Assembly (NCBI GenBank): GCA_017452475.1
Contig: JAFTMJ010000053.1
Span: 1,512 to 65,511 of the forward strand
Direction of reading: 5' to 3'
DNA length: 64,000 nt
Source: Clostridia bacterium
GTDB taxonomy: Bacteria; Bacillota; Clostridia; Oscillospirales; CAG-272
Part shown: one piece after another, positions 1 through 64,000 of the stretch
Position numbering within the stretch: the stretch's first letter is position 1
How the letters are laid out: each line of letters begins with the position of its first letter
The notes under the pieces: model-generated
Databases searched by the model: none
What the model was told of the DNA's origin: nothing
The model's input: only the letters and a program-made list of their open reading frames with translations
Made by a program: the position numbers and the translations under genes

Positions 1-513
1 GAAATATTAAAGATATTAGCTGACAAAACAAGACTTGAAATTTTAGGAATACTGTTAAAAGAGGATTGCTACGTGGAAAAAATCGCATCAAGTCTTGACA
101 TAACCTCCGCCACCGCCTGCTACCATTTAAAGCGTATGGAAAAGGCGGGAATAGTAAAGTGCGCCCGATCCCAGTTTTATATTATGTATTCACTGAATAA
201 AGAGGTGTTTAACATGTCTCTTGGCGAGTTCATTATGCCAAACGAGGCAGACAGTGAGGAAAAATACAAAAGGTCGGTTATAAACAGCTTTTTTAAGCTT
301 GGCAAGCTGCTTTCAATTCCTGTTCAGCAAAAGAAAAGAGAAATAGTTTTGTATGAAATTACAAAAGCCTTTGAATTTGATAAGCAATACGCAGAAGCAG
401 AGGTGAATTCCGTAATAAAAGATTATTACGAGGATTATTGCACCGTAAGACGGGAGCTTATAGCCTTTAAAATGCTTGAAAGAGAAAACAGCACATATAA
501 GAGGATAAAATGA
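1..513 (+). CDS. ArsR-type winged-helix regulator with DUF2087-like C-terminal domain (5' end outside window)
   Basis: Frame 1 is open from base 1 (EILKILADKTRLEILGILLKEDCYVEKIASSLDITSATACYHLKRMEKAGIV = ArsR/SmtB HTH). C-terminal YAEAEVNSVIKDYYEDYCTVRRELIAFKML resembles DUF2087. Confidence 0.7.
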   Translation, partial: EILKILADKTRLEILGILLKEDCYVEKIASSLDITSATACYHLKRMEKAGIVKCARSQFYIMYSLNKEVFNMSLGEFIMPNEADSEEKYKRSVINSFFKLGKLLSIPVQQKKREIVLYEITKAFEFDKQYAEAEVNSVIKDYYEDYCTVRRELIAFKMLERENSTYKRIK

Positions 514-716
514 AGAGAATAATTATTTCCGAGAAAATAATTGAGTATAGGCAAAAGCAGCAAATAACCCAAAGGGAGCTTGCGCAAATGCTTGGCGTTT
601 GTCATCAAGCGGTTTCAAAATGGGAAAGATGTGAAAGCTATCCCGATATTATATTTTTGCCAAGCATAGCTAAGCTGCTGTCCTGCTCCATAGATGATTT
701 TTTCACAAGTAATTAA
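510..716 (+). CDS. XRE-family helix-turn-helix transcriptional regulator (68 aa)
   Basis: KQQITQRELAQMLGVCHQAVSKWERCESYPDI is a classic Cro/C1 HTH; start overlaps the upstream stop (ATGA). Confidence 0.75.
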   Translation: MKRIIISEKIIEYRQKQQITQRELAQMLGVCHQAVSKWERCESYPDIIFLPSIAKLLSCSIDDFFTSN

Positions 717-745
717 CCTTGAAGTTAACTTACATTTCGCAAATC

Positions 746-778
746 AAAACCGCTGATGCAAACGCATCAGCGGTTTTG
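746..778. terminator. bidirectional intrinsic terminator between XRE gene and ychF
   Basis: ACCGCTGATGC-AAAC-GCATCAGCGGT stem-loop flanked by an A-run and a T-run. Confidence 0.7.
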
Positions 779-787
779 ATTTATAAG

Positions 788-1882
788 CTATACATTAAAT
801 CTAAAAAGAACAATATCACCGTCGGCAATTACATATTCCTTGCCCTCGGAGCGAACCAAGCCCTTTTCCTTAGCGGCTGTCATTGTGCCGCAGGCAACAA
901 GGTCATCAAAGGCAACAATTTCAGCACGGATGAAGCCACGCTCAAAGTCAGAGTGGATTTTGCCTGCCGCCTGTGGAGCCTTAGTACCCTTTGTAATTGT
1001 CCAAGCACGAACCTCTTGAGGTCCTGCAGTTAAATAGCTGATAAGACCAAGCAGGGAATAGCTTGCCTTTATAAGCTTGTCAAGACCGCTTTCCTCAATG
1101 CCAAGGTCGGACAAGAACATTTTCTTTTCATCATCGTCAAGCTCGGCAATTTCAGCCTCAATTCCTGCGCAAACAGGGATAACCTCGCTCTTTTCGCTCT
1201 TTGCAAATTCCAAAACGCTTTGATAGAACTGATTGTCACTTAAATCGCCGGCAAGGTCATCCTCGCTGATGTTAGCCGCATAAATTACAGGCTTAATTGT
1301 AAGGAGAGCTACCTCTGAAATCATAGCTCTTTCCTCTTCATCATAGTCAAGGCTTCGTGCGCTCTTGCCCTCCTCCAGCGCCTTCATAACTCTTTCAAAA
1401 AGCTCAAGCTTGGAGGCTAAGGTTTTGTCACCCTTCATCGCCTTCTTTACAGCGTCAATCCTTCTTTCCAAAATCTCCATATCGGAAAGAATAAGCTCAA
1501 AGTTAATTGTTTCCAAGTCACGGATAGGGTTAATGCTGCCGTCAACGTGAATAATATCTGTGTTTTCAAAGCAACGCACAACGTGTACAATTGCGTCAAC
1601 CTCACGGATGTGAGAAAGGAACTTGTTGCCAAGACCCTCACCCTTTGACGCGCCCTTAACAAGACCTGCAATGTCAACAAACTCAATTACGGCAGGGGTG
1701 TATTTTTCAGGCTTATACATTTCAGCCAAAACATCAAGGCGGGAGTCGGGCACCATAACAACGCCAACATTAGGCTCAATGGTGCAGAAGGGATAGTTAG
1801 CGCTTTGCGCGCCTGCGTTTGTCAGCGCATTAAAAAGTGTACTTTTGCCAACATTAGGCAAACCAACAATACCAAGCTTCAT
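788..1882 (-). CDS. ychF: redox-regulated ribosome-binding ATPase YchF
   Basis: [22 protein letters not shown]-loop, full-length YchF-like sequence with C-terminal TGS-like end [12 protein letters not shown] chose the MKLGIVG start rather than the upstream MRYI extension. Confidence 0.95.
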
Positions 1883-2090
1883 TATATACCTCATAAAATC
1901 ATTAATAAGTCGTACATATTATACATTATTTTTTCAAATACTGCAAGTCAAAAAGTAAAATTTTTAAAAATCTGCGTATTTTTGGCATATTTACACCCTA
2001 TATTCACACAATTTTCACAAACATAGTATAGAATATAAACAACATATTACAAAAATTTTAACTAAAGATGAGTAAAATTGAAAAAACTGT

Positions 2091-2119
2091 TTACAATTAG
2101 TTAAAAATATGATATAATT
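2091..2119 (+). promoter_or_regulatory. sigma-A type promoter for response regulator gene
   Basis: TTTACA - 17 nt - TGATATAAT (extended -10), about 30 nt upstream of the start codon. Confidence 0.5.
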
Positions 2120-2147
2120 AATTAACAAAAGTGCGGAGGAAAAGAAA

Positions 2148-2852
2148 ATGCTTGGAACAAAGATGTTAATTATTGATGATGACCAGAACATTTGCGAGTT
2201 AATAAAGGTTTATTTTCAGAACGAGGGCTACGATGTTGCCATAGCAAATGACGGAATTGAGGGTATGGCTATGTTTAAGAGCTACGACCCGGATATCGTT
2301 TTGCTTGACCTAATGCTTCCTAAGAAGGACGGTACAGACGTTTGCCGTGAAATTAGGGCAAACTCCAACAAGCCAATGATTATGATTACCGCAAAGGGTG
2401 AGGTTTTTGATAAGGTGCTTGGCTTGGAGCTTGGTGCTGACGACTTTGTTGTTAAGCCCTTTGATATGAAGGAGCTTTTGGCAAGGGTTAAGGCAGTGCT
2501 TAGAAGATACAGCACTATGGAAACCCATGTGGATAGGGACACTCTTCGCTTTGACAATATGGAAATCAGCTTGGCTAACCACGAGCTTAAGATAAAGGGT
2601 GAGAGCATTGATATTCCGCATAAGGAGCTAATGCTTCTTTACTTCCTTGCTAAAAACTTTAACAGAGTATATACAAGAGACCAGCTTCTTAACAAGGTTT
2701 GGAGCTTTGATTATCTTGGGGATTCCCGTACGGTTGATGTTCATGTTAAGCGCCTTCGCGAGAAGCTGACAGGCGTTTCTGACAAGTGGGAGCTTAAGAC
2801 GGTTTGGGGCGTTGGCTATAAATTTGAGGTGTTTCCGCAAAACGCAGAATAA
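2148..2852 (+). CDS. OmpR/PhoB-family response regulator
   Basis: Receiver domain (LIIDDD..., DIVLLDLMLPKKDG, KPMIMITAKG) plus winged-helix trans_reg_C (DSRTVDVHVKRLREKL, TVWGVGYKF). Confidence 0.9.
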   Translation: MLGTKMLIIDDDQNICELIKVYFQNEGYDVAIANDGIEGMAMFKSYDPDIVLLDLMLPKKDGTDVCREIRANSNKPMIMITAKGEVFDKVLGLELGADDFVVKPFDMKELLARVKAVLRRYSTMETHVDRDTLRFDNMEISLANHELKIKGESIDIPHKELMLLYFLAKNFNRVYTRDQLLNKVWSFDYLGDSRTVDVHVKRLREKLTGVSDKWELKTVWGVGYKFEVFPQNAE

Positions 2853-2864
2853 TTTAAAACGGGT

Positions 2865-2895
2865 TGTGTCAAAACAACCCGTTTTTATGTTGACT
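2865..2895 (+). terminator. intrinsic terminator between response regulator and kinase genes
   Basis: AAAACGGGTTGT-GTCAAA-ACAACCCGTTTTT. Confidence 0.7.
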
Positions 2896-2898
2896 TTG

Positions 2899-2927
2899 CC
2901 CCAAAATTATATTATACTAATAAAAAA
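2899..2927 (+). promoter_or_regulatory. sigma-A type promoter for histidine kinase gene
   Basis: TTGACT - 17 nt - TATACT, immediately after the terminator and 16 nt before the AAAGGAGG SD of the kinase gene. Confidence 0.5.
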
Positions 2928-2942
2928 GAAAGGAGGACGCAT

Positions 2943-4451
2943 ATGAAAAAAATTCTAAGAGCAATAACAATAAGATATATGATAATTTTTATGACTCTTA
3001 TTATTTTGACGGTTGCTATTTTGGGTGCTATGATTGCCTCGATTTTGTCCTCCTACTCTGTTGATATGAAAATGGAGGAGCTGTCCACCGCCAATATTCT
3101 GTTTAAGGCGTATTATACGGACGCTGACAGTGAAATCGGTGTTGAGCAATCCCTGAAGGTCACAGATGCTGAGCTGCAAAAGGTTTTGCATGTTACCTTT
3201 TTGACAAGCGAGGGTAACAAGCTTTTGATTGCGGACAAAAACGGCATTTTGGTTATGCATGCCTGCAAAACGCCAAAGGAAAAGGATCCGACCATTACTT
3301 ATAAGGACAGCATAGAGAAGGATGTTAAGCTTTTAAATTCTACCAAGCTCCCAAAGAGAATTATTGACAGCATAAATACAGATGGTGACTTGTCGATGAG
3401 CAACACCTGTGGTGGCATGTTTGATGAAAAGGTTATTTGGTTTGCTTCCGCACTAAAGGGAGTTGACGGGGAAACGAGGGGATATATCGTTTCCTATACG
3501 GATGCAGGCGGAGAGGGGGATCTCTTTATAGAGATGCTTAAGTCCATCTCCTTGACCACTATGTGGCTGCTTTTTGTAATTATGGTGGCAATTTATGTAA
3601 TCAGCTACAAGGTTACAATGCCTCTTCGTGAAATAAGCAGCGCTGCAAAGAGCTTTGCAAGGGGCAGCTTTGATGTTCGCGTTCCCGAAAGAGGTAATGA
3701 TGAAATAACCGACCTTGCCAGGTCCTTTAACAAAATGGCGGTTGAGTTGCAGGCTAAGGATGATATGCAAAAGCAGTTTTTAAGCAGTGCCTCCCATGAC
3801 CTTCGCACACCGATGACCACCATTGCAGGGTTTATTGACGGTATTTTGGATGGCGCTATTCCAAGCGAAAAGCAGGAGCATTACCTTAAAATAATTAAAA
3901 GCGAGGTTCAGCGCCTTAGCCGCTTGGTTTCATCACTTCTTGACATTTCAAGGCTTCAGTCAGGGGATAGGAAGTTTGAAAACAAGCCATTTAATATTTG
4001 CGAAATGGCAAGGCAAACCATAATATCCTTTGAAAATCAGTTTAATGAAAAGGAGCTGGACGTGGAGTTTGACTCCGAGGAATATGATATTTTGGCGCTG
4101 GGCGACAGAGACGCAATCAATCAAGTTGTGTACAATTTGTGCCATAATGCAATCAAGTTTTCCTACAAGGGGTCAAAATACAGGGTGCGCATATGCTACG
4201 CCGAGGATAACACGGTTAAGTTTTCTGTGTATAATGAGGGAATAGGTATTTCCAAGGAGGAGCTTCCCTTCGTGTTTGACAGGTTCTATAAGAGTGATAA
4301 GAGCAGGGGACTTGACAAAACAGGTGTTGGCTTAGGCTTGTTTATTTCAAAAACAATCATTGATGCCCATAAGGGTGATATGACTGTAAACAGTGAATAT
4401 GAAAAATGGTGTGAATTTTCCTTCACGCTTCCAAAAGGAGAAAAGGATTGA
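2943..4451 (+). CDS. membrane sensor histidine kinase (two TM segments, HAMP, HisKA, HATPase_c)
   Basis: H-box FLSSASHDLRTPMT, N-box NLCHNAIKF, G-boxes DRFYKSD and GVGLGLFISK; HAMP-like segment PLREISSAAKSFARGSFDVRV. Confidence 0.9.
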   Translation: MKKILRAITIRYMIIFMTLIILTVAILGAMIASILSSYSVDMKMEELSTANILFKAYYTDADSEIGVEQSLKVTDAELQKVLHVTFLTSEGNKLLIADKNGILVMHACKTPKEKDPTITYKDSIEKDVKLLNSTKLPKRIIDSINTDGDLSMSNTCGGMFDEKVIWFASALKGVDGETRGYIVSYTDAGGEGDLFIEMLKSISLTTMWLLFVIMVAIYVISYKVTMPLREISSAAKSFARGSFDVRVPERGNDEITDLARSFNKMAVELQAKDDMQKQFLSSASHDLRTPMTTIAGFIDGILDGAIPSEKQEHYLKIIKSEVQRLSRLVSSLLDISRLQSGDRKFENKPFNICEMARQTIISFENQFNEKELDVEFDSEEYDILALGDRDAINQVVYNLCHNAIKFSYKGSKYRVRICYAEDNTVKFSVYNEGIGISKEELPFVFDRFYKSDKSRGLDKTGVGLGLFISKTIIDAHKGDMTVNSEYEKWCEFSFTLPKGEKD

Positions 4452-5575
4452 TAATTGAGTATGTTGCAACCTGCCTTTTCGGCTTGGAAAGTCTTCTCGG
4501 TGAGGAGATTGAAGCCTTGGGCTACAAAAGGACAGAAACGATGGACGGCAGGGTTAGCTTTACAGGAGATGAATATGCTGTTGCTAACTGCAGTATTAAT
4601 TTGCGCTTTGCGGAAAGGCTTTATATTAAGGTTGGCGAATTTAATGCGTATACCTTTGACGGGCTATTTGAGGGCGTAAAATCCCTTGAATGGGAAAAAT
4701 GGATAGGGCAGGAGGATGAATTTCCTGTTCGTGGACATAGCATAAAAAGTAAGCTTTTTTCAATTCCCGATTGCCAAAAAATAATCAAAAAGGCGGTCGT
4801 TTCCCGCCTTTCGGAAAAATACGGTGTTAGCTGGTTTAATGAAAGAGGAGTTAAATATCAAATAGACTTCTTTATCTTTAAGGACAGAGCCACCCTTATG
4901 ATTGACACCTCGGGCACACCCCTGCACAAAAGGGGTTACCGTCCCAAGGCAAACGAGGCACCGATTAGGGAAACCCTTGCCTGCGCCTTGGCAAAGCTTT
5001 CCCGCCCAAGGGAGGATGTTCTTTTTTGGGACCCCTTCTGCGGCTCGGGAACAATCGCTATTGAGGCGGCAATGCTAATGACCAATACCGCCCCGGGCTT
5101 GAACAGAGCCTTTGCGGCAGAGCTTTTCCCACAGTTTAAAAAGGAGCTTTGGATAAGGGCAAGGGAAGAGGCAAGGGCAAAAATTATAAAAGACTCACCC
5201 TTTACTGTGTACGCCTCCGACATTGACCCGGAGTGCGTCAAAATAGCCACGGAAAGCGCAAAGCACGCAGGGGTTTACAAAAATATGAAAATTTTTCAGC
5301 AGGATGCCCTAACCATTTCCACAGAAGGAAGGCGCGGCACCGTTGTTTGTAATCCTCCGTACGGTGAAAGGCTTTTGTCAATGAAGGATACAGAGGCGCT
5401 TTACAAAAAAATGGGCGAGCATTTTAAAACCCTTGACAGGTGGCAGATGTATATAATCACCAGTCACGAGGAGTTTTGCAAGCTCTTTGGCAGAAAGGCA
5501 GACAAGGTAAGGAAGCTTTATAACGGTATGATACCCTGTTATTTCTACCAATTTTTTAAAAACGACAAAAAATAG
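4448..5575 (+). CDS. THUMP-domain class I SAM-dependent RNA methyltransferase (UPF0020/YpsC-like)
   Basis: TTG start overlapping the kinase stop; DPFCGSGTIAIEAA SAM motif I and catalytic NPPYGERL motif IV. Confidence 0.85.
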   Translation: MIIEYVATCLFGLESLLGEEIEALGYKRTETMDGRVSFTGDEYAVANCSINLRFAERLYIKVGEFNAYTFDGLFEGVKSLEWEKWIGQEDEFPVRGHSIKSKLFSIPDCQKIIKKAVVSRLSEKYGVSWFNERGVKYQIDFFIFKDRATLMIDTSGTPLHKRGYRPKANEAPIRETLACALAKLSRPREDVLFWDPFCGSGTIAIEAAMLMTNTAPGLNRAFAAELFPQFKKELWIRAREEARAKIIKDSPFTVYASDIDPECVKIATESAKHAGVYKNMKIFQQDALTISTEGRRGTVVCNPPYGERLLSMKDTEALYKKMGEHFKTLDRWQMYIITSHEEFCKLFGRKADKVRKLYNGMIPCYFYQFFKNDKK

Positions 5576-5630
5576 TTTAAATAATTTACCTCCGTCAATA
5601 CTAACAAAAAGTATTTACGGAGGTATTTTA

Positions 5631-7043
5631 ATGCAGGAGTTAACGGAGGACTTTGACCGAAATATCGACACTCTTGACGGTATTTTGAATATAAAAGAGA
5701 ATTTTGACCTAATAAAAAGAGAAATGATTATAAGCGGGCAACGGGTTACAATGTACTATGTTGACGGCTTTGTTACCGCAGCCATAATGCAAAAGCTGAT
5801 GATGCACTTAACATCGGTTAAGGATTTCGGCAACGGCAAGCAGGGCGCGGTCGAAAAATTCATAAAAAGCAGTGTTCCGAGCGTGGAGGTGGATGCGGTA
5901 TATGACTTTGATACTGTTGTAACAATGGTGCTAAGCGGCTGCTCCGCCATTTTGGCAGAGGGCTTTGGCAAGGGAGCTGTAATAGTTGACGCCCGTTCTT
6001 ATCCCGCCCGAGTTACGGAGGAGCCGGGAAACGATAAGGTAATGCGGGGCGCTAGAGATGGCTTTGTTGAAACCTTAATTTTCAACACCGCCATGGTTCG
6101 CCGCAGAATAAGGGATCCCCATCTTCGGGTTAAATATGCTAATGTCGGGGAAAGGTCAAAAACCGATATAGCAGTGGTGTATATAGAAGGAAAAGCCGAC
6201 CCTGTGTACGTAAAACAGCTAATTGAAAAAATAAATTCCATAAAAACCGATGCTTTGCCAATGGGTCACCAAAGCTTGATTGAGTGCCTTATAAAAAAAC
6301 GGTGGTACAACCCGTTTCCAAAGGTTAGATGCACGGAAAGACCCGATGCTGCCTGCGCGTCTATCTTGGAGGGAAGCGTAATTGTTTTGTGCGATACCTC
6401 ACCTGAGGCAATGATTTTGCCAACAGCAATATTTGACTTTTTGCAGGAAACGGATGACTATTACTATCCTTGCTTTACAGGCACATACTTAAGGCTGATT
6501 AGGCAAATGGTGTTTTTAGGCGCAATTTTTTTAACCCCTGTTTGGTATACCCTTGTGGTAAACGCCGCCCATTTGCCGCAGTGGATTGCATTTATTGTCC
6601 CCGACGATATGGGTAAGGTTCCTATAATTGCGCAGCTTTTAATTGTGGAGTTTGTCCTTGACGGCTTGAAGCTGGCTTCACTGAACACCCCAAATGTGTT
6701 ATCTAATTCCTTTAGCGTGGTTGGTGGACTTTTGCTTGGTGATTTTGCCGTTCAAATCGGCTGGCTTTGCCCCGATGCAATATTCTATATGGCAATAGAG
6801 GCAATCGCAGGCTTTACCCAGTCCAATTACGAGCTTGGCTATGCCTTTAAATTTATGCGAATTTTGTCTATTATTTTAGTCCATTTCTTGAACTTTTGGG
6901 GGCTTATTATCGGAACGGGAGTCACAATTTTATTAATTGCCACAAATCAAACCGTCCTTGGCAGGCGAGATTATTTGTACCCCTTAATTCCCTTTAACGC
7001 AAAAGCCTTAAAATCATTGTTCTTTAGAGTCAAAAAACCGTAA
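5631..7043 (+). CDS. GerA-family spore germination protein (A subunit / SpoVAF-like), orphan
   Basis: Typical GerA core (VDGFV, RSYPARVTEEP, RGARDGFVETL, VRRRIRDP) followed by multiple C-terminal TM helices. No B or C subunit gene is adjacent. Confidence 0.85.
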   Translation: MQELTEDFDRNIDTLDGILNIKENFDLIKREMIISGQRVTMYYVDGFVTAAIMQKLMMHLTSVKDFGNGKQGAVEKFIKSSVPSVEVDAVYDFDTVVTMVLSGCSAILAEGFGKGAVIVDARSYPARVTEEPGNDKVMRGARDGFVETLIFNTAMVRRRIRDPHLRVKYANVGERSKTDIAVVYIEGKADPVYVKQLIEKINSIKTDALPMGHQSLIECLIKKRWYNPFPKVRCTERPDAACASILEGSVIVLCDTSPEAMILPTAIFDFLQETDDYYYPCFTGTYLRLIRQMVFLGAIFLTPVWYTLVVNAAHLPQWIAFIVPDDMGKVPIIAQLLIVEFVLDGLKLASLNTPNVLSNSFSVVGGLLLGDFAVQIGWLCPDAIFYMAIEAIAGFTQSNYELGYAFKFMRILSIILVHFLNFWGLIIGTGVTILLIATNQTVLGRRDYLYPLIPFNAKALKSLFFRVKKP

Positions 7044-7048
7044 AAACA

Positions 7049-7080
7049 GACACGTCAGCCACTTTTTTGGCTGACGTGTC
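7049..7080. terminator. bidirectional intrinsic terminator (gerA-like / ruvB convergent)
   Basis: GACACGTCAGCC-ACTTTTTT-GGCTGACGTGTC, 12-bp perfect stem. Confidence 0.7.
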
Positions 7081-7085
7081 TCGCT

Positions 7086-8135
7086 TTATTCGTCAATTTT
7101 AATTTGTACGGTATTTCCCTTGTATGGCAAACCGAGATGCTCGTAGGCAAGCCTTGTTACACACCTGCCGCGGGGCGTTCTTGAAAGATAACCGATTTGC
7201 ATAAGGTAAGGCTCATATACATCCTCAATGGTGATAGCCTCCTCACCAATTGTTGCGGCTAAGGTTTCAAGTCCTACAGGACCGCCGTCATAAAACTTGA
7301 TAATTGTTTCGAGCATTTTTCTGTCTATGTTGTCAAGTCCAAGCTCATCGATTTCAAGCGCTTTCAAGGCAGTTTTGGCGATAGCAAGCGTTATTCTGCC
7401 ATCCCCCTTAACCTGTGCATAGTCACGGACTCTCTTTAACAGCCTGTTTGCAATACGGGGTGTACCCCTTGACCTTGAAGCAATTTCGTAAGCGCCCTCA
7501 TCGTCAATCTCCACCTCAAGCAGAGAAGCGCTGCGCTTAATAATAGTTGCAAGCTCGTCAGGGGTGTAAAGCTCCAAGCGGAGTAAAACTCCAAACCTAT
7601 CACGGAGTGGGGTTGTAAGCTGTCCTGCCCTTGTGGTAGCGCCAACCAAGGTAAACTTGGGTAGCGGCACACGGATGCTCCTTGCCGCAGGACCCTTGCC
7701 AATGATAATGTCAAGGACAAAGTCCTCCATTGCAGGGTACAAAATTTCCTCAATGGAACGGGAAAGACGGTGTATTTCGTCAATAAAAAGCACATCACCC
7801 GGGGCAAGGTTGGTAAGGATAGCCGCTAAATCTCCCTGCTTTTCAATGGCAGGACCTGAGGTTACCCTAAAGTTAACGCCCATTTCTGTGGCTATAATAC
7901 CTGAAAGCGTTGTCTTTCCAAGACCGGGAGGGCCGTAGAGAAGAACGTGGTCCAAGGAGTCCTGCCTGCCCTTTGCCGCATCAATGTACACCTTAAGCAT
8001 TTCCTTAACCTTTTCTTGACCGATGTATTCATCGAATGCCTTGGGTCTAAGGCTGACCTCCACTTCCCCGTCCTCACCGGAGGCTTCGGTTGAAACTATT
8101 CTGCTTTCATAATCAAATTCTGTTTCGTCAATCAT
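7086..8135 (-). CDS. ruvB: Holliday junction branch migration helicase RuvB
   Basis: [16 protein letters not shown], Walker [10 protein letters not shown], Walker [10 protein letters not shown], full-length RuvB similarity. Confidence 0.97.
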
Positions 8136-8145
8136 CGTTTAAACC

Positions 8146-8751
8146 TCATTTCATCAGCTTGGAAAGGGCAATTGGTATAATTTTTGTAACATCCATATTT
8201 GGGTCAATACCGCCCAAGGCTCTTTGTGCCTCAGCCTTAGAGTAGCCAAGCACCACCAAAGCGTCCAGAGCCTCGGAAAGATTGGAGCTTTTTGCAAAGG
8301 AAATTGGGGCTTGCGCACCGATATCGCTTGAGGTGGCAAACACCTGCTTTGCAATCTTGTCCTTAAGCTCAAGAACAACCCTTGCCGCGGTTTTTGTGCC
8401 CACACCGCTTGCCTTTGCAATTGTTTTTGTGTCCTCACCGCAAATCGCCATGCTAAGCTTGTCGGGTGTCAGCAGGGAAAGGATAGACATTGCCGCCTTC
8501 GGTCCCACGCCTGAAACGGTGATAAGGAGCTTAAATGCGCTTAGCTCATCGCTTGTTTTGAAGCCGTAAAGCTCTACGGCATCCTCCCTTACTTGTAGAT
8601 AGGTTAAGAGCTTTTGGCTCTTTCCCACGTTGCCCACAATGGAGGTATAGGTGTTGTCGCTTACGGAAAGCCTGTAGCCAACACCGTTACAGTCAATAAC
8701 ACAGGAGCCCTCCTCGCAAAGCTCAAGTGTACCGTTAAGATGGTATATCAT
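8146..8751 (-). CDS. ruvA: Holliday junction DNA-binding protein RuvA
   Basis: MIYHLNGTL..., paired HhH motifs (LITVSGVGPKAAMSIL, KASGVGTKTAARVVLELK), directly upstream of ruvB. Confidence 0.95.
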   Translation of the reverse strand: MIYHLNGTLELCEEGSCVIDCNGVGYRLSVSDNTYTSIVGNVGKSQKLLTYLQVREDAVELYGFKTSDELSAFKLLITVSGVGPKAAMSILSLLTPDKLSMAICGEDTKTIAKASGVGTKTAARVVLELKDKIAKQVFATSSDIGAQAPISFAKSSNLSEALDALVVLGYSKAEAQRALGGIDPNMDVTKIIPIALSKLMK

Positions 8752-11700
8752 TGTTATCCTCGCTTATTTCGTCATTCGTTTCGTTTTCGTGTTCAACTTG
8801 CACGTCTTCCTCGTCGCTCTGTGCCACATTCTCAATGCCCTCATCATAAGGCTCCAAGCCGTAGTCCTCGGCATTTTCCATTGGTAGGGCTTCATCATTG
8901 CCTTCGCTTGGAGCAGGCTTGTTTTTTAGCTTTTTTCTATAAATTTTGTCAAGGAAAATCATTGCTACAAACAACGCAATTCCCACAAGGCTTATAGCAG
9001 CACCGGTCCAAAACTGAGTGTGAACATAAACAATTTCAATATCGTGCTTGCCCTCTGTAATGTCAAAGCCCATCATCGAGTCCAATAGCATATATGTGTC
9101 AACCCTCTCACCGTCAACATAAACTATCCAGTTGCTATCATAGGGTATAGTAGTAAATATGGTGCCGTCCTTTGAAGAATTAACGCTTCCCACAAAGCTT
9201 GTATCGGAAAACTCCGTAATTTTCAAGCCGCCCGCCTTAAGTGTGTCGGTTGCGTTCTTTAGCTCCTCATCATTTACCTGCACAAAGTAGTCCTTTGTGT
9301 CCCAAAGATAAATTCTGTAGTGTGAAAAATCAAGATTAACGGTAACGGTTGTGCCTTTTTTGTAGTAGCCTAAGTCAATAATGCGCTTGTTATCATCCTG
9401 GAAGTGGTTGGTTGAAATCGTTTTGCCGTCTACAGTAAGGGTAGCAGCGGTGGTGTATGGGGTGGGCAAATACATATAAATATTGCCGTCATAAGAAGCG
9501 GTAACCTTGAAAAAGAAGCTTCCTACAGAAGCGGAAGGCTCCTTGCGGAAGTCAACACCGCCCTTGTCATCGTAATCAATGTAGCTTAGGTTATCGTCAA
9601 TTGTAATGTACTTGCAGGTTTCAAAAAGGGTAACATCCTTGCCAAGCATACTGCTGTATAGCTGGTTTGCGGTGGCAAATGGGGACTTGTCTCCGTAGAA
9701 GAATTGCTTTTCCTCTAATACCTTTTCCATATTCTTGTCAACCAAGTAAGCAATTGGCAGTGAATAGGGGTTTTCGTAAATTACAAATCCGCCCTTGGTA
9801 GTAATTGAGCCGTAAAGGGAGCTAACGCTGTTAAAGCCCGGCAGCTCACCGTTTGTGTCCTCCTTTTCCATGCCTATAACATATTTAATTCCGAACAGTG
9901 AGTCTGTTACAGGGTTGCCTGAAAGATACTTCATTGTTTGTCCCTGCGCGTTGTAGCCAAGCCTTTCAAGCAGCTTGAAGGAAGCGGCATTGAAGGTGGA
10001 GGTGAATTCGGAAATACCGTTCATATTGCCAAGCAGGTTGTCGTTTGGCTTTCTGAAGAATGTATGCTCGGAACGGTAGAAGGTGGAGTCGAGCTTATAT
10101 AATTCCTCGGAAGCCAAGGTAATCTTGTCCTCATAGGTTCTGTAATTCTCGCGAGAGGCGCAACCGCCGTCCTTCAACTCTCCGTCCCAGTTGATAGCCG
10201 AGTTTGCAAAAGCCTCAACAAAAACAACGACAGCAAGCAAAATATTCATAAGCTTGTATTTTTTTGTGTGTTTTCTCAAAACAAACAGCATAAGATATAC
10301 AAGTATGAACAAAATGGAGAGCCAAACCACGCCGTATTCGGGCTTAACCTCCAGCATTACCCAGCCGCCGTTCATCCACTCATATCTTTTTAGCAAAACA
10401 AGCCTTTGCACAAGAATAACGAGTAAAATAAGCGCGGCGGAAATCTTGCCAAGGCAGGATGTGCTTGCTTCGTCAAGCTCCTCATATCCCCTGTATGCCA
10501 TTACAAGAAGCACAAAGCAAAGCATAAAGCTATATCTGTAGTTAAACCAAATGGGGGCTTGGAAGCCGTGCCAAACAAGGTCAATGGTGTTTACAGAGAA
10601 GCTGACAACAAATACCAGAGCAAGAACAGTATAAAAAATCTTTTCCCTTGGCTTGATTTTCTTTGAAAGATAGAACAGTGGGAGCATAATCAGCATAAGC
10701 GTGCCTGCGTATATGTTTGGCGTGCCCTCACTTCTTACAGTGTCGAAGGAGCCAACAAACATTTTGGCAATGAGCTGAATTACATCAAACCTTAAGTCAG
10801 GGTCAAAGCCGCTGTCCTGGTAGGTGGATTTACCAAAGGACAGGGAGTAGTATGCGGAAAGGATAATTGCTGCCGCCATCATAATGGCGATAAGGGAGAA
10901 CAGGGCAATCCTTACAAAGCTTTTAAGAAGATGCCTGTCCTCGTTTATTAAGTTGTTTTCCTTGTTCGACTTGGACAAAATACAGAAAATAAAGTAAAAT
11001 GCAACAAAGATGCAAAGCATATAGCCGATGTAGTAGTTACTGCAAATGGCTATTGCTAAGGAAATGGTAAACAGCTTAAATTTGCCTTCCTTAACAAGGG
11101 CTTCAATGCCTAATGCAATTAAAGGTAGCCAAATAAGTGCATCCATCCACATAGTGTTAAACTGATATATTGTGGCATAGGTGCAAAGGGCATACATAAC
11201 AGAGAACATAACGAAGCCAAGGGAATTTCTTTTTCTTGTCTTGTTAAGATAGATGCAGAAGGTAAGGGAGGCAAGTCCGCTTTTTAGCGCAAACATAGTC
11301 ATTATTGCCTCTGTAATTGCCGTTTCGGGGAAGATAACAACAAGCCAGGAAAGCGGTGAGGCAAGGTAGTAGGTGAAGTAGCCTAAAAATTCACCGCCCA
11401 AGCTCCTTTCAAAGGTGTAAAACAGGGACTCCTGTCCTGTATAAATATCTCGCAGCTGCTCAAAGAAGTAAACATACTGTCCGTCCATATCGAGGGTGAG
11501 GATTGACAGCTCACCAAATGGGAACATTGACATGCAGGCGTAGGTAATGTATAAAATTACAACAGGAATGCAGAAGGAAAGGTAGTAAAAGTTCTTTTCG
11601 CTAAGACTCCTTACAAATCTGTTCGGTAACGATTTGAAGAACCCAACAGCTCGGTCAAAAAGCTTGCCAAGCCTTGTGGGCTCGCCCTTTATGTTCTCCC

Positions 11701-11791
11701 CGACGATGACAGCCTCGCCGCCTGCGCTTATAGAAGAGTTATGCTCGTTTTGTGGAAAATTATTTTCTAAATTACTCATTTCAATTCTCAC
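8735..11791 (-). CDS. YfhO-family polytopic membrane protein (putative glycosyltransferase), 1018 aa with acidic C-terminal tail
   Basis: More than 10 predicted TM helices followed by a large extracytoplasmic domain, the YfhO architecture. C-terminus is a DE-rich tail after a final TM helix. Confidence 0.8.
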   Translation of the reverse strand: MRIEMSNLENNFPQNEHNSSISAGGEAVIVGENIKGEPTRLGKLFDRAVGFFKSLPNRFVRSLSEKNFYYLSFCIPVVILYITYACMSMFPFGELSILTLDMDGQYVYFFEQLRDIYTGQESLFYTFERSLGGEFLGYFTYYLASPLSWLVVIFPETAITEAIMTMFALKSGLASLTFCIYLNKTRKRNSLGFVMFSVMYALCTYATIYQFNTMWMDALIWLPLIALGIEALVKEGKFKLFTISLAIAICSNYYIGYMLCIFVAFYFIFCILSKSNKENNLINEDRHLLKSFVRIALFSLIAIMMAAAIILSAYYSLSFGKSTYQDSGFDPDLRFDVIQLIAKMFVGSFDTVRSEGTPNIYAGTLMLIMLPLFYLSKKIKPREKIFYTVLALVFVVSFSVNTIDLVWHGFQAPIWFNYRYSFMLCFVLLVMAYRGYEELDEASTSCLGKISAALILLVILVQRLVLLKRYEWMNGGWVMLEVKPEYGVVWLSILFILVYLMLFVLRKHTKKYKLMNILLAVVVFVEAFANSAINWDGELKDGGCASRENYRTYEDKITLASEELYKLDSTFYRSEHTFFRKPNDNLLGNMNGISEFTSTFNAASFKLLERLGYNAQGQTMKYLSGNPVTDSLFGIKYVIGMEKEDTNGELPGFNSVSSLYGSITTKGGFVIYENPYSLPIAYLVDKNMEKVLEEKQFFYGDKSPFATANQLYSSMLGKDVTLFETCKYITIDDNLSYIDYDDKGGVDFRKEPSASVGSFFFKVTASYDGNIYMYLPTPYTTAATLTVDGKTISTNHFQDDNKRIIDLGYYKKGTTVTVNLDFSHYRIYLWDTKDYFVQVNDEELKNATDTLKAGGLKITEFSDTSFVGSVNSSKDGTIFTTIPYDSNWIVYVDGERVDTYMLLDSMMGFDITEGKHDIEIVYVHTQFWTGAAISLVGIALFVAMIFLDKIYRKKLKNKPAPSEGNDEALPMENAEDYGLEPYDEGIENVAQSDEEDVQVEHENETNDEISEDNNDIPS

Positions 11792-11978
11792 TCGGGATAA
11801 TATTTTTTATCATTTTTTCAAGCTTGACTCTTTCAAGGGTCAAGGCGCGGCCACACAAGGTGCAAACAATTTTAATGTCAGAGCCTACACGGCTGACACG
11901 GAAAAGCCTATTCCCACAGGGGTGAGGCTTTTTAAGCTCAAGCGTATCCCCTGCATTAATGGTGGGTATAGTTTTCAT
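11781..11978 (-). CDS. DUF951 family small protein
   Basis: MKTIPTINAGDTLELKKPHPCGNRLFRVSRVGSDIKIVCTLCGRALTLER matches the conserved KKxHPCG...CxxCG pattern of DUF951. The internal MKT start is preferred over the upstream extension. Confidence 0.7.
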   Translation of the reverse strand: MKTIPTINAGDTLELKKPHPCGNRLFRVSRVGSDIKIVCTLCGRALTLERVKLEKMIKNIIPSEN

Positions 11979-12088
11979 AAGCACCTCCAAAATGCAAAAT
12001 TTGCCATAATAATACATCATATATTATACCACGGTAAATGCGCAAAATCAAGTTAATTTAAAATATAAAAAAATTTACAATATAATAT

Positions 12089-12117
12089 TTGACATGCATA
12101 AATAATTGTGCTATAAT
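12089..12117 (+). promoter_or_regulatory. consensus sigma-A promoter for ruvC
   Basis: TTGACA - 17 nt - TGCTATAAT (perfect -35, perfect -10, extended TGn). Confidence 0.6.
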
Positions 12118-12149
12118 ATAATGAATTTGAAGTAAAGGAGGCGTTTCTT

Positions 12150-12647
12150 ATGGTTATTTTAGGTATCGACCCGGGCTTTGCCATTGTTGGCTGGGGCGTG
12201 CTCGAATGTGTGCACGGTAAGTTTCGTGTTATGGGTTACGGCTCTATACAAACCAAGGCGGGCTTGCCAATTGAGGAGCGCCTCAAGCAAATCTATGACG
12301 GCATGAATGTTATTGTTGATAAGTACAAGCCTGAGGTTATGGCAATTGAGGAGCTTTTTTGGAACACTAACCAAAAGACAGGTATTTGCGTTGCGGAGGC
12401 AAGGGGCACAATCCTTTTAGCCGCCCACCAAAAGGGCTTGAAGATATTTGAATATACACCGCTTCAGGTTAAGCAGGCGGTTGTTGGCTACGGCAGGGCA
12501 GAGAAAAAGCAGGTTATAACAATGGTTACCACCCTTCTTAATTTACCGAAGCCCCCAAAGCCCGATGACACGGCGGATGCCTTGGCATTGGCAATTTGCC
12601 ACGGTCACGCAGGCTCAAATGTGCTGAGCAAATATTACAGGATGTAA
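12150..12647 (+). CDS. ruvC: crossover junction endodeoxyribonuclease RuvC
   Basis: ILGIDPGFAIVGWGV, MAIEELFWNTN, catalytic DTADALALAICH. Confidence 0.95.
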   Translation: MVILGIDPGFAIVGWGVLECVHGKFRVMGYGSIQTKAGLPIEERLKQIYDGMNVIVDKYKPEVMAIEELFWNTNQKTGICVAEARGTILLAAHQKGLKIFEYTPLQVKQAVVGYGRAEKKQVITMVTTLLNLPKPPKPDDTADALALAICHGHAGSNVLSKYYRM

Positions 12648-12661
12648 ACGGAGAAAAGAGA

Positions 12662-13540
12662 ATGTATTTAGCTAATAATTGGAAGGACTATGAGCTTTTG
12701 GATACCTCTGACGGCGAAAGGCTGGAAAGATGGGGTAAGTATATTTTAATCCGTCCCGACCCACAGGTTATTTGGAAGGGTAAGCGCGAGCATAAGCTTT
12801 GGCGGGCAGCGCACGGTATTTACAGGCGCTCAAGCAGCGGTGGCGGCGCTTGGATAAAGAATGACGTGCCCGAGAAATGGACAATTAATTACGGCGAGCT
12901 TACCTTTAACCTTAAGCCGATGGGCTTTAAGCATACGGGTCTTTTCCCCGAGCAGGCGGCAAATTGGGATTGGTTTTCCAAGCTTATTGAAAAAAGGAAA
13001 CAAAAGGGCAAGACTGTTAAGGTTTTGAACCTGTTTGCATATACAGGCGGTGCAACCGCCGCAGCGGCTAAGGCAGGGGCAGAGGTTGTCCATGTTGATG
13101 CCTCCAAGGGCATGGTTGCCTGCGCTAAGGAAAATCTTGCATCAAGCGGACTTGGGGATGCACCTGTTAGGTACATTGTTGATGACTGCCGCAAGTTTGT
13201 GGAGAGGGAAATTCGCCGCGGCAATAAGTACGACGGTATTATTATGGACCCGCCTTCATACGGCAGGGGCCCCGGCGGCGAGGTTTGGAAATTAGAGGAC
13301 GCGGTGTGCGACTTTGTTTCCCTTTGCGAAAAGGTGCTGTCCGATGACCCCTTGTTTATGCTTATCAACTCCTATACAACAGGCTTAAGCGCATTGACAA
13401 TGGGCTATGTTTTGGATGTTGAGGTTGTTAAGAAGCATGGCGGCAGGGCAGAAACAGGGGAGCTGGCGTTGCCCGTTACACAAACAAAGAGCTATTTGCC
13501 CTGCGGCGCAAGCGCCCGTTGGGTTGCTAATGAGGAATAA
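12662..13540 (+). CDS. class I SAM-dependent rRNA methyltransferase (RlmI/YwbD-like)
   Basis: Start at MYLANNWKDY preceded by a GGAGAAAAG SD. VLNLFAYTGGATAAAA SAM motif and IIMDPPSYGRGP catalytic motif. The 12596 upstream extension overlaps ruvC and is rejected. Confidence 0.8.
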   Translation: MYLANNWKDYELLDTSDGERLERWGKYILIRPDPQVIWKGKREHKLWRAAHGIYRRSSSGGGAWIKNDVPEKWTINYGELTFNLKPMGFKHTGLFPEQAANWDWFSKLIEKRKQKGKTVKVLNLFAYTGGATAAAAKAGAEVVHVDASKGMVACAKENLASSGLGDAPVRYIVDDCRKFVEREIRRGNKYDGIIMDPPSYGRGPGGEVWKLEDAVCDFVSLCEKVLSDDPLFMLINSYTTGLSALTMGYVLDVEVVKKHGGRAETGELALPVTQTKSYLPCGASARWVANEE

Positions 13541-13542
13541 AT

Positions 13543-14415
13543 ATGTCAAATCCATTGATTAAGTTAGAAAATGTTTGCTTCAAATATCCTAACTCCGACC
13601 TTGAGGAAAACAACTTTGCAGTTAACAATGTTTCCCTTGAGATTATGGAGGGGGAGTTTGTTGCAATCCTCGGTCATAACGGCTCGGGTAAGTCCACAAC
13701 CGCAAAGCTGATCAACTTAATTCTTAATGCGGACAGCGGTAAGATTTATGTAGACGGCAAGGATGTTTGCGAAAAGGAGCTTTCCGACGAGGAGGCTTTT
13801 GAGGTTAGAAAAAAGATAGGTATGGTTTTTCAGAACCCCGACAACCAAATTGTTGCCACAGTGGTTGAGGAGGATGTTGCCTTTGGCCCCGAAAATCTGG
13901 GGCTCCCACCTGCCGAAATAAGAAAAAGGGTGGATGAGGCGCTTTCTATAGTAAATATGAAGGAGTATGCAAGGCACGCTCCCCACAAGCTGTCGGGCGG
14001 TCAAAAGCAGCGCATTGCCATTGCGGGCGTTATCGCAATGAAGCCAAAGTGTATTATTTTTGACGAGTCAACCGCTATGCTTGACCCACAGGGCAGAAAA
14101 GAGGTTATGAACACAATAAAGCGCCTTAACCGTGAGGAGGGGATGACTGTTGTGTTAATCACCCACTATATGAACGAGGCGCAGGAGGCGGACAGGGTGC
14201 TTGTTATGAAAAACGGCTCTGTTTACCTACAGGGCACGCCAAACCAAGTATTTTCCCAGCCTGATAAGCTGTGGAGCGCAGGGCTTGAGGTGCCGCAGAG
14301 TGTTGAGCTTATTGATAAATTAAACAAGGAGCTTTCTTTAAATTTACCGTTGCAGGTATACACCCAAAAGGAGTGCGCAAGGGTAATTATGGAGAAGCTG
14401 ACGGAGAATAAATAA
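13543..14415 (+). CDS. ecfA1: energy-coupling factor transporter ATPase EcfA1
   Basis: Walker A GHNGSGKST, signature LSGGQKQR, Walker B IIFDEST; position upstream of ecfA2-ecfT-truA. Confidence 0.9.
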   Translation: MSNPLIKLENVCFKYPNSDLEENNFAVNNVSLEIMEGEFVAILGHNGSGKSTTAKLINLILNADSGKIYVDGKDVCEKELSDEEAFEVRKKIGMVFQNPDNQIVATVVEEDVAFGPENLGLPPAEIRKRVDEALSIVNMKEYARHAPHKLSGGQKQRIAIAGVIAMKPKCIIFDESTAMLDPQGRKEVMNTIKRLNREEGMTVVLITHYMNEAQEADRVLVMKNGSVYLQGTPNQVFSQPDKLWSAGLEVPQSVELIDKLNKELSLNLPLQVYTQKECARVIMEKLTENK

Positions 14416-14418
14416 GGA

Positions 14419-15285
14419 ATGTCAATAGTTGAATTAAAGGATATTAACTTCATTTATGGCAAAAAAACCCCATACGAAATAAAGGCGCTTGATGATATAA
14501 ATTTAGCGATTGAGGAAAACTGTATAACGGGTATCATTGGACACACAGGCTCTGGAAAATCCACGCTTATACAGCTTTTGAACGGTCTTGCAAAACCAAG
14601 CAGCGGGGTTGTTTATATAGACGGCAAAAATATTTGGGAAAAGCCTAAGGAAATCAAAAAAGTAAGGTTCCTTGTGGGTATGGTTATGCAATACCCCGAG
14701 TATCAGCTTTTTGCGGATACGGTTAAGGAGGATATTGCCTTCGGTCCTAAAAATATGGGTCTTGACGAAAAGGAAATTGAGGAAAGAATTAAAAAGAGTA
14801 TAGAGTTTTGCGGTCTTAATAAGGATATTCTTGAAAAATCCCCCTTTGATTTGTCAGGCGGACAAAAAAGGCGTGTTGCCTTGGCAGGAGTAATGGCAAT
14901 GAACCCGAAAATTCTTGTTCTTGATGAGCCTGCGGCAGGCCTTGACCCAAAGGGCAGGCGCGAAATCCTTGGCGGAATTAAGGAGTACCAAAGGCAAAGC
15001 GGCACAAGCGTTATTATTGTCAGCCACAGTATGGAGGATATGGCAATGTACTGCGACAGGGCAATTGTTATGCGCCACGGCAAAATTGTTACCCACGGCA
15101 CCTGTGCCGATGTTTTTTCACAGCACAAGCTTTTGCTTGACGTGGGCTTGGATGTGCCGGAAATTACGGGAATTATACTTGAATTAAGGGCTATGGGCAC
15201 TGAAATTCCCGAAAATATATATACCGTTGACGGTGCTGTGGAAGCCATAAAGCATCTTTACCTGTCAAAAGAGAGGGGTGTATGA
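14419..15285 (+). CDS. ecfA2: energy-coupling factor transporter ATPase EcfA2
   Basis: Walker A GHTGSGKST, signature LSGGQKRR, Walker B LVLDEPAAGLD. Confidence 0.9.
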   Translation: MSIVELKDINFIYGKKTPYEIKALDDINLAIEENCITGIIGHTGSGKSTLIQLLNGLAKPSSGVVYIDGKNIWEKPKEIKKVRFLVGMVMQYPEYQLFADTVKEDIAFGPKNMGLDEKEIEERIKKSIEFCGLNKDILEKSPFDLSGGQKRRVALAGVMAMNPKILVLDEPAAGLDPKGRREILGGIKEYQRQSGTSVIIVSHSMEDMAMYCDRAIVMRHGKIVTHGTCADVFSQHKLLLDVGLDVPEITGIILELRAMGTEIPENIYTVDGAVEAIKHLYLSKERGV

Positions 15286-16120
15286 TATGGAAGCATCCTT
15301 TGGTGTATATTATGAAAAGGATACGGTAATTCACAGGCTTGACCCAAGGACAAAGCTGCTGTTTATGATTGCGTTTATAGTATGCATCTTTGTTGCCTCA
15401 GATATTTATGCCTATATAATGTTAATCGGCATAACGGTTGCATCTATATTATTTAGTAGAGTACCAATACTTATGGTGCTAAAGGGGCTAAAGCCAATAT
15501 TCATTATCGTAATCTTTACAACAATTTTGAACCTGTTCTGGACAGACGGCACAACAGTGCTTGCCACTTGGAACGTTATACCTGATTTTTGGACAATCAC
15601 AATTTATAAGGAAAGCCTGATAAGGGCGGGAATATTAGCTCTAAGAATTATAATTCTTATGGCTTGCACAAGCCTATACTTTTCCTATACAACAACTCCT
15701 ATTGAGTTAACAGACGGAATTGAAACGGGCTTGGGATTCCTAAAGAAAATAAAAATACCCATCCACGAGTTCGCAATGATGATGACCATTGCCTTGAGGT
15801 TCATTCCAACCCTTGTTGATGAAACAACAAAGATTATGAACGCACAAAAGGCAAGGGGCGCGGACTTTTCAAGCGGGGGCTTGATAAAGCGCGCAAAAGC
15901 ATTAATTCCAATCATAATCCCTCTGTTCGTTTCCGCCTTCCGTAGGGCAGATGAGCTGGCAACGGCTATGGAATGTCGCTGCTACCACGGCGGCAAGGGC
16001 AGGACAAGGATGCGCGCCCTAAAGATGAAGGCAAGGGATTATATATTCTTGCTTCTAACAGGCGCTATGATTGCAGGCGTTATTTTGCTTAACATCTACG
16101 CAACAGGATATAAGGTTTGA
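15278..16120 (+). CDS. ecfT: energy-coupling factor transporter transmembrane component EcfT
   Basis: CbiQ-like polytopic protein (HRLDPRTKL, ARGADF, RRADELATAME); overlaps the ecfA2 stop. Confidence 0.9.
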   Translation: MYDMEASFGVYYEKDTVIHRLDPRTKLLFMIAFIVCIFVASDIYAYIMLIGITVASILFSRVPILMVLKGLKPIFIIVIFTTILNLFWTDGTTVLATWNVIPDFWTITIYKESLIRAGILALRIIILMACTSLYFSYTTTPIELTDGIETGLGFLKKIKIPIHEFAMMMTIALRFIPTLVDETTKIMNAQKARGADFSSGGLIKRAKALIPIIIPLFVSAFRRADELATAMECRCYHGGKGRTRMRALKMKARDYIFLLLTGAMIAGVILLNIYATGYKV

Positions 16121-16122
16121 TT

Positions 16123-16887
16123 ATGAGAAAAGTATTATTAACCGTTTCCTATAACGGCAGGGCATACCACGGATATCAGCTTCAGGATGAGCTGCCAACG
16201 GTTTCATTAATGCTAAACCGTGCCGCCCGCGAGGCGTTTGGCTTTGAATGTAATGTTACAGGCTGCAGCAGGACAGATGCAGGGGTACACGCCCTTGGCT
16301 TTTGTGCAACCGTTGAACCGAAAAGCAGCGGAGATGAAATCACCGTTCCTATTGATAAGGTGCCAATTGCAATGAATATTAAGCTTCCACCGGACATTGC
16401 GGTGCTTTCCGCCAAGGAGGTGGAGGAAAGCTTTCACCCGCGGTACGATGTGGTTAAGAAGGAATATGTTTATAAAATCCATGCAAGCCGCATTAAAAAC
16501 CCATTTTATGAGGGGCTTGCTTTAGAATACGGCAGGGAAATCTCCGATGAGGGGGTTTTGAAAATGGATAAGGCAGCAAAGCATTTTATAGGAACGCATA
16601 GGTTTGATGCCTTTATGGCACAGGGCTCCCAAATTGAGGACACGGAGAGGACCGTTTTTGATGCTAAGGTTATAAGAAACGGCGACCTTGTGGAGTTTAC
16701 GGTTAGTGCTGACGGATTTCTTTACAATATGGTCAGAATAATGGTGGGAACTCTTTTGCGTGTTGAGTGCGGCAAGCTGAAGCCCGAGGAAATTCCTTCC
16801 ATAATTGAGTCAAGAAACAGAGAAAATGCAGGCTTTACAGCAAAGCCTGACGGACTATATTTAAACAAAATATTTTATTATTCTTGA
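16123..16887 (+). CDS. truA: tRNA pseudouridine(38-40) synthase TruA
   Basis: YNGRAYHGYQLQ, catalytic GCSRTDAGVHA, FLYNMVRIMVG. ATG at 16123 preferred over TTG at 16117. Confidence 0.95.
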   Translation: MRKVLLTVSYNGRAYHGYQLQDELPTVSLMLNRAAREAFGFECNVTGCSRTDAGVHALGFCATVEPKSSGDEITVPIDKVPIAMNIKLPPDIAVLSAKEVEESFHPRYDVVKKEYVYKIHASRIKNPFYEGLALEYGREISDEGVLKMDKAAKHFIGTHRFDAFMAQGSQIEDTERTVFDAKVIRNGDLVEFTVSADGFLYNMVRIMVGTLLRVECGKLKPEEIPSIIESRNRENAGFTAKPDGLYLNKIFYYS

Positions 16888-16945
16888 CAAATGCCTAAAA
16901 ACAGTATATAATATATGCGGAAAACTGATGCAAGGAGGTTACAAT

Positions 16946-17671
16946 TTGGTTTTAAGCTTAGTTTTTGATATTTCAATTGCAGTCATCTGCTTAATTATAA
17001 TTTTGCGAAACGCTATTAAAGGCTTTATTAAGTCGTTTATTTCCCTTATGAAGTCTGTTTTGGCAGTTTTCTTAGCGTACTTATTTAACGGTCCCTTGGC
17101 GCGGGCGCTTAGCGATTGGTTCTTTAATGACCTTTCGGTAGGTTGGGTTAAGGATTTGATGGTTTCCACTCAAAAGGAGGGTGGCTATGCCCTATATGAA
17201 ATCTTTGACGGTATTCCCGATTGGTTTACAAAGGTTAGCATTAGCCAAGGTATTGAGGAAAGCACAGTTCAGCATTATTTCGTTGAGAGCAACTTAGCTC
17301 CTATTGAAATAGTCGATGAGCTGTCAGCTCTATTGGGTAATGCACTTTCAATGCTTATTTCAACAGTAATTGCCTTCTTGGTTATATTTATTGCTATAGA
17401 GCTTGTCTTAATAGGCGTTGGCGCACTTCTTAACAAGCTGGGCAAAATCCCTGTTTGGAGAGTTGTAAATATTATTCTCGGTGCCTTAATCGGTGCAATC
17501 ATTTCTGCGGTAATTGCTTGGCTCATTTCATTTGTAATTGTGTTTATCTTTGAATTTGGTGCAAACTATTATCCGGATACATTCAATACAGAAGTAATCA
17601 CAAACACAGTAATCGTTGAATTTTTCAAGGACCACAATCTGTTTACCATAGTAAGGGATTGGTTTATCTAA
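16946..17671 (+). CDS. CvpA-family membrane protein (paralog 1)
   Basis: Four or five TM helices and an N-terminal D-x-x-I...G-x-x-KGF pattern typical of CvpA. TTG start 7 nt after AAGGAGG is preferred to ATG 16928. Confidence 0.6.
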   Translation: MVLSLVFDISIAVICLIIILRNAIKGFIKSFISLMKSVLAVFLAYLFNGPLARALSDWFFNDLSVGWVKDLMVSTQKEGGYALYEIFDGIPDWFTKVSISQGIEESTVQHYFVESNLAPIEIVDELSALLGNALSMLISTVIAFLVIFIAIELVLIGVGALLNKLGKIPVWRVVNIILGALIGAIISAVIAWLISFVIVFIFEFGANYYPDTFNTEVITNTVIVEFFKDHNLFTIVRDWFI

Positions 17672-17742
17672 AATATTAGGGGCTGTTTATGTGATTGATA
17701 TTCAGCCCCTTAACAATTATTTCAAGGGAAAGGAGCATGGTA

Positions 17743-18432
17743 ATGACAGCGAGTATTATAATTGATATAGTTCTTGGCGTTTTAACACTGTTGGCAGTGC
17801 TGAAGTTTACTATAACAGGCTTTACTAAAAGCATACTCAACACACTTAAGCCATTAGTTGCAATTGTGTTAGCTATCATAATCAGAATTCCTGTTGCCCA
17901 GCTTTTTGACTCTTGGTTTATGCATGACAGTATCGTTGGTTGGGTTAAGCAATCCTTGGCGGATTCCTTAGCCGGTAATGATTCTTTTATTAATTTCGTT
18001 GATTTGTACAACACAACGCCTGGCTTCTTTAACACTGTGCTTTCTTGGTTTGGCTTGGGTGATGTTTCTGCCCTCGGCACCTTGGAGGCCTCTGATACAG
18101 AGGCAATCAATAGTCTGTCACAGGAGATAGGCTCTGCCATTTCAATGATGCTATCTACGGTGTTGGCTATTATTGTCTTGTTTATTGTCATTATAATTCT
18201 GCTTACAATATTAATAAAACTTGTTGGCTGCTTGACAAAAATTGCGCTGATTAATTTTATCGACAAAATATTGGGCTTTGTGCTCGGATTGGCAATAGCA
18301 GTGTTGTTTATATGGGCTGTATCGTATATAATGGATTTTGTAATAAGCTTGACCGACGGGTTTGGCGGTAGCTTCACCCTTGAGGATGTGAATAATTCAA
18401 TGATAATCGGAATAGTAAGATATATTTTATAG
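17743..18432 (+). CDS. CvpA-family membrane protein (paralog 2)
   Basis: Aligns with the upstream paralog (IIDIVLGVL...ITGFTKS..., SIVGWVK versus SVGWVK). Start MTAS follows an AAAGGAG SD. Confidence 0.6.
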   Translation: MTASIIIDIVLGVLTLLAVLKFTITGFTKSILNTLKPLVAIVLAIIIRIPVAQLFDSWFMHDSIVGWVKQSLADSLAGNDSFINFVDLYNTTPGFFNTVLSWFGLGDVSALGTLEASDTEAINSLSQEIGSAISMMLSTVLAIIVLFIVIIILLTILIKLVGCLTKIALINFIDKILGFVLGLAIAVLFIWAVSYIMDFVISLTDGFGGSFTLEDVNNSMIIGIVRYIL

Positions 18433-18452
18433 CATATAGAGGAAAAAACATT

Positions 18453-20725
<2,273 letters not shown>

Positions 20726-20726
<1 letters not shown>

Positions 20727-20769
20727 AAAAACAGGTGTATTCCGCATTTTGCGAAATACACCTGTTTTT
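20726..20769 (+). terminator. intrinsic terminator after clp gene
   Basis: ACAGGTGTATT...AATACACCTGT stem followed by TTTTT. Confidence 0.7.
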
Positions 20770-20815
20770 ATGTAGCCTTATCTTAAAATTTTTAAGTGAA
20801 ATGCAAAGAAAAAAC

Positions 20816-20844
20816 TTGAATTTGATACGCGTGTGTGCTATGAT
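20816..20844 (+). promoter_or_regulatory. sigma-A type promoter
   Basis: TTGAAT - 17 nt - TGCTATGAT. Confidence 0.45.
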
Positions 20845-20874
20845 ATAATAAATAAATATTTCGTGGAGGCTGAA

Positions 20875-22713
20875 ATGAAAAAAATCTTAGCTCTGCTTCT
20901 TTCACTGGTATTCCTCTTATCATGTGTTCCTTTGGTTGTTCTTGCCGAGGAGAATGATGAGAATGTGGAAATTACCAATATTGCTACGGTTAAAAACGCG
21001 TTGGCTTATGCAACAAGTGAAAAGAACTCTCTTTGGACTCCGGCTTTGTCGCTAAACGACGGTAAGCACAGCTCTGACACTTGGCAGGGTTGGGAGTGTG
21101 CATATCCTACCATTTCCGCAAGCGACAATACAGCAGGGGGCTTTGCGGGTCAGTACTGCGGTATTAAATTCACCAAAAGTGAGTACTATAAAATATACGA
21201 TATTAACATTAACTTAGGCTTGCATGCGGCAATGGGTGGTCAAAACCCACACTATACGGTGCAGTGCTTGGTTGAGGGTGTTTGGGTAACTGTTGCCGAG
21301 TTTAACGATTCTGACACAACGCCTGTTTCATATGCAACATATGAGGAGGCAATGGAGAAGGATACTGACTTTTATCATATTCCATCAAACATTTCTATTC
21401 ATCTTAGTGAGCCTATTACAACTAATAATGTAAGAATTACAGTTAGTGAGTATGCAAAGAATTATCCGGGCGGAGATGTGCTTATTTTCCCGTACATATA
21501 CGAAATAGAGCTTATGGGACACCGTGGAGAAACCCCGGACCTTGAGCTGCCCGAGGGTGCTGTTGTTTCAACAAACATTGGATATCATTCTTATCCCTAC
21601 GCTTCATCTTCAGAGGAGTTTAGGTATCCCTATTGTGCAATTGACGGCGAGGTAACATCTTATTGGATGCCGACAAGCGCTTCGGCAGGTGAGTATTTAG
21701 TTCTTGATTTTGTTGAGGCAAAGAAGCTTAATAAGGCTGTTGTCAGCTTTGGCGAATATATTCTTGGCAGGACCTATGTGGATTACGCCTTTGATATTGA
21801 GGCTTTTGTTGATGGACAGTGGGTTAAGCTTGCAAGTGGAACTGCCTTGGATGAGGAAAACAGTACATTGACTACCTCATATGGCTTTAGTGAGGTTGAA
21901 ACGAAGAAATTAAGAATAATTTTTACCGAGGATTACAAAAGACCGCCTACGGTATATGAATTTGAGGGACATCTAAGCGACTCGAAAACATATTATGTGG
22001 AGGATAGGTTTGACAACTATCAAAAGAACTCCGCTTCCAAGGGAAATATTGCCGTTATCGGCACTCCGTATGCAAGCACGGACTTTGTTCCTTACTCAGA
22101 CGTTAACTACATTAACGACGGTAGAACAAGCCAGCATGATTATTTATGGTTTACCGGTGTTATTGATATGCCATCGTACTGTGGATTGAAATTTTCTGAA
22201 AAGCATTTGATTGATAGGGTTGCTCTTTATTTTGATACACCCGACATAGAGGGTATAGATATTATGAGCATCCAAATACAGGCCTTAATTGACGGTGAGT
22301 ATGTCACGCTTGTTACCACAAAGTCCTACGATAAGGATATGAAATACTGTCCTGCCTTTCAGTTTGACCCTGTGGAAACAGATGATATAAGAATTTTGTA
22401 TACAGCAGGAAATGCTACCTTCGCCCACTTAAGGGAGCTGGAGGTGTATTCTCCAAATGGCATTGCTCCTATGTTTGAAGGCTTGGTTAAGCTTACAGAA
22501 CCACCGACATTTATGGACTTTACAACAAAAGCGCCATTGCCACAGCCCTCACCGCAACCAACGCCGACCCCGACTCCTGCACCGCAACAGAAACCGACTG
22601 TTCTGCCAGAGGAGGATAATACGGCTGTTATTGTAGTAGTATGCTCGGTTAGCGCAGTAGTGCTTTTAGCTGCAGTAATCGGCATTGTAATCATACGCAA
22701 AAAAAATAAGTAA
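20875..22713 (+). CDS. secreted multi-discoidin (F5/8 type C / galactose-binding-like) domain protein with C-terminal TM anchor
   Basis: Signal peptide MKKILALLLSLVFLLSCVPLVVLA. Repeated beta-sandwich segments with the ALNDG/AIDG/INDG + W pattern. Pro/Thr/Gln linker PLPQPSPQPTPTPTPAPQQKPT, then a TM helix and RKKNK tail. Confidence 0.65.
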   Translation: MKKILALLLSLVFLLSCVPLVVLAEENDENVEITNIATVKNALAYATSEKNSLWTPALSLNDGKHSSDTWQGWECAYPTISASDNTAGGFAGQYCGIKFTKSEYYKIYDININLGLHAAMGGQNPHYTVQCLVEGVWVTVAEFNDSDTTPVSYATYEEAMEKDTDFYHIPSNISIHLSEPITTNNVRITVSEYAKNYPGGDVLIFPYIYEIELMGHRGETPDLELPEGAVVSTNIGYHSYPYASSSEEFRYPYCAIDGEVTSYWMPTSASAGEYLVLDFVEAKKLNKAVVSFGEYILGRTYVDYAFDIEAFVDGQWVKLASGTALDEENSTLTTSYGFSEVETKKLRIIFTEDYKRPPTVYEFEGHLSDSKTYYVEDRFDNYQKNSASKGNIAVIGTPYASTDFVPYSDVNYINDGRTSQHDYLWFTGVIDMPSYCGLKFSEKHLIDRVALYFDTPDIEGIDIMSIQIQALIDGEYVTLVTTKSYDKDMKYCPAFQFDPVETDDIRILYTAGNATFAHLRELEVYSPNGIAPMFEGLVKLTEPPTFMDFTTKAPLPQPSPQPTPTPTPAPQQKPTVLPEEDNTAVIVVVCSVSAVVLLAAVIGIVIIRKKNK

Positions 22714-22808
22714 AGTTAGCTCACTTAAAAAGAGCATAAATATATTATTCATTGTTATGCCATGCCAAGAAAGTCTTGGCTTGACATAGAAATCAGGAGG
22801 AAAAAACA

Positions 22809-24161
22809 ATGAGCTTTAAAAATCAGTATCTTAACGAATTAATGGAGAGAGTAGTTAAGAGAAACGCAAACGAACCCGAATTCCACCAAACTGTAAAAGA
22901 GGTTCTCGAATCAATCGAGCCTGTTGTTGAGGCTCGCCCCGAGCTTATCAAAAGCGGCGTTCTTGAGAGAATGGTTGAGCCCGAAAGAATCATCAAATTT
23001 AGAGTTCCGTGGGTTGACGACAACGGTAATGTACAGGTAAACCGTGGCTTTAGAATTCAGTTCAACAGTGCCATCGGTCCATACAAGGGCGGTATCCGCT
23101 TCCATCCATCTGTTTACGAGGGAATTATTAAGTTCCTCGGCTTTGAACAGACCTTTAAGAACAGCTTGACATCACTTCCTATGGGCGGTGGTAAGGGCGG
23201 CTCTGACTTTGACCCACAGGGCAAGAGCGATGCAGAGGTTATGCGCTTCTGCCAGAGCTTTATGACAGAGCTTTCAAGACATATTGGCGCAGACCTTGAC
23301 GTTCCTGCAGGTGATATTGGCGTTGGAGCAAGAGAGGTTGGTTATATGTTCGGTCAGTACAAGAGGCTCCGTAACGAGTTTACAGGCGTTTTGACAGGCA
23401 AGGGCATCTCCTACGGTGGCTCACTCATCCGTCCGGAGGCTACAGGCTACGGCGCTGTTTACTACACAGTAAATATGCTTGACTACTTCAAGGATACAAT
23501 CAAGGGTAAGACCTTTGCAGTTTCCGGCTTTGGTAATGTTGCTTGGGGTACTGTTAAGAAGGTTAATGAGCTTGGCGGTAAGGTTGTTACAATTTCCGGT
23601 CCTGACGGATACATCTATGATGAGGATGGTATTTGCACAGAGGAAAAGATCAACTTTATGCTTGAAATGCGCGCTTCCTGCCGCAACAGAGTACAGGATT
23701 ATGCTGACAAGTTTGGCGTTCCTTTCTTTGCAGGTCAAAAGCCTTGGGGCGTTAAGGCAGATATTTTGATGCCTTGCGCAACACAGAACGAGGTTGGTAT
23801 GAAGGAAGCTGAGCAAATCGTTGCAAACGGCGTTAAGTATTATGTTGAGGTTTCCAATATGCCAACAACAAACGAGGCGGTTGCTTATCTTAAGGCAAAC
23901 GGTGTTATTGTTGCTCCTTCAAAGGCAGTTAACGCAGGTGGCGTTGCCGTTTCAGGTCTTGAAATGTCACAGAACTCTATGCGTTATAGCTGGACTGCAG
24001 AAGAGGTTGATGAAAAGCTTAAGAGCATTATGAAAAACATCTTTAACAACTCCATCACAGCAGCTAATAAGTACGGCTTGGGTGACGATCTTGTTGCAGG
24101 TGCTAATATTGCAGGCTTCATTAAGGTTGCTGATGCAATGCTTGCACAGGGTGTTGTTTAA
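22809..24161 (+). CDS. gdhA: NADP-specific glutamate dehydrogenase
   Basis: Catalytic-region KGGIRFHP, LPMGGGKGGSDFDP and dinucleotide fold GFGNVAW; full-length GdhA similarity. Confidence 0.95.
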   Translation: MSFKNQYLNELMERVVKRNANEPEFHQTVKEVLESIEPVVEARPELIKSGVLERMVEPERIIKFRVPWVDDNGNVQVNRGFRIQFNSAIGPYKGGIRFHPSVYEGIIKFLGFEQTFKNSLTSLPMGGGKGGSDFDPQGKSDAEVMRFCQSFMTELSRHIGADLDVPAGDIGVGAREVGYMFGQYKRLRNEFTGVLTGKGISYGGSLIRPEATGYGAVYYTVNMLDYFKDTIKGKTFAVSGFGNVAWGTVKKVNELGGKVVTISGPDGYIYDEDGICTEEKINFMLEMRASCRNRVQDYADKFGVPFFAGQKPWGVKADILMPCATQNEVGMKEAEQIVANGVKYYVEVSNMPTTNEAVAYLKANGVIVAPSKAVNAGGVAVSGLEMSQNSMRYSWTAEEVDEKLKSIMKNIFNNSITAANKYGLGDDLVAGANIAGFIKVADAMLAQGVV

Positions 24162-24225
24162 TAAATTATTAATTAACTAAAAAAATTAATTTATAAAGCT
24201 TTTACAAAAAAATGCACAAATCGTA

Positions 24226-24254
24226 TTGATTTTTGTACAAAGTTATTGTATAAT
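24226..24254 (+). promoter_or_regulatory. sigma-A type promoter
   Basis: TTGATT - 17 nt - TATAAT. Confidence 0.5.
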
Positions 24255-24292
24255 ATTTGTGGCGAAATGTAAAAATTTTTATTAGGAGGTTA

Positions 24293-25978
24293 ATGATGAA
24301 AAAGTTTTTCGCACTTTTGCTCGTGGTTTTAATGCTTTTACCAAGCATTGTTGCCTGCGGTGAGGAAAGAGAAGAGCCAACAACATCTTCAACACCGGCA
24401 GCTACAACACCAAGCTCAAAGCCAAGTACGACACCAAGCTCAAAGCCCAGCACAACGCCAAGCTCCAAGCCCGGTACTACTGAAAGCTCAAAGCCCGGTA
24501 CTACTGAAAGCTCAAAGCCCGGCACTACTGAGAGCTCAAAGCCTGCTACCGGTACAAGCAGCAGCACAACGGGCCCGGTAACCCCTGATCCAATTCCGAT
24601 TACACCACCACCGGTTGTAACAAGCTGGACAGGCAAAACAGTTAGAATTTTGGCTACAACTTGGACAGGTGAAGACCCAAGCGCTCCTTGGTCACAGGTT
24701 GAATTGACAGTTGGTCCTGATGACTGGTATGAAAACACAGGCTTCGGCCAGACAATCAACGAGGCAGTTCTTAAGAGAAATGAGTTCATTAAGAATACAT
24801 ACGGTGTAACTATCGAATGGATTAATGCTCGTGGCTCTGCAATTTCTAACCAGATCCAAGAGGCAGTCGTTGGTGATAACGAGGAAACTCGTTACAATAT
24901 TGCAATGCCTCGTATGTATGAGGCGCAGAGCATTGTTGCTACACAGTGTATCTACAACCTTGCAGACCAAAAATACATCTCTCTTAGCCAGCCTTACTAC
25001 AATCAGGCATCGGTTGAGGCGTATACAATTAGTGGCTTCACACTCTTTGTTGCAGGTGATTTCAGCTTCCTTGACGAGCAAACATCTTATTTAACATATT
25101 ACAATGTTGCTCTTACTGAAACAGACGGCTTGAAGGAAAACTTCCCTGACCTTTACACATTGGTTAAGGAAGGCAAGTGGACCATCGACCAGATGGTAAG
25201 CCTTGCAAAGCTTGTTTCTAAGCAGGTTGGCGACCCTGCATGGGATGACAACGATATTTACGGCTATGGTACTGCTAACCTTTCAAGGTTCTTCCAGTAC
25301 AGCGGCATTCAGCAGGTTTCTGCTTTGGACGGCAAGTATGTTATTACTTTGAGCGATCCTAAGGTAGAAACTCTTATCGGTAAGCTTATCGACATCACTA
25401 ACGAAAAGAGCTGCAGAACAAAGTGGAGTGGCGACGGATTTACTGCACTTGGTAATGCATTCTTTGAAGGTAGACTTCTTTTCTATGATGAAGTTATTCA
25501 AAAGTCCGACTATATGGATGAACAGAATGACGAGTTTAAGGTTGGTCTTCTTCCTTCACCAAAGCTCAATGAGGCTCAGTACTCATACCACACACCATGC
25601 TCATATCAGTCTGTTGTAATGTGCATTCCTAAGGCAACATCTAGCAGAAGTATGTCTAACTATTTCTTCGAGGTTCTTTCCTATACAGGTAATGTATATA
25701 TAATGAAGGCTTATAAGGACAATCTCAGAACAAAGCTTTATGCTGAGACAGCAACACAGAGTATGGATATCATCGAAAACTATATTTTCCCGAACCTTTG
25801 CTATGACCAAGGTTATATGTATGGTTGGACAGGTCTTTTGAACTCCGTTCAGAGCGAGTCCTACAGCAGCGGTGAGAACAAGTTTACAGCTGAATACGAG
25901 GGTAGCATTTCAGAGGCAGCAGAAACAGTTGGTGCTTGGAATACTGCTTGGAAGTATTATACTGACGATATCGAGTAA
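24293..25978 (+). CDS. extracellular solute-binding lipoprotein (ABC-type sugar-binding family), orphan
   Basis: Lipobox LLPSIVAC, Ser/Thr/Pro-rich tether, then an about 430-aa domain resembling family-1 sugar SBPs. No permease or ATPase gene is adjacent. Confidence 0.7.
   Translation: MMKKFFALLLVVLMLLPSIVACGEEREEPTTSSTPAATTPSSKPSTTPSSKPSTTPSSKPGTTESSKPGTTESSKPGTTESSKPATGTSSSTTGPVTPDPIPITPPPVVTSWTGKTVRILATTWTGEDPSAPWSQVELTVGPDDWYENTGFGQTINEAVLKRNEFIKNTYGVTIEWINARGSAISNQIQEAVVGDNEETRYNIAMPRMYEAQSIVATQCIYNLADQKYISLSQPYYNQASVEAYTISGFTLFVAGDFSFLDEQTSYLTYYNVALTETDGLKENFPDLYTLVKEGKWTIDQMVSLAKLVSKQVGDPAWDDNDIYGYGTANLSRFFQYSGIQQVSALDGKYVITLSDPKVETLIGKLIDITNEKSCRTKWSGDGFTALGNAFFEGRLLFYDEVIQKSDYMDEQNDEFKVGLLPSPKLNEAQYSYHTPCSYQSVVMCIPKATSSRSMSNYFFEVLSYTGNVYIMKAYKDNLRTKLYAETATQSMDIIENYIFPNLCYDQGYMYGWTGLLNSVQSESYSSGENKFTAEYEGSISEAAETVGAWNTAWKYYTDDIE
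24407..24550 (+). repeat. six tandem 24-bp coding repeats (TPSSKPST x3, TESSKPGT x3) in the lipoprotein tether
   Basis: Consecutive 24-nt units all sharing AGCTC(A/C)AAGCC, read directly from the sequence. Confidence 0.9.
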
Positions 25979-25986
25979 AATTTTAT

Positions 25987-26020
25987 AAAACGGGTTGTTT
26001 TACAACCCGTTTTTCTTTTT
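25987..26020 (+). terminator. intrinsic terminator
   Basis: AAAACGGGTTGT-TTT-ACAACCCGTTTTTCTTTTT. Confidence 0.7.
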
Positions 26021-26026
26021 TTATGA

Positions 26027-26055
26027 TTGAAAAAATTGTAATAATATGCTATACT
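26027..26055 (+). promoter_or_regulatory. sigma-A type promoter for alpha-galactosidase gene
   Basis: TTGAAA - 17 nt - TGCTATACT. Confidence 0.5.
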
Positions 26056-26081
26056 AAATAAAAAGCTTAAGGAGGTTTACT

Positions 26082-28280
26082 GTGGCTATTATTATTAATA
26101 AGGAAGATAAAACCTATACACTGGTTACCAAAAACACAATGTATCAAATGAAGGTGGATGAGCTTGGAGTTCTGGAGCACACCTACTATGGCGCAAAAAT
26201 GGAATATATGGATATGCACTACGGCGTTGAATGTAAGTTTGGCACGTCCTTTTCACCTAACCCTGCTGATTACCCCAAAGGTGAGTGGGCGTATTCATAT
26301 AACGGACTTCATCAAGAGATGTCCTGCGCAGGCATAGGCGACTTTAGGCTAACCGCCATGGGCGTGCGCCATTCTGATGGCTCCTTTGGTGTTGAGCCTC
26401 GCTTTGTATCTGCAAGAGCAGAAAAGGGCAAGTACGCTTTAAAAGACTTGCCGTCCTTCTATGGCGAGGAGGCTGACACATTGGTTGTAACCCTTAAGGA
26501 CAACACAAATGATGTTTATTTTCACCTTTATTACGGCGTTTTTGAGGATTATGATTTAATTACAAGAAGCATTGTTGTAGAGAACAAAACAGGTAAGTCA
26601 ATTAAGCTTGAAAAGGCAATGACCTTGACTCTTGATTTGCCCTGCGGCTCATACGATATGCTTTACTTCCACGGCAGACACACCCGTGAAAGGATGCTTG
26701 AGCGCACAAGCATTAAGCATGCGGAAACAACTGTTGCAAGCATGCGCGGCGCATCTTCCCATATGGAAAACCCCTTCGCTATAATTTGTGATAAGAACGC
26801 AAATGAGGATTACGGCTCTGCTTGGGGCATCGGAATTGTATATAGCGGCAACTTCCAAATTTCCGCATCAAAGAACCTGCAGGAAAAGACCCGTGTGGTT
26901 GCAGGCATCAATCCCGAAAACTTCAGCTTTGAGGTTGAACCAAACGGCACATTTACCTGTCCTGAGGTTGCAATGGTGTATAGTGACAGTGGCTTTGCAA
27001 AAATGTCAAACTCCTTCCACCACGCAATCCGCAACAACCTTTGCAGGGGTAAGTTTAAAAATGCGGTTCGTCCGGTCCTTATCAACAACTGGGAGGGCAC
27101 ATATTTTGATTTTAATGCCGATAAGCTTGTTTCAATGGCTCACGAGGCTAAGAAAATGGGCGTTGAGCTATTTGTTATGGATGACGGTTGGTTTGGAAAG
27201 AGAGATAATGACCGCTGCGCTTTAGGTGACTGGATTCCTAACGAAAACAAGCTTCAGGGTACGCTTCCCGAGCTTGCAAGGAGAATAAACGAAGAGGGAA
27301 TGAAGTTTGGTATTTGGTTTGAGCCTGAGTGTATTTCCGAGGACAGCGACCTTTACCGCGCCCATCCCGACTACGCCTTTGCAATGCCAAACAGAGCTCC
27401 GCAGGTTTCAAGAAACCAATATGTTCTCGATTTCTCCCGCAAGGAGGTTGTTGATAACATCTATAACCAAATGGTTAAGGTGCTTGACAGCGCTAATATT
27501 TCATATGTAAAATGGGACTTTAACAGGCATATTACAGACATATACAGTGTTGCATTGCCTGCTGACAAGCAGGGTGAGGTATATCACCGCTATATGTTGG
27601 GTGTCTATGACCTGCTTGAAAGGATTACATCAAGGTATCCCGACATTTTGTTTGAGTCCTGCTCAGGCGGCGGCGGACGCTTCGATATGGGTATGCTTTA
27701 CTATATGCCACAGGTGTGGACAAGTGATAACAGCGATGCGATTGACAGGCTTAAAATTCAGTACGGTACATCCTTTGCATATCCGGTTTCCGCAATGGGT
27801 GCTCACGTTTCAGTTTGTCCTAATCACCAAAATGCCCGTGTAACTCCTCTTAAAACGAGAGGAAATGTGGCATATTTCGGCACATACGGTCTTGAGCTTG
27901 ATGTTACAAAGATGACGGACGAGGAAAAGGCTGAAATTTCCCGCCAAATCAAGGAGTTTAAACAGTATTACGAGCTTATTCAGCGCGGTGATTACTATCG
28001 ATTAATTTCACCATTCACCCCACAGGAAAGCTTGTACTGTGCTTGGGAAGCGGTAAAGCCCGACGGCAGTGAAGCCCTTGTGTGCGCCGTTCGATACGAA
28101 ACCGATGCAAGCACAGCCCCTGAGTATGTAAAGCTAAAGGGACTTTGCCCTAACAAGCTTTATAGGGTTAACGGAAGCGAAAGAAAATATTTGGGCGCTG
28201 CTCTTATGAACATCGGTATATTGATGGAATATGATTTCTTTGAATATCCGTCAAGGCTATACCACATTACATTAGCATAA
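26082..28280 (+). CDS. alpha-galactosidase, glycoside hydrolase family 36
   Basis: GTG start after AAGGAGG. GH36 hallmarks NNWEGTYFDF, ELFVMDDGWF, KWDFNR, CSGGGGRFD, WTSDN. Confidence 0.9.
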   Translation: MAIIINKEDKTYTLVTKNTMYQMKVDELGVLEHTYYGAKMEYMDMHYGVECKFGTSFSPNPADYPKGEWAYSYNGLHQEMSCAGIGDFRLTAMGVRHSDGSFGVEPRFVSARAEKGKYALKDLPSFYGEEADTLVVTLKDNTNDVYFHLYYGVFEDYDLITRSIVVENKTGKSIKLEKAMTLTLDLPCGSYDMLYFHGRHTRERMLERTSIKHAETTVASMRGASSHMENPFAIICDKNANEDYGSAWGIGIVYSGNFQISASKNLQEKTRVVAGINPENFSFEVEPNGTFTCPEVAMVYSDSGFAKMSNSFHHAIRNNLCRGKFKNAVRPVLINNWEGTYFDFNADKLVSMAHEAKKMGVELFVMDDGWFGKRDNDRCALGDWIPNENKLQGTLPELARRINEEGMKFGIWFEPECISEDSDLYRAHPDYAFAMPNRAPQVSRNQYVLDFSRKEVVDNIYNQMVKVLDSANISYVKWDFNRHITDIYSVALPADKQGEVYHRYMLGVYDLLERITSRYPDILFESCSGGGGRFDMGMLYYMPQVWTSDNSDAIDRLKIQYGTSFAYPVSAMGAHVSVCPNHQNARVTPLKTRGNVAYFGTYGLELDVTKMTDEEKAEISRQIKEFKQYYELIQRGDYYRLISPFTPQESLYCAWEAVKPDGSEALVCAVRYETDASTAPEYVKLKGLCPNKLYRVNGSERKYLGAALMNIGILMEYDFFEYPSRLYHITLA

Positions 28281-28284
28281 AACA

Positions 28285-28317
28285 AAAAAGGCTATTGCCC
28301 TCTGCAATAGCCTTTTT
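28285..28317. terminator. bidirectional intrinsic terminator (alpha-galactosidase / hprK convergent)
   Basis: AAAAAGGCTATTGC-CCTCT-GCAATAGCCTTTTT. Confidence 0.7.
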
Positions 28318-28323
28318 GAAAAA

Positions 28324-29265
28324 CTAAGCCTTATAAATTTCTTCAAGCCTTTTGTTAAATTCCTTTGCGGTGTTGTAGCCCATTTTCTTGAGCCTGGAGT
28401 TCATTGCGGCAATTTCCAAAATAACCGCTAAATTTCTACCGGGGCGTACAGGCACATTAATTGTTGGCACCTTGATTCCAAGAATATCAACATATTCTGT
28501 TTCGATGCCCAGCCTGTCGTAAATCTTCCCCTCAATCCAAGGCTCAAAGTTTATAACAAGCTCAATCTTTTCTGTTTCTTTAACCGCGCCCGCACCGAAA
28601 ATGCGGCGTATATCAATAATGCCGATACCGCGAAGCTCCATATAGTAACGGATAATTTCCGGGGCTTTGCCAACAAGGGTTTTTTCTGAAACCTTGCTAA
28701 TTTCAACTGCGTCGTCAGCTATTAAGCGGTGACCTCTTTTGATAAGCTCAATTGCTGTTTCGCTTTTGCCGATACCGCTATCCCCCGTAATAAGTATACC
28801 CTCGCCGTAAACCTCAACCAAAACGCCGTGGCGTGTGATTGTTGGGGCAAGATGTACCTTCAAGGAGGCGATAACGCTTGAAATAAAGCTGTTTGTGGAA
28901 ACCGAGGTCTTGAGCAACGGGATGGAAAATTCCTCCGCGAACTCCACCATTTCGGGATAAGGGCCTATGTTTCTTGCGGTGATAATGCAAACAGGCTTGC
29001 GCTCCATAAATGCGCGGAGCTTGTCGCGGCGCTCCTGCGGTGTGCATTTTGCAAGGTAGATTGCCTCAACCCTGCCGATTATGTGTATTCTTTCCGGGTC
29101 GAAGTAGTCAAAAAAACCTGCAAGGGGCAAACCAGGGCGGTTTATTTCAGGCCTTGTAATCATTACGGACTCAATATCGCTTGGGGCGTATATGGTTTCG
29201 AGATTGAACTCCTTAATCAGCGTTGTTAAAGCAACCGATTTTGTGGTTTTGCTTGTATTATCCAT
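28324..29265 (-). CDS. hprK: HPr kinase/phosphorylase
   Basis: Walker A GDSGIGKSE, LIADDAVE, MELRGIGIIDIRRIFG signature. Confidence 0.95.
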   Translation of the reverse strand: MDNTSKTTKSVALTTLIKEFNLETIYAPSDIESVMITRPEINRPGLPLAGFFDYFDPERIHIIGRVEAIYLAKCTPQERRDKLRAFMERKPVCIITARNIGPYPEMVEFAEEFSIPLLKTSVSTNSFISSVIASLKVHLAPTITRHGVLVEVYGEGILITGDSGIGKSETAIELIKRGHRLIADDAVEISKVSEKTLVGKAPEIIRYYMELRGIGIIDIRRIFGAGAVKETEKIELVINFEPWIEGKIYDRLGIETEYVDILGIKVPTINVPVRPGRNLAVILEIAAMNSRLKKMGYNTAKEFNKRLEEIYKA

Positions 29266-29343
29266 AAAAAATCTCCTAAATTTACTTCTTAATTAATTTT
29301 ATCATAGAGAAAATAAAAAAGCAATAAATATAGGTAAAATAAT

Positions 29344-30258
29344 ATGAAATTAACTTCAAAAGCAAGATTAGATGGTGAAATGCCAATGGTTATTACCGAT
29401 TTGAACGGTAATATAATTCATGTAAATTCAAAAGCAAGAAATGCCCTTCCCACATTGAGAAAGGGCACAAGCGTGTCACAGTACATTGACCTTGACTATC
29501 TAAGAAAGCTTTCAATGCTTGGTAACCGTATGGACACGGTTGAAATAAAAAGTCACAGCTTTAACTGTGCTATTTTAAGGGTGGCAGGCACAGGTGCCAC
29601 AAGAACTGTACAGGTTTACTTCATGAAAACGCAAGGCGACACGCAAGAGGACTTTATTAACAATAAAATGCTCCTTGCAAGCTACGGAGATGTTGTTAAT
29701 AGCGGCAAATACGGTGTAATAAGGCTGGCAGAGCTTATGCCGAAAATTGCCGAGGTACTAAGAAACGACCTAAGGTTTGCATATCGCAAGGTGGAAATTG
29801 CGGAGTACGGTATTGACGGTGAGCTATACGTTAACTTTGCCCACCTTGCCACAATAGTGACAGGTACTATAGCGGTTCTTAACGAGATAGAATACAGAAA
29901 TCCCATTTCAATTTGCATAGAGAATATGATGGGTGAGTATGTTTTAACTGTCTCGGTTGATGCCACTACCCTTAAAGAGGGGAACGGCTTGCTTGGGTTT
30001 GTCGAGCTTTATCCAAAATCCGCTATGCGCCTTATGTATATAACGGGAATTTGTGAAAATGACAAAATAGGCTACAAGCTTTCAATTAAGCCAAACGGAA
30101 TAAAAGCAAGTTACATAATCACGGAAGCAGTAACCAAATCTAAGGAAACAGGCCTTTCCGCGCTTACCTTGGACGAGTCTGCATTTATCAAGCGTATTTT
30201 GGAGCTTTTTACAAGCGATGGCATCAAATCACATACAGCAGATAAAAAGGAAGACTAA
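29344..30258 (+). CDS. hypothetical protein (PAS-like N-terminus, possible degenerate GHKL-like C-terminus)
   Basis: ORF only. The N-terminal segment MVITDLNGNIIHVNSKARNAL is PAS-like. The C-terminal half has a weak histidine-kinase-ATPase-like pattern without conserved G-boxes. Confidence 0.45.
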   Translation: MKLTSKARLDGEMPMVITDLNGNIIHVNSKARNALPTLRKGTSVSQYIDLDYLRKLSMLGNRMDTVEIKSHSFNCAILRVAGTGATRTVQVYFMKTQGDTQEDFINNKMLLASYGDVVNSGKYGVIRLAELMPKIAEVLRNDLRFAYRKVEIAEYGIDGELYVNFAHLATIVTGTIAVLNEIEYRNPISICIENMMGEYVLTVSVDATTLKEGNGLLGFVELYPKSAMRLMYITGICENDKIGYKLSIKPNGIKASYIITEAVTKSKETGLSALTLDESAFIKRILELFTSDGIKSHTADKKED

Positions 30259-30764
30259 CGGAACAGTAAAAGCAGGGCAAGCATAGTAATAAGGTCTAAG
30301 CTGTCGCCCTCGCCACCCTCGGCAAGCATAAGAATTAGTGCAATAAGAAGCAAATCATCCTTGGCTATCCCGTCTAAAAGCTTTCTTATTCCACCCTCAA
30401 TTGGCGAATGTTCATTTCTTTCACTGTCCATAATGCCATTTAAGGATTTAACGGTAGGCACATTATCATTCACACCGCTTTCAACGGTTTTGCTTGGGGG
30501 AGTGTCTGAGTTTGCCGTTGCTTCTGCTTCTTGTGCAAGCAAAAAACCATTGCTTTCGCTATTTTTTGCTTGACCTTGCTCCACATCCTTAATGGCATTG
30601 TCAATCACCTCTTGGAATGTTGGGGAAACACTTTTTCTTACGTTTTGTAAAGGCGGTGCTTCCTTGGGGCGGTGCATTTTGGTTTCAGTGTTTTCTACCT
30701 GCTGCCTAAACCTGCTTCCGCTATAGTTTTTTGGGATTTCAACTCCGTTATACCTTGTAAACAT
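30255..30764 (-). CDS. hypothetical protein with C-terminal hydrophobic segment
   Basis: ORF with SD-like GGTGA upstream; last gene of a three-gene minus-strand cluster; no recognised motif. Confidence 0.45.
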   Translation of the reverse strand: MFTRYNGVEIPKNYSGSRFRQQVENTETKMHRPKEAPPLQNVRKSVSPTFQEVIDNAIKDVEQGQAKNSESNGFLLAQEAEATANSDTPPSKTVESGVNDNVPTVKSLNGIMDSERNEHSPIEGGIRKLLDGIAKDDLLLIALILMLAEGGEGDSLDLITMLALLLLFR

Positions 30765-30773
30765 AGTATCACC

Positions 30774-31157
30774 TCACTTTACAAGCCGCATAAGCTCTGA
30801 CACCTGCGTCATCTTTACCACGTTGTCAATAATTTCACACCGTTCCTTGCTAAGGTATGGCTTAAGGGCAATTAACAGTTGAGAATTTTTTGAAATTTTT
30901 TCGCTTATTTTGGTCAATGCTTTGGGTAGCTGCAATGCTTCTTGGCTACCCGTTTCGGCTGGCGAAGTGTCTGCTTTTTTTGTGTTTTCCTCGCTTTTTG
31001 TTATGCTTACGGCAGGGGAAATAGCTTCCATAATCTCTGGTAGCCTGTCAATCATATTTTCCTTGTCCCCGTCCTTGGCAATTGAGGAAATCTTTGATAT
31101 TATGTCGGGGTTTTCCGCTATTTTACTTAAAATATCGTTTATACTGTTGTCAGCCAT
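30774..31157 (-). CDS. hypothetical protein
   Basis: ORF overlapping the upstream gene by 8 nt; low-complexity centre and conserved-looking C-terminus LLIALKPYLSKERCEIIDNVVKMTQ. Confidence 0.45.
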   Translation of the reverse strand: MADNSINDILSKIAENPDIISKISSIAKDGDKENMIDRLPEIMEAISPAVSITKSEENTKKADTSPAETGSQEALQLPKALTKISEKISKNSQLLIALKPYLSKERCEIIDNVVKMTQVSELMRLVK

Positions 31158-31371
31158 TTCCTTTCTCCTTTTTAAGTATTTCGGTAACTCGCCTTATATC
31201 ATCATCGCTTAGGCTTGAAAGGCAGGAACGGATTTTTGACATATCCTGTGGCTTTTCTATGGTTGAAAAAGAGGTTATACCGGATTTTGCCCCCACCCCT
31301 TGTATGATTTTCCATAGCTGGTCATCGTTTAGCTTTAGTACAAAATCAATAGTTTTTTTATCAATTTTCAT
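31150..31371 (-). CDS. hypothetical small protein
   Basis: ORF preceded by a GGAGGTG SD; first gene of the cluster. Confidence 0.45.
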   Translation of the reverse strand: MKIDKKTIDFVLKLNDDQLWKIIQGVGAKSGITSFSTIEKPQDMSKIRSCLSSLSDDDIRRVTEILKKEKGNG

Positions 31372-31443
31372 AAGCAGTCACCTCCGTTTTGCTATTTTTA
31401 TAGTATGCGGATTACGGCAGACTGTCACAAAGAAAGGGAAAAT

Positions 31444-31926
31444 ATGAAGCTTCTTGTTTTTTCGGACTCACACTCAAATTCATATAAAATTAAAGAAGCA
31501 ATAGAGCTTCATTGCGGCAGATGTGACGCTATCATTTTTTTGGGCGACGGATTTAGGGATATCTGCTTGGTTAAGGAACAATATCCGCACATTCCTTTTT
31601 ACATCGTCAAGGGCAATTGCGACTTCTTGGGGTGCGATGCGCAGGACGAGCTGCTTCTATCTCTTGACGGCGTTAACTTATTTATCACCCACGGTCACAA
31701 ATACGGCGCAAAGGGTGGCTACGGCAACCTAATTTACCGCGCAAGAGAGTTAGAGGCGGATGCGGTTCTTTTCGGTCACACCCATATGCCAATTGATGAT
31801 GTGGTGCAAATAGGCGAAAAAAACATAAGGATTTTTAACCCGGGCTCGATCGGCTACGGTGGTAGCTTCGGCGTTATAAATACCAGCGGTAAGGTTTTAA
31901 TTACAAGCCACGGAAAATTGCAATAA
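31444..31926 (+). CDS. YfcE/MJ0936-family metallophosphoesterase
   Basis: MKLLVFSDSH, GDG, GNCD, THGH, GHTH motifs in canonical order. The MKLLVF start is preferred over the upstream extension. Confidence 0.85.
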   Translation: MKLLVFSDSHSNSYKIKEAIELHCGRCDAIIFLGDGFRDICLVKEQYPHIPFYIVKGNCDFLGCDAQDELLLSLDGVNLFITHGHKYGAKGGYGNLIYRARELEADAVLFGHTHMPIDDVVQIGEKNIRIFNPGSIGYGGSFGVINTSGKVLITSHGKLQ

Positions 31927-32016
31927 ATGTGGCTTAAATACTTGTAAAACATAGAAATATATGGTATACTTACCTTGTATGATAAATTAAAAATTATTTG
32001 CTCGGAGGAATTCACT

Positions 32017-33105
32017 ATGGCAAACAAAGTAAGAATTGGTATCATCGGTTGCGGTGGTATCGCAAACGGTAAGCACATGCCTTCACTTAAGAAGGTTGCA
32101 GAGGCTGAAATGGTTGCATTCTGCGACATTATTGAGGAAAGGGCTGTTGAGGCTGCAAAGAAGTACGGTGTTGAGGGTGCAAAGACCTACACTGATTACA
32201 AGGAGCTTTTGAAGGATGAGAGCATCGATGTTGTTCACGTATGCACACCTAACAGAAGCCATAGCTTCATTACTGTTGACGCATTAGAGGCAGGCAAGCA
32301 CGTTATGTGTGAAAAGCCAATGGCTATCAATGCTGAAGAGGCAAAGAAAATGGTTGATGCGGCAAAGAGAACAGGAAAGATGCTTACAATCGGTTACCAG
32401 AACAGACAGAGAAAGGATGCTATTTACCTTAAGAAGGAAGCAGATGACGGTGTTTTCGGCGATATCTACTATGCAAAGGCAACAGCTCTCCGTCGTAGAG
32501 CAGTTCCTACATGGGGTGTATTTATAAATGAATATGAGCAGGGTGGCGGTCCACTTATCGACATCGGTACACACGCCCTCGACCTAACACTTTGGACAAT
32601 GGATAACTACAAGCCAAAGTACTGCGTTGGTACTACATATCACAAGCTCAACGATCAAAAGGAGTCCGCTAACGTATTCGGTCAGTGGAAGCCTGAGGAG
32701 TTTACCGTTGAGGACAGCGCATTCGGCTTTATCGTTATGGAAAACGGCGCTACAATCGTTCTTGAATCCTCTTGGGCTATCAATATGACAGAAACCAAGG
32801 AGGCTTGCACAACCATTTGCGGTACAAAGGCAGGCGCTAAGATGGTTGACCAGGGCGTTCTCGAAATTAACGGCGTTAAGCACAACCAAATGTATGAAAC
32901 AAGACCTAACCTTGACGGTAAGGGTGTTGCTTTCTATGATGCAGGCAGCTACGATGCAGGCGCACAGGAGGCTAAGCAGTGGATTGAGGCTGTTATTAAC
33001 GGCACACAGCCAACAGTTTTGCCTGAGCAGGCATATTGCGTAACCCAAATTCTTGAGGGTATTTACGAGTCTGCAAAGACAGGCAAGCCATACTACTTTA
33101 ACTAA
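32017..33105 (+). CDS. Gfo/Idh/MocA family NAD(P)-dependent oxidoreductase
   Basis: VRIGIIGCGGIANGKH Rossmann N-terminus and EKP motif (VMCEKPMA). Start MANKVRIG follows a GGAGG SD. Confidence 0.9.
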   Translation: MANKVRIGIIGCGGIANGKHMPSLKKVAEAEMVAFCDIIEERAVEAAKKYGVEGAKTYTDYKELLKDESIDVVHVCTPNRSHSFITVDALEAGKHVMCEKPMAINAEEAKKMVDAAKRTGKMLTIGYQNRQRKDAIYLKKEADDGVFGDIYYAKATALRRRAVPTWGVFINEYEQGGGPLIDIGTHALDLTLWTMDNYKPKYCVGTTYHKLNDQKESANVFGQWKPEEFTVEDSAFGFIVMENGATIVLESSWAINMTETKEACTTICGTKAGAKMVDQGVLEINGVKHNQMYETRPNLDGKGVAFYDAGSYDAGAQEAKQWIEAVINGTQPTVLPEQAYCVTQILEGIYESAKTGKPYYFN

Positions 33106-33158
33106 TGTTAGATAAGGGGTGATTTTTCGCCCCTTTTCATAAAAAAGGAGATTTAACT

Positions 33159-34127
33159 ATGAAATTAAGCGTTTTAGCTAACCTTTACGGTAGCAAGCCA
33201 CTTGACGAGGCACTTAAGATTATTTCCTCTCTCGGCGTTCATTCTGTTGAAATCGGCGCAGGCGGATATCCGGGCAAGGACCACTGCGACCCCGAAAAGC
33301 TTTTGGCTGACCCTAAGGCCCTTGAGGAGTTCAAGGCTACATTTAAGAAGTACGGTGTGGAAATTTGCGCTCTTGCAACCCACGGAAATCCTGTTCATCC
33401 AAATAAGGAAATTGCGGCTCAGTTCGACAAGGATATGAGAAACACAATCCTTTTGGCTGAAAAGCTTGGTATTGATACAATCATCACATTCTCAGGCTGC
33501 CCCGGCTCCGACCCCGATGCAAAGCTCCCAAGCTGGGTTACTTGTCCATGGCCTGATGATTTCCTTGATACACTTAACTATCAGTGGAACGATGTGCTTA
33601 TTCCATATTGGAAAGAAGCAACAGTATTTGCAAAGGCTCACGGCGTTACAAAAATTGCGCTTGAGATGCACCCGGGCTTCTGCGTATACAATCCCGAAAC
33701 GCTTTTGAAGCTTCGTGCGGCTGTTGGCGATGTTATCGGCGCTAACCTTGACCCATCCCACTTGATTTGGCAGGGCATTAACCCTGTAATGGCGATAAGA
33801 GCTCTTGAGGGCGCGATTTATCACGTACACGCAAAGGATACTAAGGTTGATGCTGCTAACACAGCGGTTAACGGCGTTCTTGACACAAAGCACTATGGTG
33901 ATGAAATTCACCGTTCTTGGATCTTCCGTACAGTTGGCTACGGCAACAACGAGGAGTTTTGGAGGGCATTTGTTTCCAACCTTCGTCTTGTTGGCTACGA
34001 CAAGGTTCTTTCAATTGAGCACGAGGATAGCTTAATGACAATTGACGAGGGACTTCAAAAGGCAGTTGAATTCCTTGATAAGTTAATGATTAAGGAAGCA
34101 AAGCCAACAGGTATGCGTTGGGCATAA
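33159..34127 (+). CDS. sugar phosphate isomerase/epimerase (xylose isomerase-like TIM barrel)
   Basis: AP_endonuc_2-like pattern (VEIGAGGYPG, IALEMHPG, HVHAKD, SIEHED), adjacent to the Gfo/Idh/MocA gene. Confidence 0.85.
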   Translation: MKLSVLANLYGSKPLDEALKIISSLGVHSVEIGAGGYPGKDHCDPEKLLADPKALEEFKATFKKYGVEICALATHGNPVHPNKEIAAQFDKDMRNTILLAEKLGIDTIITFSGCPGSDPDAKLPSWVTCPWPDDFLDTLNYQWNDVLIPYWKEATVFAKAHGVTKIALEMHPGFCVYNPETLLKLRAAVGDVIGANLDPSHLIWQGINPVMAIRALEGAIYHVHAKDTKVDAANTAVNGVLDTKHYGDEIHRSWIFRTVGYGNNEEFWRAFVSNLRLVGYDKVLSIEHEDSLMTIDEGLQKAVEFLDKLMIKEAKPTGMRWA

Positions 34128-34156
34128 ATCTTTGACCCTGTGTTTATAATTTAAGT

Positions 34157-34194
34157 GAAAAAGCAGATTTTCATCGATGAAAATCTGCTTTTTT
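34157..34194. terminator. bidirectional intrinsic terminator
   Basis: AAAAAGCAGATTTTCATCGATGAAAATCTGCTTTTTT, perfect palindromic stem. Confidence 0.75.
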
Positions 34195-34197
34195 ATA

Positions 34198-34857
34198 TTA
34201 GTTTTCCTTATTTTGATCCTCGGGCTTAACCTGTGGGGTTGGGAGCTTAATGTGGTCCTTTGGGTCAACTTGCTTGTCATTAACCTTCAATTCAAGGTGC
34301 AGGTGTGGGTCCTGGGAAATTTCGTTCATTGCACTTTCACCGACTGCGCCAATAACATCACCTTGGGACACCGAAGCACCAATAACAATGCCTTCCTTAA
34401 CCACAGGGTCAAGGTTTTTGTAGTAGCTTATGGCGTTTCCCGTATGCTCAATAGAGATGCATGTGCCCATAAACGGGTCGTTCCAAATGTTCTTAATCAC
34501 ACCGTCAGCCACCGCCATTACCTCCTGCCCTAACTCACAGCTTAGGTCAATGCCCATATGGGTGCGGTAGTCACCCATTGTTTGTGAAAAGACGAGGACA
34601 GTGTCGCTAAAGTCCACGTCAAGCTGGCAGCTTTCAATTGGCAAAGCAAAGCTCGGTAGCTTATTTTTGTCCTCTAAGCCTGTGCTTTGGTCGCCGCTAT
34701 CCTCGGTTATTACCGAACCGCTTCCGCCGCCTGTTATCCCTGAGGGCACATTTCTTCTCGCCACGGTAATTGCAATAACAATAATTGCCACAACAGTTAA
34801 AACAACCGCAAGGGTCAAATAAAATATTCGTGAATTTTTCTTATCGTTTTCTTCCAT
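34198..34857 (-). CDS. M23-family metallopeptidase with N-terminal membrane anchor
   Basis: Start MEENDKKNSRIFYLTLAVVLTVVAIIVIAI (TM helix). M23 motifs HMGIDL and HLHLELKV. The 5' extension to 35325 overlaps the divergent gene and is rejected. Confidence 0.85.
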   Translation of the reverse strand: MEENDKKNSRIFYLTLAVVLTVVAIIVIAITVARRNVPSGITGGGSGSVITEDSGDQSTGLEDKNKLPSFALPIESCQLDVDFSDTVLVFSQTMGDYRTHMGIDLSCELGQEVMAVADGVIKNIWNDPFMGTCISIEHTGNAISYYKNLDPVVKEGIVIGASVSQGDVIGAVGESAMNEISQDPHLHLELKVNDKQVDPKDHIKLPTPQVKPEDQNKEN

Positions 34858-35022
34858 TTCAAAAATCCTTTCAAAAGTAATTGCAAGGCTATTATTTGCC
34901 TTAGAAACGATAATTATACATAGCATAAGGAAAATTCCTTCTATGTTAAAATTAGTTCTGTTGACAATGGTCTTTAAATATGATATTATATTATTAACAA
35001 CGAAAAACCTTTGGAGGGTATT

Positions 35023-35646
35023 ATGATTAAAATTGAAAGATGCAGCGTTATGAACCTTGAAAATGCTATTCGCGGTGCAAGAAACCCACTTAATTCTTGG
35101 GCAAAGAGTGATAGCTATTATGATGAAAATGGCAATTATATCCTTGGTGAAAATGACCTTGGCTTGGCGAAGAAGCTTGCAAAGGCGGGCTCCGACCACA
35201 GGAAATATTTGCGCCAAATTTTTGTGTCCGTTGACATTACCGCCCCGCTTTATTGGTGGAAGGAGTATGACACATATAAGGTGGCAACCGTTGCCAACTC
35301 CACCTCCACAATGCACAAAATTCACTCAAAGGAGTTTGAAAGGGCGGACTTTAGCTGTGACAGAATGAGTGAAAATGCGCTTAAGGTGCTTGACTCTGTA
35401 ATTGAGTACCTTGAGGAGGCAAGACTAAAGTATGTTGAGACAAAGGACAAGAGCTATTGGCACGATATGATTCAGCTCCTTCCCTCCAGCTATAACCAAA
35501 TGAGGACCTGTACCTTTAACTACGAAACTCTTATTAATATTTATTATGCAAGAAGGTCACACAAGCTTGCTGAGTGGCACGTTATGTGTGATTGGATTAT
35601 GTCCCTGCCTTACGCAAAGGACATTATTGCAGTTAAGGAAGACTAA
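35023..35646 (+). CDS. ThyX-fold homolog lacking the RHR catalytic motif (function unknown)
   Basis: Start MIKIERC follows a [24 protein letters not shown] aligns by eye with the ThyX [42 protein letters not shown] aligns with [25 protein letters not shown]. Confidence 0.55.
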   Translation: [207 protein letters not shown]

Positions 35647-36836
35647 TGCTTGAAAAATTGATAAAAGACTATAAAAACGGCGCAAATCCCCGGGTACGTG
35701 TCCGTGTTGGACGGTTTTCGGGCTTTGTTGGCATTGTTGCAAATGTAATTTTGTTTGCGGTTAAGCTCGTTGTGGGTATTCTTTTCGGTAGCATTTCCGT
35801 CATTGCCGACTCTCTTAACAATTTGTCTGACTCGGGCTCAAGCGTTTTAACCGTTGTCGGCTACACAATCTCGGGCAAGCCTGCGGATAAGGATCATCCC
35901 TATGGCCACGCAAGGATGGAGTATTTGGCAAGCCTCTTTATTGCCATTATTATCACTTTCTTGGGCTTTGAAATGCTAACAAGCTCTGTTAGCAAGCTTA
36001 CAGGTGACCCACAGGCCCAGGAGTACAGTATTGCTGCTATTGTTGTTATGGCTTCCACCGTCCTTGTTAAGATTTTGGTTGCTATAATGAACTTTAAATT
36101 GGGCAAACATATTGATTCAAAGGCGCTTAAGGCGGCGGCAATTGACAGTGTTAGTGACGTTGTTGCAACAACCGCCGTTGTTGTAGGTATGGTGCTTACC
36201 CCCTACACAGGTGCGTACACTGACGGTATTATCGGTATTGTAATTGCAGTTTATATTATGGTTATGGGTATTCGTCTTGTTGTTGAGTCATCAAACACCC
36301 TAATCGGCGAAGCACCCGACAAGGAGTTTACGCATAACATTATTGAAAAAATCAAGAGCTATGACGGTGTTCTCGGTATTCACGACTTGGTTATCCATTC
36401 CTACGGCGCAAACAGATGCTTTGCAACCGTACACGTGGAAATTGATGCGGATAGCAATATTATGCACAGCCACGACCTTATGGATAATATCGAGGCGGAC
36501 TTTTTGAAAAACGAGGGCATTAACTTAGTTATTCATATGGACCCTGTTTCCATTTCCGATACGGAAACAATGGAGCTAAAGCATAAGTGTATGGATATAG
36601 TCTCGGAGCTTTCGCAGGAGTACTCAAGCCCCGTTTCCCTCCACGATTTTCGTATTGTCAAGGGTGTTACACATACAAATGTATTGTTTGACATAAGCGT
36701 TACTAATGATATGGTTTTGTCAAACGGAGAGCTTGGCAAATTGCTTTCCCAAAAAATCAAGGAAATTAATCCCCTTTATCATCTTGTGCTTACGATTGAC
36801 AGGGATTATTATTCCGAAAGATACGGAGAAGAATAA
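35646..36836 (+). CDS. cation diffusion facilitator family transporter
   Basis: Six TM helices with SLNNLSDS and HARMEY-type metal-site motifs and a C-terminal cytoplasmic domain. ATG overlaps the upstream stop (TAATG). Confidence 0.9.
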   Translation: MLEKLIKDYKNGANPRVRVRVGRFSGFVGIVANVILFAVKLVVGILFGSISVIADSLNNLSDSGSSVLTVVGYTISGKPADKDHPYGHARMEYLASLFIAIIITFLGFEMLTSSVSKLTGDPQAQEYSIAAIVVMASTVLVKILVAIMNFKLGKHIDSKALKAAAIDSVSDVVATTAVVVGMVLTPYTGAYTDGIIGIVIAVYIMVMGIRLVVESSNTLIGEAPDKEFTHNIIEKIKSYDGVLGIHDLVIHSYGANRCFATVHVEIDADSNIMHSHDLMDNIEADFLKNEGINLVIHMDPVSISDTETMELKHKCMDIVSELSQEYSSPVSLHDFRIVKGVTHTNVLFDISVTNDMVLSNGELGKLLSQKIKEINPLYHLVLTIDRDYYSERYGEE

Positions 36837-38882
36837 ATGAAAAGAATTTATGTTTTAATCTCATTAATTTTCACTCTATTTATGTTAACCGTGGCAGTTG
36901 GCGCAGCCGATGTTGCTGTTGAGGCGGGTGACGGCAGGACCTTTGAGGCTGCGGACAACAGCTTCTGTTTGCCCTCATATGTTTCACCCAACAGAGTTAA
37001 GCTTACTCACGACGGCACAAAAGCAATTAAGTACCAAGACGCAAGCGGTCAAAGCTTTGACTTGCCAAGCGGCACGGTTTTGGACCTAACTCCTTTCAAA
37101 AACACATTGCCAAGCGGGCAGGATGCATATCCCCTTCGCTTAACGGTTAACGGTAGCTCGAAATTGGTAGTGTTCTATTTTGCAAACAACCTTCCAAGCG
37201 TTCATGTTAGCACAAGCATAGGTGTAGATACCTTGACCTCAACGAACGCAAAGGACGAGGTTTCAAAGGTTACCATAGTTAATAAGGACGGAACATATGA
37301 GTATGCCGATACTATGTTCGGCAGTGAAATTAAGGTGCGCGGCAACGCAACCACAGCATACGCAAAAAAGCCGTTCCAAATTAAGCTTGACAAAAAGGCA
37401 GACCTTTTTGGTATGGGAGAGAGCAAGACTTGGATTTTGCTTGCAAACTACGATGACCAGTCAAACATAAGAAACAGCATTATGTATAAAATCGGTGAGC
37501 TTATGGGTATGCACACCTGTGAGTTCCAAATGGTGGACTTGTATCTTGACGGTCAGTATTACGGCATATATCTCCTTTGCGAAAAGGTGAATATCAGCTC
37601 CGCCAGAATTGATATTGTCGAGCTTGAAAAGCTAAACGATAAGCTGAACCCAACATATAGCGAAACATCAATAAAGGTTACAGGCGGTATTCCGAATATA
37701 ACCGAATACACCTACATTCCGGGAATTGTGAATCCCGCTGACATAACAGGCGGATATTTAATAGAGCTTGATAATAACTATTGGCAGGATGAGCTTTGCT
37801 ATTTCATAACCTCCTACGGTAGCCACTATGTTGTAAAATCTCCCGAGTATGTGTCAAAGGAGCAAATGGAATATGTTGCAACATTTTTTGGTGAGATGGA
37901 GGAGGCAATTATGTCCTCCACAGGCTACAACAGCAAGGGTAAGCATTACAGCGAGTATGCGGAAATAGACACTCTTGTTTACGCCTACATAATGGCGGAG
38001 TTTGGCAGGAACTATGATGCAGGCTCATCAAGTATGTACTTTTACAAGGATGCTGACAAAAACGGCGCTTTTTCCAAAATAGTGAAGGGTCCTCTCTGGG
38101 ACTGCGATAACACCCTTGGTAACATTCACAAAAACGGCGCCTCCAATCCCGAGGGCTTTTGGGCACAGGGCAGGAGCATTTGGGCAGGGCTTACTCGTCA
38201 TGATGATTTTAACAGGCTTGTTACAAAGACCTTTGGTGAAATGTATGACCAAATTTTTGATATGATTGACATAGGCGGCTATGTGTACGATGTAGTTGCG
38301 GAAATAGGACAATCCATCCATATGGAGAGGTCAAGGTGGCATTCTAACGACTACTCTAAGTGGCCTGTCTACTATGACGGCACTCACTATGACAGGTGGC
38401 AATCGCAAGCGCCCATCTTCCACTTTGTAAGCGGTAATTATTCAAACGGCGTTGACAGTGATGAAACAACGGTTATAGGTTACCTTTGCGAGCATATTGA
38501 GGCAAGGGCAAATTGGCTTGCAACCGAATGGGGATGCAATGTTACATTAAGGGAGAGGAGCTTTGTTGAAAAGGAGCCGACTCCAAACCCGGGTGACACA
38601 ACAGGCAGCAGTACTACTGGCAGCAGTACTACTGACAGCAGCACTACCGATAGCAGTAGCATAGGCGGCAGCACTACCGACAGCAGTACAACAGATATCA
38701 GCACTGTCAATAGCACTAAAGACAGTACAAATTCAAGCACCACAGCATCAAGCTCCACAGTTAATTCAGGAACAAGCGGTGACAACACGGGCTTAATAAT
38801 TGTCATTATTTGCTTGGGCGTTCTTTCCCTTGTTGGAATTACCGTGGCAATTGCACTTGGCATCAAGCTTAAAAACAAATAA
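36837..38882 (+). CDS. CotH-family (spore coat protein H kinase-like) secreted protein with Ser/Thr-rich stalk and C-terminal TM anchor
   Basis: Signal peptide; CotH core (VRGNATTAYAKKPFQIKLDKKADLFGMGESKTWILLANYDDQS, DLYLDGQYYGIYLLCEKV); GSSTTGSSTTDSSTTDSS stalk; TM helix plus KLKNK tail. Confidence 0.85.
   Translation: MKRIYVLISLIFTLFMLTVAVGAADVAVEAGDGRTFEAADNSFCLPSYVSPNRVKLTHDGTKAIKYQDASGQSFDLPSGTVLDLTPFKNTLPSGQDAYPLRLTVNGSSKLVVFYFANNLPSVHVSTSIGVDTLTSTNAKDEVSKVTIVNKDGTYEYADTMFGSEIKVRGNATTAYAKKPFQIKLDKKADLFGMGESKTWILLANYDDQSNIRNSIMYKIGELMGMHTCEFQMVDLYLDGQYYGIYLLCEKVNISSARIDIVELEKLNDKLNPTYSETSIKVTGGIPNITEYTYIPGIVNPADITGGYLIELDNNYWQDELCYFITSYGSHYVVKSPEYVSKEQMEYVATFFGEMEEAIMSSTGYNSKGKHYSEYAEIDTLVYAYIMAEFGRNYDAGSSSMYFYKDADKNGAFSKIVKGPLWDCDNTLGNIHKNGASNPEGFWAQGRSIWAGLTRHDDFNRLVTKTFGEMYDQIFDMIDIGGYVYDVVAEIGQSIHMERSRWHSNDYSKWPVYYDGTHYDRWQSQAPIFHFVSGNYSNGVDSDETTVIGYLCEHIEARANWLATEWGCNVTLRERSFVEKEPTPNPGDTTGSSTTGSSTTDSSTTDSSSIGGSTTDSSTTDISTVNSTKDSTNSSTTASSSTVNSGTSGDNTGLIIVIICLGVLSLVGITVAIALGIKLKNK
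38604..38708 (+). repeat. seven tandem 15-bp coding repeats (GSSTT-like) in the CotH stalk
   Basis: GGCAGCAGTACTACT repeated, with progressively diverged copies. Confidence 0.85.
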
Positions 38883-39013
38883 AATTTAAAGGCGCGGAAT
38901 TTTCCGCGCTTTAAATTAAATTCAAATATGAACACTTGTGCATATTATAAAATAAAAATTCTGTATTAAATATTCCTTTTTGGGTAGATTATTCTTAAAA
39001 AGGAGAAATTAAT

Positions 39014-39457
39014 ATGACGGTTGTAATTTTAAACAGTGATAATTTGGAAAGAGCTATTAACCATTTCGTTGCTTATGGCTTTGATAGCTTCATTGTATTT
39101 GCAAGCAATCAAGTGGATATTGATGTGTCCTACTACAAGCTAAACGACATCAAAATAACTGTTTTGGACAGTGTTGATTTGGAGGGCGATCTTGATAAGC
39201 TTAAAAAAATAAGGGGGAGCTTGAAAAATCGCTTTTTTGCGGTGTTTTCCACTTCGATTTGTTGCTTCGATGTGGATAGGATTGTCAGTAGCCATATGAA
39301 AAGTCAGAAAACCGTAACTTTAGTTGAGGCAAGCAAAAGGCTTTGCGCTTTTTTGGCTGAGGAGGAGCTTTTTGACTATCTTTACAAAACAGAGAACAGT
39401 GAAAATGGAGTTTTTACCGCGTTAGGCGAAAATGAGGAAATAAACGCTTTTAATTAA
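39014..39457 (+). CDS. hypothetical protein (147 aa)
   Basis: ORF with an AAAAGGAG SD and its own terminator; faint resemblance to the N-terminal half of sugar nucleotidyltransferases without the G-x-G-t-R motif. Confidence 0.4.
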   Translation: MTVVILNSDNLERAINHFVAYGFDSFIVFASNQVDIDVSYYKLNDIKITVLDSVDLEGDLDKLKKIRGSLKNRFFAVFSTSICCFDVDRIVSSHMKSQKTVTLVEASKRLCAFLAEEELFDYLYKTENSENGVFTALGENEEINAFN

Positions 39458-39462
39458 CCTTA

Positions 39463-39497
39463 AAAAAGGTGTGCTAACAATGCTTAGCACACCTTTT
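39463..39497. terminator. bidirectional intrinsic terminator
   Basis: AAAAGGTGTGCTAA-CAATGC-TTAGCACACCTTTT. Confidence 0.7.
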
Positions 39498-39508
39498 ATA
39501 GTAAGGAA

Positions 39509-41470
39509 TTATTCAAGCTCAAAAGCGCCTGTATAAAGCTGGTAGTATTTTCCCCTTTGTTGAATTAAATCATCGTGGGAGCCACGCTCGATTATCCTGC
39601 CCTTATCAAGCACCATAATAACATCGGAGTTCTTAATTGTGGATAAGCGGTGGGCGATTACAAATACAGTTCTGCCCTGCATTAGTGCATCCATTCCTGC
39701 GGAAACAATTGCCTCGGTTCTTGTGTCGATAGATGAGGTTGCCTCATCAAGAATCATAACAGGCGGGTCAGCAACTGCGGCGCGTGCAATGGAGATAAGC
39801 TGCCTTTGTCCCTGTGAAAGTCCGCTGCCGTTGCCTGTTAAAACAGTGTTGTATCCGTCTGGGAGCATAGTAATAAAGCTATGTGCATTTGCGCGCTTAG
39901 CCGCCGCTATACATTCCTCATCAGTTGCATCAAGCTTGCCGTACCTTATGTTGTCCATTACAGTTCCTGTAAACAGGTTTACATCCTGCAAAACAACACC
40001 GAGGGAACGGCGCAGGTCGCTTTTTCTAATCTTGTTAATGTTAATGCCGTCATATCTTATTTTTCCGTCAGCAATATCGTAGAAGCGGTTAATAAGGTTG
40101 GTAATGGTAGTTTTGCCTGCACCGGTTGCGCCTACAAAAGCAATCTTTTGTCCCGGCTCTGCATAAAGGGAAATATCGTGCAATACTATCTTTTCCTCGT
40201 TATATCCAAAGTCCACCTGGTTAAGCCGCACATCGCCCGTTAGCTTCGTGTAGGTAACGGTGCCGTCGGAAGCGTGTGGGTGCTTCCAAGCCCACATTCC
40301 TGTGCGCTCCTCACACTCTGTAATTTCGCCGTTTTCACCGTATTTTGCGTTAACTAAGGTTACATATCCCTCGTCAACCTCGGCAGGCTCGTCAATCAGC
40401 TCAAAAATTCTGTCCGCACCGGCAAGACCCATTATAATTGCGTTAGCCTGCTGTGAAAGCTGCGAAACATTATTTGTAAACTGCTTAGACATTCCAAGGA
40501 AAGGAATAATTGTGGCAATATTTAGGTCCTGACCTGATATGGAAATATTCGGCACATCAAAGAAATAGAGAATAGTTCCTGTCAAAACAAGTAAAACATA
40601 AAGGATATGACCCAAGTTATTAATGATAGGCATAAGAGTATTTGCATACTTATTAGCCGTTGTTGCGTCATTGCAAAGCTGCTCGTTAAGGGCATTAAAC
40701 TCTGCCTTTGTCTTTGGCTCGTGGTTGAAAACCTTAACAACCTTTTGACCGTTAATCATTTCCTCAATATAGCCTTCGCATTTGCCGAGGGATTTTTGCT
40801 GCTTAACAAAGTACTTTGCACCGCCACCGCCGATTTTTTTCGAGGTTATGAGCATAAGCATAACACCGAAAAGAACAACAAGGGTCATCCATAAGCTAAA
40901 GTAGAGCATAATGAAAAGCACGGTTACAAGTATAATGCATGAGGTAATGATTTGCGGAAGCGACTGTGACACTAACTGTCTTAATGTGTCAATATCGTTT
41001 GTGTAGTATGACATAATGTCGCCGTGCTTGTGGGTGTCAAAATATTTAATAGGCAGGCGTTGCATTTTGTCAAACATAACTGTTCTCATTTTGTGCAAGA
41101 AGCCTTGAGTGATAACAGCCATAGTCCTTGTCTTAACAAAGGAGGCAATCAAGCCCAAAACATAGATGCAAATAAGAACGGAAACTGCGCTGATAATGTC
41201 GGGAAGCACAGCATCTAACGCGGATTCTGCACTGTTGCCCTCCGAAACAAGTCCAAGGCCTGTTTCAGCCGCGGTTAAAACCTTGTTTTGGAAAATACCG
41301 GGCAGGGCTGTTGCCAAGGAGCTTAATCCAATGCAAACAAGCACCAAAATAAATGGTAGCTTGTAGTATTTGGTAACATAGCCAATCAAGCGCTTGAAAG
41401 TGCCCTTTTTTGCTTTTCTTGTGGGTCTGCCCATTTTTGGGCCACGGGGGTTACTCATTGGTCTGCTCAT
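39509..41470 (-). CDS. ABC exporter fused permease/ATPase subunit (heterodimer partner B)
   Basis: Six TM helices plus an NBD with Walker A GATGAGKTT, signature LSQGQRQL and Walker B ILDEATSSID. Confidence 0.9.
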   Translation of the reverse strand: MSRPMSNPRGPKMGRPTRKAKKGTFKRLIGYVTKYYKLPFILVLVCIGLSSLATALPGIFQNKVLTAAETGLGLVSEGNSAESALDAVLPDIISAVSVLICIYVLGLIASFVKTRTMAVITQGFLHKMRTVMFDKMQRLPIKYFDTHKHGDIMSYYTNDIDTLRQLVSQSLPQIITSCIILVTVLFIMLYFSLWMTLVVLFGVMLMLITSKKIGGGGAKYFVKQQKSLGKCEGYIEEMINGQKVVKVFNHEPKTKAEFNALNEQLCNDATTANKYANTLMPIINNLGHILYVLLVLTGTILYFFDVPNISISGQDLNIATIIPFLGMSKQFTNNVSQLSQQANAIIMGLAGADRIFELIDEPAEVDEGYVTLVNAKYGENGEITECEERTGMWAWKHPHASDGTVTYTKLTGDVRLNQVDFGYNEEKIVLHDISLYAEPGQKIAFVGATGAGKTTITNLINRFYDIADGKIRYDGININKIRKSDLRRSLGVVLQDVNLFTGTVMDNIRYGKLDATDEECIAAAKRANAHSFITMLPDGYNTVLTGNGSGLSQGQRQLISIARAAVADPPVMILDEATSSIDTRTEAIVSAGMDALMQGRTVFVIAHRLSTIKNSDVIMVLDKGRIIERGSHDDLIQQRGKYYQLYTGAFELE

Positions 41471-43299
41471 TCCATCTTACCCCCTTTTGTCTGCGATTCA
41501 TAAATTTCCTTGTAAATAGCGTTGCTTTGAACAAGCTCACTGTGTGTGCCAATGCCGTCTATTTTACCGTCGTCAAGAATAACTATAATGTCAGCATCCT
41601 CAACGCTGGAAATTCTTTGTGCGATAATAATTTTTGTTGTGTCGGGAATTTCCTCTGCAAATGCCCTTCGTATCATAGCATCTGTCCTTGTGTCAACTGC
41701 GCTTGTAGAGTCATCAAGGATAAGAATTTTCGGCTTTTTAAGTAAGGCTCTTGCAATGCAAAGGCGCTGCTTTTGTCCTCCCGAAACGTTTGTGCCTCCC
41801 TGCTCAATGTAGGTGTCATATTTGTCGGGGAAGGACTGTATAAATTCATCAGCGCAAGCAAGCTTGCACACCCTCTCCATTTCCTCATCGGTTGCGTTTT
41901 CGTTACCCCAACGCAAGTTGTCCTTAATAGTGCCGGAGAAAAGCACATTCTTTTGCAAAACCATGCTAACACTGTCACGCAGGGTAACAAGGTCATAATC
42001 CTTTACATCAACACCGCCGACCAAAACCTGACCCACGGTTGCATCGTAAAGTCGAGGAATTAGCTGCACAAGGGTGGATTTTGCGCTACCCGTGCCGCCG
42101 ATAACACCCACGGTTTGTCCCGATTTGATATGCAAATCAACATCGGACAGGGCAAATCTTTCAGCGCGTTGTGAGTACTTAAAGCTAACACCCTTAAAGT
42201 CAATATCTCCGTTTTCAACCTTCATAACAGGATTTTCGGGGTTCTTTATGGTGGTGTCCTCGTTCAAAACCTCGCAAATACGCTTTGCGCACTCTGTTGA
42301 CATTGTAATCATTACAAAAATCATTGAAAGCATCATTAAGCTCATAAGTATTTGCATACCGTAGGTAAGAAGGGCGGAGAATTCACCGATAATAATGTCG
42401 CCCGTAACAATAGCCTGTGAGCCGAATAAGCAAACAAAGGTCATAACCGCATACATGCAAAAGAGCATAATAGGGTCGTTGAAGGCAAGGATTTTGTCAG
42501 CCTTTAAAAAGTCGTTTGCCACATTGCCTGAGGCAACTTCAAATTTTTCGCTTTCGTGCTCCTCTCGAACAAAGGACTTAACAACCCTCATACCGTGTAC
42601 ATTTTCCTGCACGGATTCGTTAAGTGCATCGTACTTCTTAAACACTTTTTTGAAAATAGGCATTGCCTTTCTCGCAATGGTGATTAAGCCGAAAAGCAAA
42701 ATAGGAATTACAACAACGAAAATAAGTGACATAGCGCCGCCACGGATAATGGACATTATAATTGAGAAAATGAACATTAAGGGGGAGCGAATAGCCGTTC
42801 TTATAATCATCATAAAGGACTGCTGTACATTTGTAACATCGGTTGTCAGCCTTGTAACCAGGCTTGATGTGGAGAACTTATCTACATTTTCAAATGAGAA
42901 GCTCTGGGTCCTATCGAAAAGCTCTGAGCGCAGATTCTTTGCAAAGCCGCAGGATGCGCGCGAGCAGGTAATTCCCGCCACAGCGCCGAAGGTAAGGGAG
43001 CAAAGTGCCATAAGCACCAAAAGTATACAGTAGCCGCCAACAACAGCCAAGGGCTTGTCGGGAATTATCATTTCCACAAATGAAATAAACCACTTGGTAA
43101 GTATAGCGTCACTTACAACATAGTCTTGCTGAACATAAGTGATTAAATCCGCAGTGAAAAACGGAATCAAGCATTCCATAACCACCTCAAGGGAAACGAT
43201 AATAGGCGTTAAAATCGCATATATCTTGTACTTACCCACATAAGAGGCAAGCTGCTTGAAATTCTTAATCATTTCATCATCCTTTCTATATACTGACAA
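41467..43299 (-). CDS. ABC exporter fused permease/ATPase subunit (heterodimer partner A)
   Basis: Walker A GGTGSAKST, signature VSGGQKQR, Walker B ILDDSTSAVD; 4-nt overlap with the downstream partner. Confidence 0.9.
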   Translation of the reverse strand: MSVYRKDDEMIKNFKQLASYVGKYKIYAILTPIIVSLEVVMECLIPFFTADLITYVQQDYVVSDAILTKWFISFVEMIIPDKPLAVVGGYCILLVLMALCSLTFGAVAGITCSRASCGFAKNLRSELFDRTQSFSFENVDKFSTSSLVTRLTTDVTNVQQSFMMIIRTAIRSPLMFIFSIIMSIIRGGAMSLIFVVVIPILLFGLITIARKAMPIFKKVFKKYDALNESVQENVHGMRVVKSFVREEHESEKFEVASGNVANDFLKADKILAFNDPIMLFCMYAVMTFVCLFGSQAIVTGDIIIGEFSALLTYGMQILMSLMMLSMIFVMITMSTECAKRICEVLNEDTTIKNPENPVMKVENGDIDFKGVSFKYSQRAERFALSDVDLHIKSGQTVGVIGGTGSAKSTLVQLIPRLYDATVGQVLVGGVDVKDYDLVTLRDSVSMVLQKNVLFSGTIKDNLRWGNENATDEEMERVCKLACADEFIQSFPDKYDTYIEQGGTNVSGGQKQRLCIARALLKKPKILILDDSTSAVDTRTDAMIRRAFAEEIPDTTKIIIAQRISSVEDADIIVILDDGKIDGIGTHSELVQSNAIYKEIYESQTKGGKME

Positions 43300-43371
43300 T
43301 TTACTAAGTAATTATATCACTCGCTTTTTTTATTGTCAATTAAATGGCAAATATTTTATGTGAAATTTTTG

Positions 43372-43399
43372 TTAAAAAAACAGGGGTGTGTCCCCTGTA
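43372..43399 (-). terminator. intrinsic terminator after mrnC (minus strand)
   Basis: On the minus strand: ACAGGGGACACACCCCTGT followed by TTTTTTT. Confidence 0.6.
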
Positions 43400-43401
43400 A
43401 A

Positions 43402-43776
43402 TTATTGTAAATCGGGATAAGCTAAGGTAAAAAGCTCATTAATTCTGCTTTCGTTGTTTACAAGGCGCAAATAACCGAAAACAGCTTCGAAGCCTGTCGC
43501 AATTTTGTACTCAATGGGAGAGGCGCTTTTCGGTATATTTAAGTGGGAGCAATTCCTTCCGCGGTTGAAAATAGATGCTTCCTCCTCAGTTAAGCAGCCT
43601 TCAATCCTTTTGTACGCAATGCATTGGTTAACGGCGGTAACATATTTAAGAGCTTCTTTGTTTAGATGGGCGGATTTTTCAAAGCCCTTTAAAATAAGAG
43701 CCCTTCGTATAAGCCCCTCAAGCACCGCATCCCCAAGGTAGGCGTGGGCACCTGCATTCAGCTGAAAAAAGTCCAT
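43402..43776 (-). CDS. mrnC: Mini-ribonuclease 3
   Basis: AHAYLGDAVLEGLIRR, RGRN and ATGFEAVFGYLRL match Mini-III (B. subtilis MrnC) motifs. Confidence 0.85.
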   Translation of the reverse strand: MDFFQLNAGAHAYLGDAVLEGLIRRALILKGFEKSAHLNKEALKYVTAVNQCIAYKRIEGCLTEEEASIFNRGRNCSHLNIPKSASPIEYKIATGFEAVFGYLRLVNNESRINELFTLAYPDLQ

Positions 43777-43919
43777 AAATTACCTCCAAAATACCAAAGC
43801 TAATAATATGTTAACATAAATTAATATAATAATCAAGTAACAGGCTTGAAAAAAATCAACAAATATGGTAAAATTAAAATGTATTTGTTTGTCCATTTTA
43901 AAAAATTGGAGGAATTTTA

Positions 43920-45374
43920 ATGTCTGTTACAGCTTATGATGTTGCAATAATCGGCGCAGGAATTTCGGGCGCCATTACCGCATTTCAGCTTGCAAAATAT
44001 AATTTAAAAACGGTCGTTTTGGAGGCAGGAATTGATGTTGCCTCAGGCTCAACCCGTGCCAATTCTGCCATTGTTCACGCAGGCTACGACGCAAAGGAGG
44101 GTACGCTTAAGGCGCAGCTTAACGTTCGCGGCTGTGAGCTTATGGAGGGGGTGGCTGCCCAGCTGGGCGTTCATTATTCCCGTTGCGGCTCCCTTGTTAT
44201 AGGATACACGGAGAAGGACCTAAAGCACCTAAAGCTTTTAATGGCGCGCGGAGAGGTTAACGGCGTGCCCGGCCTTGAAATAATTGATGAAAAGCGCTTG
44301 CACGAAATGGAGCCTAAGGTTTCACAGGATGCAAAGTATGCGCTGTGGGCGCCAAGCGCAGGCATTGTTTGCCCATATGATTTGGCGTATGCCCTTTGTG
44401 AAAATGCCGCCACCAACGGCACAAAATTCCACTTTGAGTTCAAGGTGTCCAAAATTGATTATGATGACGGCTACTATATAGTTTGTGACGGCAAAAAGAA
44501 GGTTAAGGCAAAATATGTCATTAACGCGGCAGGCTTGTTCGTTGATGAAATAGCAGGTATGGTTGGGGAAAAGCTCCCGTTTGATATAATTCCCCGCCGC
44601 GGAGAATATATGCTCCTTGACAAGGGAGAAATTAAAACCGCATCCCACACGCTTTTTGTTACCCCAAGTGAAAAGGGAAAGGGTATTTTGATTTCTCCAA
44701 CGGTTGACGGTAATATAATTGTGGGTCCTAATGCAAACGTGGTTGATTCTAAGCTTGACACCAGCGTTACCGAGGAGGGCCTTGAGGAAATTGCCGAGGG
44801 CGCCATGGTTATCGTGCCAAGCATTAATCTTGATGCCACAATTACCACCTTTGCAGGCGTGCGTGCCACCCCAACAAGCGGAGATTTCTATATTCAGGAG
44901 TCAAAGAAGAATAAGCGCTTCATCCACGTCGCGGGCATTGAGTCCCCGGGTCTTGCCTCTGCCCCTGCCATTGGCGAATATGTTCTTGACATACTCAAAA
45001 ATTGCGGGCTTGAGCTTACCGAAAGGGAGGATTATATTCCAACAAGGACAAGGGAGGGCAACTGCAAGCTCTTTTACGAAATGTCCGAGGAGGAAAGGGT
45101 CGAGGCAATTAAAAAGGACCCAAGGTATGCAAAAATTATCTGCCGCTGCGAAATGGTAACGGAGGGGGATTTGATTAACGCAATCCACCGCCCAATCCCT
45201 GCCCACACAATAGATATGATAAAGCGCCGTACCCGTGCAGGCATGGGTAGGTGCCAGGGTAACTATTGCCGTGCAAGAATTGCCGAGGTTATATCCTCGG
45301 AGTGCGATATTCCATTAAGCGAGGTTAAGAAGTTTTATTCAAACTCCAACCTATTATATAGGAAAACGAAATGA
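43920..45374 (+). CDS. FAD-dependent oxidoreductase, GlpA-like glycerol-3-phosphate dehydrogenase with BFD-like [2Fe-2S] domain
   Basis: YDVAIIGAGISGA FAD fold; C-terminal IICRCEMVTEGDLINAI...GMGRCQGNYC is a BFD-like Fe-S domain. Confidence 0.8.
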   Translation: MSVTAYDVAIIGAGISGAITAFQLAKYNLKTVVLEAGIDVASGSTRANSAIVHAGYDAKEGTLKAQLNVRGCELMEGVAAQLGVHYSRCGSLVIGYTEKDLKHLKLLMARGEVNGVPGLEIIDEKRLHEMEPKVSQDAKYALWAPSAGIVCPYDLAYALCENAATNGTKFHFEFKVSKIDYDDGYYIVCDGKKKVKAKYVINAAGLFVDEIAGMVGEKLPFDIIPRRGEYMLLDKGEIKTASHTLFVTPSEKGKGILISPTVDGNIIVGPNANVVDSKLDTSVTEEGLEEIAEGAMVIVPSINLDATITTFAGVRATPTSGDFYIQESKKNKRFIHVAGIESPGLASAPAIGEYVLDILKNCGLELTEREDYIPTRTREGNCKLFYEMSEEERVEAIKKDPRYAKIICRCEMVTEGDLINAIHRPIPAHTIDMIKRRTRAGMGRCQGNYCRARIAEVISSECDIPLSEVKKFYSNSNLLYRKTK

Positions 45375-46690
45375 GTGAATTAATAAATAAAAAAGTAGTA
45401 ATTATCGGCTCAGGTCCTGCGGGGCTTGTGTGCGCCCTTTCCTGCTGTCAAAACGGGATTGAGCCCTCCGATATGCTTATAATAGAGCGTGAAAGTGAAA
45501 TTGGCGGCACCCTTAACCAATGCATCCATTCGGGCTTTGGCAAGAGCTATCTTGACGAGGTTGTTACAGGAACTGAGCTTGCTTCTATGCTCTCGGACGG
45601 TATTCGCCAGCTTGAAATTGAGTATATTACAGACTCAACGGTATTGTCCGTTGACAAGCAAAAGAGGATAAGGGTTGTTTCCCCAAAATACGGCTATTGC
45701 ACCATCAAGGCGGAATCTATCGTTCTTGCTATGGGCTGCCGTGAAAAAACAAAGGGTGCGCTTCAAATCGGCGGCACCCGTCCTGCAGGCGTTTTTTCTG
45801 CAGGCGCCGTTCAAAGAATTGTTAACATTAAGGGCTATATGCCGGGCAAGCGCACTGTTGTGTTAGGCTCGGGTGACTTGGCTATGATAGTTGCGCGCCG
45901 TCTTGTTTTAGAGGGCGGGCGTGTTGTTTGCGTCTGTGAGCCGAAGCCGTATGCAGAGGGCTCCGATGAAAACATCAAGGAGTGCTTGGATGATTTTGAT
46001 ATACCTCTTTATTGCTCCCATTCCGTTACAAGAATTTTGGGTAAGGGAAGGATAGAGGCGGTTGAAATCTCCCACGTTGATAAGCGAGGCAAAATTGTTA
46101 AAGGCACCGCAAAGCGGGTTAAGTGCGACTCCTTTGTGTACCAATGCGGTCTTGTACCCGAAAACGAGATAATTAAGGACACAGGCATTAGGCTTGACAC
46201 ACGCACAAGGGGCGCGTATGTTAACCAGTACTTTGAAACAAATGTAAGGGGCATATTTACCTGCGGTAATGCTGTCAGAATACACGACCTTGTTGACTAC
46301 ATTGTTGAGGAGGCACAGGTTGTTGGCTCGGCTGTTAAGCGCTATCTTGACAACAAGACCGAAAAGCCCGAAAGGGTTATTAGAATTAAAAACGGAGAAA
46401 GAATTTTGTACTCCGTTCCTCAGCATATAGATGTTTATGATGATATTGAGGACTGCGTTATTTACTTTAGAGTAAACGGTAAGTACAAAAACCTGCTCAT
46501 AACCGTAAAAAAGGACGGGGAGGTAATCTATTCCCGTGAAAAGGGCAGTATGTCTTGGCTTGAAACAGGAAAAATTCAGTTAACTCGTGAGCTTGCCGAA
46601 AAAATCGGCGATGCTAAGGAAATTGTTATATGTGCATCGGAGAAGGAAGATGGAGCTAATATTGACAACAACGGTGAAGATAAGGAGTGA
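45371..46690 (+). CDS. NAD(P)/FAD-dependent pyridine nucleotide-disulfide-type oxidoreductase
   Basis: VVIIGSGPAGL and VVLGSGDLAM dinucleotide folds, TCGNA motif; overlaps the upstream stop by 4 nt. Confidence 0.8.
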   Translation: MSELINKKVVIIGSGPAGLVCALSCCQNGIEPSDMLIIERESEIGGTLNQCIHSGFGKSYLDEVVTGTELASMLSDGIRQLEIEYITDSTVLSVDKQKRIRVVSPKYGYCTIKAESIVLAMGCREKTKGALQIGGTRPAGVFSAGAVQRIVNIKGYMPGKRTVVLGSGDLAMIVARRLVLEGGRVVCVCEPKPYAEGSDENIKECLDDFDIPLYCSHSVTRILGKGRIEAVEISHVDKRGKIVKGTAKRVKCDSFVYQCGLVPENEIIKDTGIRLDTRTRGAYVNQYFETNVRGIFTCGNAVRIHDLVDYIVEEAQVVGSAVKRYLDNKTEKPERVIRIKNGERILYSVPQHIDVYDDIEDCVIYFRVNGKYKNLLITVKKDGEVIYSREKGSMSWLETGKIQLTRELAEKIGDAKEIVICASEKEDGANIDNNGEDKE

Positions 46691-46871
46691 AACATCCACC
46701 CTATTGCCCGTTAAAACCGATAAGCCGATAGAGCAGGAAAAGCTTAAAAAGGCAATGAAGAAAATTAATAAAATAGAGGTTTCTGCCCCTATAAATGTTG
46801 GGGATGTTATCCGCCGCAACTTTACCGAAAAGGGCATAAATCTCATTTCAACCAAAACGGTTGAAAGATAA
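46650..46871 (+). CDS. DUF1667-like protein, C-terminal half only (73 aa)
   Basis: TTVKIRSETSTLLPVKTDKPIEQEKLKKAMKKINKIEVSAPINVGDVI resembles the C-terminal half of DUF1667 proteins found after GlpA-like pairs. The ATG follows GGAGAAGGAAG. The Cys-rich N-terminal half is absent. Confidence 0.55.
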   Translation: MELILTTTVKIRSETSTLLPVKTDKPIEQEKLKKAMKKINKIEVSAPINVGDVIRRNFTEKGINLISTKTVER

Positions 46872-46938
46872 TTTTAAAAAATTTTAAAAAAGGTATTGCA
46901 AACTTGAAAAAACTGTGATAAAATAGTCGAGTAAATAC

Positions 46939-47025
46939 GCCGGTGTGATGGAATTGGCAGACGTGCTGGACTCAAAATCCAGTGGTAGCGATACCGTATC
47001 GGTTCGACCCCGATCACCGGCACCA
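46939..47025 (+). tRNA. tRNA-Leu (anticodon CAA), class II with long variable arm, encoded CCA
   Basis: Acceptor GCCGGTG/CACCGGC, anticodon stem CTGGA/TCCAG with loop CTCAAAA, variable arm TGGTAGCGATACCGT, T-arm ATCGG-TTCGACC-CCGAT, 3' ACCA. Confidence 0.95.
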
Positions 47026-47027
47026 CG

Positions 47028-47065
47028 AAAAGCCACACTTGTCTTTAGATAGTGTGGCTTTTTTC
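47028..47065 (+). terminator. intrinsic terminator after tRNA-Leu
   Basis: AGCCACACT-11 nt loop-AGTGTGGCT followed by TTTTTT. Confidence 0.75.
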
Positions 47066-47217
47066 AAATTAAGTGTCCCACTTCTCGAAACTTGAAGCTT
47101 GCGTCACAAGAGAGGCGCACCGCGTAAGTGAAGTGTACCTGCGGTAGCAGAGAGAGACCCAGTTGAACTGGGATATACAGCAGAAGAATAAATCAAGCTC
47201 CATACATAATGCAGCAT

Positions 47218-47252
47218 AAAAAATCAGCGGAAAATTTTCGCTGATTTTTTTG
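47218..47252 (+). terminator. second intrinsic terminator closing an ORF-free 150-nt segment
   Basis: AAAAAATCAGCG-GAAAATTTT-CGCTGATTTTTTT. Confidence 0.65.
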
Positions 47253-47336
47253 TTTCAAAGATTAAGTTTGTATTTACTTTTCGCTATATTTATGTTAGAA
47301 TTAATTTGATATATTATAACGAAACGGAAGCTAATA

Positions 47337-49703
47337 ATGACAGAACAAGAAAAGCAAAGATACATAAGGGCAAAGCGCGCCCTTTTTGACAAATATTATT
47401 CTTTTTTAAACGAGCCGCAAAGGGAGGCTGTGTATACAGTCAACGGTCCTGTTTTAATTTTGGCGGGAGCAGGCAGCGGCAAAACAACCGTGCTTGTAAA
47501 CAGAATTGCCCATATCATTAAATACGGCGATGCTTATTACAGCGACTATGTTCCCGAGTTTATAAACGGGGACGCAATTGAGGATATGGAAAATGCCGCA
47601 AAAAGCAGTGATAAGGAGCTTATCGAAAACTATTTGCGTGTCCTTTCCTTAGAGCCCTGTAAGGCATACAACATCTTAGCTATCACCTTTACAAACAAGG
47701 CGGCAAACGAAATAAAGTCAAGGCTTGAAAGCAAGCTTCGGGAAAGCGCGGCAGACATTTGGGCAGGCACCTTTCACTCCGTGTGTATGAAAATCCTTCG
47801 CTCCCACGGTGAAAAGGTTGGCTACCGTCCCGGCTTTAGCGTTTGCGACACGGATGATGCCAAAAAGGTCATCTCCAAGTGTATGAAGGACTTGAATATT
47901 GACGAAAAGTATTTGGCAATCAAAACCGTAATGAACGAAATCGGCAGGGCAAAGGATAAACTGCTAACCCCCGAGGAATATTCCCTTGAGGTTGGGGGAG
48001 ATGCAAAGTATAAGGATGTTGCCCGTGTTTATGAGCTTTATCAAAAGCGACTGATGGATTCAAATGTGCTTGACTTTGATGATATTATTATGAAAACCGT
48101 TCAGCTCTTTGAAAAGGATGAAAATGTGCTTTCATATTATCAAAAGAAATTCAAGTACATTTGCGTCGATGAGTATCAGGATACAAACAAGGCGCAGTTT
48201 ATTTTGGTTAAGTACTTGGGCGACCTTTACAGAAATGTAATGGTTGTCGGCGATGATGACCAGAGTATTTATAAGTTCCGCGGCGCAACAATAGAGAACA
48301 TTTTAAACTTTGATAAAACCTATTATGATGCCAAGGTTGTTAAGCTGGAGCAAAACTACCGTTCCACCTCAAATATTTTGAATGCCGCAAACAGCGTTAT
48401 CAAAAATAATCAGCATAAGCATATGAAAACACTGTGGTGCGATAACGAGGCGGGAGACAAGATAATAGTTAAGGAAACTCAAACACAAAACGATGAATCA
48501 AGGTACATAATTGACAAAATAGTCAGCCTTAAAAATGAAAAAAGCTTGGAGTACCGTGATTTTGCAATTCTTTATCGTATGAATGCACAGTCAATGAACC
48601 TGGAAACAATGTTTGCCAAAAGCGGTATTCCGTACCGTATGCTCGGCGCTCTTAGGTTCTATGACCGTAAGGAGGTAAAGGATATAATTGCATATTTGTC
48701 CGTTATCAATAACCCCAGCGACAGTATAAGGCTTCGCCGTATAATCAATGAGCCAAAGCGAAAGATTGGAGATGCGTCCTTTGATGCCGCATCCCAAATG
48801 GCGGAGGCGCTTGGTGTTCCTACCTTAGAGGTAATAAGGCACGCAACGGATTATAACGCAATTCCAAAGATTGCCGCAAACAGTATGGTTGCCTTTGCTA
48901 AAATAATAGATGAGCTGATGGATGAGCAGGAGGGCATGGCTCTTTCCGCCTTTGTCCGTCAGGTTATTAAGCGCACAGGCTATGAGTCAGCCCTTGTTGC
49001 CCTCGGTCAAAGTGAGGCGGAAAGGCTTGAAAACTTGGACTCCCTTTGCGAGGCGGTAAGGGAATATGAAAATGAGGCAGAGGAGCCAACCCTGTCGGGC
49101 TTCTTGGAGGAGGTTGCCCTCGTTTCCGATGTGGACCGCTACGATGAAAATGCCGATGCGGTAACGCTAATGACCATCCATAGCTCCAAGGGACTTGAAT
49201 TTCCTGTTGTTTTCCTGCCCGGAATGGAGGAAAATGTTTTTCCCGGCAGTCAGTCTATGGCTATGCCCTCGGAAATAGAGGAGGAGAGGCGTCTTGCCTA
49301 TGTTGCTATTACAAGGGCAAAGAAAAAGCTTATAATAACTCACGCTCGTGAGAGGATGCTTTACGGTATGACACAGCATAACCTGCTGTCCCGTTTTGTC
49401 CGTGAGATTGACCCTATGTACCTTGATGTGCAAAAGGACAGCACCTTTTCAAATATGCGCAGCAGCTTTAATAAGCCAAGTGCATCTCAGTACAATTTTA
49501 ACAATTACGCAAGGACAGAGAAGAAGGCGCCGGTTGTTGCCTTCAGTATAGGCGACAGGATAAAGCATATGACCTTTGGAGAGGGAACGATTTTAAACGT
49601 TATCCCTATGAGCACAGATTTTATGTATGAAATTGCATTTGATAATGTGGGCACTAAAAAGCTTATGGCGTCCTATGTTTCAAAGCTAATGAAAAAGATT
49701 TAA
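47337..49703 (+). CDS. pcrA: ATP-dependent DNA helicase PcrA (UvrD family)
   Basis: LNEPQREAV, GAGSGKTT, TFTNKAANE, VDEYQDTN, QNYRST, TIHSSKGLEFPVVF, YVAITRAKKKL. Confidence 0.95.
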   Translation: MTEQEKQRYIRAKRALFDKYYSFLNEPQREAVYTVNGPVLILAGAGSGKTTVLVNRIAHIIKYGDAYYSDYVPEFINGDAIEDMENAAKSSDKELIENYLRVLSLEPCKAYNILAITFTNKAANEIKSRLESKLRESAADIWAGTFHSVCMKILRSHGEKVGYRPGFSVCDTDDAKKVISKCMKDLNIDEKYLAIKTVMNEIGRAKDKLLTPEEYSLEVGGDAKYKDVARVYELYQKRLMDSNVLDFDDIIMKTVQLFEKDENVLSYYQKKFKYICVDEYQDTNKAQFILVKYLGDLYRNVMVVGDDDQSIYKFRGATIENILNFDKTYYDAKVVKLEQNYRSTSNILNAANSVIKNNQHKHMKTLWCDNEAGDKIIVKETQTQNDESRYIIDKIVSLKNEKSLEYRDFAILYRMNAQSMNLETMFAKSGIPYRMLGALRFYDRKEVKDIIAYLSVINNPSDSIRLRRIINEPKRKIGDASFDAASQMAEALGVPTLEVIRHATDYNAIPKIAANSMVAFAKIIDELMDEQEGMALSAFVRQVIKRTGYESALVALGQSEAERLENLDSLCEAVREYENEAEEPTLSGFLEEVALVSDVDRYDENADAVTLMTIHSSKGLEFPVVFLPGMEENVFPGSQSMAMPSEIEEERRLAYVAITRAKKKLIITHARERMLYGMTQHNLLSRFVREIDPMYLDVQKDSTFSNMRSSFNKPSASQYNFNNYARTEKKAPVVAFSIGDRIKHMTFGEGTILNVIPMSTDFMYEIAFDNVGTKKLMASYVSKLMKKI

Positions 49704-49716
49704 GGAGATAATAAAA

Positions 49717-51441
49717 ATGAACATTCCAAGACCTGAGCATCCCAACCCCCAATTTGAAAGAGAAAACTGGGTAAACCTAAATGGCGAATGGGAGTTTGAG
49801 CTTGACCGCGGCATAAGCGGCAGAGACAGAAAATTCTATGAAAGAGATAGCCTTGACTCGAAAATCATCGTTCCCTTCTGCCCTGAAAGCGTGCTTTCAG
49901 GCATAGGCAATACAGACTTTTTAAACTGCGTGTGGTATCTTAAAAGAATTAAGCTTAAGAAGTGCAACAAGAGGGTAATTTTGCACTTTGGCGCCGTTGA
50001 TTACGAAAGCTACATCTACATAAACAAAAAGCAGGTATACCACAACATCGGCGGTTACGTTGGCTTTGATATTGATATTACAGATTATGTTAAGATGGGT
50101 GAGGAAAACATTATTACCGTTTGCGCAATTGACACCCATCCAAGCGGAAAAGCATCCGGCAAGCAGTCGAAAAACTATTATTCAATGGGCTGTGACTACA
50201 CCCGTACAACAGGTATTTGGCAAACCGTATGGCTTGAATATGTGGAGCAAAGCTATATAAAGAGTGTAAAATACTATACCTCGGCTGAGGACAGCAGTGT
50301 TCAAATAGAGGTAGAAACCGTTGGAAACGGCGAATTTAAGGCGATTGCCACCTATAAGGGCAAGAATGTGGGCGAAAAGGCAGTTAAGCTAAAGGAGGGT
50401 ATTTCCCGCCTTACAGTAAGCCTTAGCGAGCTTCATTTGTGGGAGGCAGGCAAGGGCAGGCTTTATGACCTTGAGCTAACCTACGGTAAGGATAAGGTTA
50501 AAAGCTATTTTGGTATTCGTTCAACCGCTTTTGATAAGAAGAGCTACTTGCTAAACGGCAAGCCCCTTTATCTCCGTACAGTTCTTGACCAGGGCTTCTA
50601 CAAGAAGGGCATTTACACAGCGGAAACAGACGAGGAATTGATACAGGATATCTATTTGTCCTATGACGCAGGCTTTAACGGTGCGCGCCTCCACCAAAAG
50701 GTGTTCGAGCCAAGATTTTTATACCACTGCGATAAGCTGGGCTATCTTGTGTTTGGCGAAACAGGAAACTGGGGCTTGGACTGCTCAAATATGGAACAGC
50801 TGACTCCCTTTATGCTTGAATGGCAAAGAGAAATTGCAAGGGACTTTAACCACCCGTCAATAATTGGCTGGTGCCCGCTGAACGAAACATGGGATTATGA
50901 TTTCAGACATCAAAATGATGATTTTGTAAGGGCTATGTACTATGCAACAAAGACAATGGATACAACCCGTCCCTGCGTGGGCACAAGCGGCAACTATCAG
51001 GTTGTTTCCGATATATATGACCTACACGATTATATTCAGGGCAAGGAGGACTTTGAAAAAATATATTTAGCGCCAACTCAAGAGGAAATGCTGAATAATT
51101 ATGATAACCACCCATATCACGAATGGATAAGAAGATATCAAAAGTCAATAGACTTTAAGGATATGGCACTGTATATCAGTGAATACGGCGGTATCAGATG
51201 GGACACAGACGGTGTTGGCGGCTGGGGCTATGGCGACGGCCCTAAAACAGAGGAGGAGTTCCTTGACAGATACGAATATCTTACAAAGGCGCTAATTAAC
51301 AGCCCATATCTTTGCGGCTTCTGCTATACTCAGCTTTATGATGTGGAGCAAGAGGTTAATGGCTTGTACACATATGAAAGAAAACCAAAATTTGATATGA
51401 GGAGAATTAAAGCCATTACCCAGGCTAAAAAGGAAAAATAA
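49717..51441 (+). CDS. glycoside hydrolase family 2 protein
   Basis: GH2 sugar-binding N-terminus (LNGEWEF, GAVDYESYIYINK), Ig-like middle, TIM barrel with FNGARLHQ and acid/base WCPLNETW. Confidence 0.8.
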   Translation: MNIPRPEHPNPQFERENWVNLNGEWEFELDRGISGRDRKFYERDSLDSKIIVPFCPESVLSGIGNTDFLNCVWYLKRIKLKKCNKRVILHFGAVDYESYIYINKKQVYHNIGGYVGFDIDITDYVKMGEENIITVCAIDTHPSGKASGKQSKNYYSMGCDYTRTTGIWQTVWLEYVEQSYIKSVKYYTSAEDSSVQIEVETVGNGEFKAIATYKGKNVGEKAVKLKEGISRLTVSLSELHLWEAGKGRLYDLELTYGKDKVKSYFGIRSTAFDKKSYLLNGKPLYLRTVLDQGFYKKGIYTAETDEELIQDIYLSYDAGFNGARLHQKVFEPRFLYHCDKLGYLVFGETGNWGLDCSNMEQLTPFMLEWQREIARDFNHPSIIGWCPLNETWDYDFRHQNDDFVRAMYYATKTMDTTRPCVGTSGNYQVVSDIYDLHDYIQGKEDFEKIYLAPTQEEMLNNYDNHPYHEWIRRYQKSIDFKDMALYISEYGGIRWDTDGVGGWGYGDGPKTEEEFLDRYEYLTKALINSPYLCGFCYTQLYDVEQEVNGLYTYERKPKFDMRRIKAITQAKKEK

Positions 51442-52763
51442 TGAGTACTGTTAAAATTGATTATTCAAAAGAGATAGGCAATGTTAAGGTAATGCACGCA
51501 GTTAACAATGGCCCTGTTATTGCCGGCAAGGACCAAACAAGAGGGAACGAGCATTCATATAGAGCTGCAAGAATCCCATATGCAAGAGTGCATGACGCTG
51601 CCTTTTTCGCAGGCTACGGTGGAGAGCATACTATTGATGTTCACGCAATATTTCCAAATTTCGACGCAGATGTAAACGATCCAAATAGCTATGATTTTGC
51701 ATGCACCGACCACTATATTTCTCAAATTATTAGTGTCGGCACACAACCGTTTTATCGCTTAGGCTCTAAAATAGAGCACGGTGTAAAGAAATATGGAACA
51801 ATAATGCCACCCGATTTTCAGAAATGGGCAGAGGTGTGCGAGCATATAATCAGACACTATAATGAGGGCTGGGCAGACGGCTTTAGCTATAATATAAAGT
51901 ATTGGGAAATCTGGAACGAGCCGGATTTAGACCCGGATGATGCGGTAAATAAAAGATGCTGGAGTGGTAGCTGGGCTGAGTATATAAGATTTTATACAAT
52001 AGCCTCAAAGCACCTAAAATCTTGCTTCCCACATCTAAAAATTGGCGGACCTGCCTCTTGTGGTGATGAAAAATTTATGGAGTTGTTTTTACAGGAAATA
52101 AGCAAGGAAGAAAATGTGCCCCTTGACTTTTTATCTTGGCATTGGTATTGGACCGAGCCAAGCGATGTTTCTATCAAAGCTACTCGCATAAGAAAATTGC
52201 TTAAATTATACGGTTATGGAAATGCCGAAAGCATTTTAAACGAGTGGAACTACGTTCGCTCCTGGTCAAAGGAATTTGTATATTCAATAAAGCAAATAAT
52301 CGGTATGAAGGGTGCAGCTTTTACCTCTGCCGTTATGTGTGCAATGCAAAACAATCCGGATGTTGATATGCTTATGTATTACGATGCTCGTCCTACCGGA
52401 TTTAATGGACTTTGGGATATGTACACCTACGAGGAGCTCAAGGGCTACTACGCATTTTATACATTTGCTAACCTTTATGACCTTGGTACACAGGTAGAAA
52501 ATATCTCGGACGATGAGAATATTTATGTAGTAGCCGCTAAAAATGGAGAAGGTGTTGGTGCGGTTGTAACCTACTATACTGAAAACGATAACGAAAATAG
52601 TAAATATGTCACCATTGATGTAAATGGCTACGATATGTCAAAGGCAAAAATCTACCTCACCGATGAAAAAAGTCAATATTGCCCATACATAAAGGCTGCC
52701 TTCAAGGACGGCAAGCTGGAAATCAGACTTGAGCGTAACAGTATAATCTATATCGAAGCATAG
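51441..52763 (+). CDS. clan GH-A glycoside hydrolase (GH39-like)
   Basis: WEIWNEPD acid/base motif and a NEWN-type nucleophile region typical of GH39/GH5-like barrels. The family assignment is tentative. Confidence 0.6.
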   Translation: MSTVKIDYSKEIGNVKVMHAVNNGPVIAGKDQTRGNEHSYRAARIPYARVHDAAFFAGYGGEHTIDVHAIFPNFDADVNDPNSYDFACTDHYISQIISVGTQPFYRLGSKIEHGVKKYGTIMPPDFQKWAEVCEHIIRHYNEGWADGFSYNIKYWEIWNEPDLDPDDAVNKRCWSGSWAEYIRFYTIASKHLKSCFPHLKIGGPASCGDEKFMELFLQEISKEENVPLDFLSWHWYWTEPSDVSIKATRIRKLLKLYGYGNAESILNEWNYVRSWSKEFVYSIKQIIGMKGAAFTSAVMCAMQNNPDVDMLMYYDARPTGFNGLWDMYTYEELKGYYAFYTFANLYDLGTQVENISDDENIYVVAAKNGEGVGAVVTYYTENDNENSKYVTIDVNGYDMSKAKIYLTDEKSQYCPYIKAAFKDGKLEIRLERNSIIYIEA

Positions 52764-52776
52764 AAAGAGGCGCAAA

Positions 52777-53343
52777 ATGACAGAGCTTGAAAAAATAGAG
52801 TATGCCAAATCCTTTATTGATAAGCTGGCAAACGGAATAAATCCGTTGGATGACAGCCCCGTTCCCGAGCGTGATATTGTAAATAATGTAAGACTTTCAC
52901 GTTGCTTTTTCTATGTTTCCGATATTTTGCGTCAGGTTGTTGAAAATGGCGGAATAACAATGGAAAGAGTGGCAAAGCCAAAGAAAAAACCGTTTTCGCT
53001 GTCCCAAGAGGAGCGCGAAAGCATTAAAATCTCCGACACTCCCTTGACAATCAGCGAAATAACAAAATATTTGAATTCTCTGATAGACGAGGAAAAGACC
53101 AAAAAGATTACAACAAACGCAATAAGCAATTGGCTGGTAGAAATGGGCTTTTTGTGCGTGATAACCTACGACAACAACAAGCATAGAAAATCACCAACAG
53201 AGCAAGGCATAAAAATCGGCATTTTAACCGAAGAAAAAATGGGTCAATATGGCAAATACATAGCAGTGCTTTATTCCCGATCAGCCCAGCAATTTATCTA
53301 TGACAACTTAGATGCAATCACATCTCAAAAGGAAACTCAATAA
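52777..53343 (+). CDS. hypothetical protein (188 aa)
   Basis: ORF with a GAAAGAGG SD, 13 nt after the GH gene; no motif recognised with confidence. Confidence 0.5.
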   Translation: MTELEKIEYAKSFIDKLANGINPLDDSPVPERDIVNNVRLSRCFFYVSDILRQVVENGGITMERVAKPKKKPFSLSQEERESIKISDTPLTISEITKYLNSLIDEEKTKKITTNAISNWLVEMGFLCVITYDNNKHRKSPTEQGIKIGILTEEKMGQYGKYIAVLYSRSAQQFIYDNLDAITSQKETQ

Positions 53344-53344
53344 C

Positions 53345-53381
53345 AAAAAGGCATTTCCGCAAAACGGAAATGCCTTTTTTG
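53345..53381. terminator. bidirectional intrinsic terminator (left copy)
   Basis: AAAAAGGCATTTCCG-CAAAA-CGGAAATGCCTTTTTT. Confidence 0.8.
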
Positions 53382-53422
53382 TTGAATCAAATCAACAAAT
53401 TCAAATACCTACCGTACCTAAA

Positions 53423-53473
53423 TTAGTTGTTCTGATTCTTGATGGAATTTTCGTAAGATTCTACCATCTTCTT
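53423..53473 (-). pseudogene. orphan 3' fragment of alpha/beta-type SASP gene (last 16 codons + stop)
   Basis: Encodes KKMVESYENSIKNQNN*, identical to the C-terminus of the intact SASP at 58860-59066; no upstream SASP coding sequence. Confidence 0.85.
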
Positions 53474-53600
53474 GTCTTTATTATCATAGCAAAAGCCAGT
53501 AAAAACAATCAAATAAATTCAAGAGGTTTTAAAGTGAGTAAAAAGATTTTTGTTGTACCTTTATTGTAGCTTGAGTACATTAAATATTCAAGTTGAAAAG

Positions 53601-53662
53601 GGTGCAAAATTGGGTGAATTAGAGGTAATTTAAGGTGCAAAATAGTGCATAATGGTGCAAAA
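53601..53662 (+). repeat. three direct GGTGCAAAA motifs (iteron/operator-like)
   Basis: GGTGCAAAA at 53601, 53634 and 53654, with related GTGCATAA at 53645, inside the island about 130 bp from the left repeat. Confidence 0.6.
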
Positions 53663-53665
53663 GGT

Positions 53666-53950
53666 TTAAAGTATCTTGTACCAAAGCATGTATGTGATTT
53701 CAATTTCTTTTCTTTCAATACTACCTTTAACAACAAAGTCAACTTCCTTGCACTCTGTAAAGCTACTTTTATACTCACCTTGCTTATAAAGTATTGGATA
53801 GCAGTAGGGAATACAGTATTCTATTATCCTTTCCCATTTAGAGTTGGGATAGAGAATTAAGTCTTCACCAGAGTCAGATATAAATCCAATACCTGACTTT
53901 TTATAGCTGAAGTCATTTTCTTTTCTAAGACAGTAAGCCACTTTAATCAT
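53666..53950 (-). CDS. hypothetical protein (94 aa), island-encoded, divergent from the DUF488 operon
   Basis: ORF with a strong SD (GAAAGGAG, 8 nt before ATG); no recognisable motif. Confidence 0.55.
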   Translation of the reverse strand: MIKVAYCLRKENDFSYKKSGIGFISDSGEDLILYPNSKWERIIEYCIPYCYPILYKQGEYKSSFTECKEVDFVVKGSIERKEIEITYMLWYKIL

Positions 53951-54190
53951 CTTTATTTACTCCTTTCTTTTTAAATTTTTTATTTCGCCCGCAAAACAAA
54001 AAAGGCACAGTTATCGTTCAAAATAACTGTGTTTTTAAATATGGTAACAGATGTCAACAGCCTCTATAACCTCAAATTTAAGCAAAAGAAAATTTCTGCG
54101 TTAAAATCCTCAACTTATAGTTTTCAGCCGAAATTTCTCCTGTTTACATCTGCGATAACTGTGCCACAACACCAAAGGCGAAATAAGATA

Positions 54191-54219
54191 TTGAAAACAA
54201 TTACAATTGATGTTATACT
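54191..54219 (+). promoter_or_regulatory. sigma-A type promoter of the DUF488 operon
   Basis: TTGAAA - 17 nt - TGTTATACT (extended -10), 35 nt upstream of the first ATG. Confidence 0.55.
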
Positions 54220-54254
54220 AGTAATAGTAAGTTTTGTAAAGAGTGGGTTAATAA

Positions 54255-54869
54255 ATGGAAAATTCAATTTACACAATAGGATATACAGGCTATAGCTTAG
54301 ATGAATTTATTCAAGAATTGAAAAATAAGGGAATAAATGTTGTAATCGATGTTAGAAGTTCACCGTATTCAGAACGTTATCCTGATTACAATAGAGATAA
54401 TTTGGAATCAACATTGGCTTCAAACAGAATATATTACAGGAACTATGTAAAAGAATTTGGAGCTAGACAGGATAACAGAAATTTTTATTCTAGGGATGGA
54501 TATTTTGATTTTGAAGTTTTCGCAAAATCAGAGCAATTTTTGTCTGGTGTAGAAAAGATTAAAAATAGTGTGGCAAAGGGATATAGGGTTCTTTTCCTCT
54601 GCGCAGAAAAAGAGCCTATACAATGTCACCGAACAATATTAGTATCAAGAGCTTTTCACAAACTTGGATATAACGTCATCCACCTTAAGCCTAATAACAT
54701 AGCTATAAATCACGGTGAAATTGAAACACAACTGTTGAACATGTATTTTCCAAATAGATATCAAAGGGATATGTTTTCAAATGATGATAAAACAGATGAT
54801 GATTATTTGATAGATGCTTACAGAATGCAGAATAGAAAAATAGGATATAAGATAGAAGGGGAAGAGTAA
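54255..54869 (+). CDS. DUF488 family protein (204 aa)
   Basis: IYTIGYTGYSLDEFIQELKNKGINVVIDVRSSPYS and LFLCAEKEPIQCHRTIL match the DUF488 (YeaO-like) pattern. Confidence 0.8.
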   Translation: MENSIYTIGYTGYSLDEFIQELKNKGINVVIDVRSSPYSERYPDYNRDNLESTLASNRIYYRNYVKEFGARQDNRNFYSRDGYFDFEVFAKSEQFLSGVEKIKNSVAKGYRVLFLCAEKEPIQCHRTILVSRAFHKLGYNVIHLKPNNIAINHGEIETQLLNMYFPNRYQRDMFSNDDKTDDDYLIDAYRMQNRKIGYKIEGEE

Positions 54870-55303
54870 TGATTATTTGTACAATGGGGTTTGCTCAAAA
54901 AAATGCCAAAACATTTTTCGAATTGCTAAAAGAAAACAAAGTGGAAGCTTTAATTGATGTTAGATTAAATAATAAATCCCAATTAGCTGGTTTTACAAAG
55001 GGAAATGACCTTGAATATTTTTTACCTATACTTTGTGATTGTGAATATTATCATGAAATTGATTTTGCTCCTACAAAAGAAATACTGGATTCTTATAAAG
55101 ACAAAAAGACAACGTGGATAGAATATGAAAATGCATTTATTCCATTAATAGAAGAAAGAGGAATAAAAGCACTTTTTGATGAAAAATACAGAAAATATAA
55201 CTGTGTTTGCTTGCTGTGCAGTGAGCCAACACCGGAACAGTGCCATCGAAGATTGGTTTCAGAATATGTAGCGAAAAAGAACGACATAATCAAACACATT
55301 TAG
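54869..55303 (+). CDS. DUF488 family protein (144 aa), divergent paralog
   Basis: ICTMGFAQKNAKTFFELLKENKVEALIDVRLNNKS and CLLCSEPTPEQCHRRLV. The ATG shares its A with the upstream TAA. Confidence 0.8.
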   Translation: MIICTMGFAQKNAKTFFELLKENKVEALIDVRLNNKSQLAGFTKGNDLEYFLPILCDCEYYHEIDFAPTKEILDSYKDKKTTWIEYENAFIPLIEERGIKALFDEKYRKYNCVCLLCSEPTPEQCHRRLVSEYVAKKNDIIKHI

Positions 55304-55312
55304 GAGTATTTA

Positions 55313-57397
55313 ATGTACAAGGAAATAGTTATCTTAACCAAGTCAAAAAAGAACAATAAATATTGCGTTGCTGGTATAGAATTGAATGCAAGAAAATGGA
55401 TAAGACTTGTTACTTTTGATAAACTAAGCGACGGAGCATTAGATGATTTGGATCTTGAACTTGCAACAGGTGGTTGCGCTGAATCCCTTGATGTAGTTAG
55501 AGTATCAATTATAAAAGAAGTACCTGTTGGTTGTCAAACGGAGAACAATCTAATTGAAAGAAGAAAGAAATTATATAAGATCGGAAAAATGTCATTAAGA
55601 GAACTTTTTGACTTAGTTAATCCAATTGATAGTCCGTATATTTTTTTAAACGCCAACAGGTATTTGGATAATTTAGATGGGTTGGACTACTCCTTGGTTT
55701 TGGCAAAAGTTACGAATATGAGAGTATACTACAATGATAATGGTAAGAGAAAAGCGGATTTCCAGTATAATATCGAAACGTATGCTCAAATTAGTGTTAC
55801 AGATCCAATTTATCTTGATTTGTTTGAAGAAACAGGGACGAAAAACGAACTTTTCATTGATAAAGCTTACGTAGTTGTTAGTATACCACACAAGCCACAT
55901 AATGCAACAGGATTCTACTATAAGTTTTTAGCAAAAATTTTTCCCGTAGATGCTTTCTTTGATGAGGATGAGAAATTCGATTTTACTAAACCACATTCAA
56001 TTGACGAGATAATTGACACATTTGAATTTCCAATTCCGGTGAAAAAGAGCTTTTGGACAAGTGATTTTTACCATATAATCGAAGATGTTACCGAACGAGG
56101 AACAACAGGTGTGGATTATAAGGGCGTTTCACCGTACGGAAGAGGGAGAACGTTTAGCTTGGAAGATAGTGATCTGTATGTGTGTGATGACAAAGTTAGT
56201 TTAGTATATAAACATAAGAAAAATGAAACTGTTAATAATGACAATATAGATTTTGATTTTGAGAAAACATATACAATCAATGAAATAGTAGAACGTTTTG
56301 AATTTCCAATACCCATAAAAAGAGATATTTGGTTTAATGATTTTTACTACAACATTGAAAGCATATATAGTGATTTTACAAAAGGAACATCGTATTTATG
56401 TGGAGAGTGGGAAAGCGCTAGAAGAACCTTCAGCATAAACGATAGTGGTTTTTATGTTTGCAAGGATAAGGGACGACTAAGGATAAAAAGTACTTTCCAA
56501 AAGAATATTAAAACCAAAGAAACTGTTGAGCAAAAAAATACTGAAACGATTGAAAACAATTTGGTTTTAGATTATAAAAAAAGCTATTCATTAGAGTTTC
56601 TTTTAAAACACTTGTCTCCTCCTTTTGCGGTTAAAAAAGGAGATTGGTCACGTTCTCGTTATTTCGTAGTTAAAGGGAAATTGGGCTCTAATGCGATTGG
56701 TGATGTATATTTTAATACTCGAAAAATTCAACATGATATGTTCAACTTGCAATTGAAATTCTATTTGTGTGCTGATACGGTAATTAAAAACTCTGATGGT
56801 TTAGTTGAAGAAAAGAAAAACGTAACGGAGACGTTGGTTAAAAATAAACCAAACAAAAAAAGAGAGTTTTCTCAAAGCATGATTGAAAAAACGGGCACAG
56901 CATCAAAACCGGAAAATATGCAAAAGGAAGAGCAAACCAAATATAGCGAAATAGAGCTTTTGCAGAAAGAATTGAGCTTAAAACCTGGAGAATCTATCGT
57001 TTACGTATTAAGTGATACTGGTTGGCAAGAGGCTTTGTTTTTGGGTTTACAAAAGGTTTCTGGTGAGTATATAGCAAAAGTAAAAAAATCAGATTTTGAA
57101 ACTTCATATAGTTATCCTAGTGAGGTCGTTACTATTAATGATCGAGGACTTAAAAAAAGTGAAAGAGAAATTGAAGAAGAAAAATTAAGAAAAAAGCAAT
57201 TAAAAGAATTGAACGCGAGAATTAGAACTCAAAACGAAAATAGAATAAAAGAAGAAGCAGAAAGAACTATAAAATTTGAAGAGGAACTGAAACAGGGAAA
57301 AAGTTCATATGGCAGTGGAACTGATATTAATCATGTGTTAAGGTGTGATGGTATTTGTTCTAATTGCAAAAGGTGCGAAGATTGTCTAAAGGGATAA
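55313..57397 (+). CDS. 694-aa multi-domain protein of unknown function (N-terminal domain, 3 tandem ~80-aa repeats, coiled coil, C-terminal Cys cluster)
   Basis: AGGAG SD; starts 9 nt after the DUF488-2 stop. Internal repeats at aa 222-300, 313-392 and 418-493. KE-rich heptad-like segment at aa 614-662. C-terminal CDGICSNCKRCEDC. Confidence 0.8.
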   Translation: MYKEIVILTKSKKNNKYCVAGIELNARKWIRLVTFDKLSDGALDDLDLELATGGCAESLDVVRVSIIKEVPVGCQTENNLIERRKKLYKIGKMSLRELFDLVNPIDSPYIFLNANRYLDNLDGLDYSLVLAKVTNMRVYYNDNGKRKADFQYNIETYAQISVTDPIYLDLFEETGTKNELFIDKAYVVVSIPHKPHNATGFYYKFLAKIFPVDAFFDEDEKFDFTKPHSIDEIIDTFEFPIPVKKSFWTSDFYHIIEDVTERGTTGVDYKGVSPYGRGRTFSLEDSDLYVCDDKVSLVYKHKKNETVNNDNIDFDFEKTYTINEIVERFEFPIPIKRDIWFNDFYYNIESIYSDFTKGTSYLCGEWESARRTFSINDSGFYVCKDKGRLRIKSTFQKNIKTKETVEQKNTETIENNLVLDYKKSYSLEFLLKHLSPPFAVKKGDWSRSRYFVVKGKLGSNAIGDVYFNTRKIQHDMFNLQLKFYLCADTVIKNSDGLVEEKKNVTETLVKNKPNKKREFSQSMIEKTGTASKPENMQKEEQTKYSEIELLQKELSLKPGESIVYVLSDTGWQEALFLGLQKVSGEYIAKVKKSDFETSYSYPSEVVTINDRGLKKSEREIEEEKLRKKQLKELNARIRTQNENRIKEEAERTIKFEEELKQGKSSYGSGTDINHVLRCDGICSNCKRCEDCLKG

Positions 57398-57496
57398 AAA
57401 GGTGAATGAATTTGATTTAATTGATTGTTTCAGAAAAAACGAAAAATAAAGTAAACTTTAGAATTACAAAAACAAGCAAGTACATACTGCAATAAA

Positions 57497-57525
57497 ATAG
57501 GGCTATTAATTTAGCCCTTTTTCTT
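57497..57525 (+). terminator. intrinsic terminator after the three-gene operon
   Basis: AGGGCTA-TTAATT-TAGCCCT followed by TTTTCTTT. Confidence 0.6.
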
Positions 57526-57623
57526 TACTTTCGTATCAAGACAAGCACACGCCCACGACACAAAGTAGAAAATCGGTATGGTTTTGGTCCTTTTGGGCTT
57601 TGTTCGTTTTTTTTGAATTATTA

Positions 57624-57652
57624 TTGACTTGAATAATCTAATGTGATAAAAT
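57624..57652 (+). promoter_or_regulatory. sigma-A type promoter of the HipA-like kinase gene
   Basis: TTGACT - 17 nt - TGATAAAAT. Confidence 0.5.
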
Positions 57653-57700
57653 AAACTATAATGATGGTACACTAAATTGGCTAAAAAGGAGGGAGTATTG

Positions 57701-58750
57701 ATGACTAACAGAAATTATGAAATTTTAAGTGAAAATACCGTTGTTGCAATTTGGCAAAATAACAAGCTAAATGTACTCAACGAAGCTTTGTTACCGTTAT
57801 ATCTACGCAAGATTCAAAATGCAAATATGTGGCTCGAAACACGTGCAATAGATAGTCATAGAGCAAACTCTCGCCTTTTGAAAAAAGCCCTTAGATTAAC
57901 TGACAAGGACGATATTTCAACCGTAATACATGTTAACGGAGCCACTATTACAGATAACTATTGGATTCGAGAAATCGGATCAGAGTTGACTTATGACGAT
58001 GTTAAATTTGAGGACGATTATTTTTCCAATCTTGCTCTTAAAGGAAACTATGATAGCTTTAATCGTGCTGCAAACAGTAAGCGTTCAAAAACTCCAGAGC
58101 TTACCAATGTAGGAAGCTTTGAAAAGTGTTGGAAGTTGCGCGACGGAAAGTGGTGGATGTACAAAAAGGCAAACCACGAAGAGATGTTTTCTGAATTGTT
58201 TATTTATGAGCTTGGAAGAGAGCTTGGATTTGATATGGCAATTTATGAGCGTGGAGAAGGGTATATTAAATCTCTTGATTTTACAGATTCAGCATCGGTA
58301 AACTTTGAACCTGCTTCAACATTTATGGGAGATAACGAGGAGTATATTGATGTTATAAAAGCACTTGAAAAACTTTGCCCTCAAGCAATCTCCGATTATG
58401 TTAAATTGATATTCTTAGATACTATTTGTGCAAACCCGGACAGACATACAAATAACTTTGGACTTTTGCGTGACGTACAAACAGGAGAACTCCTCGGACT
58501 TGCACCAAACTATGATAACAATATGGCGCTGATTTCCCGTGGATACCCATCAAAAACAGGCAACAAAGATGTTCTTATAACAATGTTTAATGAACTCTTG
58601 GAAGAATATCCAACCTTCCGTTCTTTCGTTCCAAAAGTAACAGAAGATACAGTTAGAAAAGTTATTAACAAACTTAATATGAAGGTCAAATCACAACTTA
58701 TTGTTGAGTTAGTAACAAAACGCTACGAAATGATTGTCAAGAAATTTTAA
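57701..58750 (+). CDS. HipA-like serine/threonine kinase (349 aa), no cognate HipB/HipS gene
   Basis: Start MTNRNYEIL follows AAAAAGGAGGGA. Catalytic-loop-like ICANPDRHTNNFGLL and APNYDNN match the HipA_C D-x-H-x-x-N and YD motifs. Confidence 0.75.
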   Translation: MTNRNYEILSENTVVAIWQNNKLNVLNEALLPLYLRKIQNANMWLETRAIDSHRANSRLLKKALRLTDKDDISTVIHVNGATITDNYWIREIGSELTYDDVKFEDDYFSNLALKGNYDSFNRAANSKRSKTPELTNVGSFEKCWKLRDGKWWMYKKANHEEMFSELFIYELGRELGFDMAIYERGEGYIKSLDFTDSASVNFEPASTFMGDNEEYIDVIKALEKLCPQAISDYVKLIFLDTICANPDRHTNNFGLLRDVQTGELLGLAPNYDNNMALISRGYPSKTGNKDVLITMFNELLEEYPTFRSFVPKVTEDTVRKVINKLNMKVKSQLIVELVTKRYEMIVKKF

Positions 58751-58778
58751 AAGACCTGTCATCAAATCCATGTAATCA

Positions 58779-58910
58779 AACGAAAAAGCATTTCCGCAAA
58801 ACGGAAATGCTTTTTCTGTTGAATCAAATCAACAAATTCAAATACCTACCGTACCTAAATTAGTTGTTCTGATTCTTGATGGAATTTTCGTAAGATTCTA
58901 CCATCTTCTT
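58779..58910. repeat. right direct repeat (attR-like), includes terminator and functional SASP 3' end
   Basis: Near-identical to 53342-53473; hairpin AAAAAGCATTTCCG-CAAAA-CGGAAATGCTTTTT. Confidence 0.9.
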
Positions 58911-59066
58911 AACCATCTGACCGCCGATAGAGCCTGCCTGCTTAGAGGTCAAGTTACCGTTGTAGCCGTTCTGGTTAAGAGTAACACCTACTTCGCTAGC
59001 AGCCTGCATCTTGAACTGGTCAAGAGCAGCCTTAGCTTCAGGAACTGAGATGTTGTTCTTAGACAT
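58860..59066 (-). CDS. alpha/beta-type small acid-soluble spore protein
   Basis: 68 aa. KMQAASEVGV...LTSKQAGSIGGQMVKKMVE matches the SASP alpha/beta signatures (K-x-E-x-A-x-E-x-G and G-x-V-G-G). AGGAG SD. Confidence 0.9.
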   Translation of the reverse strand: MSKNNISVPEAKAALDQFKMQAASEVGVTLNQNGYNGNLTSKQAGSIGGQMVKKMVESYENSIKNQNN

Positions 59067-59219
59067 AGTAAACTCCTGTTCATTTAATCTATATTATCGA
59101 GCATAGGCGATTTGCCACCAAACCGCCTAATCAACAAGACCGCCCGATAACAAATCTCAAATGCTCTGTAATTATTATGTTGATAAAATTCAAAAATATA
59201 AATGCCATTTTTTAGATAA

Positions 59220-59360
59220 AACAAAAACTTGCGGCCTCTAATACCCCAATGTGAAAATACGTGCAAGCACATAGGATACGAAACGGTTGAAACTATACTA
59301 AATGTGTACTCGCATATAACAGATGAGGTAATGAAAAACGCAGCTAAGACAATAGATTAA
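59220..59360 (+). pseudogene. C-terminal remnant of a tyrosine recombinase/integrase
   Basis: In-frame translation IGYETVETILNVYSHITDEVMKNAAKTID* matches the LGH-x-x-x-x-T-x-x-x-Y-x-H box II region with the catalytic Tyr. An upstream in-frame stop at 59217 leaves no N-terminal or catalytic core. Confidence 0.65.
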
Positions 59361-59721
59361 CTATGGGAGCGATTACAGATGATTATAAAGACGAAAGAAA
59401 ATTAGCAAATATAAAATCAACTAAAAGAAGCAAATTTCAAGCTCCTAAAAGCGAACGCATATACAAGGACACAGGTCCCGAAACCGCCTGCCAAGGCACC
59501 TATAAGTCTTAAGAAAACGGCGAAATCAATCCACAGCATAATCGAATCTATATATAAAAGCGAGTCCTAAAAATCAGCAATAGCTTTCTTTAACAGACTT
59601 GAATCCAATCCAAATATGTAGTAAAATAAATTTAGAAAAATTTTCAAAAAATTTGAACCTTTTTTGAAGAAATGTGTTTATATAGGTGTGTACACGAGAA
59701 ACTTGAAAGGAGGGGTAGGCT

Positions 59722-60978
59722 ATCAAACGAGATTTTGAAGAGGTAATCAAGGAAAACGCAACTTGGCTACTTAGATATATAAAAAGTAAAATTTCAAACA
59801 AGAGCTTATGCGAGGACATGTTGCAAGAAATCATGTTAAAGGCATATAAAGCATACGATGATTATATTGAAAATGGTACATTCAAATCTTGGCTTTTGCG
59901 TATTGCAAGTAATTATTTGAATAATTATTATTCAAGAAACTCGGTTGAATGTTTATCTCTTGACTATGAGGACGAGGAATTTAATTCGTTCTACGGTTAT
60001 CTTTCAAATGAAGAATTAAGTCCTGAGGAAAAGCTTATACACGATGAGCTTATTTCAAGTGTTATGCTACAAATATCTAAATTACCGAAAAAACAAAGTC
60101 AAATGATAATCTATCGATACTTTTACGATATGAGCATAGAGGAAATATCAACTAAAATGAATATTCCAAAAGGTACAGTAAAAAGCACTACTCATTATGC
60201 AATAGAAACACTTAAAAAACACCTTAATGTAGATAGACAAGGAGAAAAAATTATGGAATGCAAGGAAATCTATAAATACTTATTTATTTATGCCAACGGA
60301 ACGATTCAGCCTGATCACAAAAAGCTCGTTGAAGAGCATATAAAAACCTGTCCAAAATGCAACGATATTGTAGTCGCTTTACAAAAGCTCATTCCTACTA
60401 TGGTGTTCGCACAGGAGGATGAAATGACGTATTTTAGCATATCGTTCCCTGAATTAAAGTTAGCATTTACAGGTATTAGATATGAGGTGGAAAATTTTGA
60501 ACTATGTGAAAAAGCTCTCGAAGAGTGGGGCGGAAATATTCCTGACGATGAGAATAATATGTCAAGCGGCTATACTAAAAATTGTGAAATTTTAGGAGTT
60601 TTTGATAACGAAGGAAATGAAATTAAAATGAAAATTTGCCAAGAAACCGAAACGCATTATAGAACAAAACCAACCTATATGAAAAAGGTATATAGGTATA
60701 TGTGGAATTATTGTGCGTTCTTGAATAAGGTAGCCGGAGGCTACATAAGAAGCTCCAAGGAAGCACCCAATCTATATTATGGTTCGTTTAATAACAGTTT
60801 GGGTGGAAATGCAAAATCCGCGCTTTATCAAGCAATACCAAAAGAAGCTGAAAATATTAGAATCAAACGAGGAAATGGCGTTATAGATTGCGACACATAC
60901 AAATTTGCATATGTTGACCGATATGTAACAGAGGAAGAAACAATAAGACTTGAATATTCGTATTTGTTAAACAAATAA
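59722..60978 (+). CDS. ECF-type sigma-70 factor fused in frame to a zf-HC2 anti-sigma domain and a soluble C-terminal domain; start codon uncertain
   Basis: Sigma region 2 (CEDMLQEIMLKAYKAY...FKSWLLRIASNYLNNYY), region 4 (LPKKQSQMIIYRYFYDMSIEEISTKMNIPKGTVKS), then MECKEIYKYL...HIKTCPKCN with no intervening stop. GAAAGGAGGGG SD at 59705-59715. The only codon at proper spacing is ATC (59722); the first ATG is at 59818. Confidence 0.6.
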   Translation: MKRDFEEVIKENATWLLRYIKSKISNKSLCEDMLQEIMLKAYKAYDDYIENGTFKSWLLRIASNYLNNYYSRNSVECLSLDYEDEEFNSFYGYLSNEELSPEEKLIHDELISSVMLQISKLPKKQSQMIIYRYFYDMSIEEISTKMNIPKGTVKSTTHYAIETLKKHLNVDRQGEKIMECKEIYKYLFIYANGTIQPDHKKLVEEHIKTCPKCNDIVVALQKLIPTMVFAQEDEMTYFSISFPELKLAFTGIRYEVENFELCEKALEEWGGNIPDDENNMSSGYTKNCEILGVFDNEGNEIKMKICQETETHYRTKPTYMKKVYRYMWNYCAFLNKVAGGYIRSSKEAPNLYYGSFNNSLGGNAKSALYQAIPKEAENIRIKRGNGVIDCDTYKFAYVDRYVTEEETIRLEYSYLLNK

Positions 60979-61110
60979 AAATCGCGAGTTCAAATTCGGC
61001 ACTCGTTTTTGCCTTATTATGTTGAAAGAATGCACATATTATGATACAATAGATTTAAAGTAATATGCTTGCGATGTTATATTTTAAAAATTATTTAAAA
61101 AGGAGAGTCT

Positions 61111-62808
61111 ATGAAGGTTGTAATTATAGGTGGGGTTGCCGGTGGAGCAACTGCTGCGGCAAGAATAAGAAGATTAGACGAGAATGCGGAGATTATCATT
61201 TTTGAGCGCTCAGGCTATATTTCATATGCAAACTGTGGCTTGCTGTATTATTTCGGTGGCGTTATCAAGGACAAAGAGGATTTGACGCTTCAAACGCCCG
61301 AGGGCTTTTATAGGCGATTTAGAATCAAAGCCAAGGTAAACCACGAGGTAACCGATATTGACGCAAAAAACAAAACCGTTTTCGTAACTGACCTGAAAAC
61401 AGGAGCGAGCTTCACGGAAAGCTATGACAAGCTTATTTTATCCCCCGGAGCAAAGCCTATTTTGCCCGATTTCTATACTGAAAACGAAAGAACCTTCACG
61501 CTTCGAACAGTAGAGGATACGTTAAAAATCCGCGCTTTTGTCGAGCAAAATCAGCCTAAGACAGCAGTTATTATCGGCGGTGGCTTTATCGGTCTTGAAA
61601 TGGCAGAAAACCTTGCCGAGCTTGGAATAAAAACAACCATAGTTCAGCGTGGCAACCATCTTTTGCCACCCGTTGATTGCGATATGGCATCGTTCATTCA
61701 CGCAAGCTTCCGTTACCACGGAGTAGAGCTGTTACTCAATAGTAGCGCAAGTAAAATGAGCATTGCAGATAACAAGGTTCAGCTTGAGCTTGACGGTGGA
61801 AAGCAAATTAGCGCCGATATGGTCGTGCTTGCAGTTGGAGTTACTCCGGAAAACACACTTGCGAAAAAGGCAGGCTTGGAGCTTGGCTTAAAGGGCACAA
61901 TCAAGGTAAATAGCAAAATGGAAGCCTCTGTTCCTGATATCTACGCAGTGGGTGATGCCGTGCAAGTAAAGCACTTTATCACCGAGCAGGACTCGGTCAT
62001 TTCGTTAGCTGGACCGGCCAATAAGCAGGGGCGTATCGCTGCTGATAATATTTGTGGGCTAAAGAGTGAATACAAGGGCTCACAGGGCTCGTCTGTTATA
62101 AAGCTCTTTGATATGACAGTGGCAACTACGGGAATTAACGAGCAGCAAGCCAAATCAAATGGCTACGAATACGAAAAGGTTATCTTAACCCAAAATTCCC
62201 ACGCAGGATATTATCCGGGCGCAACAGCAATGACTCTAAAGTTGATTTTTGAAAAGGAAAGCTTTAAGATCTTAGGCGCACAGATCGTCGGTTACGATGG
62301 CGTGGATAAGCGCATTGATGTAATTGCAACAGCAATCCGCGCAGGCTTGAAGGCTGATTGGCTAAAGGATTTAGATCTGGCGTACGCTCCGCCTTATTCT
62401 TCCGCCAAAGACCCCGTGAATATGGCAGGCTTTGTCGCTGAAAATATCAAAAACGGTGTGGTTAAGCAGTTTTATTATGAGGATATTTCCGCCTTGCGTG
62501 AAAGAGAGGATGTAATTTTGCTTGACACTCGCACTCCGTTTGAATATATGCGAGGTCGTGCAGACGGCTTTATCAATATTCCACTTGATGATTTAAGGGA
62601 GCGTATAGGCGAGCTTGATAAATCCAAAAAAATCTATGTTATGTGCCAAAGCGGACTTCGCAGTTATTTGGCAACACGAATTTTAATGCAAAACGGCTTT
62701 GATGCTTACAATTTCGCAGGTGGCTTTAGACTATATAGCAGTATTAAAAATGAGGAATTACTATCTAACAGGTGCTACTCCTGCGGTATGGATAAAACAG
62801 ATAAATAA
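61111..62808 (+). CDS. CoA-disulfide reductase / NADH-dependent persulfide reductase with C-terminal rhodanese domain
   Basis: VVIIGGVAGGATAA, redox Cys in SYANCGLLYY, second dinucleotide fold IIGGGFIGLE, C-terminal rhodanese with active-site loop VMCQSGLRS. Confidence 0.9.
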   Translation: MKVVIIGGVAGGATAAARIRRLDENAEIIIFERSGYISYANCGLLYYFGGVIKDKEDLTLQTPEGFYRRFRIKAKVNHEVTDIDAKNKTVFVTDLKTGASFTESYDKLILSPGAKPILPDFYTENERTFTLRTVEDTLKIRAFVEQNQPKTAVIIGGGFIGLEMAENLAELGIKTTIVQRGNHLLPPVDCDMASFIHASFRYHGVELLLNSSASKMSIADNKVQLELDGGKQISADMVVLAVGVTPENTLAKKAGLELGLKGTIKVNSKMEASVPDIYAVGDAVQVKHFITEQDSVISLAGPANKQGRIAADNICGLKSEYKGSQGSSVIKLFDMTVATTGINEQQAKSNGYEYEKVILTQNSHAGYYPGATAMTLKLIFEKESFKILGAQIVGYDGVDKRIDVIATAIRAGLKADWLKDLDLAYAPPYSSAKDPVNMAGFVAENIKNGVVKQFYYEDISALREREDVILLDTRTPFEYMRGRADGFINIPLDDLRERIGELDKSKKIYVMCQSGLRSYLATRILMQNGFDAYNFAGGFRLYSSIKNEELLSNRCYSCGMDKTDK

Positions 62809-62828
62809 GAATTTGGTGGAGATACAAT

Positions 62829-63191
62829 ATGAAGCTAAAGAATATTTTGATTGTTGTTAAAGACATAGAAAAATCAAGACAGTTCTATCACAACCTGTTT
62901 GGCTTAGATATGGTGCTTGACAATGACGGAAATATGATTTTAACAGAAGGTCTTGTCCTTCAAGATGAGAAGATATGGGAATCGTTTTTAGATAGAGAAA
63001 TTTTATCAAAAAGCAACTCTTGCGAGCTGTATTTTGAGGAGCAGGATATCGAGTCTTTTGTAGAAAAATTGGAAAGACTATATCCCTCTATTGAATATGT
63101 AAACCGTCTTATGACACATAGCTGGGGACAACGGGTAATCCGCTTCTACGATTTAGACGGTAACTTAATTGAAGTAGGAACACCTATGTAA
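62829..63191 (+). CDS. VOC/glyoxalase-family protein
   Basis: ILIVVKDIEKSRQFYHNLFGL and the C-terminal FYDLDGNLIEVG beta-alpha-beta-beta-beta pattern. Confidence 0.8.
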   Translation: MKLKNILIVVKDIEKSRQFYHNLFGLDMVLDNDGNMILTEGLVLQDEKIWESFLDREILSKSNSCELYFEEQDIESFVEKLERLYPSIEYVNRLMTHSWGQRVIRFYDLDGNLIEVGTPM

Positions 63192-63645
63192 TCAACAAGC
63201 TCCAATTTGTCGAAGAATAGAATTTGTACTTTACATCTAGCCGCAACCCACCCCAATTGAACTCGATTTGGAGCAACAAATAAAGCCTTATACTGCATTA
63301 AAAACTCTTGCCGATTTTTTAATCGCCTGCATTTTTAATTTGTCTAAGTCCTTATTTGTTCGCTCGAAATTTGCGTAGCAATCTGTTAACGCATAATAGG
63401 CGAGAGAGTTTCAATTGAGAAAGACGCAGACAGTTAAAAAACTTTCAAGTCGTTATCGGTTGGAAGGCTCCGTCTATTATGTGTTACAGACGGGTTCAAT
63501 TAGGGCTGATTGCGGCTAAACGAAGGTGCAAAAATCTCCGCAAGTGGAAAAAGGCGAAAAACGGGCTTATTCAACCCTCAAAGCAGGGAAGAACAAGCCC
63601 GTTATGTTTGTTGTGAAAACGCGAGATTTAGCGAGAAAATAAAAG

Positions 63646-63678
63646 AAAATCGGAGGTCCAACTGAACCTCCGATTTTG
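63646..63678 (+). terminator. intrinsic terminator in an ORF-poor region
   Basis: AAAATCGGAGGT-CCAACTGA-ACCTCCGATTTT. Confidence 0.65.
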
Positions 63679-63730
63679 GCCTGATGTGACTTGTTATCCC
63701 CATAATCCCAAGACCGATTTTTATGTTTTT

Positions 63731-63760
63731 CTAGTGCTATCTAGTGCTTTTTAGTGCTAT
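63731..63760. repeat. three tandem 10-bp units (C/T)TAGTGCT(A/T)T
   Basis: CTAGTGCTAT CTAGTGCTTT TTAGTGCTAT with exact 10-bp phasing. Confidence 0.8.
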
Positions 63761-64000
63761 TCTGACAACCAAAGCGTACATTTTCGTGCTCTCGTGTTCT
63801 ACTGTTTCCATGTAGTCCACTTCTCGAAGTGGTCAAACATGTGGTCAGAAAACAAGCCTTGCGTATCCGTTTATTGTGATACACAGGGCTTTGTTTTTCG
63901 TTTACCGTACCCCAAAATTTGGGGAGCAATAAACAAAGAAAAAGCGGTTAATAAATATCAAAATATTCTCGCAAGAATTTGTCGTATTGCCATTCCGGGC

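Follow-up and report, generated by a model that had tools for sequence, protein, structure and literature searches.

How does a cleanly bounded island come to lie at the 3' end of a SASP gene when it carries no recombinase? The question is raised by one locus in the 64-kb stretch of DNA analysed here (the window), at which an earlier note had described an AT-rich island between direct repeats. The features of the locus are collected in Table 1.

Table 1. Features of the island and its borders (window coordinates)
Feature	Coordinates	Strand	Description
188-aa gene	52777..53343	+	Conserved upstream neighbour; host flank, outside the island
Left terminator hairpin	about 53337-53385		Serves the upstream 188-aa gene
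Left direct repeat	53342..53473		Resident-type copy: hairpin, spacer and orphan SASP 3' fragment; putative former host-side half of attL
Orphan SASP 3' fragment	53423-53473	-	16 codons and stop
Element left end	53469..54186		719 bp, 96.9% identical (blastn, alignment) to the LSR-bearing element L168-L177; orf94 and divergent promoter region
orf94	53666..53950	-	94 aa, conserved; neighbour of the recombinase module in intact relatives
Long imperfect palindrome	53969-54197		Within the divergent promoter region
DUF488 protein gene	54255..54869	+	204 aa; Pfam DUF488 4.7e-21; PADLOC PDC-M45B 8.9e-49
DUF488/DUF488-N3a protein gene	54869..55303	+	144 aa; Pfam DUF488 5.9e-19, DUF488-N3a 2.2e-07; PDC-M45C 3.2e-53
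DuOB-domain protein gene	55313..57397	+	694 aa; Pfam DuOB 1.9e-39; PDC-M45A 3.5e-26; third gene of the candidate defence operon
Terminator hairpin and box	57499..57586	+	Hairpin (57499-57518) and conserved ~35-65-nt 'box'; module boundary common to other elements
HipA-like kinase gene	57701..58750	+	349 aa, solitary; own promoter 57624-57652; the element's last gene; convergent with the SASP gene
Right terminator hairpin	58776-58822		Common to the HipA-like and SASP genes
Right direct repeat	58779..58910		Element-linked copy: hairpin, spacer and functional last 16 SASP codons and stop
SASP gene	58860..59066	-	Integration target; intact, alpha/beta-type, 68 aa; Pfam SASP 1.8e-28

Repeats of a terminator and a SASP gene tail border the island

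The earlier note had counted four mismatches and no indels between two 132-bp direct repeats, had recognized in each a bidirectional terminator hairpin together with the final 16 SASP codons and their stop, and had seen the right copy run on into an intact 68-aa ORF whilst the left copy was an orphan. Alignment, folding, sequence matching and the ORF with its Pfam SASP match bear all of this out. The copies are offset by 5437 bp and align over 132 nt without gaps; all four mismatches fall within the first ~45 nt, which form the hairpin region, and the other 87 nt are identical. In-register identity outside both repeat ends is 28-35%, i.e. background. Each copy folds into a hairpin with a stem of 14-15 bp (-23.6 to -25.5 kcal/mol on either strand, z = -6.4 to -8.4), a strong terminator that works in both directions and that occurs only twice in the window, and each devotes 51 nt to the end of the SASP coding sequence. 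A SASP pseudogene continuing past the left repeat was rejected: identity in register is at background there, the local alignment score lies within the shuffled range and there is no SASP-like frame. An attC/integron reading was rejected since the repeat runs 87 nt past the hairpin into SASP coding sequence, and Xer/dif-type sites and a long target-site duplication were rejected since the repeat far exceeds the hairpin and no such sites are evident.

The variants of the repeat can be followed in other contigs. The left one recurs in a contig with an empty site (L010) with one mismatch, compared with three to the right copy, and eight other contigs have the right hairpin variant, with 0-1 mismatch, together with the HipA-like gene. 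In the fast-evolving spacer, both copies are of the resident species' type, in the window (87/87 nt identical) as in L096, a more distant species (about 115 nt). The 188-aa gene on the left has 123 relatives among species-representative genomes and is syntenic with UvrD-GH2-GH39 in L013-L015; Pfam gave only a weak, sub-threshold DUF6262 match for it.

The interval between the repeats (5305 bp) has 32.4% GC vs 43.1% for bases 1-53 000, and in tetranucleotide usage the island lies at a distance of 0.43, where the background is 0.135 +/- 0.016 (maximum 0.197). The k-mer comparison that the earlier note had suggested finds foreign composition, and the contrast with the flanks is real. The right repeat is not where the AT-rich block ends, however: bases 59250-61100, to its right, have 32.7% GC and form a separate variable segment. 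This AT-rich DNA to the right of the SASP gene is a different decayed element. It holds a tyrosine-integrase remnant, which we considered as the island's missing recombinase and rejected because it belongs to that other, tRNA-Pro-linked element.

The island carries a candidate defence operon and a HipA-like kinase gene

Pfam, NCBIfam, PADLOC and PHROGs searches of every ORF, together with tblastn using a related large serine recombinase (LSR), found no recombinase ORF between the repeats, in agreement with the earlier reading that no integrase, transposase or excisionase lies there. Profile searches of every ORF found no relaxase or transfer gene between the repeats either. Over the whole 64-kb window there is no LSR ORF or remnant, and no trace of the 54-aa gene that adjoins the LSR gene in relatives of the island. 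In and around the island, Rfam returned no RNA family; PyrR (30 bits vs a gathering score of 54) and V_AS7 (45 vs 90) both stayed below threshold.

Components A, B and C of PDC-M45 are all present, in one operon and in canonical order. The DuOB protein has only two distant homologues among 5.8 billion proteins, and both of these (L101, L102) lie in the same three-gene operon elsewhere. No functional information was found in the literature on DuOB and DUF488. PDC-M45 is a candidate system only (PADLOC), which the island's operon matches by sequence; the DUF488/DUF488/DuOB operon may accordingly be read as a candidate anti-phage system, giving the cargo a putative role in defence.

The HipA-like protein has a Pfam HipA_C match (8.2e-08) with a DRHTNN motif, a PDC-M03A match (1.4e-11) and more than 2600 homologues. 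Its predicted fold matches the HipT, CtkA and HipA kinases with a probability of 0.97-1.0 in a model of low confidence (pLDDT 62), and on this fold we rejected the protein as a candidate recombinase. A PDB sequence search was uninformative for the HipA-like, DuOB and 188-aa proteins. Unlike a HipBA module, the window copy has the kinase without a HipB-type partner, there being no HTH/HipB-type ORF upstream of the gene in the window; in the L003 allele, the HipA-like gene has at its start an overlapping HTH gene of 77 aa.

The sequence of the hairpin and box that precede the HipA-like gene recurs 3' of that gene in L160-L166 and twice inside the L168 element. Repeats of 35-132 nt at several loci and an apparent circular permutation of this hairpin-plus-box module were the basis of another idea, that the HipA-like gene is a recombinase-less cassette which inserts at terminators and duplicates them. 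It was superseded by the LSR finding at the SASP-linked loci (below). The repeats around HipA-like genes at the MatE locus (L162) and in L109 are not explained by that finding. A 40-nt repeat in L153, with host genes between its copies, was judged to be a chance similarity of terminators.

Empty sites and the distribution of the island

Alignment to close relatives had been proposed in the earlier note as a search for an empty site, and three were found. In L010, which is 98-99% identical to the window and comes from a second strain of the species, a single repeat copy joins the 188-aa gene and the SASP gene; in L014 and L015, from related species, the block UvrD-GH2-GH39-188aa is followed directly by SASP. 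The island's left junction was found only in the window and in L001/L011, contigs that may come from the same sample.

The other proposed check, for the repeat as an attP on phages, turned up no phage, plasmid or viral contig with the repeat or island DNA. DNA searches with the island had no match among phages and, among plasmids, only a 234-bp DUF488 match (69%, Acinetobacter). In exact-pattern scans, viral contigs contained neither the hairpin nor the SASP tail, nor a match to a degenerate version of that tail; a scan of JGI metagenomes with a repeat pattern had no match either.

Relatives carry a large serine recombinase gene at the same junction

The left end of the island is shared with a group of elements (L168-L177) that, where their flanks are covered, have the order UvrD-GH2-GH39-DUF1295, then LSR, 54-aa gene, orf94 and cargo. 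The LSR of L168-L173 is a 561-aa protein with Resolvase, Recombinase and Zn_ribbon_recom domains. The L168 element occupies the same chromosomal locus as the window's island in a related species, and its flanks are only 78% identical to the window, compared with 97% for the island's left end. orf94 has 15 homologues, the best of which (97% identical) is on at least 12 contigs, and has no Pfam, NCBIfam, PADLOC or PHROGs match.

Homology between the window and L168 stops at the repeat boundary, from which L168 continues into the 54-aa gene and the LSR gene; L168 12563-12703 is homologous to the repeat itself. The LSR gene has orf94 on one side and the SASP fragment on the other, and its frame stays open across the junction and into the SASP tail: the C-terminus of the recombinase reads KSRTGPLS up to the junction and KKMVESYENSIKNSK, then stop, beyond it. 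Relative to L168, the window is without 2080 bp, which hold the LSR gene, the 54-aa gene and the half of attL that belongs to the element. The window's left junction is followed instead, from the first base, by DNA that lies 2 kb inside an L168-type element. That the 54-aa gene encodes a directionality factor is only a guess.

In the junction alignment, the break follows CAT(C/T)TTCTT at the same nucleotide in the window (53473/53474), L168, L096 and L183, and the empty sites L010 and L014 read through this point, continuing AACCAT(C/T)TGACC. The predicted attachment site would be a 40-50-bp SASP sequence spanning CATCTTCTT and AACCATCTG, with the break between the two. In L096, a 5.2-kb island of a helicase gene and a HipA-like gene lies between repeats of the same kind (121 nt, 98%) and retains about eight codons of the recombinase 3' end; its HipA-like module is 92.5% identical to that of the window, vs 75% for the flanks. 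Two divergent LSRs (45-52% identity), one beside a MobA/MobL relaxase (L178) and one beside host genes (L183), likewise end in SASP-like tails, KKMIDSYKMQ and KKMIKAYEESMK, respectively, each followed by a stop.

In a close relative of the island's left end, an LSR gene occupies exactly this junction at the same locus; by homology, this is the mark of site-specific integration, and on the same homology the missing recombinase is predicted to be of the serine and not the tyrosine type. Together with the empty sites, this supports the earlier proposal of site-specific integration into the SASP 3' end with restoration of the target, the restoring tail presumably being element-borne. One LSR clade appears to target the tail of the SASP gene recurrently. 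As with an LSR integrative element, the island is inserted at one specific SASP position; an LSR is encoded by L168-L173 and not by the window copy, which is a decayed derivative of such an element rather than a functional member.

A model for the origin of the island

We think it likely that the island is the decayed remnant of an LSR-type integrative element whose attachment point falls within the alpha/beta-type SASP gene, 16 codons short of its stop. The recombinase gene would be outermost in the intact relatives and would read outward over the junction, so that the LSR gene takes its last 15-16 codons, stop and terminator from the SASP gene. At its opposite end, the element would carry its own terminator and a copy of the SASP tail, just after the HipA-like kinase gene; the right repeat copy would thus have been brought in by the element, as judged from two decayed copies only (the window and L096). 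Integration would rebuild the SASP gene from the host 5' part and the element 3' part, leaving the original host tail as an orphan beside the upstream gene and producing the 132-bp direct repeats. A 2080-bp deletion with one end at the attachment junction, and with imperfect microhomology, would then have taken the recombinase gene, the 54-aa gene and the element-side half of attL, and left orf94, the PDC-M45-like operon and the HipA-like kinase.

With the LSR gene and half of attL gone, the window copy would be a fixed remnant that its own enzyme can no longer excise; nor, in all likelihood, could a related enzyme acting in trans. Loss would occur only by homologous recombination between the repeats, regenerating the empty site known from the other strain. 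Of the fates that the earlier note had left side by side, the degenerate or fixed element is the one supported; recombination between the repeats would be its only way out, and mobilization in trans becomes unlikely given the 2080-bp loss.

Several observations count against this model. Long repeats are not made by LSR integration alone. The two repeat copies are both of the resident type, where a recent import would be expected to differ, so that the copies must either have resided in the lineage for long or have undergone gene conversion with each other. A random deletion would not be expected to end exactly at the attachment junction, and the absence of the repeat and of island DNA from phage, plasmid and viral contigs also weighs against an LSR remnant, as does the restriction of the left junction to the window and L001/L011.

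Alternative explanations

The island might be a CIME- or satellite-like remnant, mobilizable in cis or in trans, with attL and attR both usable by a co-resident or incoming LSR of the family. Intact family elements with the same target do circulate in related gut Clostridia, the host-side sequences are intact at both junctions, part of the element-side arm of attL is kept in L096, the same species includes a strain with an empty site, and CIMEs are an established concept for decayed ICEs and IMEs (PMC5704250). No LSR gene is present anywhere in the window, however, and the element side of the window's attL consists, right from the first nucleotide, of DNA that lies 2 kb further in. LSR sites need about 20-25 bp on either side of the crossover, and this attL should therefore be dead; we regard a mobilizable remnant as improbable. 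It might also be that no site-specific integration took place and that the island is a hot-spot islet gained and exchanged by homologous recombination, with the repeats as the homologous segment, e.g. by a single crossover of a circle carrying a resident SASP tail or by illegitimate integration with one-sided homology. The resident type of both repeat copies speaks for this. The gradual fall in between-strain identity across the HipA-like gene is typical of homologous exchange, boundary modules are common to relatives that differ in cargo, and HipA-like genes at other loci are flanked by 35-67-nt repeats, compared with 0/236 random control positions. What homologous exchange leaves unexplained is the same junction nucleotide at four loci in different species with different neighbouring DNA, and, in intact relatives, the LSR gene at the exact junction, reading into the SASP tail. 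As a replacement for site-specific integration we find it quite improbable; homologous recombination probably acts on top of integration, in cargo exchange and deletion.

An old segmental duplication might also account for the two copies of terminator and SASP tail, which gene conversion would have kept alike while unrelated genes accumulated between them, with no mobile element involved. In two species the repeat is nearly perfect and of a species-specific type, and all four mismatches lie in the hairpin region, for which the chance is (45/132)^4 = 0.013. Against this are the empty sites in the same species and two nearer relatives, the foreign composition of the interior, and the two comparisons in which parts of the island are far more alike than their flanks (97% vs 78% for the left end and the LSR element of another species; 92.5% vs 75% for the HipA-like module and L096). 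This explanation, already disfavoured, is in our estimate very improbable indeed.

Comparison with known elements

As the probable remnant of an LSR element, the island can be set beside the LSR elements of spore formers: skin in sigK (SpoIVCA), SPbeta in spsM (SprA/SprB), vfbin in spoVFB and gin in gerE (GirC/GirX) (PMC5595907, PMC5499854). Like these, it is of the LSR type and has a small sporulation gene as its target, within whose coding sequence it lies. It shares non-phage cargo with gin and, with these gene-intervening elements, an AT-rich composition relative to the host, the frequency of defective remnants, and a recombinase gene at the very end of the element beside the attachment site. 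The four elements split a mother-cell gene that is rebuilt by developmentally timed excision; here, in contrast, the insertion lies 16 codons before the SASP stop, and a second tail and terminator follow the element, so that the SASP gene stays intact rather than split and non-functional, as its ORF and full Pfam match attest. The island thus needs no excision, none would be possible in the window copy, and neither recombinase nor directionality factor is left in the window.

Integration at a gene 3' end with an element-borne replacement is known from phage 21 and e14 in icd (Escherichia coli) and from ICESt1/ICESt3 in fda (Streptococcus thermophilus). The island resembles these in having direct repeats of roughly 100-165 bp from the gene 3' end with few mismatches, and in a gene that is functional in the lysogen with its original end orphaned on the far side. 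The icd and fda elements use tyrosine integrases, whereas the relatives of the island use an LSR whose own frame crosses into the duplicated tail. Like a CIME, the island has decayed from an integrative element and has no recombinase; former attachment-site repeats bound it at a gene 3' end, and intact relatives share the target. Unlike a CIME, it has lost the element-side half of attL and so probably does not retain two functional att sites, its host-side halves being intact, and no accretion with another element is seen at the SASP site. The slot 3' of the conserved promoter region, which holds different genes in different relatives, is like the defence hot spots of integrative elements and prophages.

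A possible LSR clade that targets SASP genes

Tentatively, and as a reading that we hold to be possible rather than probable, we suggest that a previously undescribed LSR clade targets the conserved C-terminal coding region of alpha/beta-type SASP genes in gut Clostridia and brings a spare SASP tail and terminator with it, that the island is a fossil of this clade, and that such fossils seed recombinase-less defence islets beside SASP genes. SASP genes are expressed in the forespore. As this is the germ line, excision could not be used to rebuild the gene in the way known for mother-cell genes, and the spare tail would serve instead, keeping both the SASP gene and the LSR frame intact in the integrated and the excised state.

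On the model for the island that we think likely, the apparent paradox of a cleanly bounded island without a recombinase is ordinary decay of an LSR element, of which an intact relative is found at the same locus in a related species. Such decay would also provide a route to recombinase-less defence islets beside core genes, by integration, deletion of the recombinase module and retention of the cargo, which here includes the very rare DuOB/DUF488 operon, a candidate defence system only. An LSR that borrows the last codons and the terminator of its target could, in addition, provide a new short conserved attB for spore formers.

Direct repeats and composition of the island

The 132-nt direct repeats that bound the island align without gaps and with 4 mismatches at an offset of 5437 bp, as the earlier note had counted. 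All four mismatches lie within the first ~45 nt and the remaining 87 nt are identical; beyond the repeat edges, the in-register identity is 28–35%, and an in-register comparison past the left copy found nothing resembling a longer SASP pseudogene. Each copy opens with a long hairpin (−23.6 to −25.5 kcal/mol on either strand; z = −6.4 to −8.4) that occurs only these two times within the 64-kb window. Each closes with 51 nt encoding KKMVESYENSIKNQNN and a stop codon on the minus strand, and the complete 68-aa alpha/beta-type SASP gene continues from the right copy only, again as first described.

The AT-rich interior was also borne out. The GC content is 32.4% across the 5305 bp of the island versus 43.1% for bases 1–53000, and in tetranucleotide usage the island lies at a distance of 0.43 from the remaining window sequence, where equally sized background segments give 0.135 ± 0.016. 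The low-GC block runs on beyond the SASP gene, to ~61.1 kb; the stretch past the gene is a separate variable segment, described below.

Empty sites

The search for empty sites that the earlier note had recommended was successful in both the same and related species. L010, a 532-nt contig of the same species from another sample (ERZ27317415) that was retrieved by exact-protein look-up, covers the 3′ portion of the 188-aa gene, 99% identical to the window, and passes by way of one repeat copy into the SASP gene (98% identical). Since the contig name implies k = 141, larger than the 132-nt repeat, we infer that the join is physical rather than a repeat collapse. L014 and L015, from related species, share the synteny UvrD-GH2-GH39-188aa with the window (flanks 78–81% identical) and have the SASP gene directly downstream of the 188-aa gene, in convergent orientation and with one terminator. 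These sites argue that the ancestral state was a 188-aa gene and a SASP gene converging on a terminator, and that the island is an insertion. The hairpin variant of L010 is of the left-repeat type (1 mismatch, versus 3 to the right type), whilst the right-repeat variant (0–1 mismatch) is found in eight contigs where a HipA-like gene adjoins the SASP gene.

A serine recombinase at the same locus

The best homologue of orf94, an island gene, is 97% identical and present on at least 12 contigs. We examined ten of these contigs (L168–L177). Where the flanks were covered, the order in window orientation was: UvrD-GH2-GH39-DUF1295; terminator and SASP tail; a 561-aa large serine recombinase (LSR) with Resolvase, Recombinase and Zn_ribbon_recom domains; a 54-aa gene; orf94; and cargo including HNH, AAA_14/DUF4143, an ADP-ribosyl toxin and a DnaG-type zinc ribbon. 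This L168-type element occupies the same chromosomal locus as the island, in a related species with 78% identical flanks. Intact elements lie on contigs ERZ28593554 scaffold_165 (65.6 kb) and ERZ27317580 k141_989860 (69 kb), which were read to a 10-kb flank. Bases 53469–54186 of the window match it with 96.9% identity over 719 nt, the match ending at the left-repeat boundary.

The LSR ORF of L168 terminates in KSRTGPLS followed by KKMVESYENSIKNSK and the stop codon; for its final 15 codons, stop codon and terminator it uses those of the SASP gene. In the junction alignment, the window, L168, L096 and L183 (the latter two are described below) all break at one shared nucleotide, after CAT(C/T)TTCTT, and the empty sites continue AACCAT(C/T)TGACC past the junction. 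The predicted attB in the SASP gene is centred on the boundary between GATTCTACCATCTTCTT and AACCATCTGACC. Relative to L168, 2080 bp (L168 10483–12562) are missing from the window: the 54-aa gene, the whole LSR gene and the element-side junction arm. The deletion ends have an imperfect microhomology (AAaAA-ATG / AAgAAgATG), and tblastn found no LSR remnant elsewhere in the 64-kb window.

A second decayed island is present in a more distant species (L096–L099; flanks 75% identical). Here, 5.2 kb between GH39 and the SASP gene carry a 923-aa SF1 helicase and a HipA-like gene, bounded by a 121-nt repeat that is 98% identical (~115 nt identical) and ends at the same SASP nucleotide. At its left junction, ~8 codons of an LSR 3′ end survive (KVRTGFHS, then KKMIES). 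The HipA-like module is 92.5% identical to that of the window, far above the flanks, which indicates recent horizontal exchange. Two further LSRs, 45–52% identical to the L168 enzyme, likewise have SASP-like C-terminal tails: one adjoins a MobA/MobL relaxase (L178, an IMG/VR contig; terminus KKMIDSYKMQ and stop), the other adjoins host genes, among them a tadA-like deaminase (L183, MT837325.1; terminus KKMIKAYEESMK and stop). From sequence comparison, we conclude that one LSR clade probably targets this SASP position.

Proposed history of the island

The observations themselves establish a junction at one specific nucleotide, homology of the island to an LSR element at the same locus, a recombinase that has been lost, and empty sites; site-specific integration into the SASP 3′ end, as envisaged in the earlier note, is supported. 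For target restoration, with the SASP ORF intact at the right copy, we propose a model. The right copy (terminator and 16 codons) would have been borne by the element, immediately beyond the HipA-like kinase as its final gene. Given such a tail copy, integration would leave the SASP gene intact, and in the circular form the LSR ORF would terminate within the tail copy that the element itself carries. An element-borne tail fits the way in which the repeat variants go with either the HipA-like gene or the empty site, the same architecture in L096, and shorter remnants such as L093, where a HipA-like gene alone lies between 67-nt terminator repeats. SASPs are forespore proteins, and an element-borne tail makes biological sense because rebuilding a SASP gene by excision would cost the element its germ-line place. 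The model has weak points: in the fast-evolving spacer, both copies of the repeat match the type of the resident species, which would require long residence or gene conversion, and the deletion end coincides exactly with the attachment junction.

The earlier note had offered several fates for the island. Mobilisation in trans is disfavoured: with the element-side attL half gone, not even a related LSR would be expected to excise the island. That leaves homologous recombination between the 132-nt repeats, also among the fates offered, as the way in which the island could be lost; its product would be exactly the L010 sequence type. With both the LSR and the attL half deleted, the evidence supports the island being a degenerate, fixed remnant of what was probably a serine-recombinase element.

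The island is a decayed member of an already known kind of element, and three known systems come closest to it. LSR gene-intervening sporulation elements involve the same enzyme class and the same kind of target but split it; in skin, SPbeta and gin, mother-cell genes are rebuilt through excision (PMC5595907, PMC5499854). Here, the SASP gene is unsplit and excision is unneeded. The proposed integration at a 3′ end with target restoration also resembles that of phage 21 and e14 in icd, although those use tyrosine integrases. Decayed att-flanked elements have been termed CIMEs (PMC5704250), but the window copy probably does not retain both att sites, as that definition requires. A limited literature search found no description of an LSR clade that targets SASP genes and takes the target tail into its own ORF; the clade may merit a dedicated survey.

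Island genes

All ORFs between the repeats were screened against Pfam, NCBIfam, PADLOC and PHROGs. As the earlier note had stated, no integrase, transposase or excisionase was found among them.

Features of the island and adjoining DNA (window coordinates)
Feature	Position	Strand	Remarks
188-aa gene	52777-53343	+	upstream host neighbour
Left repeat	53342-53473
orf94	53666-53950	-	conserved, no family match; 15 homologues
Imperfect palindrome	53969-54197
DUF488 protein, 204 aa	54255-54869	+	PDC-M45B 8.9e-49
DUF488 / DUF488-N3a protein, 144 aa	54869-55303	+	PDC-M45C 3.2e-53
DuOB-domain protein, 694 aa	55313-57397	+	PDC-M45A 3.5e-26
Terminator hairpin and box	57499-57586
Solitary HipA-like kinase, 349 aa	57701-58750	+	HipA_C 8.2e-08; PDC-M03A 1.4e-11
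Right repeat	58779-58910
SASP gene	58860-59066	-	integration target
tRNA-Pro(GGG) gene fragment	59228-59249
Relic attachment site	59228-59360
Second AT-rich block	59250-61100		32.7% GC
Tyrosine integrase C-terminal remnant	~59271-59357
Sigma-70 / zf-HC2 fusion ORF	59818-60978

The DUF488, DUF488 and DuOB genes form one operon, in which each of the three components of the PADLOC candidate system PDC-M45 has a match. Relatives of the DuOB protein are very rare: among 5.8 billion proteins, only two were found, both distant (40–44% identity) and both at other loci within the same three-gene operon. Its DuOB domain is N-terminal (residues 3–209); the rest has internally repeated segments and, in the C-terminal part, a Cys-rich motif (CDGICSNCKRCEDC), and matched no family or solved structure. 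A long imperfect palindrome (arms TTTTATTTCGCC.../...GGCGAAATAAGA and GGCACAGTTATCG.../...CGATAACTGTGCC) occupies the divergent promoter region of orf94 and the operon; this region is 97% conserved in the L168 element, where other cargo comes after it.

A promoter of its own serves the HipA-like kinase, and no HTH partner gene accompanies it in the window copy. The only matches to its predicted structure, which is of modest confidence (pLDDT 62), are the HipT, CtkA and HipA kinases. In another allele of the same species (L002–L005), a 77-aa HTH gene overlaps the start of the HipA-like gene. Compared to the window (57701–59249), that allele is 98% identical at the 3′ end of the HipA-like gene, falling gradually to ~73% at the 5′ end, whilst the repeat and SASP gene are 100% identical; the slope is a recombination gradient.

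A terminator hairpin (GGGCTATTAATTTAGCCC) with a conserved 35–65-nt box occurs in the window, in L160–L166 and twice within the L168 element (6438–6527 and 7942–7998). It marks module boundaries: in the window and L096 it precedes the HipA-like gene, and in L160 and L162 it comes after that gene; in L162–L166 the box is a perfect 35-nt direct repeat around the gene. It may be a point of recombination or exchange for cargo modules. At two loci (L096 11085–11665 and L100 5612–5975), an element of ~360–580 bp with terminal inverted repeats (GGGGCTGACACA...TGTGTCAGCCCC) takes the place of the SASP-type terminator hairpin and looks like a MITE sitting in, or substituting for, terminators. Homologous genes also occur directly downstream of lysS, in a shared DnaK-DnaJ-...-GreA-LysS neighbourhood: the DUF488-DUF488-DuOB operon in L101 (8946–11758) and, in L184–L186 (~10001–10288), an orf94 homologue with a LexA-like repressor gene after it. 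This suggests a second insertion site of related elements.

Neighbouring variable DNA

Right of the SASP promoter is a 22-nt tRNA-Pro(GGG) gene fragment (CTTGCGGCCTCTAATACCCCAA), and strains L002–L005 diverge from the window exactly past it. A tyrosine integrase C-terminal remnant (..IGYETVETILNVYSHITDEVMKNAAKTID) follows, 55–66% identical to the integrase C-termini of L061 and L133; the L061 ORF is a Pfam Phage_integrase match. This stretch is the relic attachment site of a second, unrelated decayed element. We rejected the remnant as the island's recombinase, since it is part of this separate element with tRNA-Pro. The AT-rich block right of the SASP gene contains an ORF fusing sigma-70 regions 2 and 4 with a zf-HC2 anti-sigma domain. 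The region-2 homology seemingly extends upstream of the listed ATG, where no canonical start codon is obvious.

Variable DNA follows GH39 and the 188-aa gene. In L013, the closest syntenic species representative, another island starts at a tRNA-Pro 3′ half; across 10560–15300 there is no SASP gene downstream of the 188-aa gene but instead the tRNA-Pro 3′ half, an HTH gene, a 304-aa gene and a 927-aa gene that by eye looks PLD/helicase-like. It appears to be a further defence-like island occupying this hot spot. The 188-aa family, followed at loci L013–L092, is widespread, with 123 relatives among species-representative genomes, often beside variable DNA. In L061, the gene lies within an 8.5-kb element with tRNA-Pro 3′ halves at its ends, neighbouring a tyrosine integrase and AbiEii/RloB-like genes, and at several loci a UvrD-like helicase is found ~1.7 kb downstream.

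Follow-up and report, generated by a model that had tools for sequence, protein, structure and literature searches.

A DuOB and DUF488 gene trio of the PDC-M45 type on a strain-variable island of a Clostridia bacterium

Three adjacent genes in a 64,000-nt window of Clostridia bacterium DNA (GCA_017452475.1, JAFTMJ010000053.1:1512-65511; the window is the whole stretch that was analysed) encode two small DUF488 proteins and a 694-residue partner, and raise the question of whether they form a conflict or defence module and how such a module could work. A first-pass annotation had proposed an undescribed system of this kind on acquired DNA. The reading favoured here, on which our confidence is evenly balanced, is that the trio is a horizontally acquired, complete copy of the catalogued candidate PDC-M45 with a conflict or defence role, in which a DuOB protein would target two DUF488 subunits to attack DNA ends.

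Operon layout and relation to catalogued systems

The ORF list and the sequence bear out the packing of the three genes into one self-contained transcription unit (Table 1). The stop codon of gene 1 and the start codon of gene 2 overlap by 1 nt within TAATG (54867-54871), and gene 3 follows gene 2 after a gap of 9 nt (55304-55312) with AGGAG at 55302-55306. A signal scan recovered the promoter proposed in the annotation as well as the terminator, a hairpin with a T-run, downstream of gene 3. The promoter ranks among the best three such sites over the 4.7 kb covered by the scan, and at two other loci the orthologous trio likewise has, at an equivalent distance, a TTGAAA-type promoter of its own. 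Since promoter-like sites are not enriched overall in the 4.7-kb scan (26 found against 20 expected), the call relies on position and score and not on statistics. In the favoured reading, the trio is expressed as a single, translationally coupled operon.

Table 1. Features of the trio, its signals and its surroundings (window coordinates).
Feature	Coordinates	Strand	Support
Left copy of 132-nt direct repeat: duplicated SASP gene 3' end fragment (…KKMVESYENSIKNQNN*) and its terminator hairpin	53342..53473		
Sigma-70-type promoter-like site, TTGAAA-17-TATACT, extended -10 TG	54191..54219	+	Scan, 10/12 matches; 36 nt upstream of gene 1
Gene 1, B-type DUF488 protein, 204 aa (PDC-M45B)	54255..54869	+	Pfam DUF488 4.7e-21; PDC-M45B model PDLC04657 8.9e-49, residues 2-201
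Gene 2, C-type DUF488 protein, 144 aa (PDC-M45C; DUF488-N3a)	54869..55303	+	Pfam DUF488 5.9e-19; PDC-M45C model PDLC04658 3.2e-53, residues 1-139
Gene 3, DuOB-family protein, 694 aa (PDC-M45A)	55313..57397	+	Pfam DuOB 1.9e-39, residues 3-209; PDC-M45A model PDLC04653 3.5e-26, residues 2-210
DuOB domain, aa 1-212, two OB-like beta-barrels	55313..55948	+	AF2 pLDDT about 93-98; nearly all beta-strand
Repeat R1, aa 222-300, helix then small beta-barrel unit	55976..56212	+	46 % identical to R2, E 5e-23; pLDDT 74-90
Repeat R2, aa 314-392	56252..56488	+	46 % identical to R1; pLDDT 78-94
Repeat R3, aa 419-488, diverged copy	56567..56776	+	E 1e-4 vs R2, 5e-5 vs R1; modelled poorly, pLDDT <50
Long single helix, aa 617-660	57161..57292	+	pLDDT 91-95
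Cys-rich tail C-x3-C-x2-C-x2-C-x2-C, ~aa 675-694	57335-57394	+	Translation; follows the long helix
Intrinsic-terminator-like hairpin AGGGCTA…TAGCCCT (7 bp, 4 GC) and T-run	57499..57525	+	Scan; ~100 nt past gene 3 stop
HipA_C-like kinase gene, 349 aa from ATG (ORF from TTG 57677)	57701..58750	+	Pfam HipA_C 8.2e-8; PADLOC PDC-M03A 1.8e-11
Right copy of 132-nt direct repeat, functional 3' end and terminator of intact SASP gene	58779..58910		97 % identical
Intact SASP gene	58860-59066	minus	

Membership of PDC-M45 was judged by the component models of PADLOC-DB v2.0.0 together with adjacency on one strand. All three proteins match their component models, and they are adjacent and co-directional as in PDC-M45. 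Judged by these profile matches, the trio is of the PDC-M45 system type, a new member of an already catalogued but uncharacterised candidate. The statement that no system with this composition had been described does not hold, as each protein matches a PDC-M45 component and models for DuOB and DUF488-N3a are already in Pfam; a match of the whole trio to an already named system, cited beforehand as evidence against the proposal, was looked for and found. PDC-M45 is one of 145 candidate phage-defence systems, and is listed among them as untested (Payne et al., bioRxiv 10.1101/2024.01.29.577857). The ground for nominating these candidates was that they lie within loci of BREX, DISARM or Type I R-M (bioRxiv 10.1101/2024.01.29.577857). 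The searchable literature holds no experiment on a DUF488-DuOB module and no paper mentioning PDC-M45. The DuOB (A) protein of the window is set apart by its length, 694 aa against the usual ~205-220 aa, and adds three repeats, a probable coiled coil and a Cys-rich tail.

The Pfam family matched by gene 3 (PF22557) is named 'DuOB, dual OB-containing domain', and the match covers model positions 1-210 of 210 at 136.3 bits against a cut-off of 27. Conflict systems of the DuOB/DUF488-N3/DUF4326 type were reportedly predicted by Burroughs and Aravind in 2023, in NAR Genom Bioinform. The 'Dual OB-containing domain' and the 'Active DUF488-N3 subclade' of Pfam match window genes 3 and 2, whereas gene 1 is a generic DUF488 protein below the N3a cut-off. 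Plasmid versions that pair DuOB and DUF488 with DUF4326 would fit a module in which DuOB is combined with members of a single enzyme clade; a quick profile test detected no homology between DUF488 and DUF4326.

The DUF488 pair and the DuOB protein

Pfam DUF488 (PF04343) scores 76.1 bits with gene 1 and 69.3 bits with gene 2, against a cut-off of 22.2. Gene 2 is in addition a member of DUF488-N3a (PF22751, 'Active DUF488-N3 subclade') at 31.6 bits against a cut-off of 27, whereas gene 1 reaches 16.6 bits. The product of gene 1 has a core DUF488 domain followed by a ~65-aa C-terminal extension that ends in a conserved AY..N..IGY. The family hallmarks V/LIDVR and LC-x-E-x-x-P-x-x-CHR are each present in both proteins, as had been noted. 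Among gene 1 orthologues (n=52-53), conservation is complete or at least 90 % at D32, R34, C116, E118, C124, H125 and R126, and among gene 2 orthologues (n=38) D30, R32, N35, S37, Q38, C117, E119, C125, H126 and R127 are invariant. Each group keeps D-x-R and C-x-E…CHR and has group-specific motifs of its own. Because all core motif residues are conserved, gene 1 is not recognisably an 'inactive' paralogue. The two proteins are as diverged from each other as the annotation had said (24-30 % identical), and its view of them as non-redundant agrees with their falling into two distinct orthologous groups, each in dozens of genomes with core motifs kept. The two groups are homologous, with an identity of only 24 %.

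To our knowledge, no DUF488 protein has a known biochemical activity. Profile searches of the PDB found no solved relative of the DUF488 proteins. The AF2 model of gene 2, made from a 2-sequence alignment (pLDDT 74.8, pTM 0.73), has an alternating beta-alpha fold. A fold search with this model gave nothing significant (best E 0.04); the small-domain matches of highest probability, at E of at least 0.04, were families of Cys-phosphatases (PTPs, probability 0.57-0.69), and an RNA 5'-phosphatase domain (2c46) was among the weak matches. The small alternating beta-alpha fold in the DUF488 model would be a point in common with Cys-dependent phosphatases and with the superfamily of rhodanese-phosphatases (PRL-1, KAP, RNA 5'-triphosphatase domain). 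On the DUF488 side, a Cys and an Arg are conserved in a C-terminal loop (C-x-E…C-H-R), although this motif differs from the canonical C-x5-R P-loop. We infer that the DUF488 subunits are candidate phosphoesterase-like proteins.

The DuOB domain of gene 3 was modelled with high confidence (pLDDT about 97) as two OB-like barrels, and Foldseek with this model ranked tandem-OB DNA binders best (POT1, the HIN domains of p202/IFI16/AIM2, LEF-3, TEBP and Teb1; E about 1e-3 to 5e-2). These matches are marginal: none has E <= 1e-3, the TM on the target is about 0.36-0.43, and no more than a class of fold can be read from them. The two-barrel architecture is common to POT1, TEBP-alpha, Teb1, the HIN-200 sensors (AIM2, IFI16, p202) and baculovirus LEF-3, and by analogy suggests recognition of ssDNA or DNA ends or, on the pattern of the HIN proteins, of foreign DNA. 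In sequence, DuOB is not similar to these proteins (6-13 % identity), the TM-scores are modest, and DuOB is set apart by an invariant polar set of its own that includes Cys18, so that the likeness is one of analogy and not of membership. On the model, the DuOB domain is predicted to be a targeting module that binds ssDNA or DNA ends. The residues invariant across 124 sequences are S11, K13, C18, R31, D60, Q75, E77, N78, S127, F150, Y157, T163, D164 and S190; since many of them are polar (S, K, C, R, D, Q, E, N, T), DuOB could be an enzyme or a small-ligand binder instead of a plain DNA clamp.

The DuOB family has 810 matches (clusters) in 1.84 billion representatives, most of them proteins of ~205-220 aa. 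Fusion partners of DuOB in other proteins are a complete RecQ helicase (DEAD, Helicase_C, RecQ_Zn, RQC, HRDC), a MutS_I-like region with Myb/HTH, and DUF1351. These fusions bear on whether the substrate is DNA or RNA. OB folds commonly bind RNA, as the anticodon-binding ones do, and a distinctly unlikely explanation of the trio is that DuOB binds tRNA or another RNA while DUF488 heals 2',3'-cyclic-phosphate, 2'-phosphate or 5' ends left by ribotoxins. The RNA 5'-phosphatase domain among the fold matches would suit RNA-end repair; moreover, the superfamily includes RNA 2'-phosphotransferase-like and RNA 5'-phosphatase enzymes, the related RapZ C-terminal domain binds RNA and sugar-phosphates, and mobile RNA-repair cassettes are similarly sporadic. 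The informative fusions, however, are all DNA-specific (RecQ with RQC and HRDC, MutS_I, Myb/HTH), the best structural neighbours of DuOB bind DNA, and the neighbourhoods contain no recurrent partner of the RNA ligase, kinase or Hen1 type. DNA would accordingly appear the likelier substrate.

Gene 3 continues beyond the DuOB domain with a C-terminal extension of ~480 aa that is atypical for the family and common to only a handful of sequences. The description of a 694-aa repeat protein is right in that three internal repeats are real, but the protein belongs first of all to the DuOB family, with an atypical extension at its C-terminus. No Pfam or PDB relative was found for repeat R1. The long helix is a probable coiled-coil or oligomerisation element on the model.

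Linkage, island and carriers

The 74 loci tabulated comprise 72 DuOB loci (70 from other genomes) and two in which a DUF488 gene is the sole match; the 70 were drawn, with the patterns used, from representatives of 185,579 species. The annotation had suggested looking for co-occurrence of DUF488 genes with homologues of the third protein, and this linkage recurs, a co-directional DUF488 gene lying beside DuOB in about 63 of the 72 DuOB loci. BCA is the gene order at 33 of the 74 loci, followed by BA (12), ABC (8), CAB (5) and CAA (2), and one locus has a B::DuOB fusion. Among 32 BCA loci, the stop codon of B and the start codon of C overlap in 22, and 29 have C and A spaced by -10 to +30 nt. 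There is no recurrent fourth gene: no other gene family occurs in more than 5 of the 74 loci. The closest orthologous trios stand in unrelated contexts. Neighbours within 3 kb, listed for 35 loci as raw occurrences, include Type I R-M, HerA/SIR2, ZacA, GmrSD, SspE, MADS, NsnA and HEC-05, and housekeeping genes (lysS, gyrA, pgk, fba) adjoin many loci.

In the window, the trio and a HipA-like gene form a 5,437-bp insertion of 32 % GC. The earlier description of an AT-rich acquired island is supported by the GC content of 53474-58778 (0.324 against 0.433 in the left flank), by the 132-nt direct repeat and by empty sites. Three related strains carry the repeat sequence once, with window position 53473 joined to 58779. 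The trio is a mobile cassette inserted only in this strain; the module varies between strains, and in close relatives the site is unoccupied. No integrase or recombinase gene lies within 53474-58778, and the sole further ORF is a 94-aa orphan without a family.

The HipA-like gene scores 32.6 bits with HipA_C (Pfam cut-off 30.5) and has its own promoter-like site at 57624-57652. HipBA modules share this kinase domain, and in two other strains (L080 and L081) the kinase has an overlapping HTH_3, HipB-like gene; homology of these loci to the window ends at 57701, the kinase start codon, and no HTH gene lies upstream of the window kinase. It is very improbable that trio and kinase make up a single four-gene system here, for example with the trio replacing a HipB-type antitoxin or regulator. 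Their presence within the same 5.4-kb insertion, and the break in homology exactly at the kinase start codon of loci that have the HTH_3 partner, are what such a system would explain; against it, a terminator (57499-57518) and the separate promoter-like site stand between trio and kinase, no HipA-like homologue lies beside any of the other 70+ DuOB loci, and the SASP-proximal hipA-like gene occurs without the trio in other strains. On that last account the island is composite. The toxin-type kinase pointed out in the annotation does adjoin the trio, but as a co-passenger not linked to DuOB modules elsewhere.

The module is host- or plasmid-borne and essentially absent from phages. DuOB was found in none of 50,697 phage records and in one of 2.9 million viral contigs, and on eight plasmids. 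A 4,167-bp mobilisable Klebsiella plasmid carries as cargo DuOB, DUF488 and a DUF4326-like protein and essentially nothing else besides its replication region; the other carriers include small Acinetobacter and Moraxella plasmids and an IncP plasmid. In the plasmid modules, DUF4326 replaces the B-type DUF488. Such carriage would also be expected of a module that serves its carrier, either as an addiction or stabilisation cassette or by protecting DNA ends and keeping host nucleases away from ssDNA or linear DNA as it enters (anti-restriction). We consider this improbable. The plasmids just named speak for it, as do the toxin-type HipA-like kinase without HTH partner that travels with the window module and the fact that end binders of the POT1/TEBP type protect ends and do not attack them. 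Defence systems are also common plasmid cargo, however, and most of the 70 loci are chromosomal, many of them among bona fide defence genes. The module has no recognisable toxin-like component, and three conserved, coupled genes with two enzyme-like subunits would be unusual for an addiction module.

The same distribution bears on an accessory role in chromosomal DNA repair or maintenance, in which DuOB would bind damaged or single-stranded DNA and DUF488 would clean 'dirty' ends (3'-phosphate, 3'-phosphoglycolate, 5'-adducts). The fusions to RecQ and to the MutS_I-like region, the likeness of DuOB to ssDNA and telomere-end binders and the housekeeping neighbours at several loci are consistent with this role, and deletion of the E. 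coli DUF488 gene yeaO changes which DNA fragments feed CRISPR adaptation. We regard it as unlikely, as a repair function fits poorly with the extremely sporadic occurrence of DuOB (70 loci among the species representatives; 810 clusters), with a strain-variable module of atypical composition whose site is empty in close relatives, and with small-plasmid carriage and frequent defence-gene neighbours. The conflict or defence reading put forward in the annotation fits the context of the module, with neighbours that differ between loci and are often defence genes, with carriage on plasmids and with near-absence from phages.

Proposed mechanism

In the favoured reading of DNA-end attack, the two OB barrels of DuOB would bind ssDNA or DNA termini of an invading replicon; candidate targets are the ends of phage genomes, intermediates of replication or recombination, and conjugative ssDNA. 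DuOB would then recruit the two non-redundant DUF488 subunits, whose pocket of D-x-R and C-x-E…C-H-R residues may remove, transfer or cap a terminal phosphate or sugar-phosphate. DNA altered in this way could not be ligated, circularised, primed or repaired, and establishment of the phage or other mobile element would fail. In the window lineage, the three beta-barrel repeats, the putative coiled coil and the Cys-rich tail most likely serve in oligomerisation or provide a further surface for recognition. The C-terminus of protein P0002 is likewise Cys-rich.

Identity and operon layout of the trio

The three genes constitute a real, well-delimited and complete copy of a catalogued module, distinguished by a lineage-specific extended DuOB subunit. 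In PADLOC-DB, gene 1 matches PDC-M45B (8.9e-49), gene 2 matches PDC-M45C (3.2e-53) and gene 3 matches PDC-M45A (3.5e-26). Both small proteins belong to Pfam DUF488 (4.7e-21 for gene 1 and 5.9e-19 for gene 2), as the first-pass annotation had proposed, and gene 2 also exceeds the threshold of Pfam ‘Active DUF488-N3 subclade’. Gene 3, with its first 210 residues, matches Pfam ‘DuOB, dual OB-containing domain’ over the full length of the model (1.9e-39). The claim that no described system has such a composition therefore fails, since the trio is already catalogued as PADLOC PDC-M45 and in the Pfam models DuOB and DUF488-N3a. The Pfam names DuOB and Active DUF488-N3 subclade presumably stem from Burroughs & Aravind 2023. 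The PDC set, 145 candidates in all, was drawn from genes that reside within BREX, DISARM or Type I R-M loci, and its authors describe it as untested (Payne et al., bioRxiv 10.1101/2024.01.29.577857). PDC-M45 is thus one of many catalogued defence candidates, to which the window adds a member with an extended DuOB. No functional study of the module came to light in a search of the literature on PDC-M45, DuOB, DUF488 and DUF4326, and none of the three proteins had a relative in PDB sequence and profile searches.

The layout of the operon agrees with the first-pass annotation in its details. ORF listing returned the same three ORFs (see table), and reading of the sequence confirmed the TAATG overlap between the stop of gene 1 and the start of gene 2 as well as the 9-nt spacer with AGGAG ahead of gene 3. 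The promoter-like site and the terminator-like hairpin were both recovered by consensus scan. Because promoter-like sites overall are not enriched in this AT-rich DNA (26 found vs 20 expected in the scan), the promoter call depends on where the site lies and how good it is; the closest orthologous trios (L003 and L004) lend it support, since a TTGAAA-type promoter precedes each of them at an equal distance. A perfect TTGACA-18-TATAAT also lies antisense within the 5′ part of the DuOB gene, where it covers the codons of the invariant residues C74 and Q75; perfect consensus matches number 4 in the 64-kb window against 0.04 expected. A regulatory role for this antisense site was considered and rejected: it is missing from the same place in L003 and L004 and is therefore probably incidental.

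Features of the trio, the island and the neighbouring DNA, in window coordinates
Feature	Position	Strand	Details
tRNA-Leu(CAA)	46939-47025		sole RNA gene detected in 44-64 kb
188-aa backbone gene	52777-53343		just outside the island
132-nt direct repeat, left copy	53342-53473		duplicated 3′-end fragment of the SASP gene, encodes …KKMVESYENSIKNQNN*
94-aa orphan ORF	53666-53950	minus	left end of the island
Promoter-like site of the trio	54191-54219		TTGAAA-17-TATACT with extended-10 TG
Gene 1 (B-type DUF488)	54255-54869	+	204 aa ORF
Gene 2 (C-type DUF488)	54869-55303	+	144 aa ORF
Gene 3 (DuOB protein)	55313-57397	+	694 aa ORF
Antisense promoter consensus	55508-55537	minus	TTGACA-18-TATAAT
Terminator-like site of the trio	57499-57518		GC-rich hairpin and T-run
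HipA_C-like kinase ORF	57677-58750		ATG at 57701; also a PADLOC PDC-M03A match
132-nt direct repeat, right copy	58779-58910		3′ end and terminator of the alpha/beta-type SASP gene
386-aa ORF	59818-60978		sigma-70 regions 2 and 4, zf-HC2

The island and its insertion site

The trio lies within 5,437 bp bracketed by two copies of a 132-nt direct repeat that are 97 % identical. In three related strains (L086, L087 and L088), PcrA, GH2, GH39 and the 188-aa gene run straight to the convergent SASP gene and the 132 nt are present once; the 5,437 bp are therefore an insertion. It comprises the 94-aa orphan ORF, the trio and the HipA_C-like kinase gene, and has a GC content of 0.324 vs 0.433 in the left flank. 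The repeats, the GC content and the empty site together uphold the earlier suggestion of an acquired AT-rich island. Since the sister strains carry the empty site, the cassette is shown to be accessory and recently mobile, and the locus offers a clean natural example of a 5.4-kb insertion. No integrase was found inside the island, and neither an integrase nor a tRNA was found at its borders.

The SASP-adjacent site has other occupants. In other strains the SASP gene is followed by a HipA-like gene with an overlapping HTH_3 partner (L080, 599-1874), and the homology of these strains to the window stops exactly at the start codon of the kinase. At least three cargo states are thus known for this site, which makes it a hotspot and the island a composite. 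Unlike its counterparts in those strains, the toxin-type kinase of the window has no HTH_3 partner. The kinase gene is located behind the trio terminator with a promoter-like site of its own, and no homologue of it was found next to any other DuOB locus; for these reasons it is a co-passenger of the trio. A four-gene system, in which the kinase would join the trio with which it shares the island, is highly improbable.

Several neighbouring genes were also described. The 94-aa orphan ORF matched nothing in Pfam, PADLOC or PHROGs, and none of the other loci has a homologue of it; it could be a remnant or a small regulator. The 188-aa gene was considered as a fourth component since its C-terminal domain (aa 63-179), which may be a winged helix, shares 34 % identity (E 9e-17) with a domain that seven ABC-type loci (L021, L027, L029, L034, L036, L037 and L044) carry as a C-terminal fusion to DuOB. 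It was rejected as part of the island, since the empty-site strains have it too. Full-length homologues of this gene occur on three human-gut ‘Bacteriophage sp.’ contigs. Another possible accessory gene, in low-GC DNA (0.327) just past the SASP gene, is a single ORF in which sigma-70 regions 2 and 4 occur together with an anti-sigma-type zf-HC2 zinc finger and a long extension at the C-terminus. The tRNA-Leu(CAA) lies at a synteny break relative to the related strain L086 (blocks 44651-47025 and 47235-53473).

Distribution and architecture of the module

An exhaustive HMMER search (E ≤ 1e-3) collected 810 clusters of gene 3 homologues, nearly all of which consist of DuOB alone (about 205-220 aa). 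A pattern-based scan of one genome per species, with patterns built from a 10-sequence DuOB alignment, identified 70 DuOB loci. The majority are from gut and rumen Clostridia, and the remainder are from Alphaproteobacteria, Saccharibacteria, Victivallales, Synergistaceae, Selenomonadaceae and Dethiobacteria. ORFs were called in every locus, and the three window proteins served as queries against them. Beside DuOB there are almost always DUF488 genes on the same strand; these fall into two orthologous groups, B-type (like gene 1) and C-type (like gene 2). With DuOB denoted as A, the gene orders are BCA (33 loci), BA (12), ABC (8), CAB (5) and CAA (2), along with one B::DuOB fusion; most loci with DuOB only lie at the end of a contig. 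In 22/32 BCA loci, the stop of B and the start of C overlap. No extra gene family turned up beside the module in more than five loci.

In proteobacterial plasmids (L075, L076 and L077), the module consists of DuOB, a C-type DUF488 and a DUF4326(-like) protein that replaces the B-type DUF488. Alignment of DUF488 profiles with this DUF4326-like protein by hhalign matched only the C..P..CH motif, at low probability. One of these plasmids, the mobilisable Klebsiella pneumoniae plasmid pB16KP0202-4 (L076, 4167 bp), carries the module at 2370-4028 and little other cargo. An addiction or end-protection function that serves the element itself would suit such a carrier and is considered unlikely. From the linkage in the census and the plasmid versions, the unit of selection is DuOB together with either one or two enzymes of the DUF488 clade; it comes in several gene orders, also on small plasmids, and the window holds a complete copy. 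The plasmid versions from Klebsiella, Citrobacter and Acinetobacter are experimentally tractable, with the 4.2-kb Klebsiella plasmid as a convenient entry.

A search of 50,697 phage records for DuOB gave no match, and of 2.9 million viral contigs a single one has it. The neighbourhoods of 35 loci were sampled out to 3 kb from the module, which yielded 120 proteins; the PADLOC matches that occur there include Type I R-M subunits, HerA, SIR2, ZacA, SspE, MADS, NsnA and HEC-05, and Pfam identified housekeeping genes in the same set. The two closest orthologous trios have unrelated contexts, one after lysS (L003) and the other before a GajB/UvrD-like helicase and unknown genes (L004). On the short contig L004, the genes behind the trio encode an 885-aa UvrD/GajB-like helicase, four proteins without annotation and a LexA/S24-like repressor (2637-8536); this stretch may represent a defence island or a prophage edge.

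The subunits and a candidate mechanism

E. coli YeaO belongs to the large DUF488 family, to which, to our knowledge, no biochemical activity has been assigned. Groups B and C align as homologues in hhalign (probability 99.4 %) at an identity of only 24 %. Each keeps D-x-R and C-x-E…P…C-H-R at ≥90 %, and each has private motifs, namely FGARQ and a C-terminal AY..N..IGY extension in B, and RLNN-SQLAGF-K and APTK in C. This combination of shared core and private motifs supports the earlier proposal of two non-redundant subunits, and the conserved motifs suggest that both are probably catalytically competent. The AF2 model of gene 2, built from a 2-sequence alignment, is an alternating beta-alpha domain (pLDDT 74.8, pTM 0.73). 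Its best PDB neighbours are not significant; the highest-probability matches to small domains are the Cys-dependent phosphatases PRL-1, KAP and C. difficile PTP and an RNA 5′-phosphatase domain. At fold level, membership of the rhodanese-phosphatase superfamily is a possibility. An RNA-end repair module, to which the last of these matches would point, is quite doubtful. The only functional hint for DUF488 found in the literature is that deletion of yeaO in E. coli redirects CRISPR spacer acquisition to one IS4 locus. This phenotype is compatible with a role of DUF488 in the metabolism of DNA fragments or ends, and is far from proof of it.

Residues 1-210 of gene 3 are modelled as two beta-barrels with pLDDT of about 93-98 (124-sequence alignment). 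The best Foldseek matches of the model are all tandem-OB DNA binders: POT1, Oxytricha TEBP and Teb1, which bind telomere ssDNA ends; the HIN-200 domains of the innate DNA sensors p202, IFI16 and AIM2; and the ssDNA-binding baculovirus LEF-3. Because their E-values are marginal (1e-3 to 5e-2), these matches back a fold class and an analogy, and nothing beyond. DuOB is also found in natural fusions. In a Victivallales MAG (L067, 7905-10643) it is joined to a complete RecQ helicase (912 aa; DEAD, Helicase_C, RecQ_Zn, RQC and HRDC), in the homologue P0026 to a MutS-I-like region and Myb/HTH domains, and elsewhere to the phage-associated DUF1351. These fusions lend independent support to DNA as the putative ligand of DuOB. 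An accessory DNA-repair module, in which a RecQ helicase or a MutS-I-like region could also have a place, is improbable. In Selenomonas, a B-type DUF488 is fused to DuOB (L070, 849-1844, 331 aa), which implies that the two probably associate physically. The 124-sequence alignment further contains invariant polar residues (S11, K13, C18, R31, D60, Q75, E77, N78, S127, T163, D164 and S190), and since this set is unusually rich, DuOB may do more than bind.

The evidence fits best with a conflict module, borne by the host or by plasmids, in which DuOB would deliver two DUF488 enzymes to invader ssDNA or termini. What the analysis demonstrates is the identity of the families, their linkage and coupling, the conserved motifs of both paralogues, the tandem-OB model, the DNA-related fusions, the insertion with its empty site and the distribution, while substrate, chemistry and defensive outcome are inferred. 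The conflict reading of the first-pass annotation is reasonable, and the functional part is an even call. In this mechanism, DuOB would recognise ssDNA or the DNA termini of an incoming replicon, and the two distinct DUF488 enzymes that it brings would act on terminal phosphates or sugar-phosphates, such that the invader DNA could not be ligated, circularised, primed or repaired. A more far-reaching and tentative possibility is a new class of innate immunity in which DNA termini are sensed and chemically disabled. Here a telomere-protein-like tandem-OB subunit would work with two Cys/His/Arg DUF488-clade enzymes, each for a different end or step, to covalently modify or strip terminal phosphates, and the triple-repeat/coiled-coil extension of DuOB would be an added sensor or oligomerisation device. 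We know of no defence system for which such chemistry has been described. If this end-disabling reading is true, it would provide the first biochemical function for the widespread DUF488 family, YeaO included. Confirmation of defence would define a new effector chemistry and de-orphan DUF488; otherwise a well-delimited accessory cassette remains. The value of the finding lies in the insertion and empty-site evidence, the architecture census, the tractable plasmid homologues and the mechanistic leads, of which predicted ssDNA or DNA-end binding by DuOB and two non-redundant, probably active DUF488 subunits can be tested.

The 480-aa extension of gene 3 is rare, being partly common to only five homologues (P0002-P0005 and P0011), and Pfam and PHROGs scans of it gave no meaningful match. 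It contains the three internal repeats of the 694-aa protein: R1 and R2 share 46 % identity (E 5e-23), and R3 is a more divergent copy. Each unit of ~80 aa is modelled as a helix and a small beta-barrel, with pLDDT of 74-94 for R1 and R2. The repeat unit has no Pfam or PDB relative, and weak KOW and Tudor matches in Foldseek probably derive from it. The extension also includes an alpha/beta element, modelled weakly and conserved in P0003 and P0005, and a confidently modelled 44-residue helix, and it ends in a Cys-rich tail. The homologue P0061 was rejected as a stand-alone repeat protein; its sequence nearly equals that of the P0002 repeat region and its start falls within repeat 1, so that a truncated gene call is almost certain.

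Follow-up and report, generated by a model that had tools for sequence, protein, structure and literature searches.

A repeat-bearing C-terminal extension on the DuOB protein of a predicted DUF488-DuOB cassette in a Clostridia bacterium

The window analysed here, a stretch of 64,000 nucleotides from a Clostridia bacterium, encodes a 694-amino acid protein (ORF listing of the window) and raises the question of which system this protein serves and what the long region beyond its N-terminal domain contributes. A preliminary description, made from the letters alone, had associated the gene with two DUF488 genes and had divided its product into a DuOB-like N-terminus, three tandem repeats, a linker, a small globular segment, a coiled coil and a terminal cysteine cluster. 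The ORF is present as claimed there, and the nucleotide spans given for the repeats agree with the residue numbers. The system is of an already known kind, the predicted DUF488-DuOB system; the new part is the C-terminal 480 amino acids.

The DUF488-DUF488-DuOB cassette and its genomic site

On the basis of profile matches, the N-terminal 215 amino acids are assigned to the DuOB domain. Pfam PF22557 scored 136.3 bits against a cut-off of 27, with residues 3-209 aligned to profile positions 1-210 of 210, so that the resemblance to DuOB suggested in the preliminary description was correct (E=2e-39, full profile coverage). The presumed dual-OB fold of this region is read off the name of the Pfam family. 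No solved structure related to the domain was found by sequence search, and a whole-word search of the literature returned no relevant use of DuOB as the name of a dual-OB domain. Other DuOB proteins are either bare (209-229 aa) or have quite different C-terminal extensions, with some carrying DUF1351 or HTH-like tails. DUF1351 is a family typical of phage genomes.

Both DUF488 proteins encoded beside the DuOB gene retain the C-x-E...CHR signature of their family. In the 204-aa protein it reads CAEKEPIQCHR from residue 116; this protein has a generic Pfam DUF488 match of 76 bits and matched no inactive-subclade model. In the 144-aa protein the signature is also intact (CSEPTPEQCHR from residue 117), and the sequence scored 31.6 bits with the Pfam DUF488-N3a profile, for which the cut-off is 27. 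DUF488 proteins are widespread outside conflict contexts as well, E. coli YeaO being one example.

The three genes are adjacent and co-oriented (Table 1) and form one tightly coupled operon, as judged from their overlapping or adjoining arrangement, their ribosome-binding sites and the promoter-like and terminator-like sites. Reading of the junctions revealed that the start of the 144-aa DUF488 gene overlaps the stop of the 204-aa DUF488 gene (TAATG) and that the AGGAG ribosome-binding site of the 694-aa gene overlaps the stop codon of the 144-aa gene. The promoter-like site is upstream of the first DUF488 gene. The suspected association with two DUF488 genes was borne out both by this operon, which matches PDC-M45 A, B and C, and by the conservation of the cassette elsewhere.

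Table 1. Features of the cassette and of the 694-aa protein, in window positions
Feature	Position	Strand	Basis
Promoter-like site: TTGAAA, 17 nt, TATACT, with TG	54191..54219	+	Consensus scan, 10/12 matches; pattern match only
DUF488 protein, 204 aa (PDC-M45B)	54255..54869	+	Pfam DUF488 4.7e-21; PADLOC PDC-M45B 8.9e-49
DUF488 protein, 144 aa (PDC-M45C, DUF488-N3a subclade)	54869..55303	+	Pfam DUF488 5.9e-19; PADLOC PDC-M45C 3.2e-53
694-aa protein: PDC-M45A plus C-terminal extension	55313..57397	+	Pfam and PADLOC profiles
Predicted DuOB (dual OB) domain, aa 3-209	55319..55939	+	Pfam PF22557 E=1.9e-39; PADLOC PDC-M45A 3.5e-26
Repeat 1 of the undescribed ~85-aa domain, aa 218-304	55964..56224	+	HMM envelope; BLASTP vs repeat 2 E=6e-23
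Repeat 2, aa 310-396 (copy modelled)	56240..56500	+	HMM envelope; AlphaFold2
Repeat 3, aa 415-496, diverged copy	56555..56800	+	HMM domain E=3.8e-29 with family profile; BLASTP ~1e-5 vs repeats 1 and 2
Lys/Glu-rich linker, aa 497-555	56801..56977	+	39% charged residues; no family match
Predicted Tudor/SH3-like beta-barrel, aa 556-609	56978..57139	+	Predicted model, block of pLDDT 87-95 at aa ~562-607
Single long charged helix (predicted), aa 610-666	57140..57310	+	DSSP on predicted model, helix at model residues 65-121
Cys5 cluster CX3CX2CX2CX2C, aa 678-691	57344..57385	+	Read from sequence; model pLDDT ~50
Terminator-like hairpin, then T run	57499..57518	+	Pattern match only; ~100 nt past stop codon of the 694-aa gene

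The chromosomal site of the cassette is variable. Over 6.1 kb that end at window position 53319, the window and a related genome are 82% identical; beyond the equivalent point, the relative has an Mrr-like nuclease, a DEAD/DUF3427 helicase and a NUDIX protein in place of the cassette. The GC content is 0.32 across the cassette, compared with about 0.43 elsewhere. Pfam and PADLOC searches of the locus revealed no classical defence gene adjoining the cassette, only a HipA-like kinase; Rfam and tRNA scans of the cassette island gave no matches, nor did the ORFs in a 900-bp gap of the locus have any family match. An upstream 188-aa gene was considered as a further member through a Rosetta-stone link, since the C-terminal half of its product resembles the tail found in one further DuOB protein (E=2e-7). 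We have not counted it as part of the system, because its family is very common in Clostridia (2,729 hits), because the gene itself is situated in the conserved flank and because it is absent upstream of the cassette in L001, one of the other loci described below.

The cassette recurs at 16 other loci with differing flanks, and it is kept as a unit across many genomes and plasmids. It is present with unrelated flanks in the loci L001 and L002, and of 14 loci in genomes of gut Clostridia and of one Alphaproteobacterium, most have both DUF488 paralogues beside DuOB. Plasmid pLNU-11 has DuOB, DUF488 and DUF4326, and on plasmid pAt1 the cassette is found in a type III CRISPR locus, between csx16/cas1 and csm6.

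The C-terminal extension and its repeat domain

The C-terminal 480 amino acids are a lineage-specific add-on composed of three repeats, a barrel, a long helix rich in charged residues and a cysteine-rich tail. No other part of the system evolves as fast or varies as much in copy number. Identity to the orthologous cassettes is 82-85% for the 144-aa DUF488 protein and 68-70% for the 204-aa DUF488 protein (both relative to L001 and L002), 49-56% for DuOB, 34-42% for the repeats and 27% for the barrel, and the number of repeats among these cassettes is three, two or one.

Self-BLAST of the whole protein gave the identity match alone, and the repeats were therefore compared as segments. Repeats 1 and 2 are 45.6% identical over 79 aa (BLASTP E=6e-23), and repeat 3 matched repeat 1 with E=6e-5 and repeat 2 with E=3e-5. 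The z-scores of the local alignments were 29, 6.5 and 8.2, and none of 500 shuffles reached the observed score. The three tandem repeats first noticed by eye are thus statistically real, with HMM envelopes slightly wider than the residue spans originally proposed. The repeats have no similarity to the N-terminal and C-terminal parts of the protein. The duplications that produced them are old, because no repeat among the three copies was found at the DNA level.

An AlphaFold2 model of repeat 2, made with a 39-sequence alignment, has one helix and five strands (pLDDT 93.2, pTM 0.82). Judged from this model, the repeat would represent a small, confidently folded domain family that is undescribed in Pfam, NCBIfam and PHROGs. 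Foldseek found no significant match for the model, the best E values being 0.045 in the PDB and 0.11 among the viral structures of BFVD. No Pfam family was common to more than one of the 39 members, even at E<=10, and there was no match in NCBIfam, PHROGs or PADLOC. The best match among PDB sequences was to 30 residues of FnCas9 (E=0.007), which we put down to chance. We rejected the possibility that the repeat had diverged from a copy of the Tudor-like barrel (hhalign probability 0.2%) and dropped the idea of a Tad2/DUF2829-like nucleotide sponge, the sole support for which was a BFVD match at rank 49 (E=1.1), without support from Pfam. The net charge of the domain has a median of +1 and a range of -6 to +7; being near neutral on average, it gives no clear pointer to nucleic-acid binding.

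A word-indexed homologue search returned three relatives with the full protein and two with the repeat profile, and for this reason we turned to an exhaustive profile search. The repeat domain proved to be rare, with 38 representatives among 1.84 billion proteins. It is also portable: besides the DuOB protein, it occurs on HelD-like helicases, SNF2 ATPases and dynamin-like GTPases of gut Clostridia, placed at the termini of these NTPases, and as many stand-alone proteins of 70-100 aa. The add-on has modules in common with all three of these kinds of NTPase. A PADLOC scan of the other repeat-domain proteins gave only generic helicase or GTPase matches. Neither of the outcomes that would have counted against the preliminary description, a lack of significant similarity among the repeats or a match to a well-characterised family such as a phage structural protein, was seen. 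No phage or phage-structural match was found: a tblastn search of 50,697 phage records yielded no match for the 694-aa protein or for two stand-alone repeat-domain proteins, and pattern scans of IMG/VR and of JGI metagenomes yielded nothing.

The segment described as small and globular was modelled as a beta-barrel that is probably Tudor/SH3-like and five-stranded, the resemblance being at the level of the fold. In Foldseek the model matched the 53BP1 Tudor domain with E ~0.01 and a probability of 1.00, and the MRG2 chromodomain with a TM score of 0.72 (target-normalised) and an rmsd of 2.2 A over 58 columns. No Pfam match to named families such as CarD_TRCF or PcrA_UvrD_tudor was found at E<=0.05-0.1, and a search of PDB sequences with the barrel profile gave nothing significant. 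The barrel does align with the matching segment of the homologues P0003, P0005 and P0007 and of the HelD-like helicases.

The supposed coiled coil at residues 614-662 is better described as a long charged helix. K, E, R and D make up 54% of its 57 residues, and even in the best register hydrophobic residues occupy just 6 of the 17 a/d positions, which is not the pattern of a canonical coiled coil. The terminal cluster of five cysteines (C678, C682, C685, C688 and C691) is present in the spacing first read, but the closest homologues do not conserve it; P0003 and P0005 lack it, and P0002, P0004 and P0007 have a different CX2CX7-8CX6C cluster. As had been noted, no enzymatic motif is recognisable in the 694-aa protein with Pfam, NCBIfam, PADLOC or PHROGs.

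Proposed role of the 694-aa protein

On balance, we favour the view that the 694-aa protein is a non-catalytic subunit of the DUF488-DUF488-DuOB cassette, a candidate anti-phage system, and that its tail serves in recognition or as an adaptor. A sensor or scaffold rather than an effector, as proposed in the preliminary description, would fit all of the findings. We infer that the repeat tail most likely directs the DuOB-DUF488 core, serving as a rapidly evolving recognition or adaptor module. The dual-OB module may hold a single strand of nucleic acid, or the end of a nucleic acid, so that the two DUF488 enzymes can act on it. Both enzymes are members of the rhodanese-phosphatase superfamily with the Cys/His/Arg signature kept, and their substrate could be a phosphate or sugar-phosphate group at a terminus. 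By binding a second partner, the C-terminal array would set the place or time at which the enzymatic core acts; this partner might be a protein of the invader or of the host, perhaps the transcription machinery, or a further copy of the repeat domain. The charged helix could be a spacer or an oligomerisation element. The most likely role of such a cassette would be defence against phages or other mobile elements.

More tentatively, the repeat may be a portable recognition or adaptor domain of conflict systems, wiring DuOB-DUF488, HelD-like, SNF2 and dynamin-like cores to a common input. Such an input might come from a protein encoded by phage or from the transcription machinery, perhaps in phage-modified form, and three diverged copies would broaden or sharpen its recognition. 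The same distribution of the domain, on NTPase termini, on the DuOB protein and alone, could also be caused by a homotypic adaptor that links proteins each bearing a copy, in the style of Death-fold and effector-associated domains. In that case, the DuOB protein would be connected to a helicase or GTPase partner, or would self-assemble by its three copies, with no direct sensing of the invader. Two repeat-domain proteins do occur in one neighbourhood in L002, where the DuOB protein is accompanied by a coiled-coil protein of 235 aa, encoded at L002:5287-5994 after a UvrD-like helicase. We nevertheless consider homotypic linkage unlikely, as no known effector-associated-domain Pfam family matches the repeat and neither the window nor L001 has a second gene with the repeat domain; in the window, a homotypic partner is therefore not encoded locally.

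Two further explanations concern the target of the system and its purpose. The C-terminal module could bring the system to transcription complexes or to RNA polymerase, with the core acting on nucleic acid exposed by transcription; docking would be by the Tudor-like barrel and the long helix, comparable to the Tudor domains of PcrA/UvrD, Mfd and CarD, which bind RNA polymerase, and to the N-terminal arm of HelD. The repeat and Tudor-like barrel together form an N-terminal add-on of proteins that best match HelD, the RNA-polymerase recycling motor (NCBIfam 1e-21 to 3e-39; PDB 6wvk_H 1e-12), the HelD profile beginning at about residue 215 in P0018 and P0025. The Foldseek matches of the barrel to Tudor and chromo folds point the same way, as does the presence of Pfam PcrA_UvrD_tudor on the PcrA homologue of a syntenic relative, L026. 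However, the barrel itself has no CarD_TRCF or PcrA_UvrD_tudor sequence match and a Foldseek E of only ~0.01, the HelD-like scores are far under the family cut-offs, and the repeat also occurs on dynamin-like GTPases and SNF2 proteins, for which we know of no link to RNA polymerase. This targeting is very unlikely in our estimation. We regard it as quite unlikely that the cassette is not immune at all and that it is an end-healing or nucleotide-metabolite module for the maintenance of mobile elements themselves, its C-terminus a scaffold without specific recognition. The occurrence on plasmids, the DUF1351 or HTH-like tails of some DuOB proteins and the standing of PDC-M45 as a predicted candidate defence system only are consistent with such a module. 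The PADLOC models, though, derive from genes embedded in defence systems, the pAt1 copy lies within a CRISPR locus, and the chromosomal site has a nuclease-helicase pair in a relative. Moreover, the 50,697 phage genomes and the IMG/VR pattern scans yielded no match to the DuOB part or to the repeat domain, and fast evolution with variable copy number would be unusual in the tail of a passive scaffold.

The DUF488-DuOB cassette is one among many predicted immune systems without a known trigger or chemistry. A separable, fast-evolving tail, with modules common to several motor proteins, offers a practical handle on what the system recognises. If the repeat is a shared input module, it would join otherwise unrelated candidate defence proteins of gut Clostridia; if not, it is one more lineage-specific decoration on a hypothetical system.

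Comparison with known systems

Among the closest known systems is PDC-M45, which according to PADLOC is a predicted phage-defence candidate only (Payne et al., bioRxiv 10.1101/2024.01.29.577857). PDC systems were drawn from genes that lie within BREX, DISARM or type I RM loci (bioRxiv 10.1101/2024.01.29.577857). Three adjacent same-strand genes of the window match its A, B and C profiles, but the A profiles (188-318 positions) reach only residues 2-210 of the 694-aa protein, and the other 480 aa are outside the model. In the literature searched, we found no experiments on PDC-M45, DuOB or this DUF488 subclade and no mention of PDC-M45 in the main text of papers.

Burroughs and Aravind reportedly described, in 2023, a three-gene DuOB / DUF488-N3 system of the RapZ-C-DUF488-DUF4326 clade in the rhodanese-phosphatase superfamily, which is said to pair an active with an inactive DUF488. 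The cassette studied here is similar in having DuOB and two DUF488 paralogues, one of them above the DUF488-N3a cut-off, and differs in that both DUF488 proteins keep the C-x-E...CHR signature and in its long repeat-bearing tail. Effector-associated and Death-like adaptor domains of prokaryotic conflict systems, reportedly treated by Kaur et al. in 2020, are alike in distribution, occurring at NTPase termini, on partner proteins and as stand-alone proteins. They are all-helical bundles, whereas the repeat domain is, in its model, mainly beta with one helix and has no Pfam match.

The predicted fold of residues ~556-609 is like that of Tudor, chromo and SH3-like barrels, among them the 53BP1 Tudor domain, the MRG chromodomain and the bacterial PcrA/UvrD, Mfd and CarD domains, although the barrel has no sequence-family match and the Foldseek E is ~0.01. 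The HelD-like SF1 helicases of gut Clostridia (P0006, P0013, P0018, P0020, P0025 and P0031) share the ~80-aa domain, with E values of 1e-19 to 1e-5 in the exhaustive search, and most of these helicases have a small barrel and a helical region after it. The helicases carry these modules in single copy at the N-terminus, joined to an ATPase motor, whereas in the 694-aa protein they are C-terminal, with the repeat triplicated, and attached to DuOB.

A conserved and mobile cassette

The 694-aa protein opens with a DuOB domain. The preliminary description had proposed this likeness, and the proposal was correct, since aa 3-209 cover the whole of the Pfam DuOB profile (PF22557) at 136 bits. The description's remark that no enzymatic motif is present also held, in that Pfam, NCBIfam, PADLOC and PHROGs gave no enzymatic family for the protein. 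Both genes upstream encode DUF488 proteins that keep the C-x-E...CHR signature, and the second also scores above the DUF488-N3a cut-off. The three genes are translationally close; the first two overlap by TAATG, and the DuOB gene is preceded by an AGGAG site that overlaps the stop codon of the gene before it. A promoter-like site lies upstream of the cassette and a terminator-like hairpin downstream (see table). The three proteins match all of the A, B and C profiles of the PADLOC phage-defence candidate PDC-M45, and the cassette belongs to this predicted PDC-M45 or DuOB-DUF488 kind. PDC systems are predicted candidates, derived from genes that occurred within BREX, DISARM or type I RM loci (Payne et al., bioRxiv 10.1101/2024.01.29.577857).

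In a search of 5.8 billion clustered proteins, the only close relatives were the protein itself, whose own database entry is annotated as hypothetical from a Clostridia bacterium MAG, and two others. Both of these sit in the same DUF488-DUF488-DuOB cassette among unrelated neighbors. Measured against these two orthologous cassettes, identity declines from 82-85% for DUF488-C through 68-70% for DUF488-B, 49-56% for DuOB and 34-42% for the repeats to 27% for a small barrel in the tail, and the number of repeats varies from three in the window protein to two and one in its relatives. Scanning one genome per species brought up 14 further DuOB loci, nearly all in herbivore-gut Clostridia, and in most of them both DUF488 paralogues adjoin DuOB. 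The Citrobacter plasmid pLNU-11 carries DuOB, DUF488 and DUF4326, and on the Allochromatium plasmid pAt1, DuOB and two DUF488 genes are flanked by csx16/cas1 on one side and csm6 on the other.

Chromosomal site and flanks

The cassette lies in a GC trough of the window (0.32 vs about 0.43). A related genome (L026) is syntenic from window position 45479 to 53319 (L026 3-10543, 80-82% DNA identity), being 82% identical over the last 6.1 kb, which hold PcrA, GH2, GH39 and a gene for a 188-aa protein. Synteny stops at 53319, beyond which L026 has an HTH protein, an Mrr-like nuclease, a DEAD/DUF3427 helicase and a NUDIX protein instead of the cassette. The site therefore holds variable cargo, and this cargo looks defence-related.

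Features of the window and of the 694-aa protein
Feature	Position	Strand	Remark
DuOB protein ORF	55313-57397	+	694 aa
Promoter-like site	54191-54219		upstream of cassette
Terminator-like hairpin	57499-57518		downstream of cassette
R1	aa 218-304		HMM envelope
R2	aa 310-396		HMM envelope
R3	aa 415-496		HMM envelope
188-aa protein gene	52777-53343	+	conserved flank
HipA_C-like kinase gene	57677-58750	+	Pfam 8e-8; PADLOC PDC-M03A 1.8e-11
Spore protein gene	58860-59066	-	Pfam 1.8e-28
tRNA-Leu	46939-47025
GTGGTC stretch, 61 nt	63792-63852		in L026, 10765-10825
L026 extra segment	47146-47217		L026 1673-4430; synteny comparison

Several other features of the flanks were observed. Just past the breakpoint in L026 is a 61-nt stretch with repeated GTGGTC motifs, which recurs about 10.4 kb further on in the window; it has no credible match in Rfam and may mark either where a variable region stops on the far side or where a mobile element ends. 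Beside tRNA-Leu, L026 has an extra ~2.7 kb, missing from the window, with a 23S_rRNA_IVP-family gene and an LRR protein. The 188-aa protein is one of a family that is very common in Clostridia (2,729 hits), and its C-terminal half (aa 90-183) matches the tail (aa 307-395) of a DuOB protein at another locus (L013:5001-6518, E=2e-7); the similarity probably reflects a shared DNA-binding-like domain, not a component of the system. Between its gene and the operon, the low-GC gap of about 900 bp (53344-54254) contains no ORF with a family match and no Rfam hit. Directly downstream of the cassette is a gene for a HipA_C-like kinase, for which no partner gene was identified. Because it is not kept beside either orthologous cassette, it probably stands apart as a toxin-like or candidate-defence gene of the same low-GC island. 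The window also encodes an alpha/beta-type small acid-soluble spore protein, and the host is therefore an endospore-forming Firmicute, in agreement with the Clostridia MAG annotation.

A variable tail and a portable repeat domain

In this lineage the C-terminal 480 aa hold four parts: the repeats, a small barrel, a long helix and a cysteine tail. Three tandem repeats had been read from the translation, and BLASTP and shuffle scores are significant for all pairs. R1 and R2 are 45.6% identical (E=6e-23), and R3 matches R1 at E=6e-5 and R2 at E=3e-5, with z-scores against shuffles of 29, 6.5 and 8.2 for the repeat pairs. The repeats show no similarity to the remainder of the protein. The duplications are old, because no repeat is left among R1-R3 at the nucleotide level. 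When 1.84 billion representatives were searched exhaustively with the profile, the domain turned up in only 38 proteins, and 39 aligned copies have no Pfam family in common, even at E<=10. The AlphaFold2 model from that alignment is confident (pLDDT 93.2, pTM 0.82) and has one helix and five strands. Foldseek gave nothing for it at E<=0.001; the best matches were at 0.045 (PDB) and 0.11 (BFVD), followed by weak matches to KOW, Tudor and SH3. Conserved positions are mostly aromatic, together with one Pro, one Lys/Arg, one Trp and one invariant Gly, and the domain has little net charge, being close to neutral. Judged against Pfam, NCBIfam, PHROGs, PADLOC, PDB and BFVD, the repeat unit seems to represent a domain family that has not been described.

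Behind the repeats, a small barrel (aa ~556-609) matches Tudor and chromo folds in fold-level comparison. It was considered as a relative of the repeat, to which it is unrelated at the profile level. Of the coiled coil proposed earlier, a long modelled helix of 57 residues remains, but its heptads are weak and 54% of its residues are charged. The terminal cysteine cluster was seen as described (C678, C682, C685, C688, C691); model confidence is low here, and relatives lack the cluster or have a different Cys4 motif.

DuOB proteins elsewhere are bare (209-229 aa) or have unrelated extensions, so that as a rule the DuOB head is constant and the tail varies. One type of extension has a winged-helix-like segment and another a membrane helix. 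Others, in DuOB proteins of ~600 aa (ORFs from 5001 to about 6850 in L012, L014, L016 and L019, and L013 5001-6518), carry DUF1351 and a conserved, HTH-looking C-terminal motif, WTEEEE..EF..G.S..EIA..H.RK.GGI.ARLKKLGLI. These make up a second major class of tail.

The repeat domain follows DuOB in one to three copies and is found N-terminally on six SF1 helicases, for which HelD is the best family match. It also occurs in two SNF2 ATPases, three dynamin-like GTPases, one DUF6273 protein and many proteins of 70-145 aa. Behind it, most of the helicases have a barrel alignable with that of the 694-aa protein. A profile of the helicase barrels alone finds those of two homologues, P0003 (E=2e-4) and P0007 (E=7e-4), and matches the 694-aa protein weakly and partially (E=0.014).

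The six helicases (P0006, P0013, P0018, P0020, P0025 and P0031; loci L003, L008 and L009) have an N-terminal add-on of ~210 aa made of the repeat domain and the small barrel. Their best NCBIfam match is HelD_BACSU, far under its cut-off. In P0018 and P0025 the HelD profile starts at about residue 215, and the pair is therefore an addition to a complete HelD-like protein. From their sequences, these helicases look like an undescribed HelD variant. Beside the one-repeat cassette, an 885-aa UvrD-like helicase is encoded, followed by a 235-aa coiled-coil protein (together L002 2637-5994). The latter bears the repeat domain at its C-terminus (E=4e-11), and its gene is three genes away from that of the DuOB protein; a functional link between these neighboring modules is possible. 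At another locus (L007 1706-9524), a repeat-bearing SNF2 protein has another SNF2 protein and a DUF4391 gene as neighbors, a context that looks restriction- or defence-like.

Possible roles and relation to known systems

We infer that the DUF488 pair would be the catalytic part, that DuOB would present nucleic acid and that the tail may serve recognition, targeting or coupling. Two narrower, less probable versions of the tail's role are that it could be a homotypic adaptor or could direct the system to RNA polymerase, and a third rival, also less probable, is that the cassette as a whole could have a non-immune role in element maintenance. The findings overturn no expectation for defence-island proteins. 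The modular tail gives experiments a concrete point of attack on a candidate system that is otherwise opaque, and the 694-aa protein is a new variant of the DuOB subunit of the PDC-M45 or DuOB-DUF488 system.
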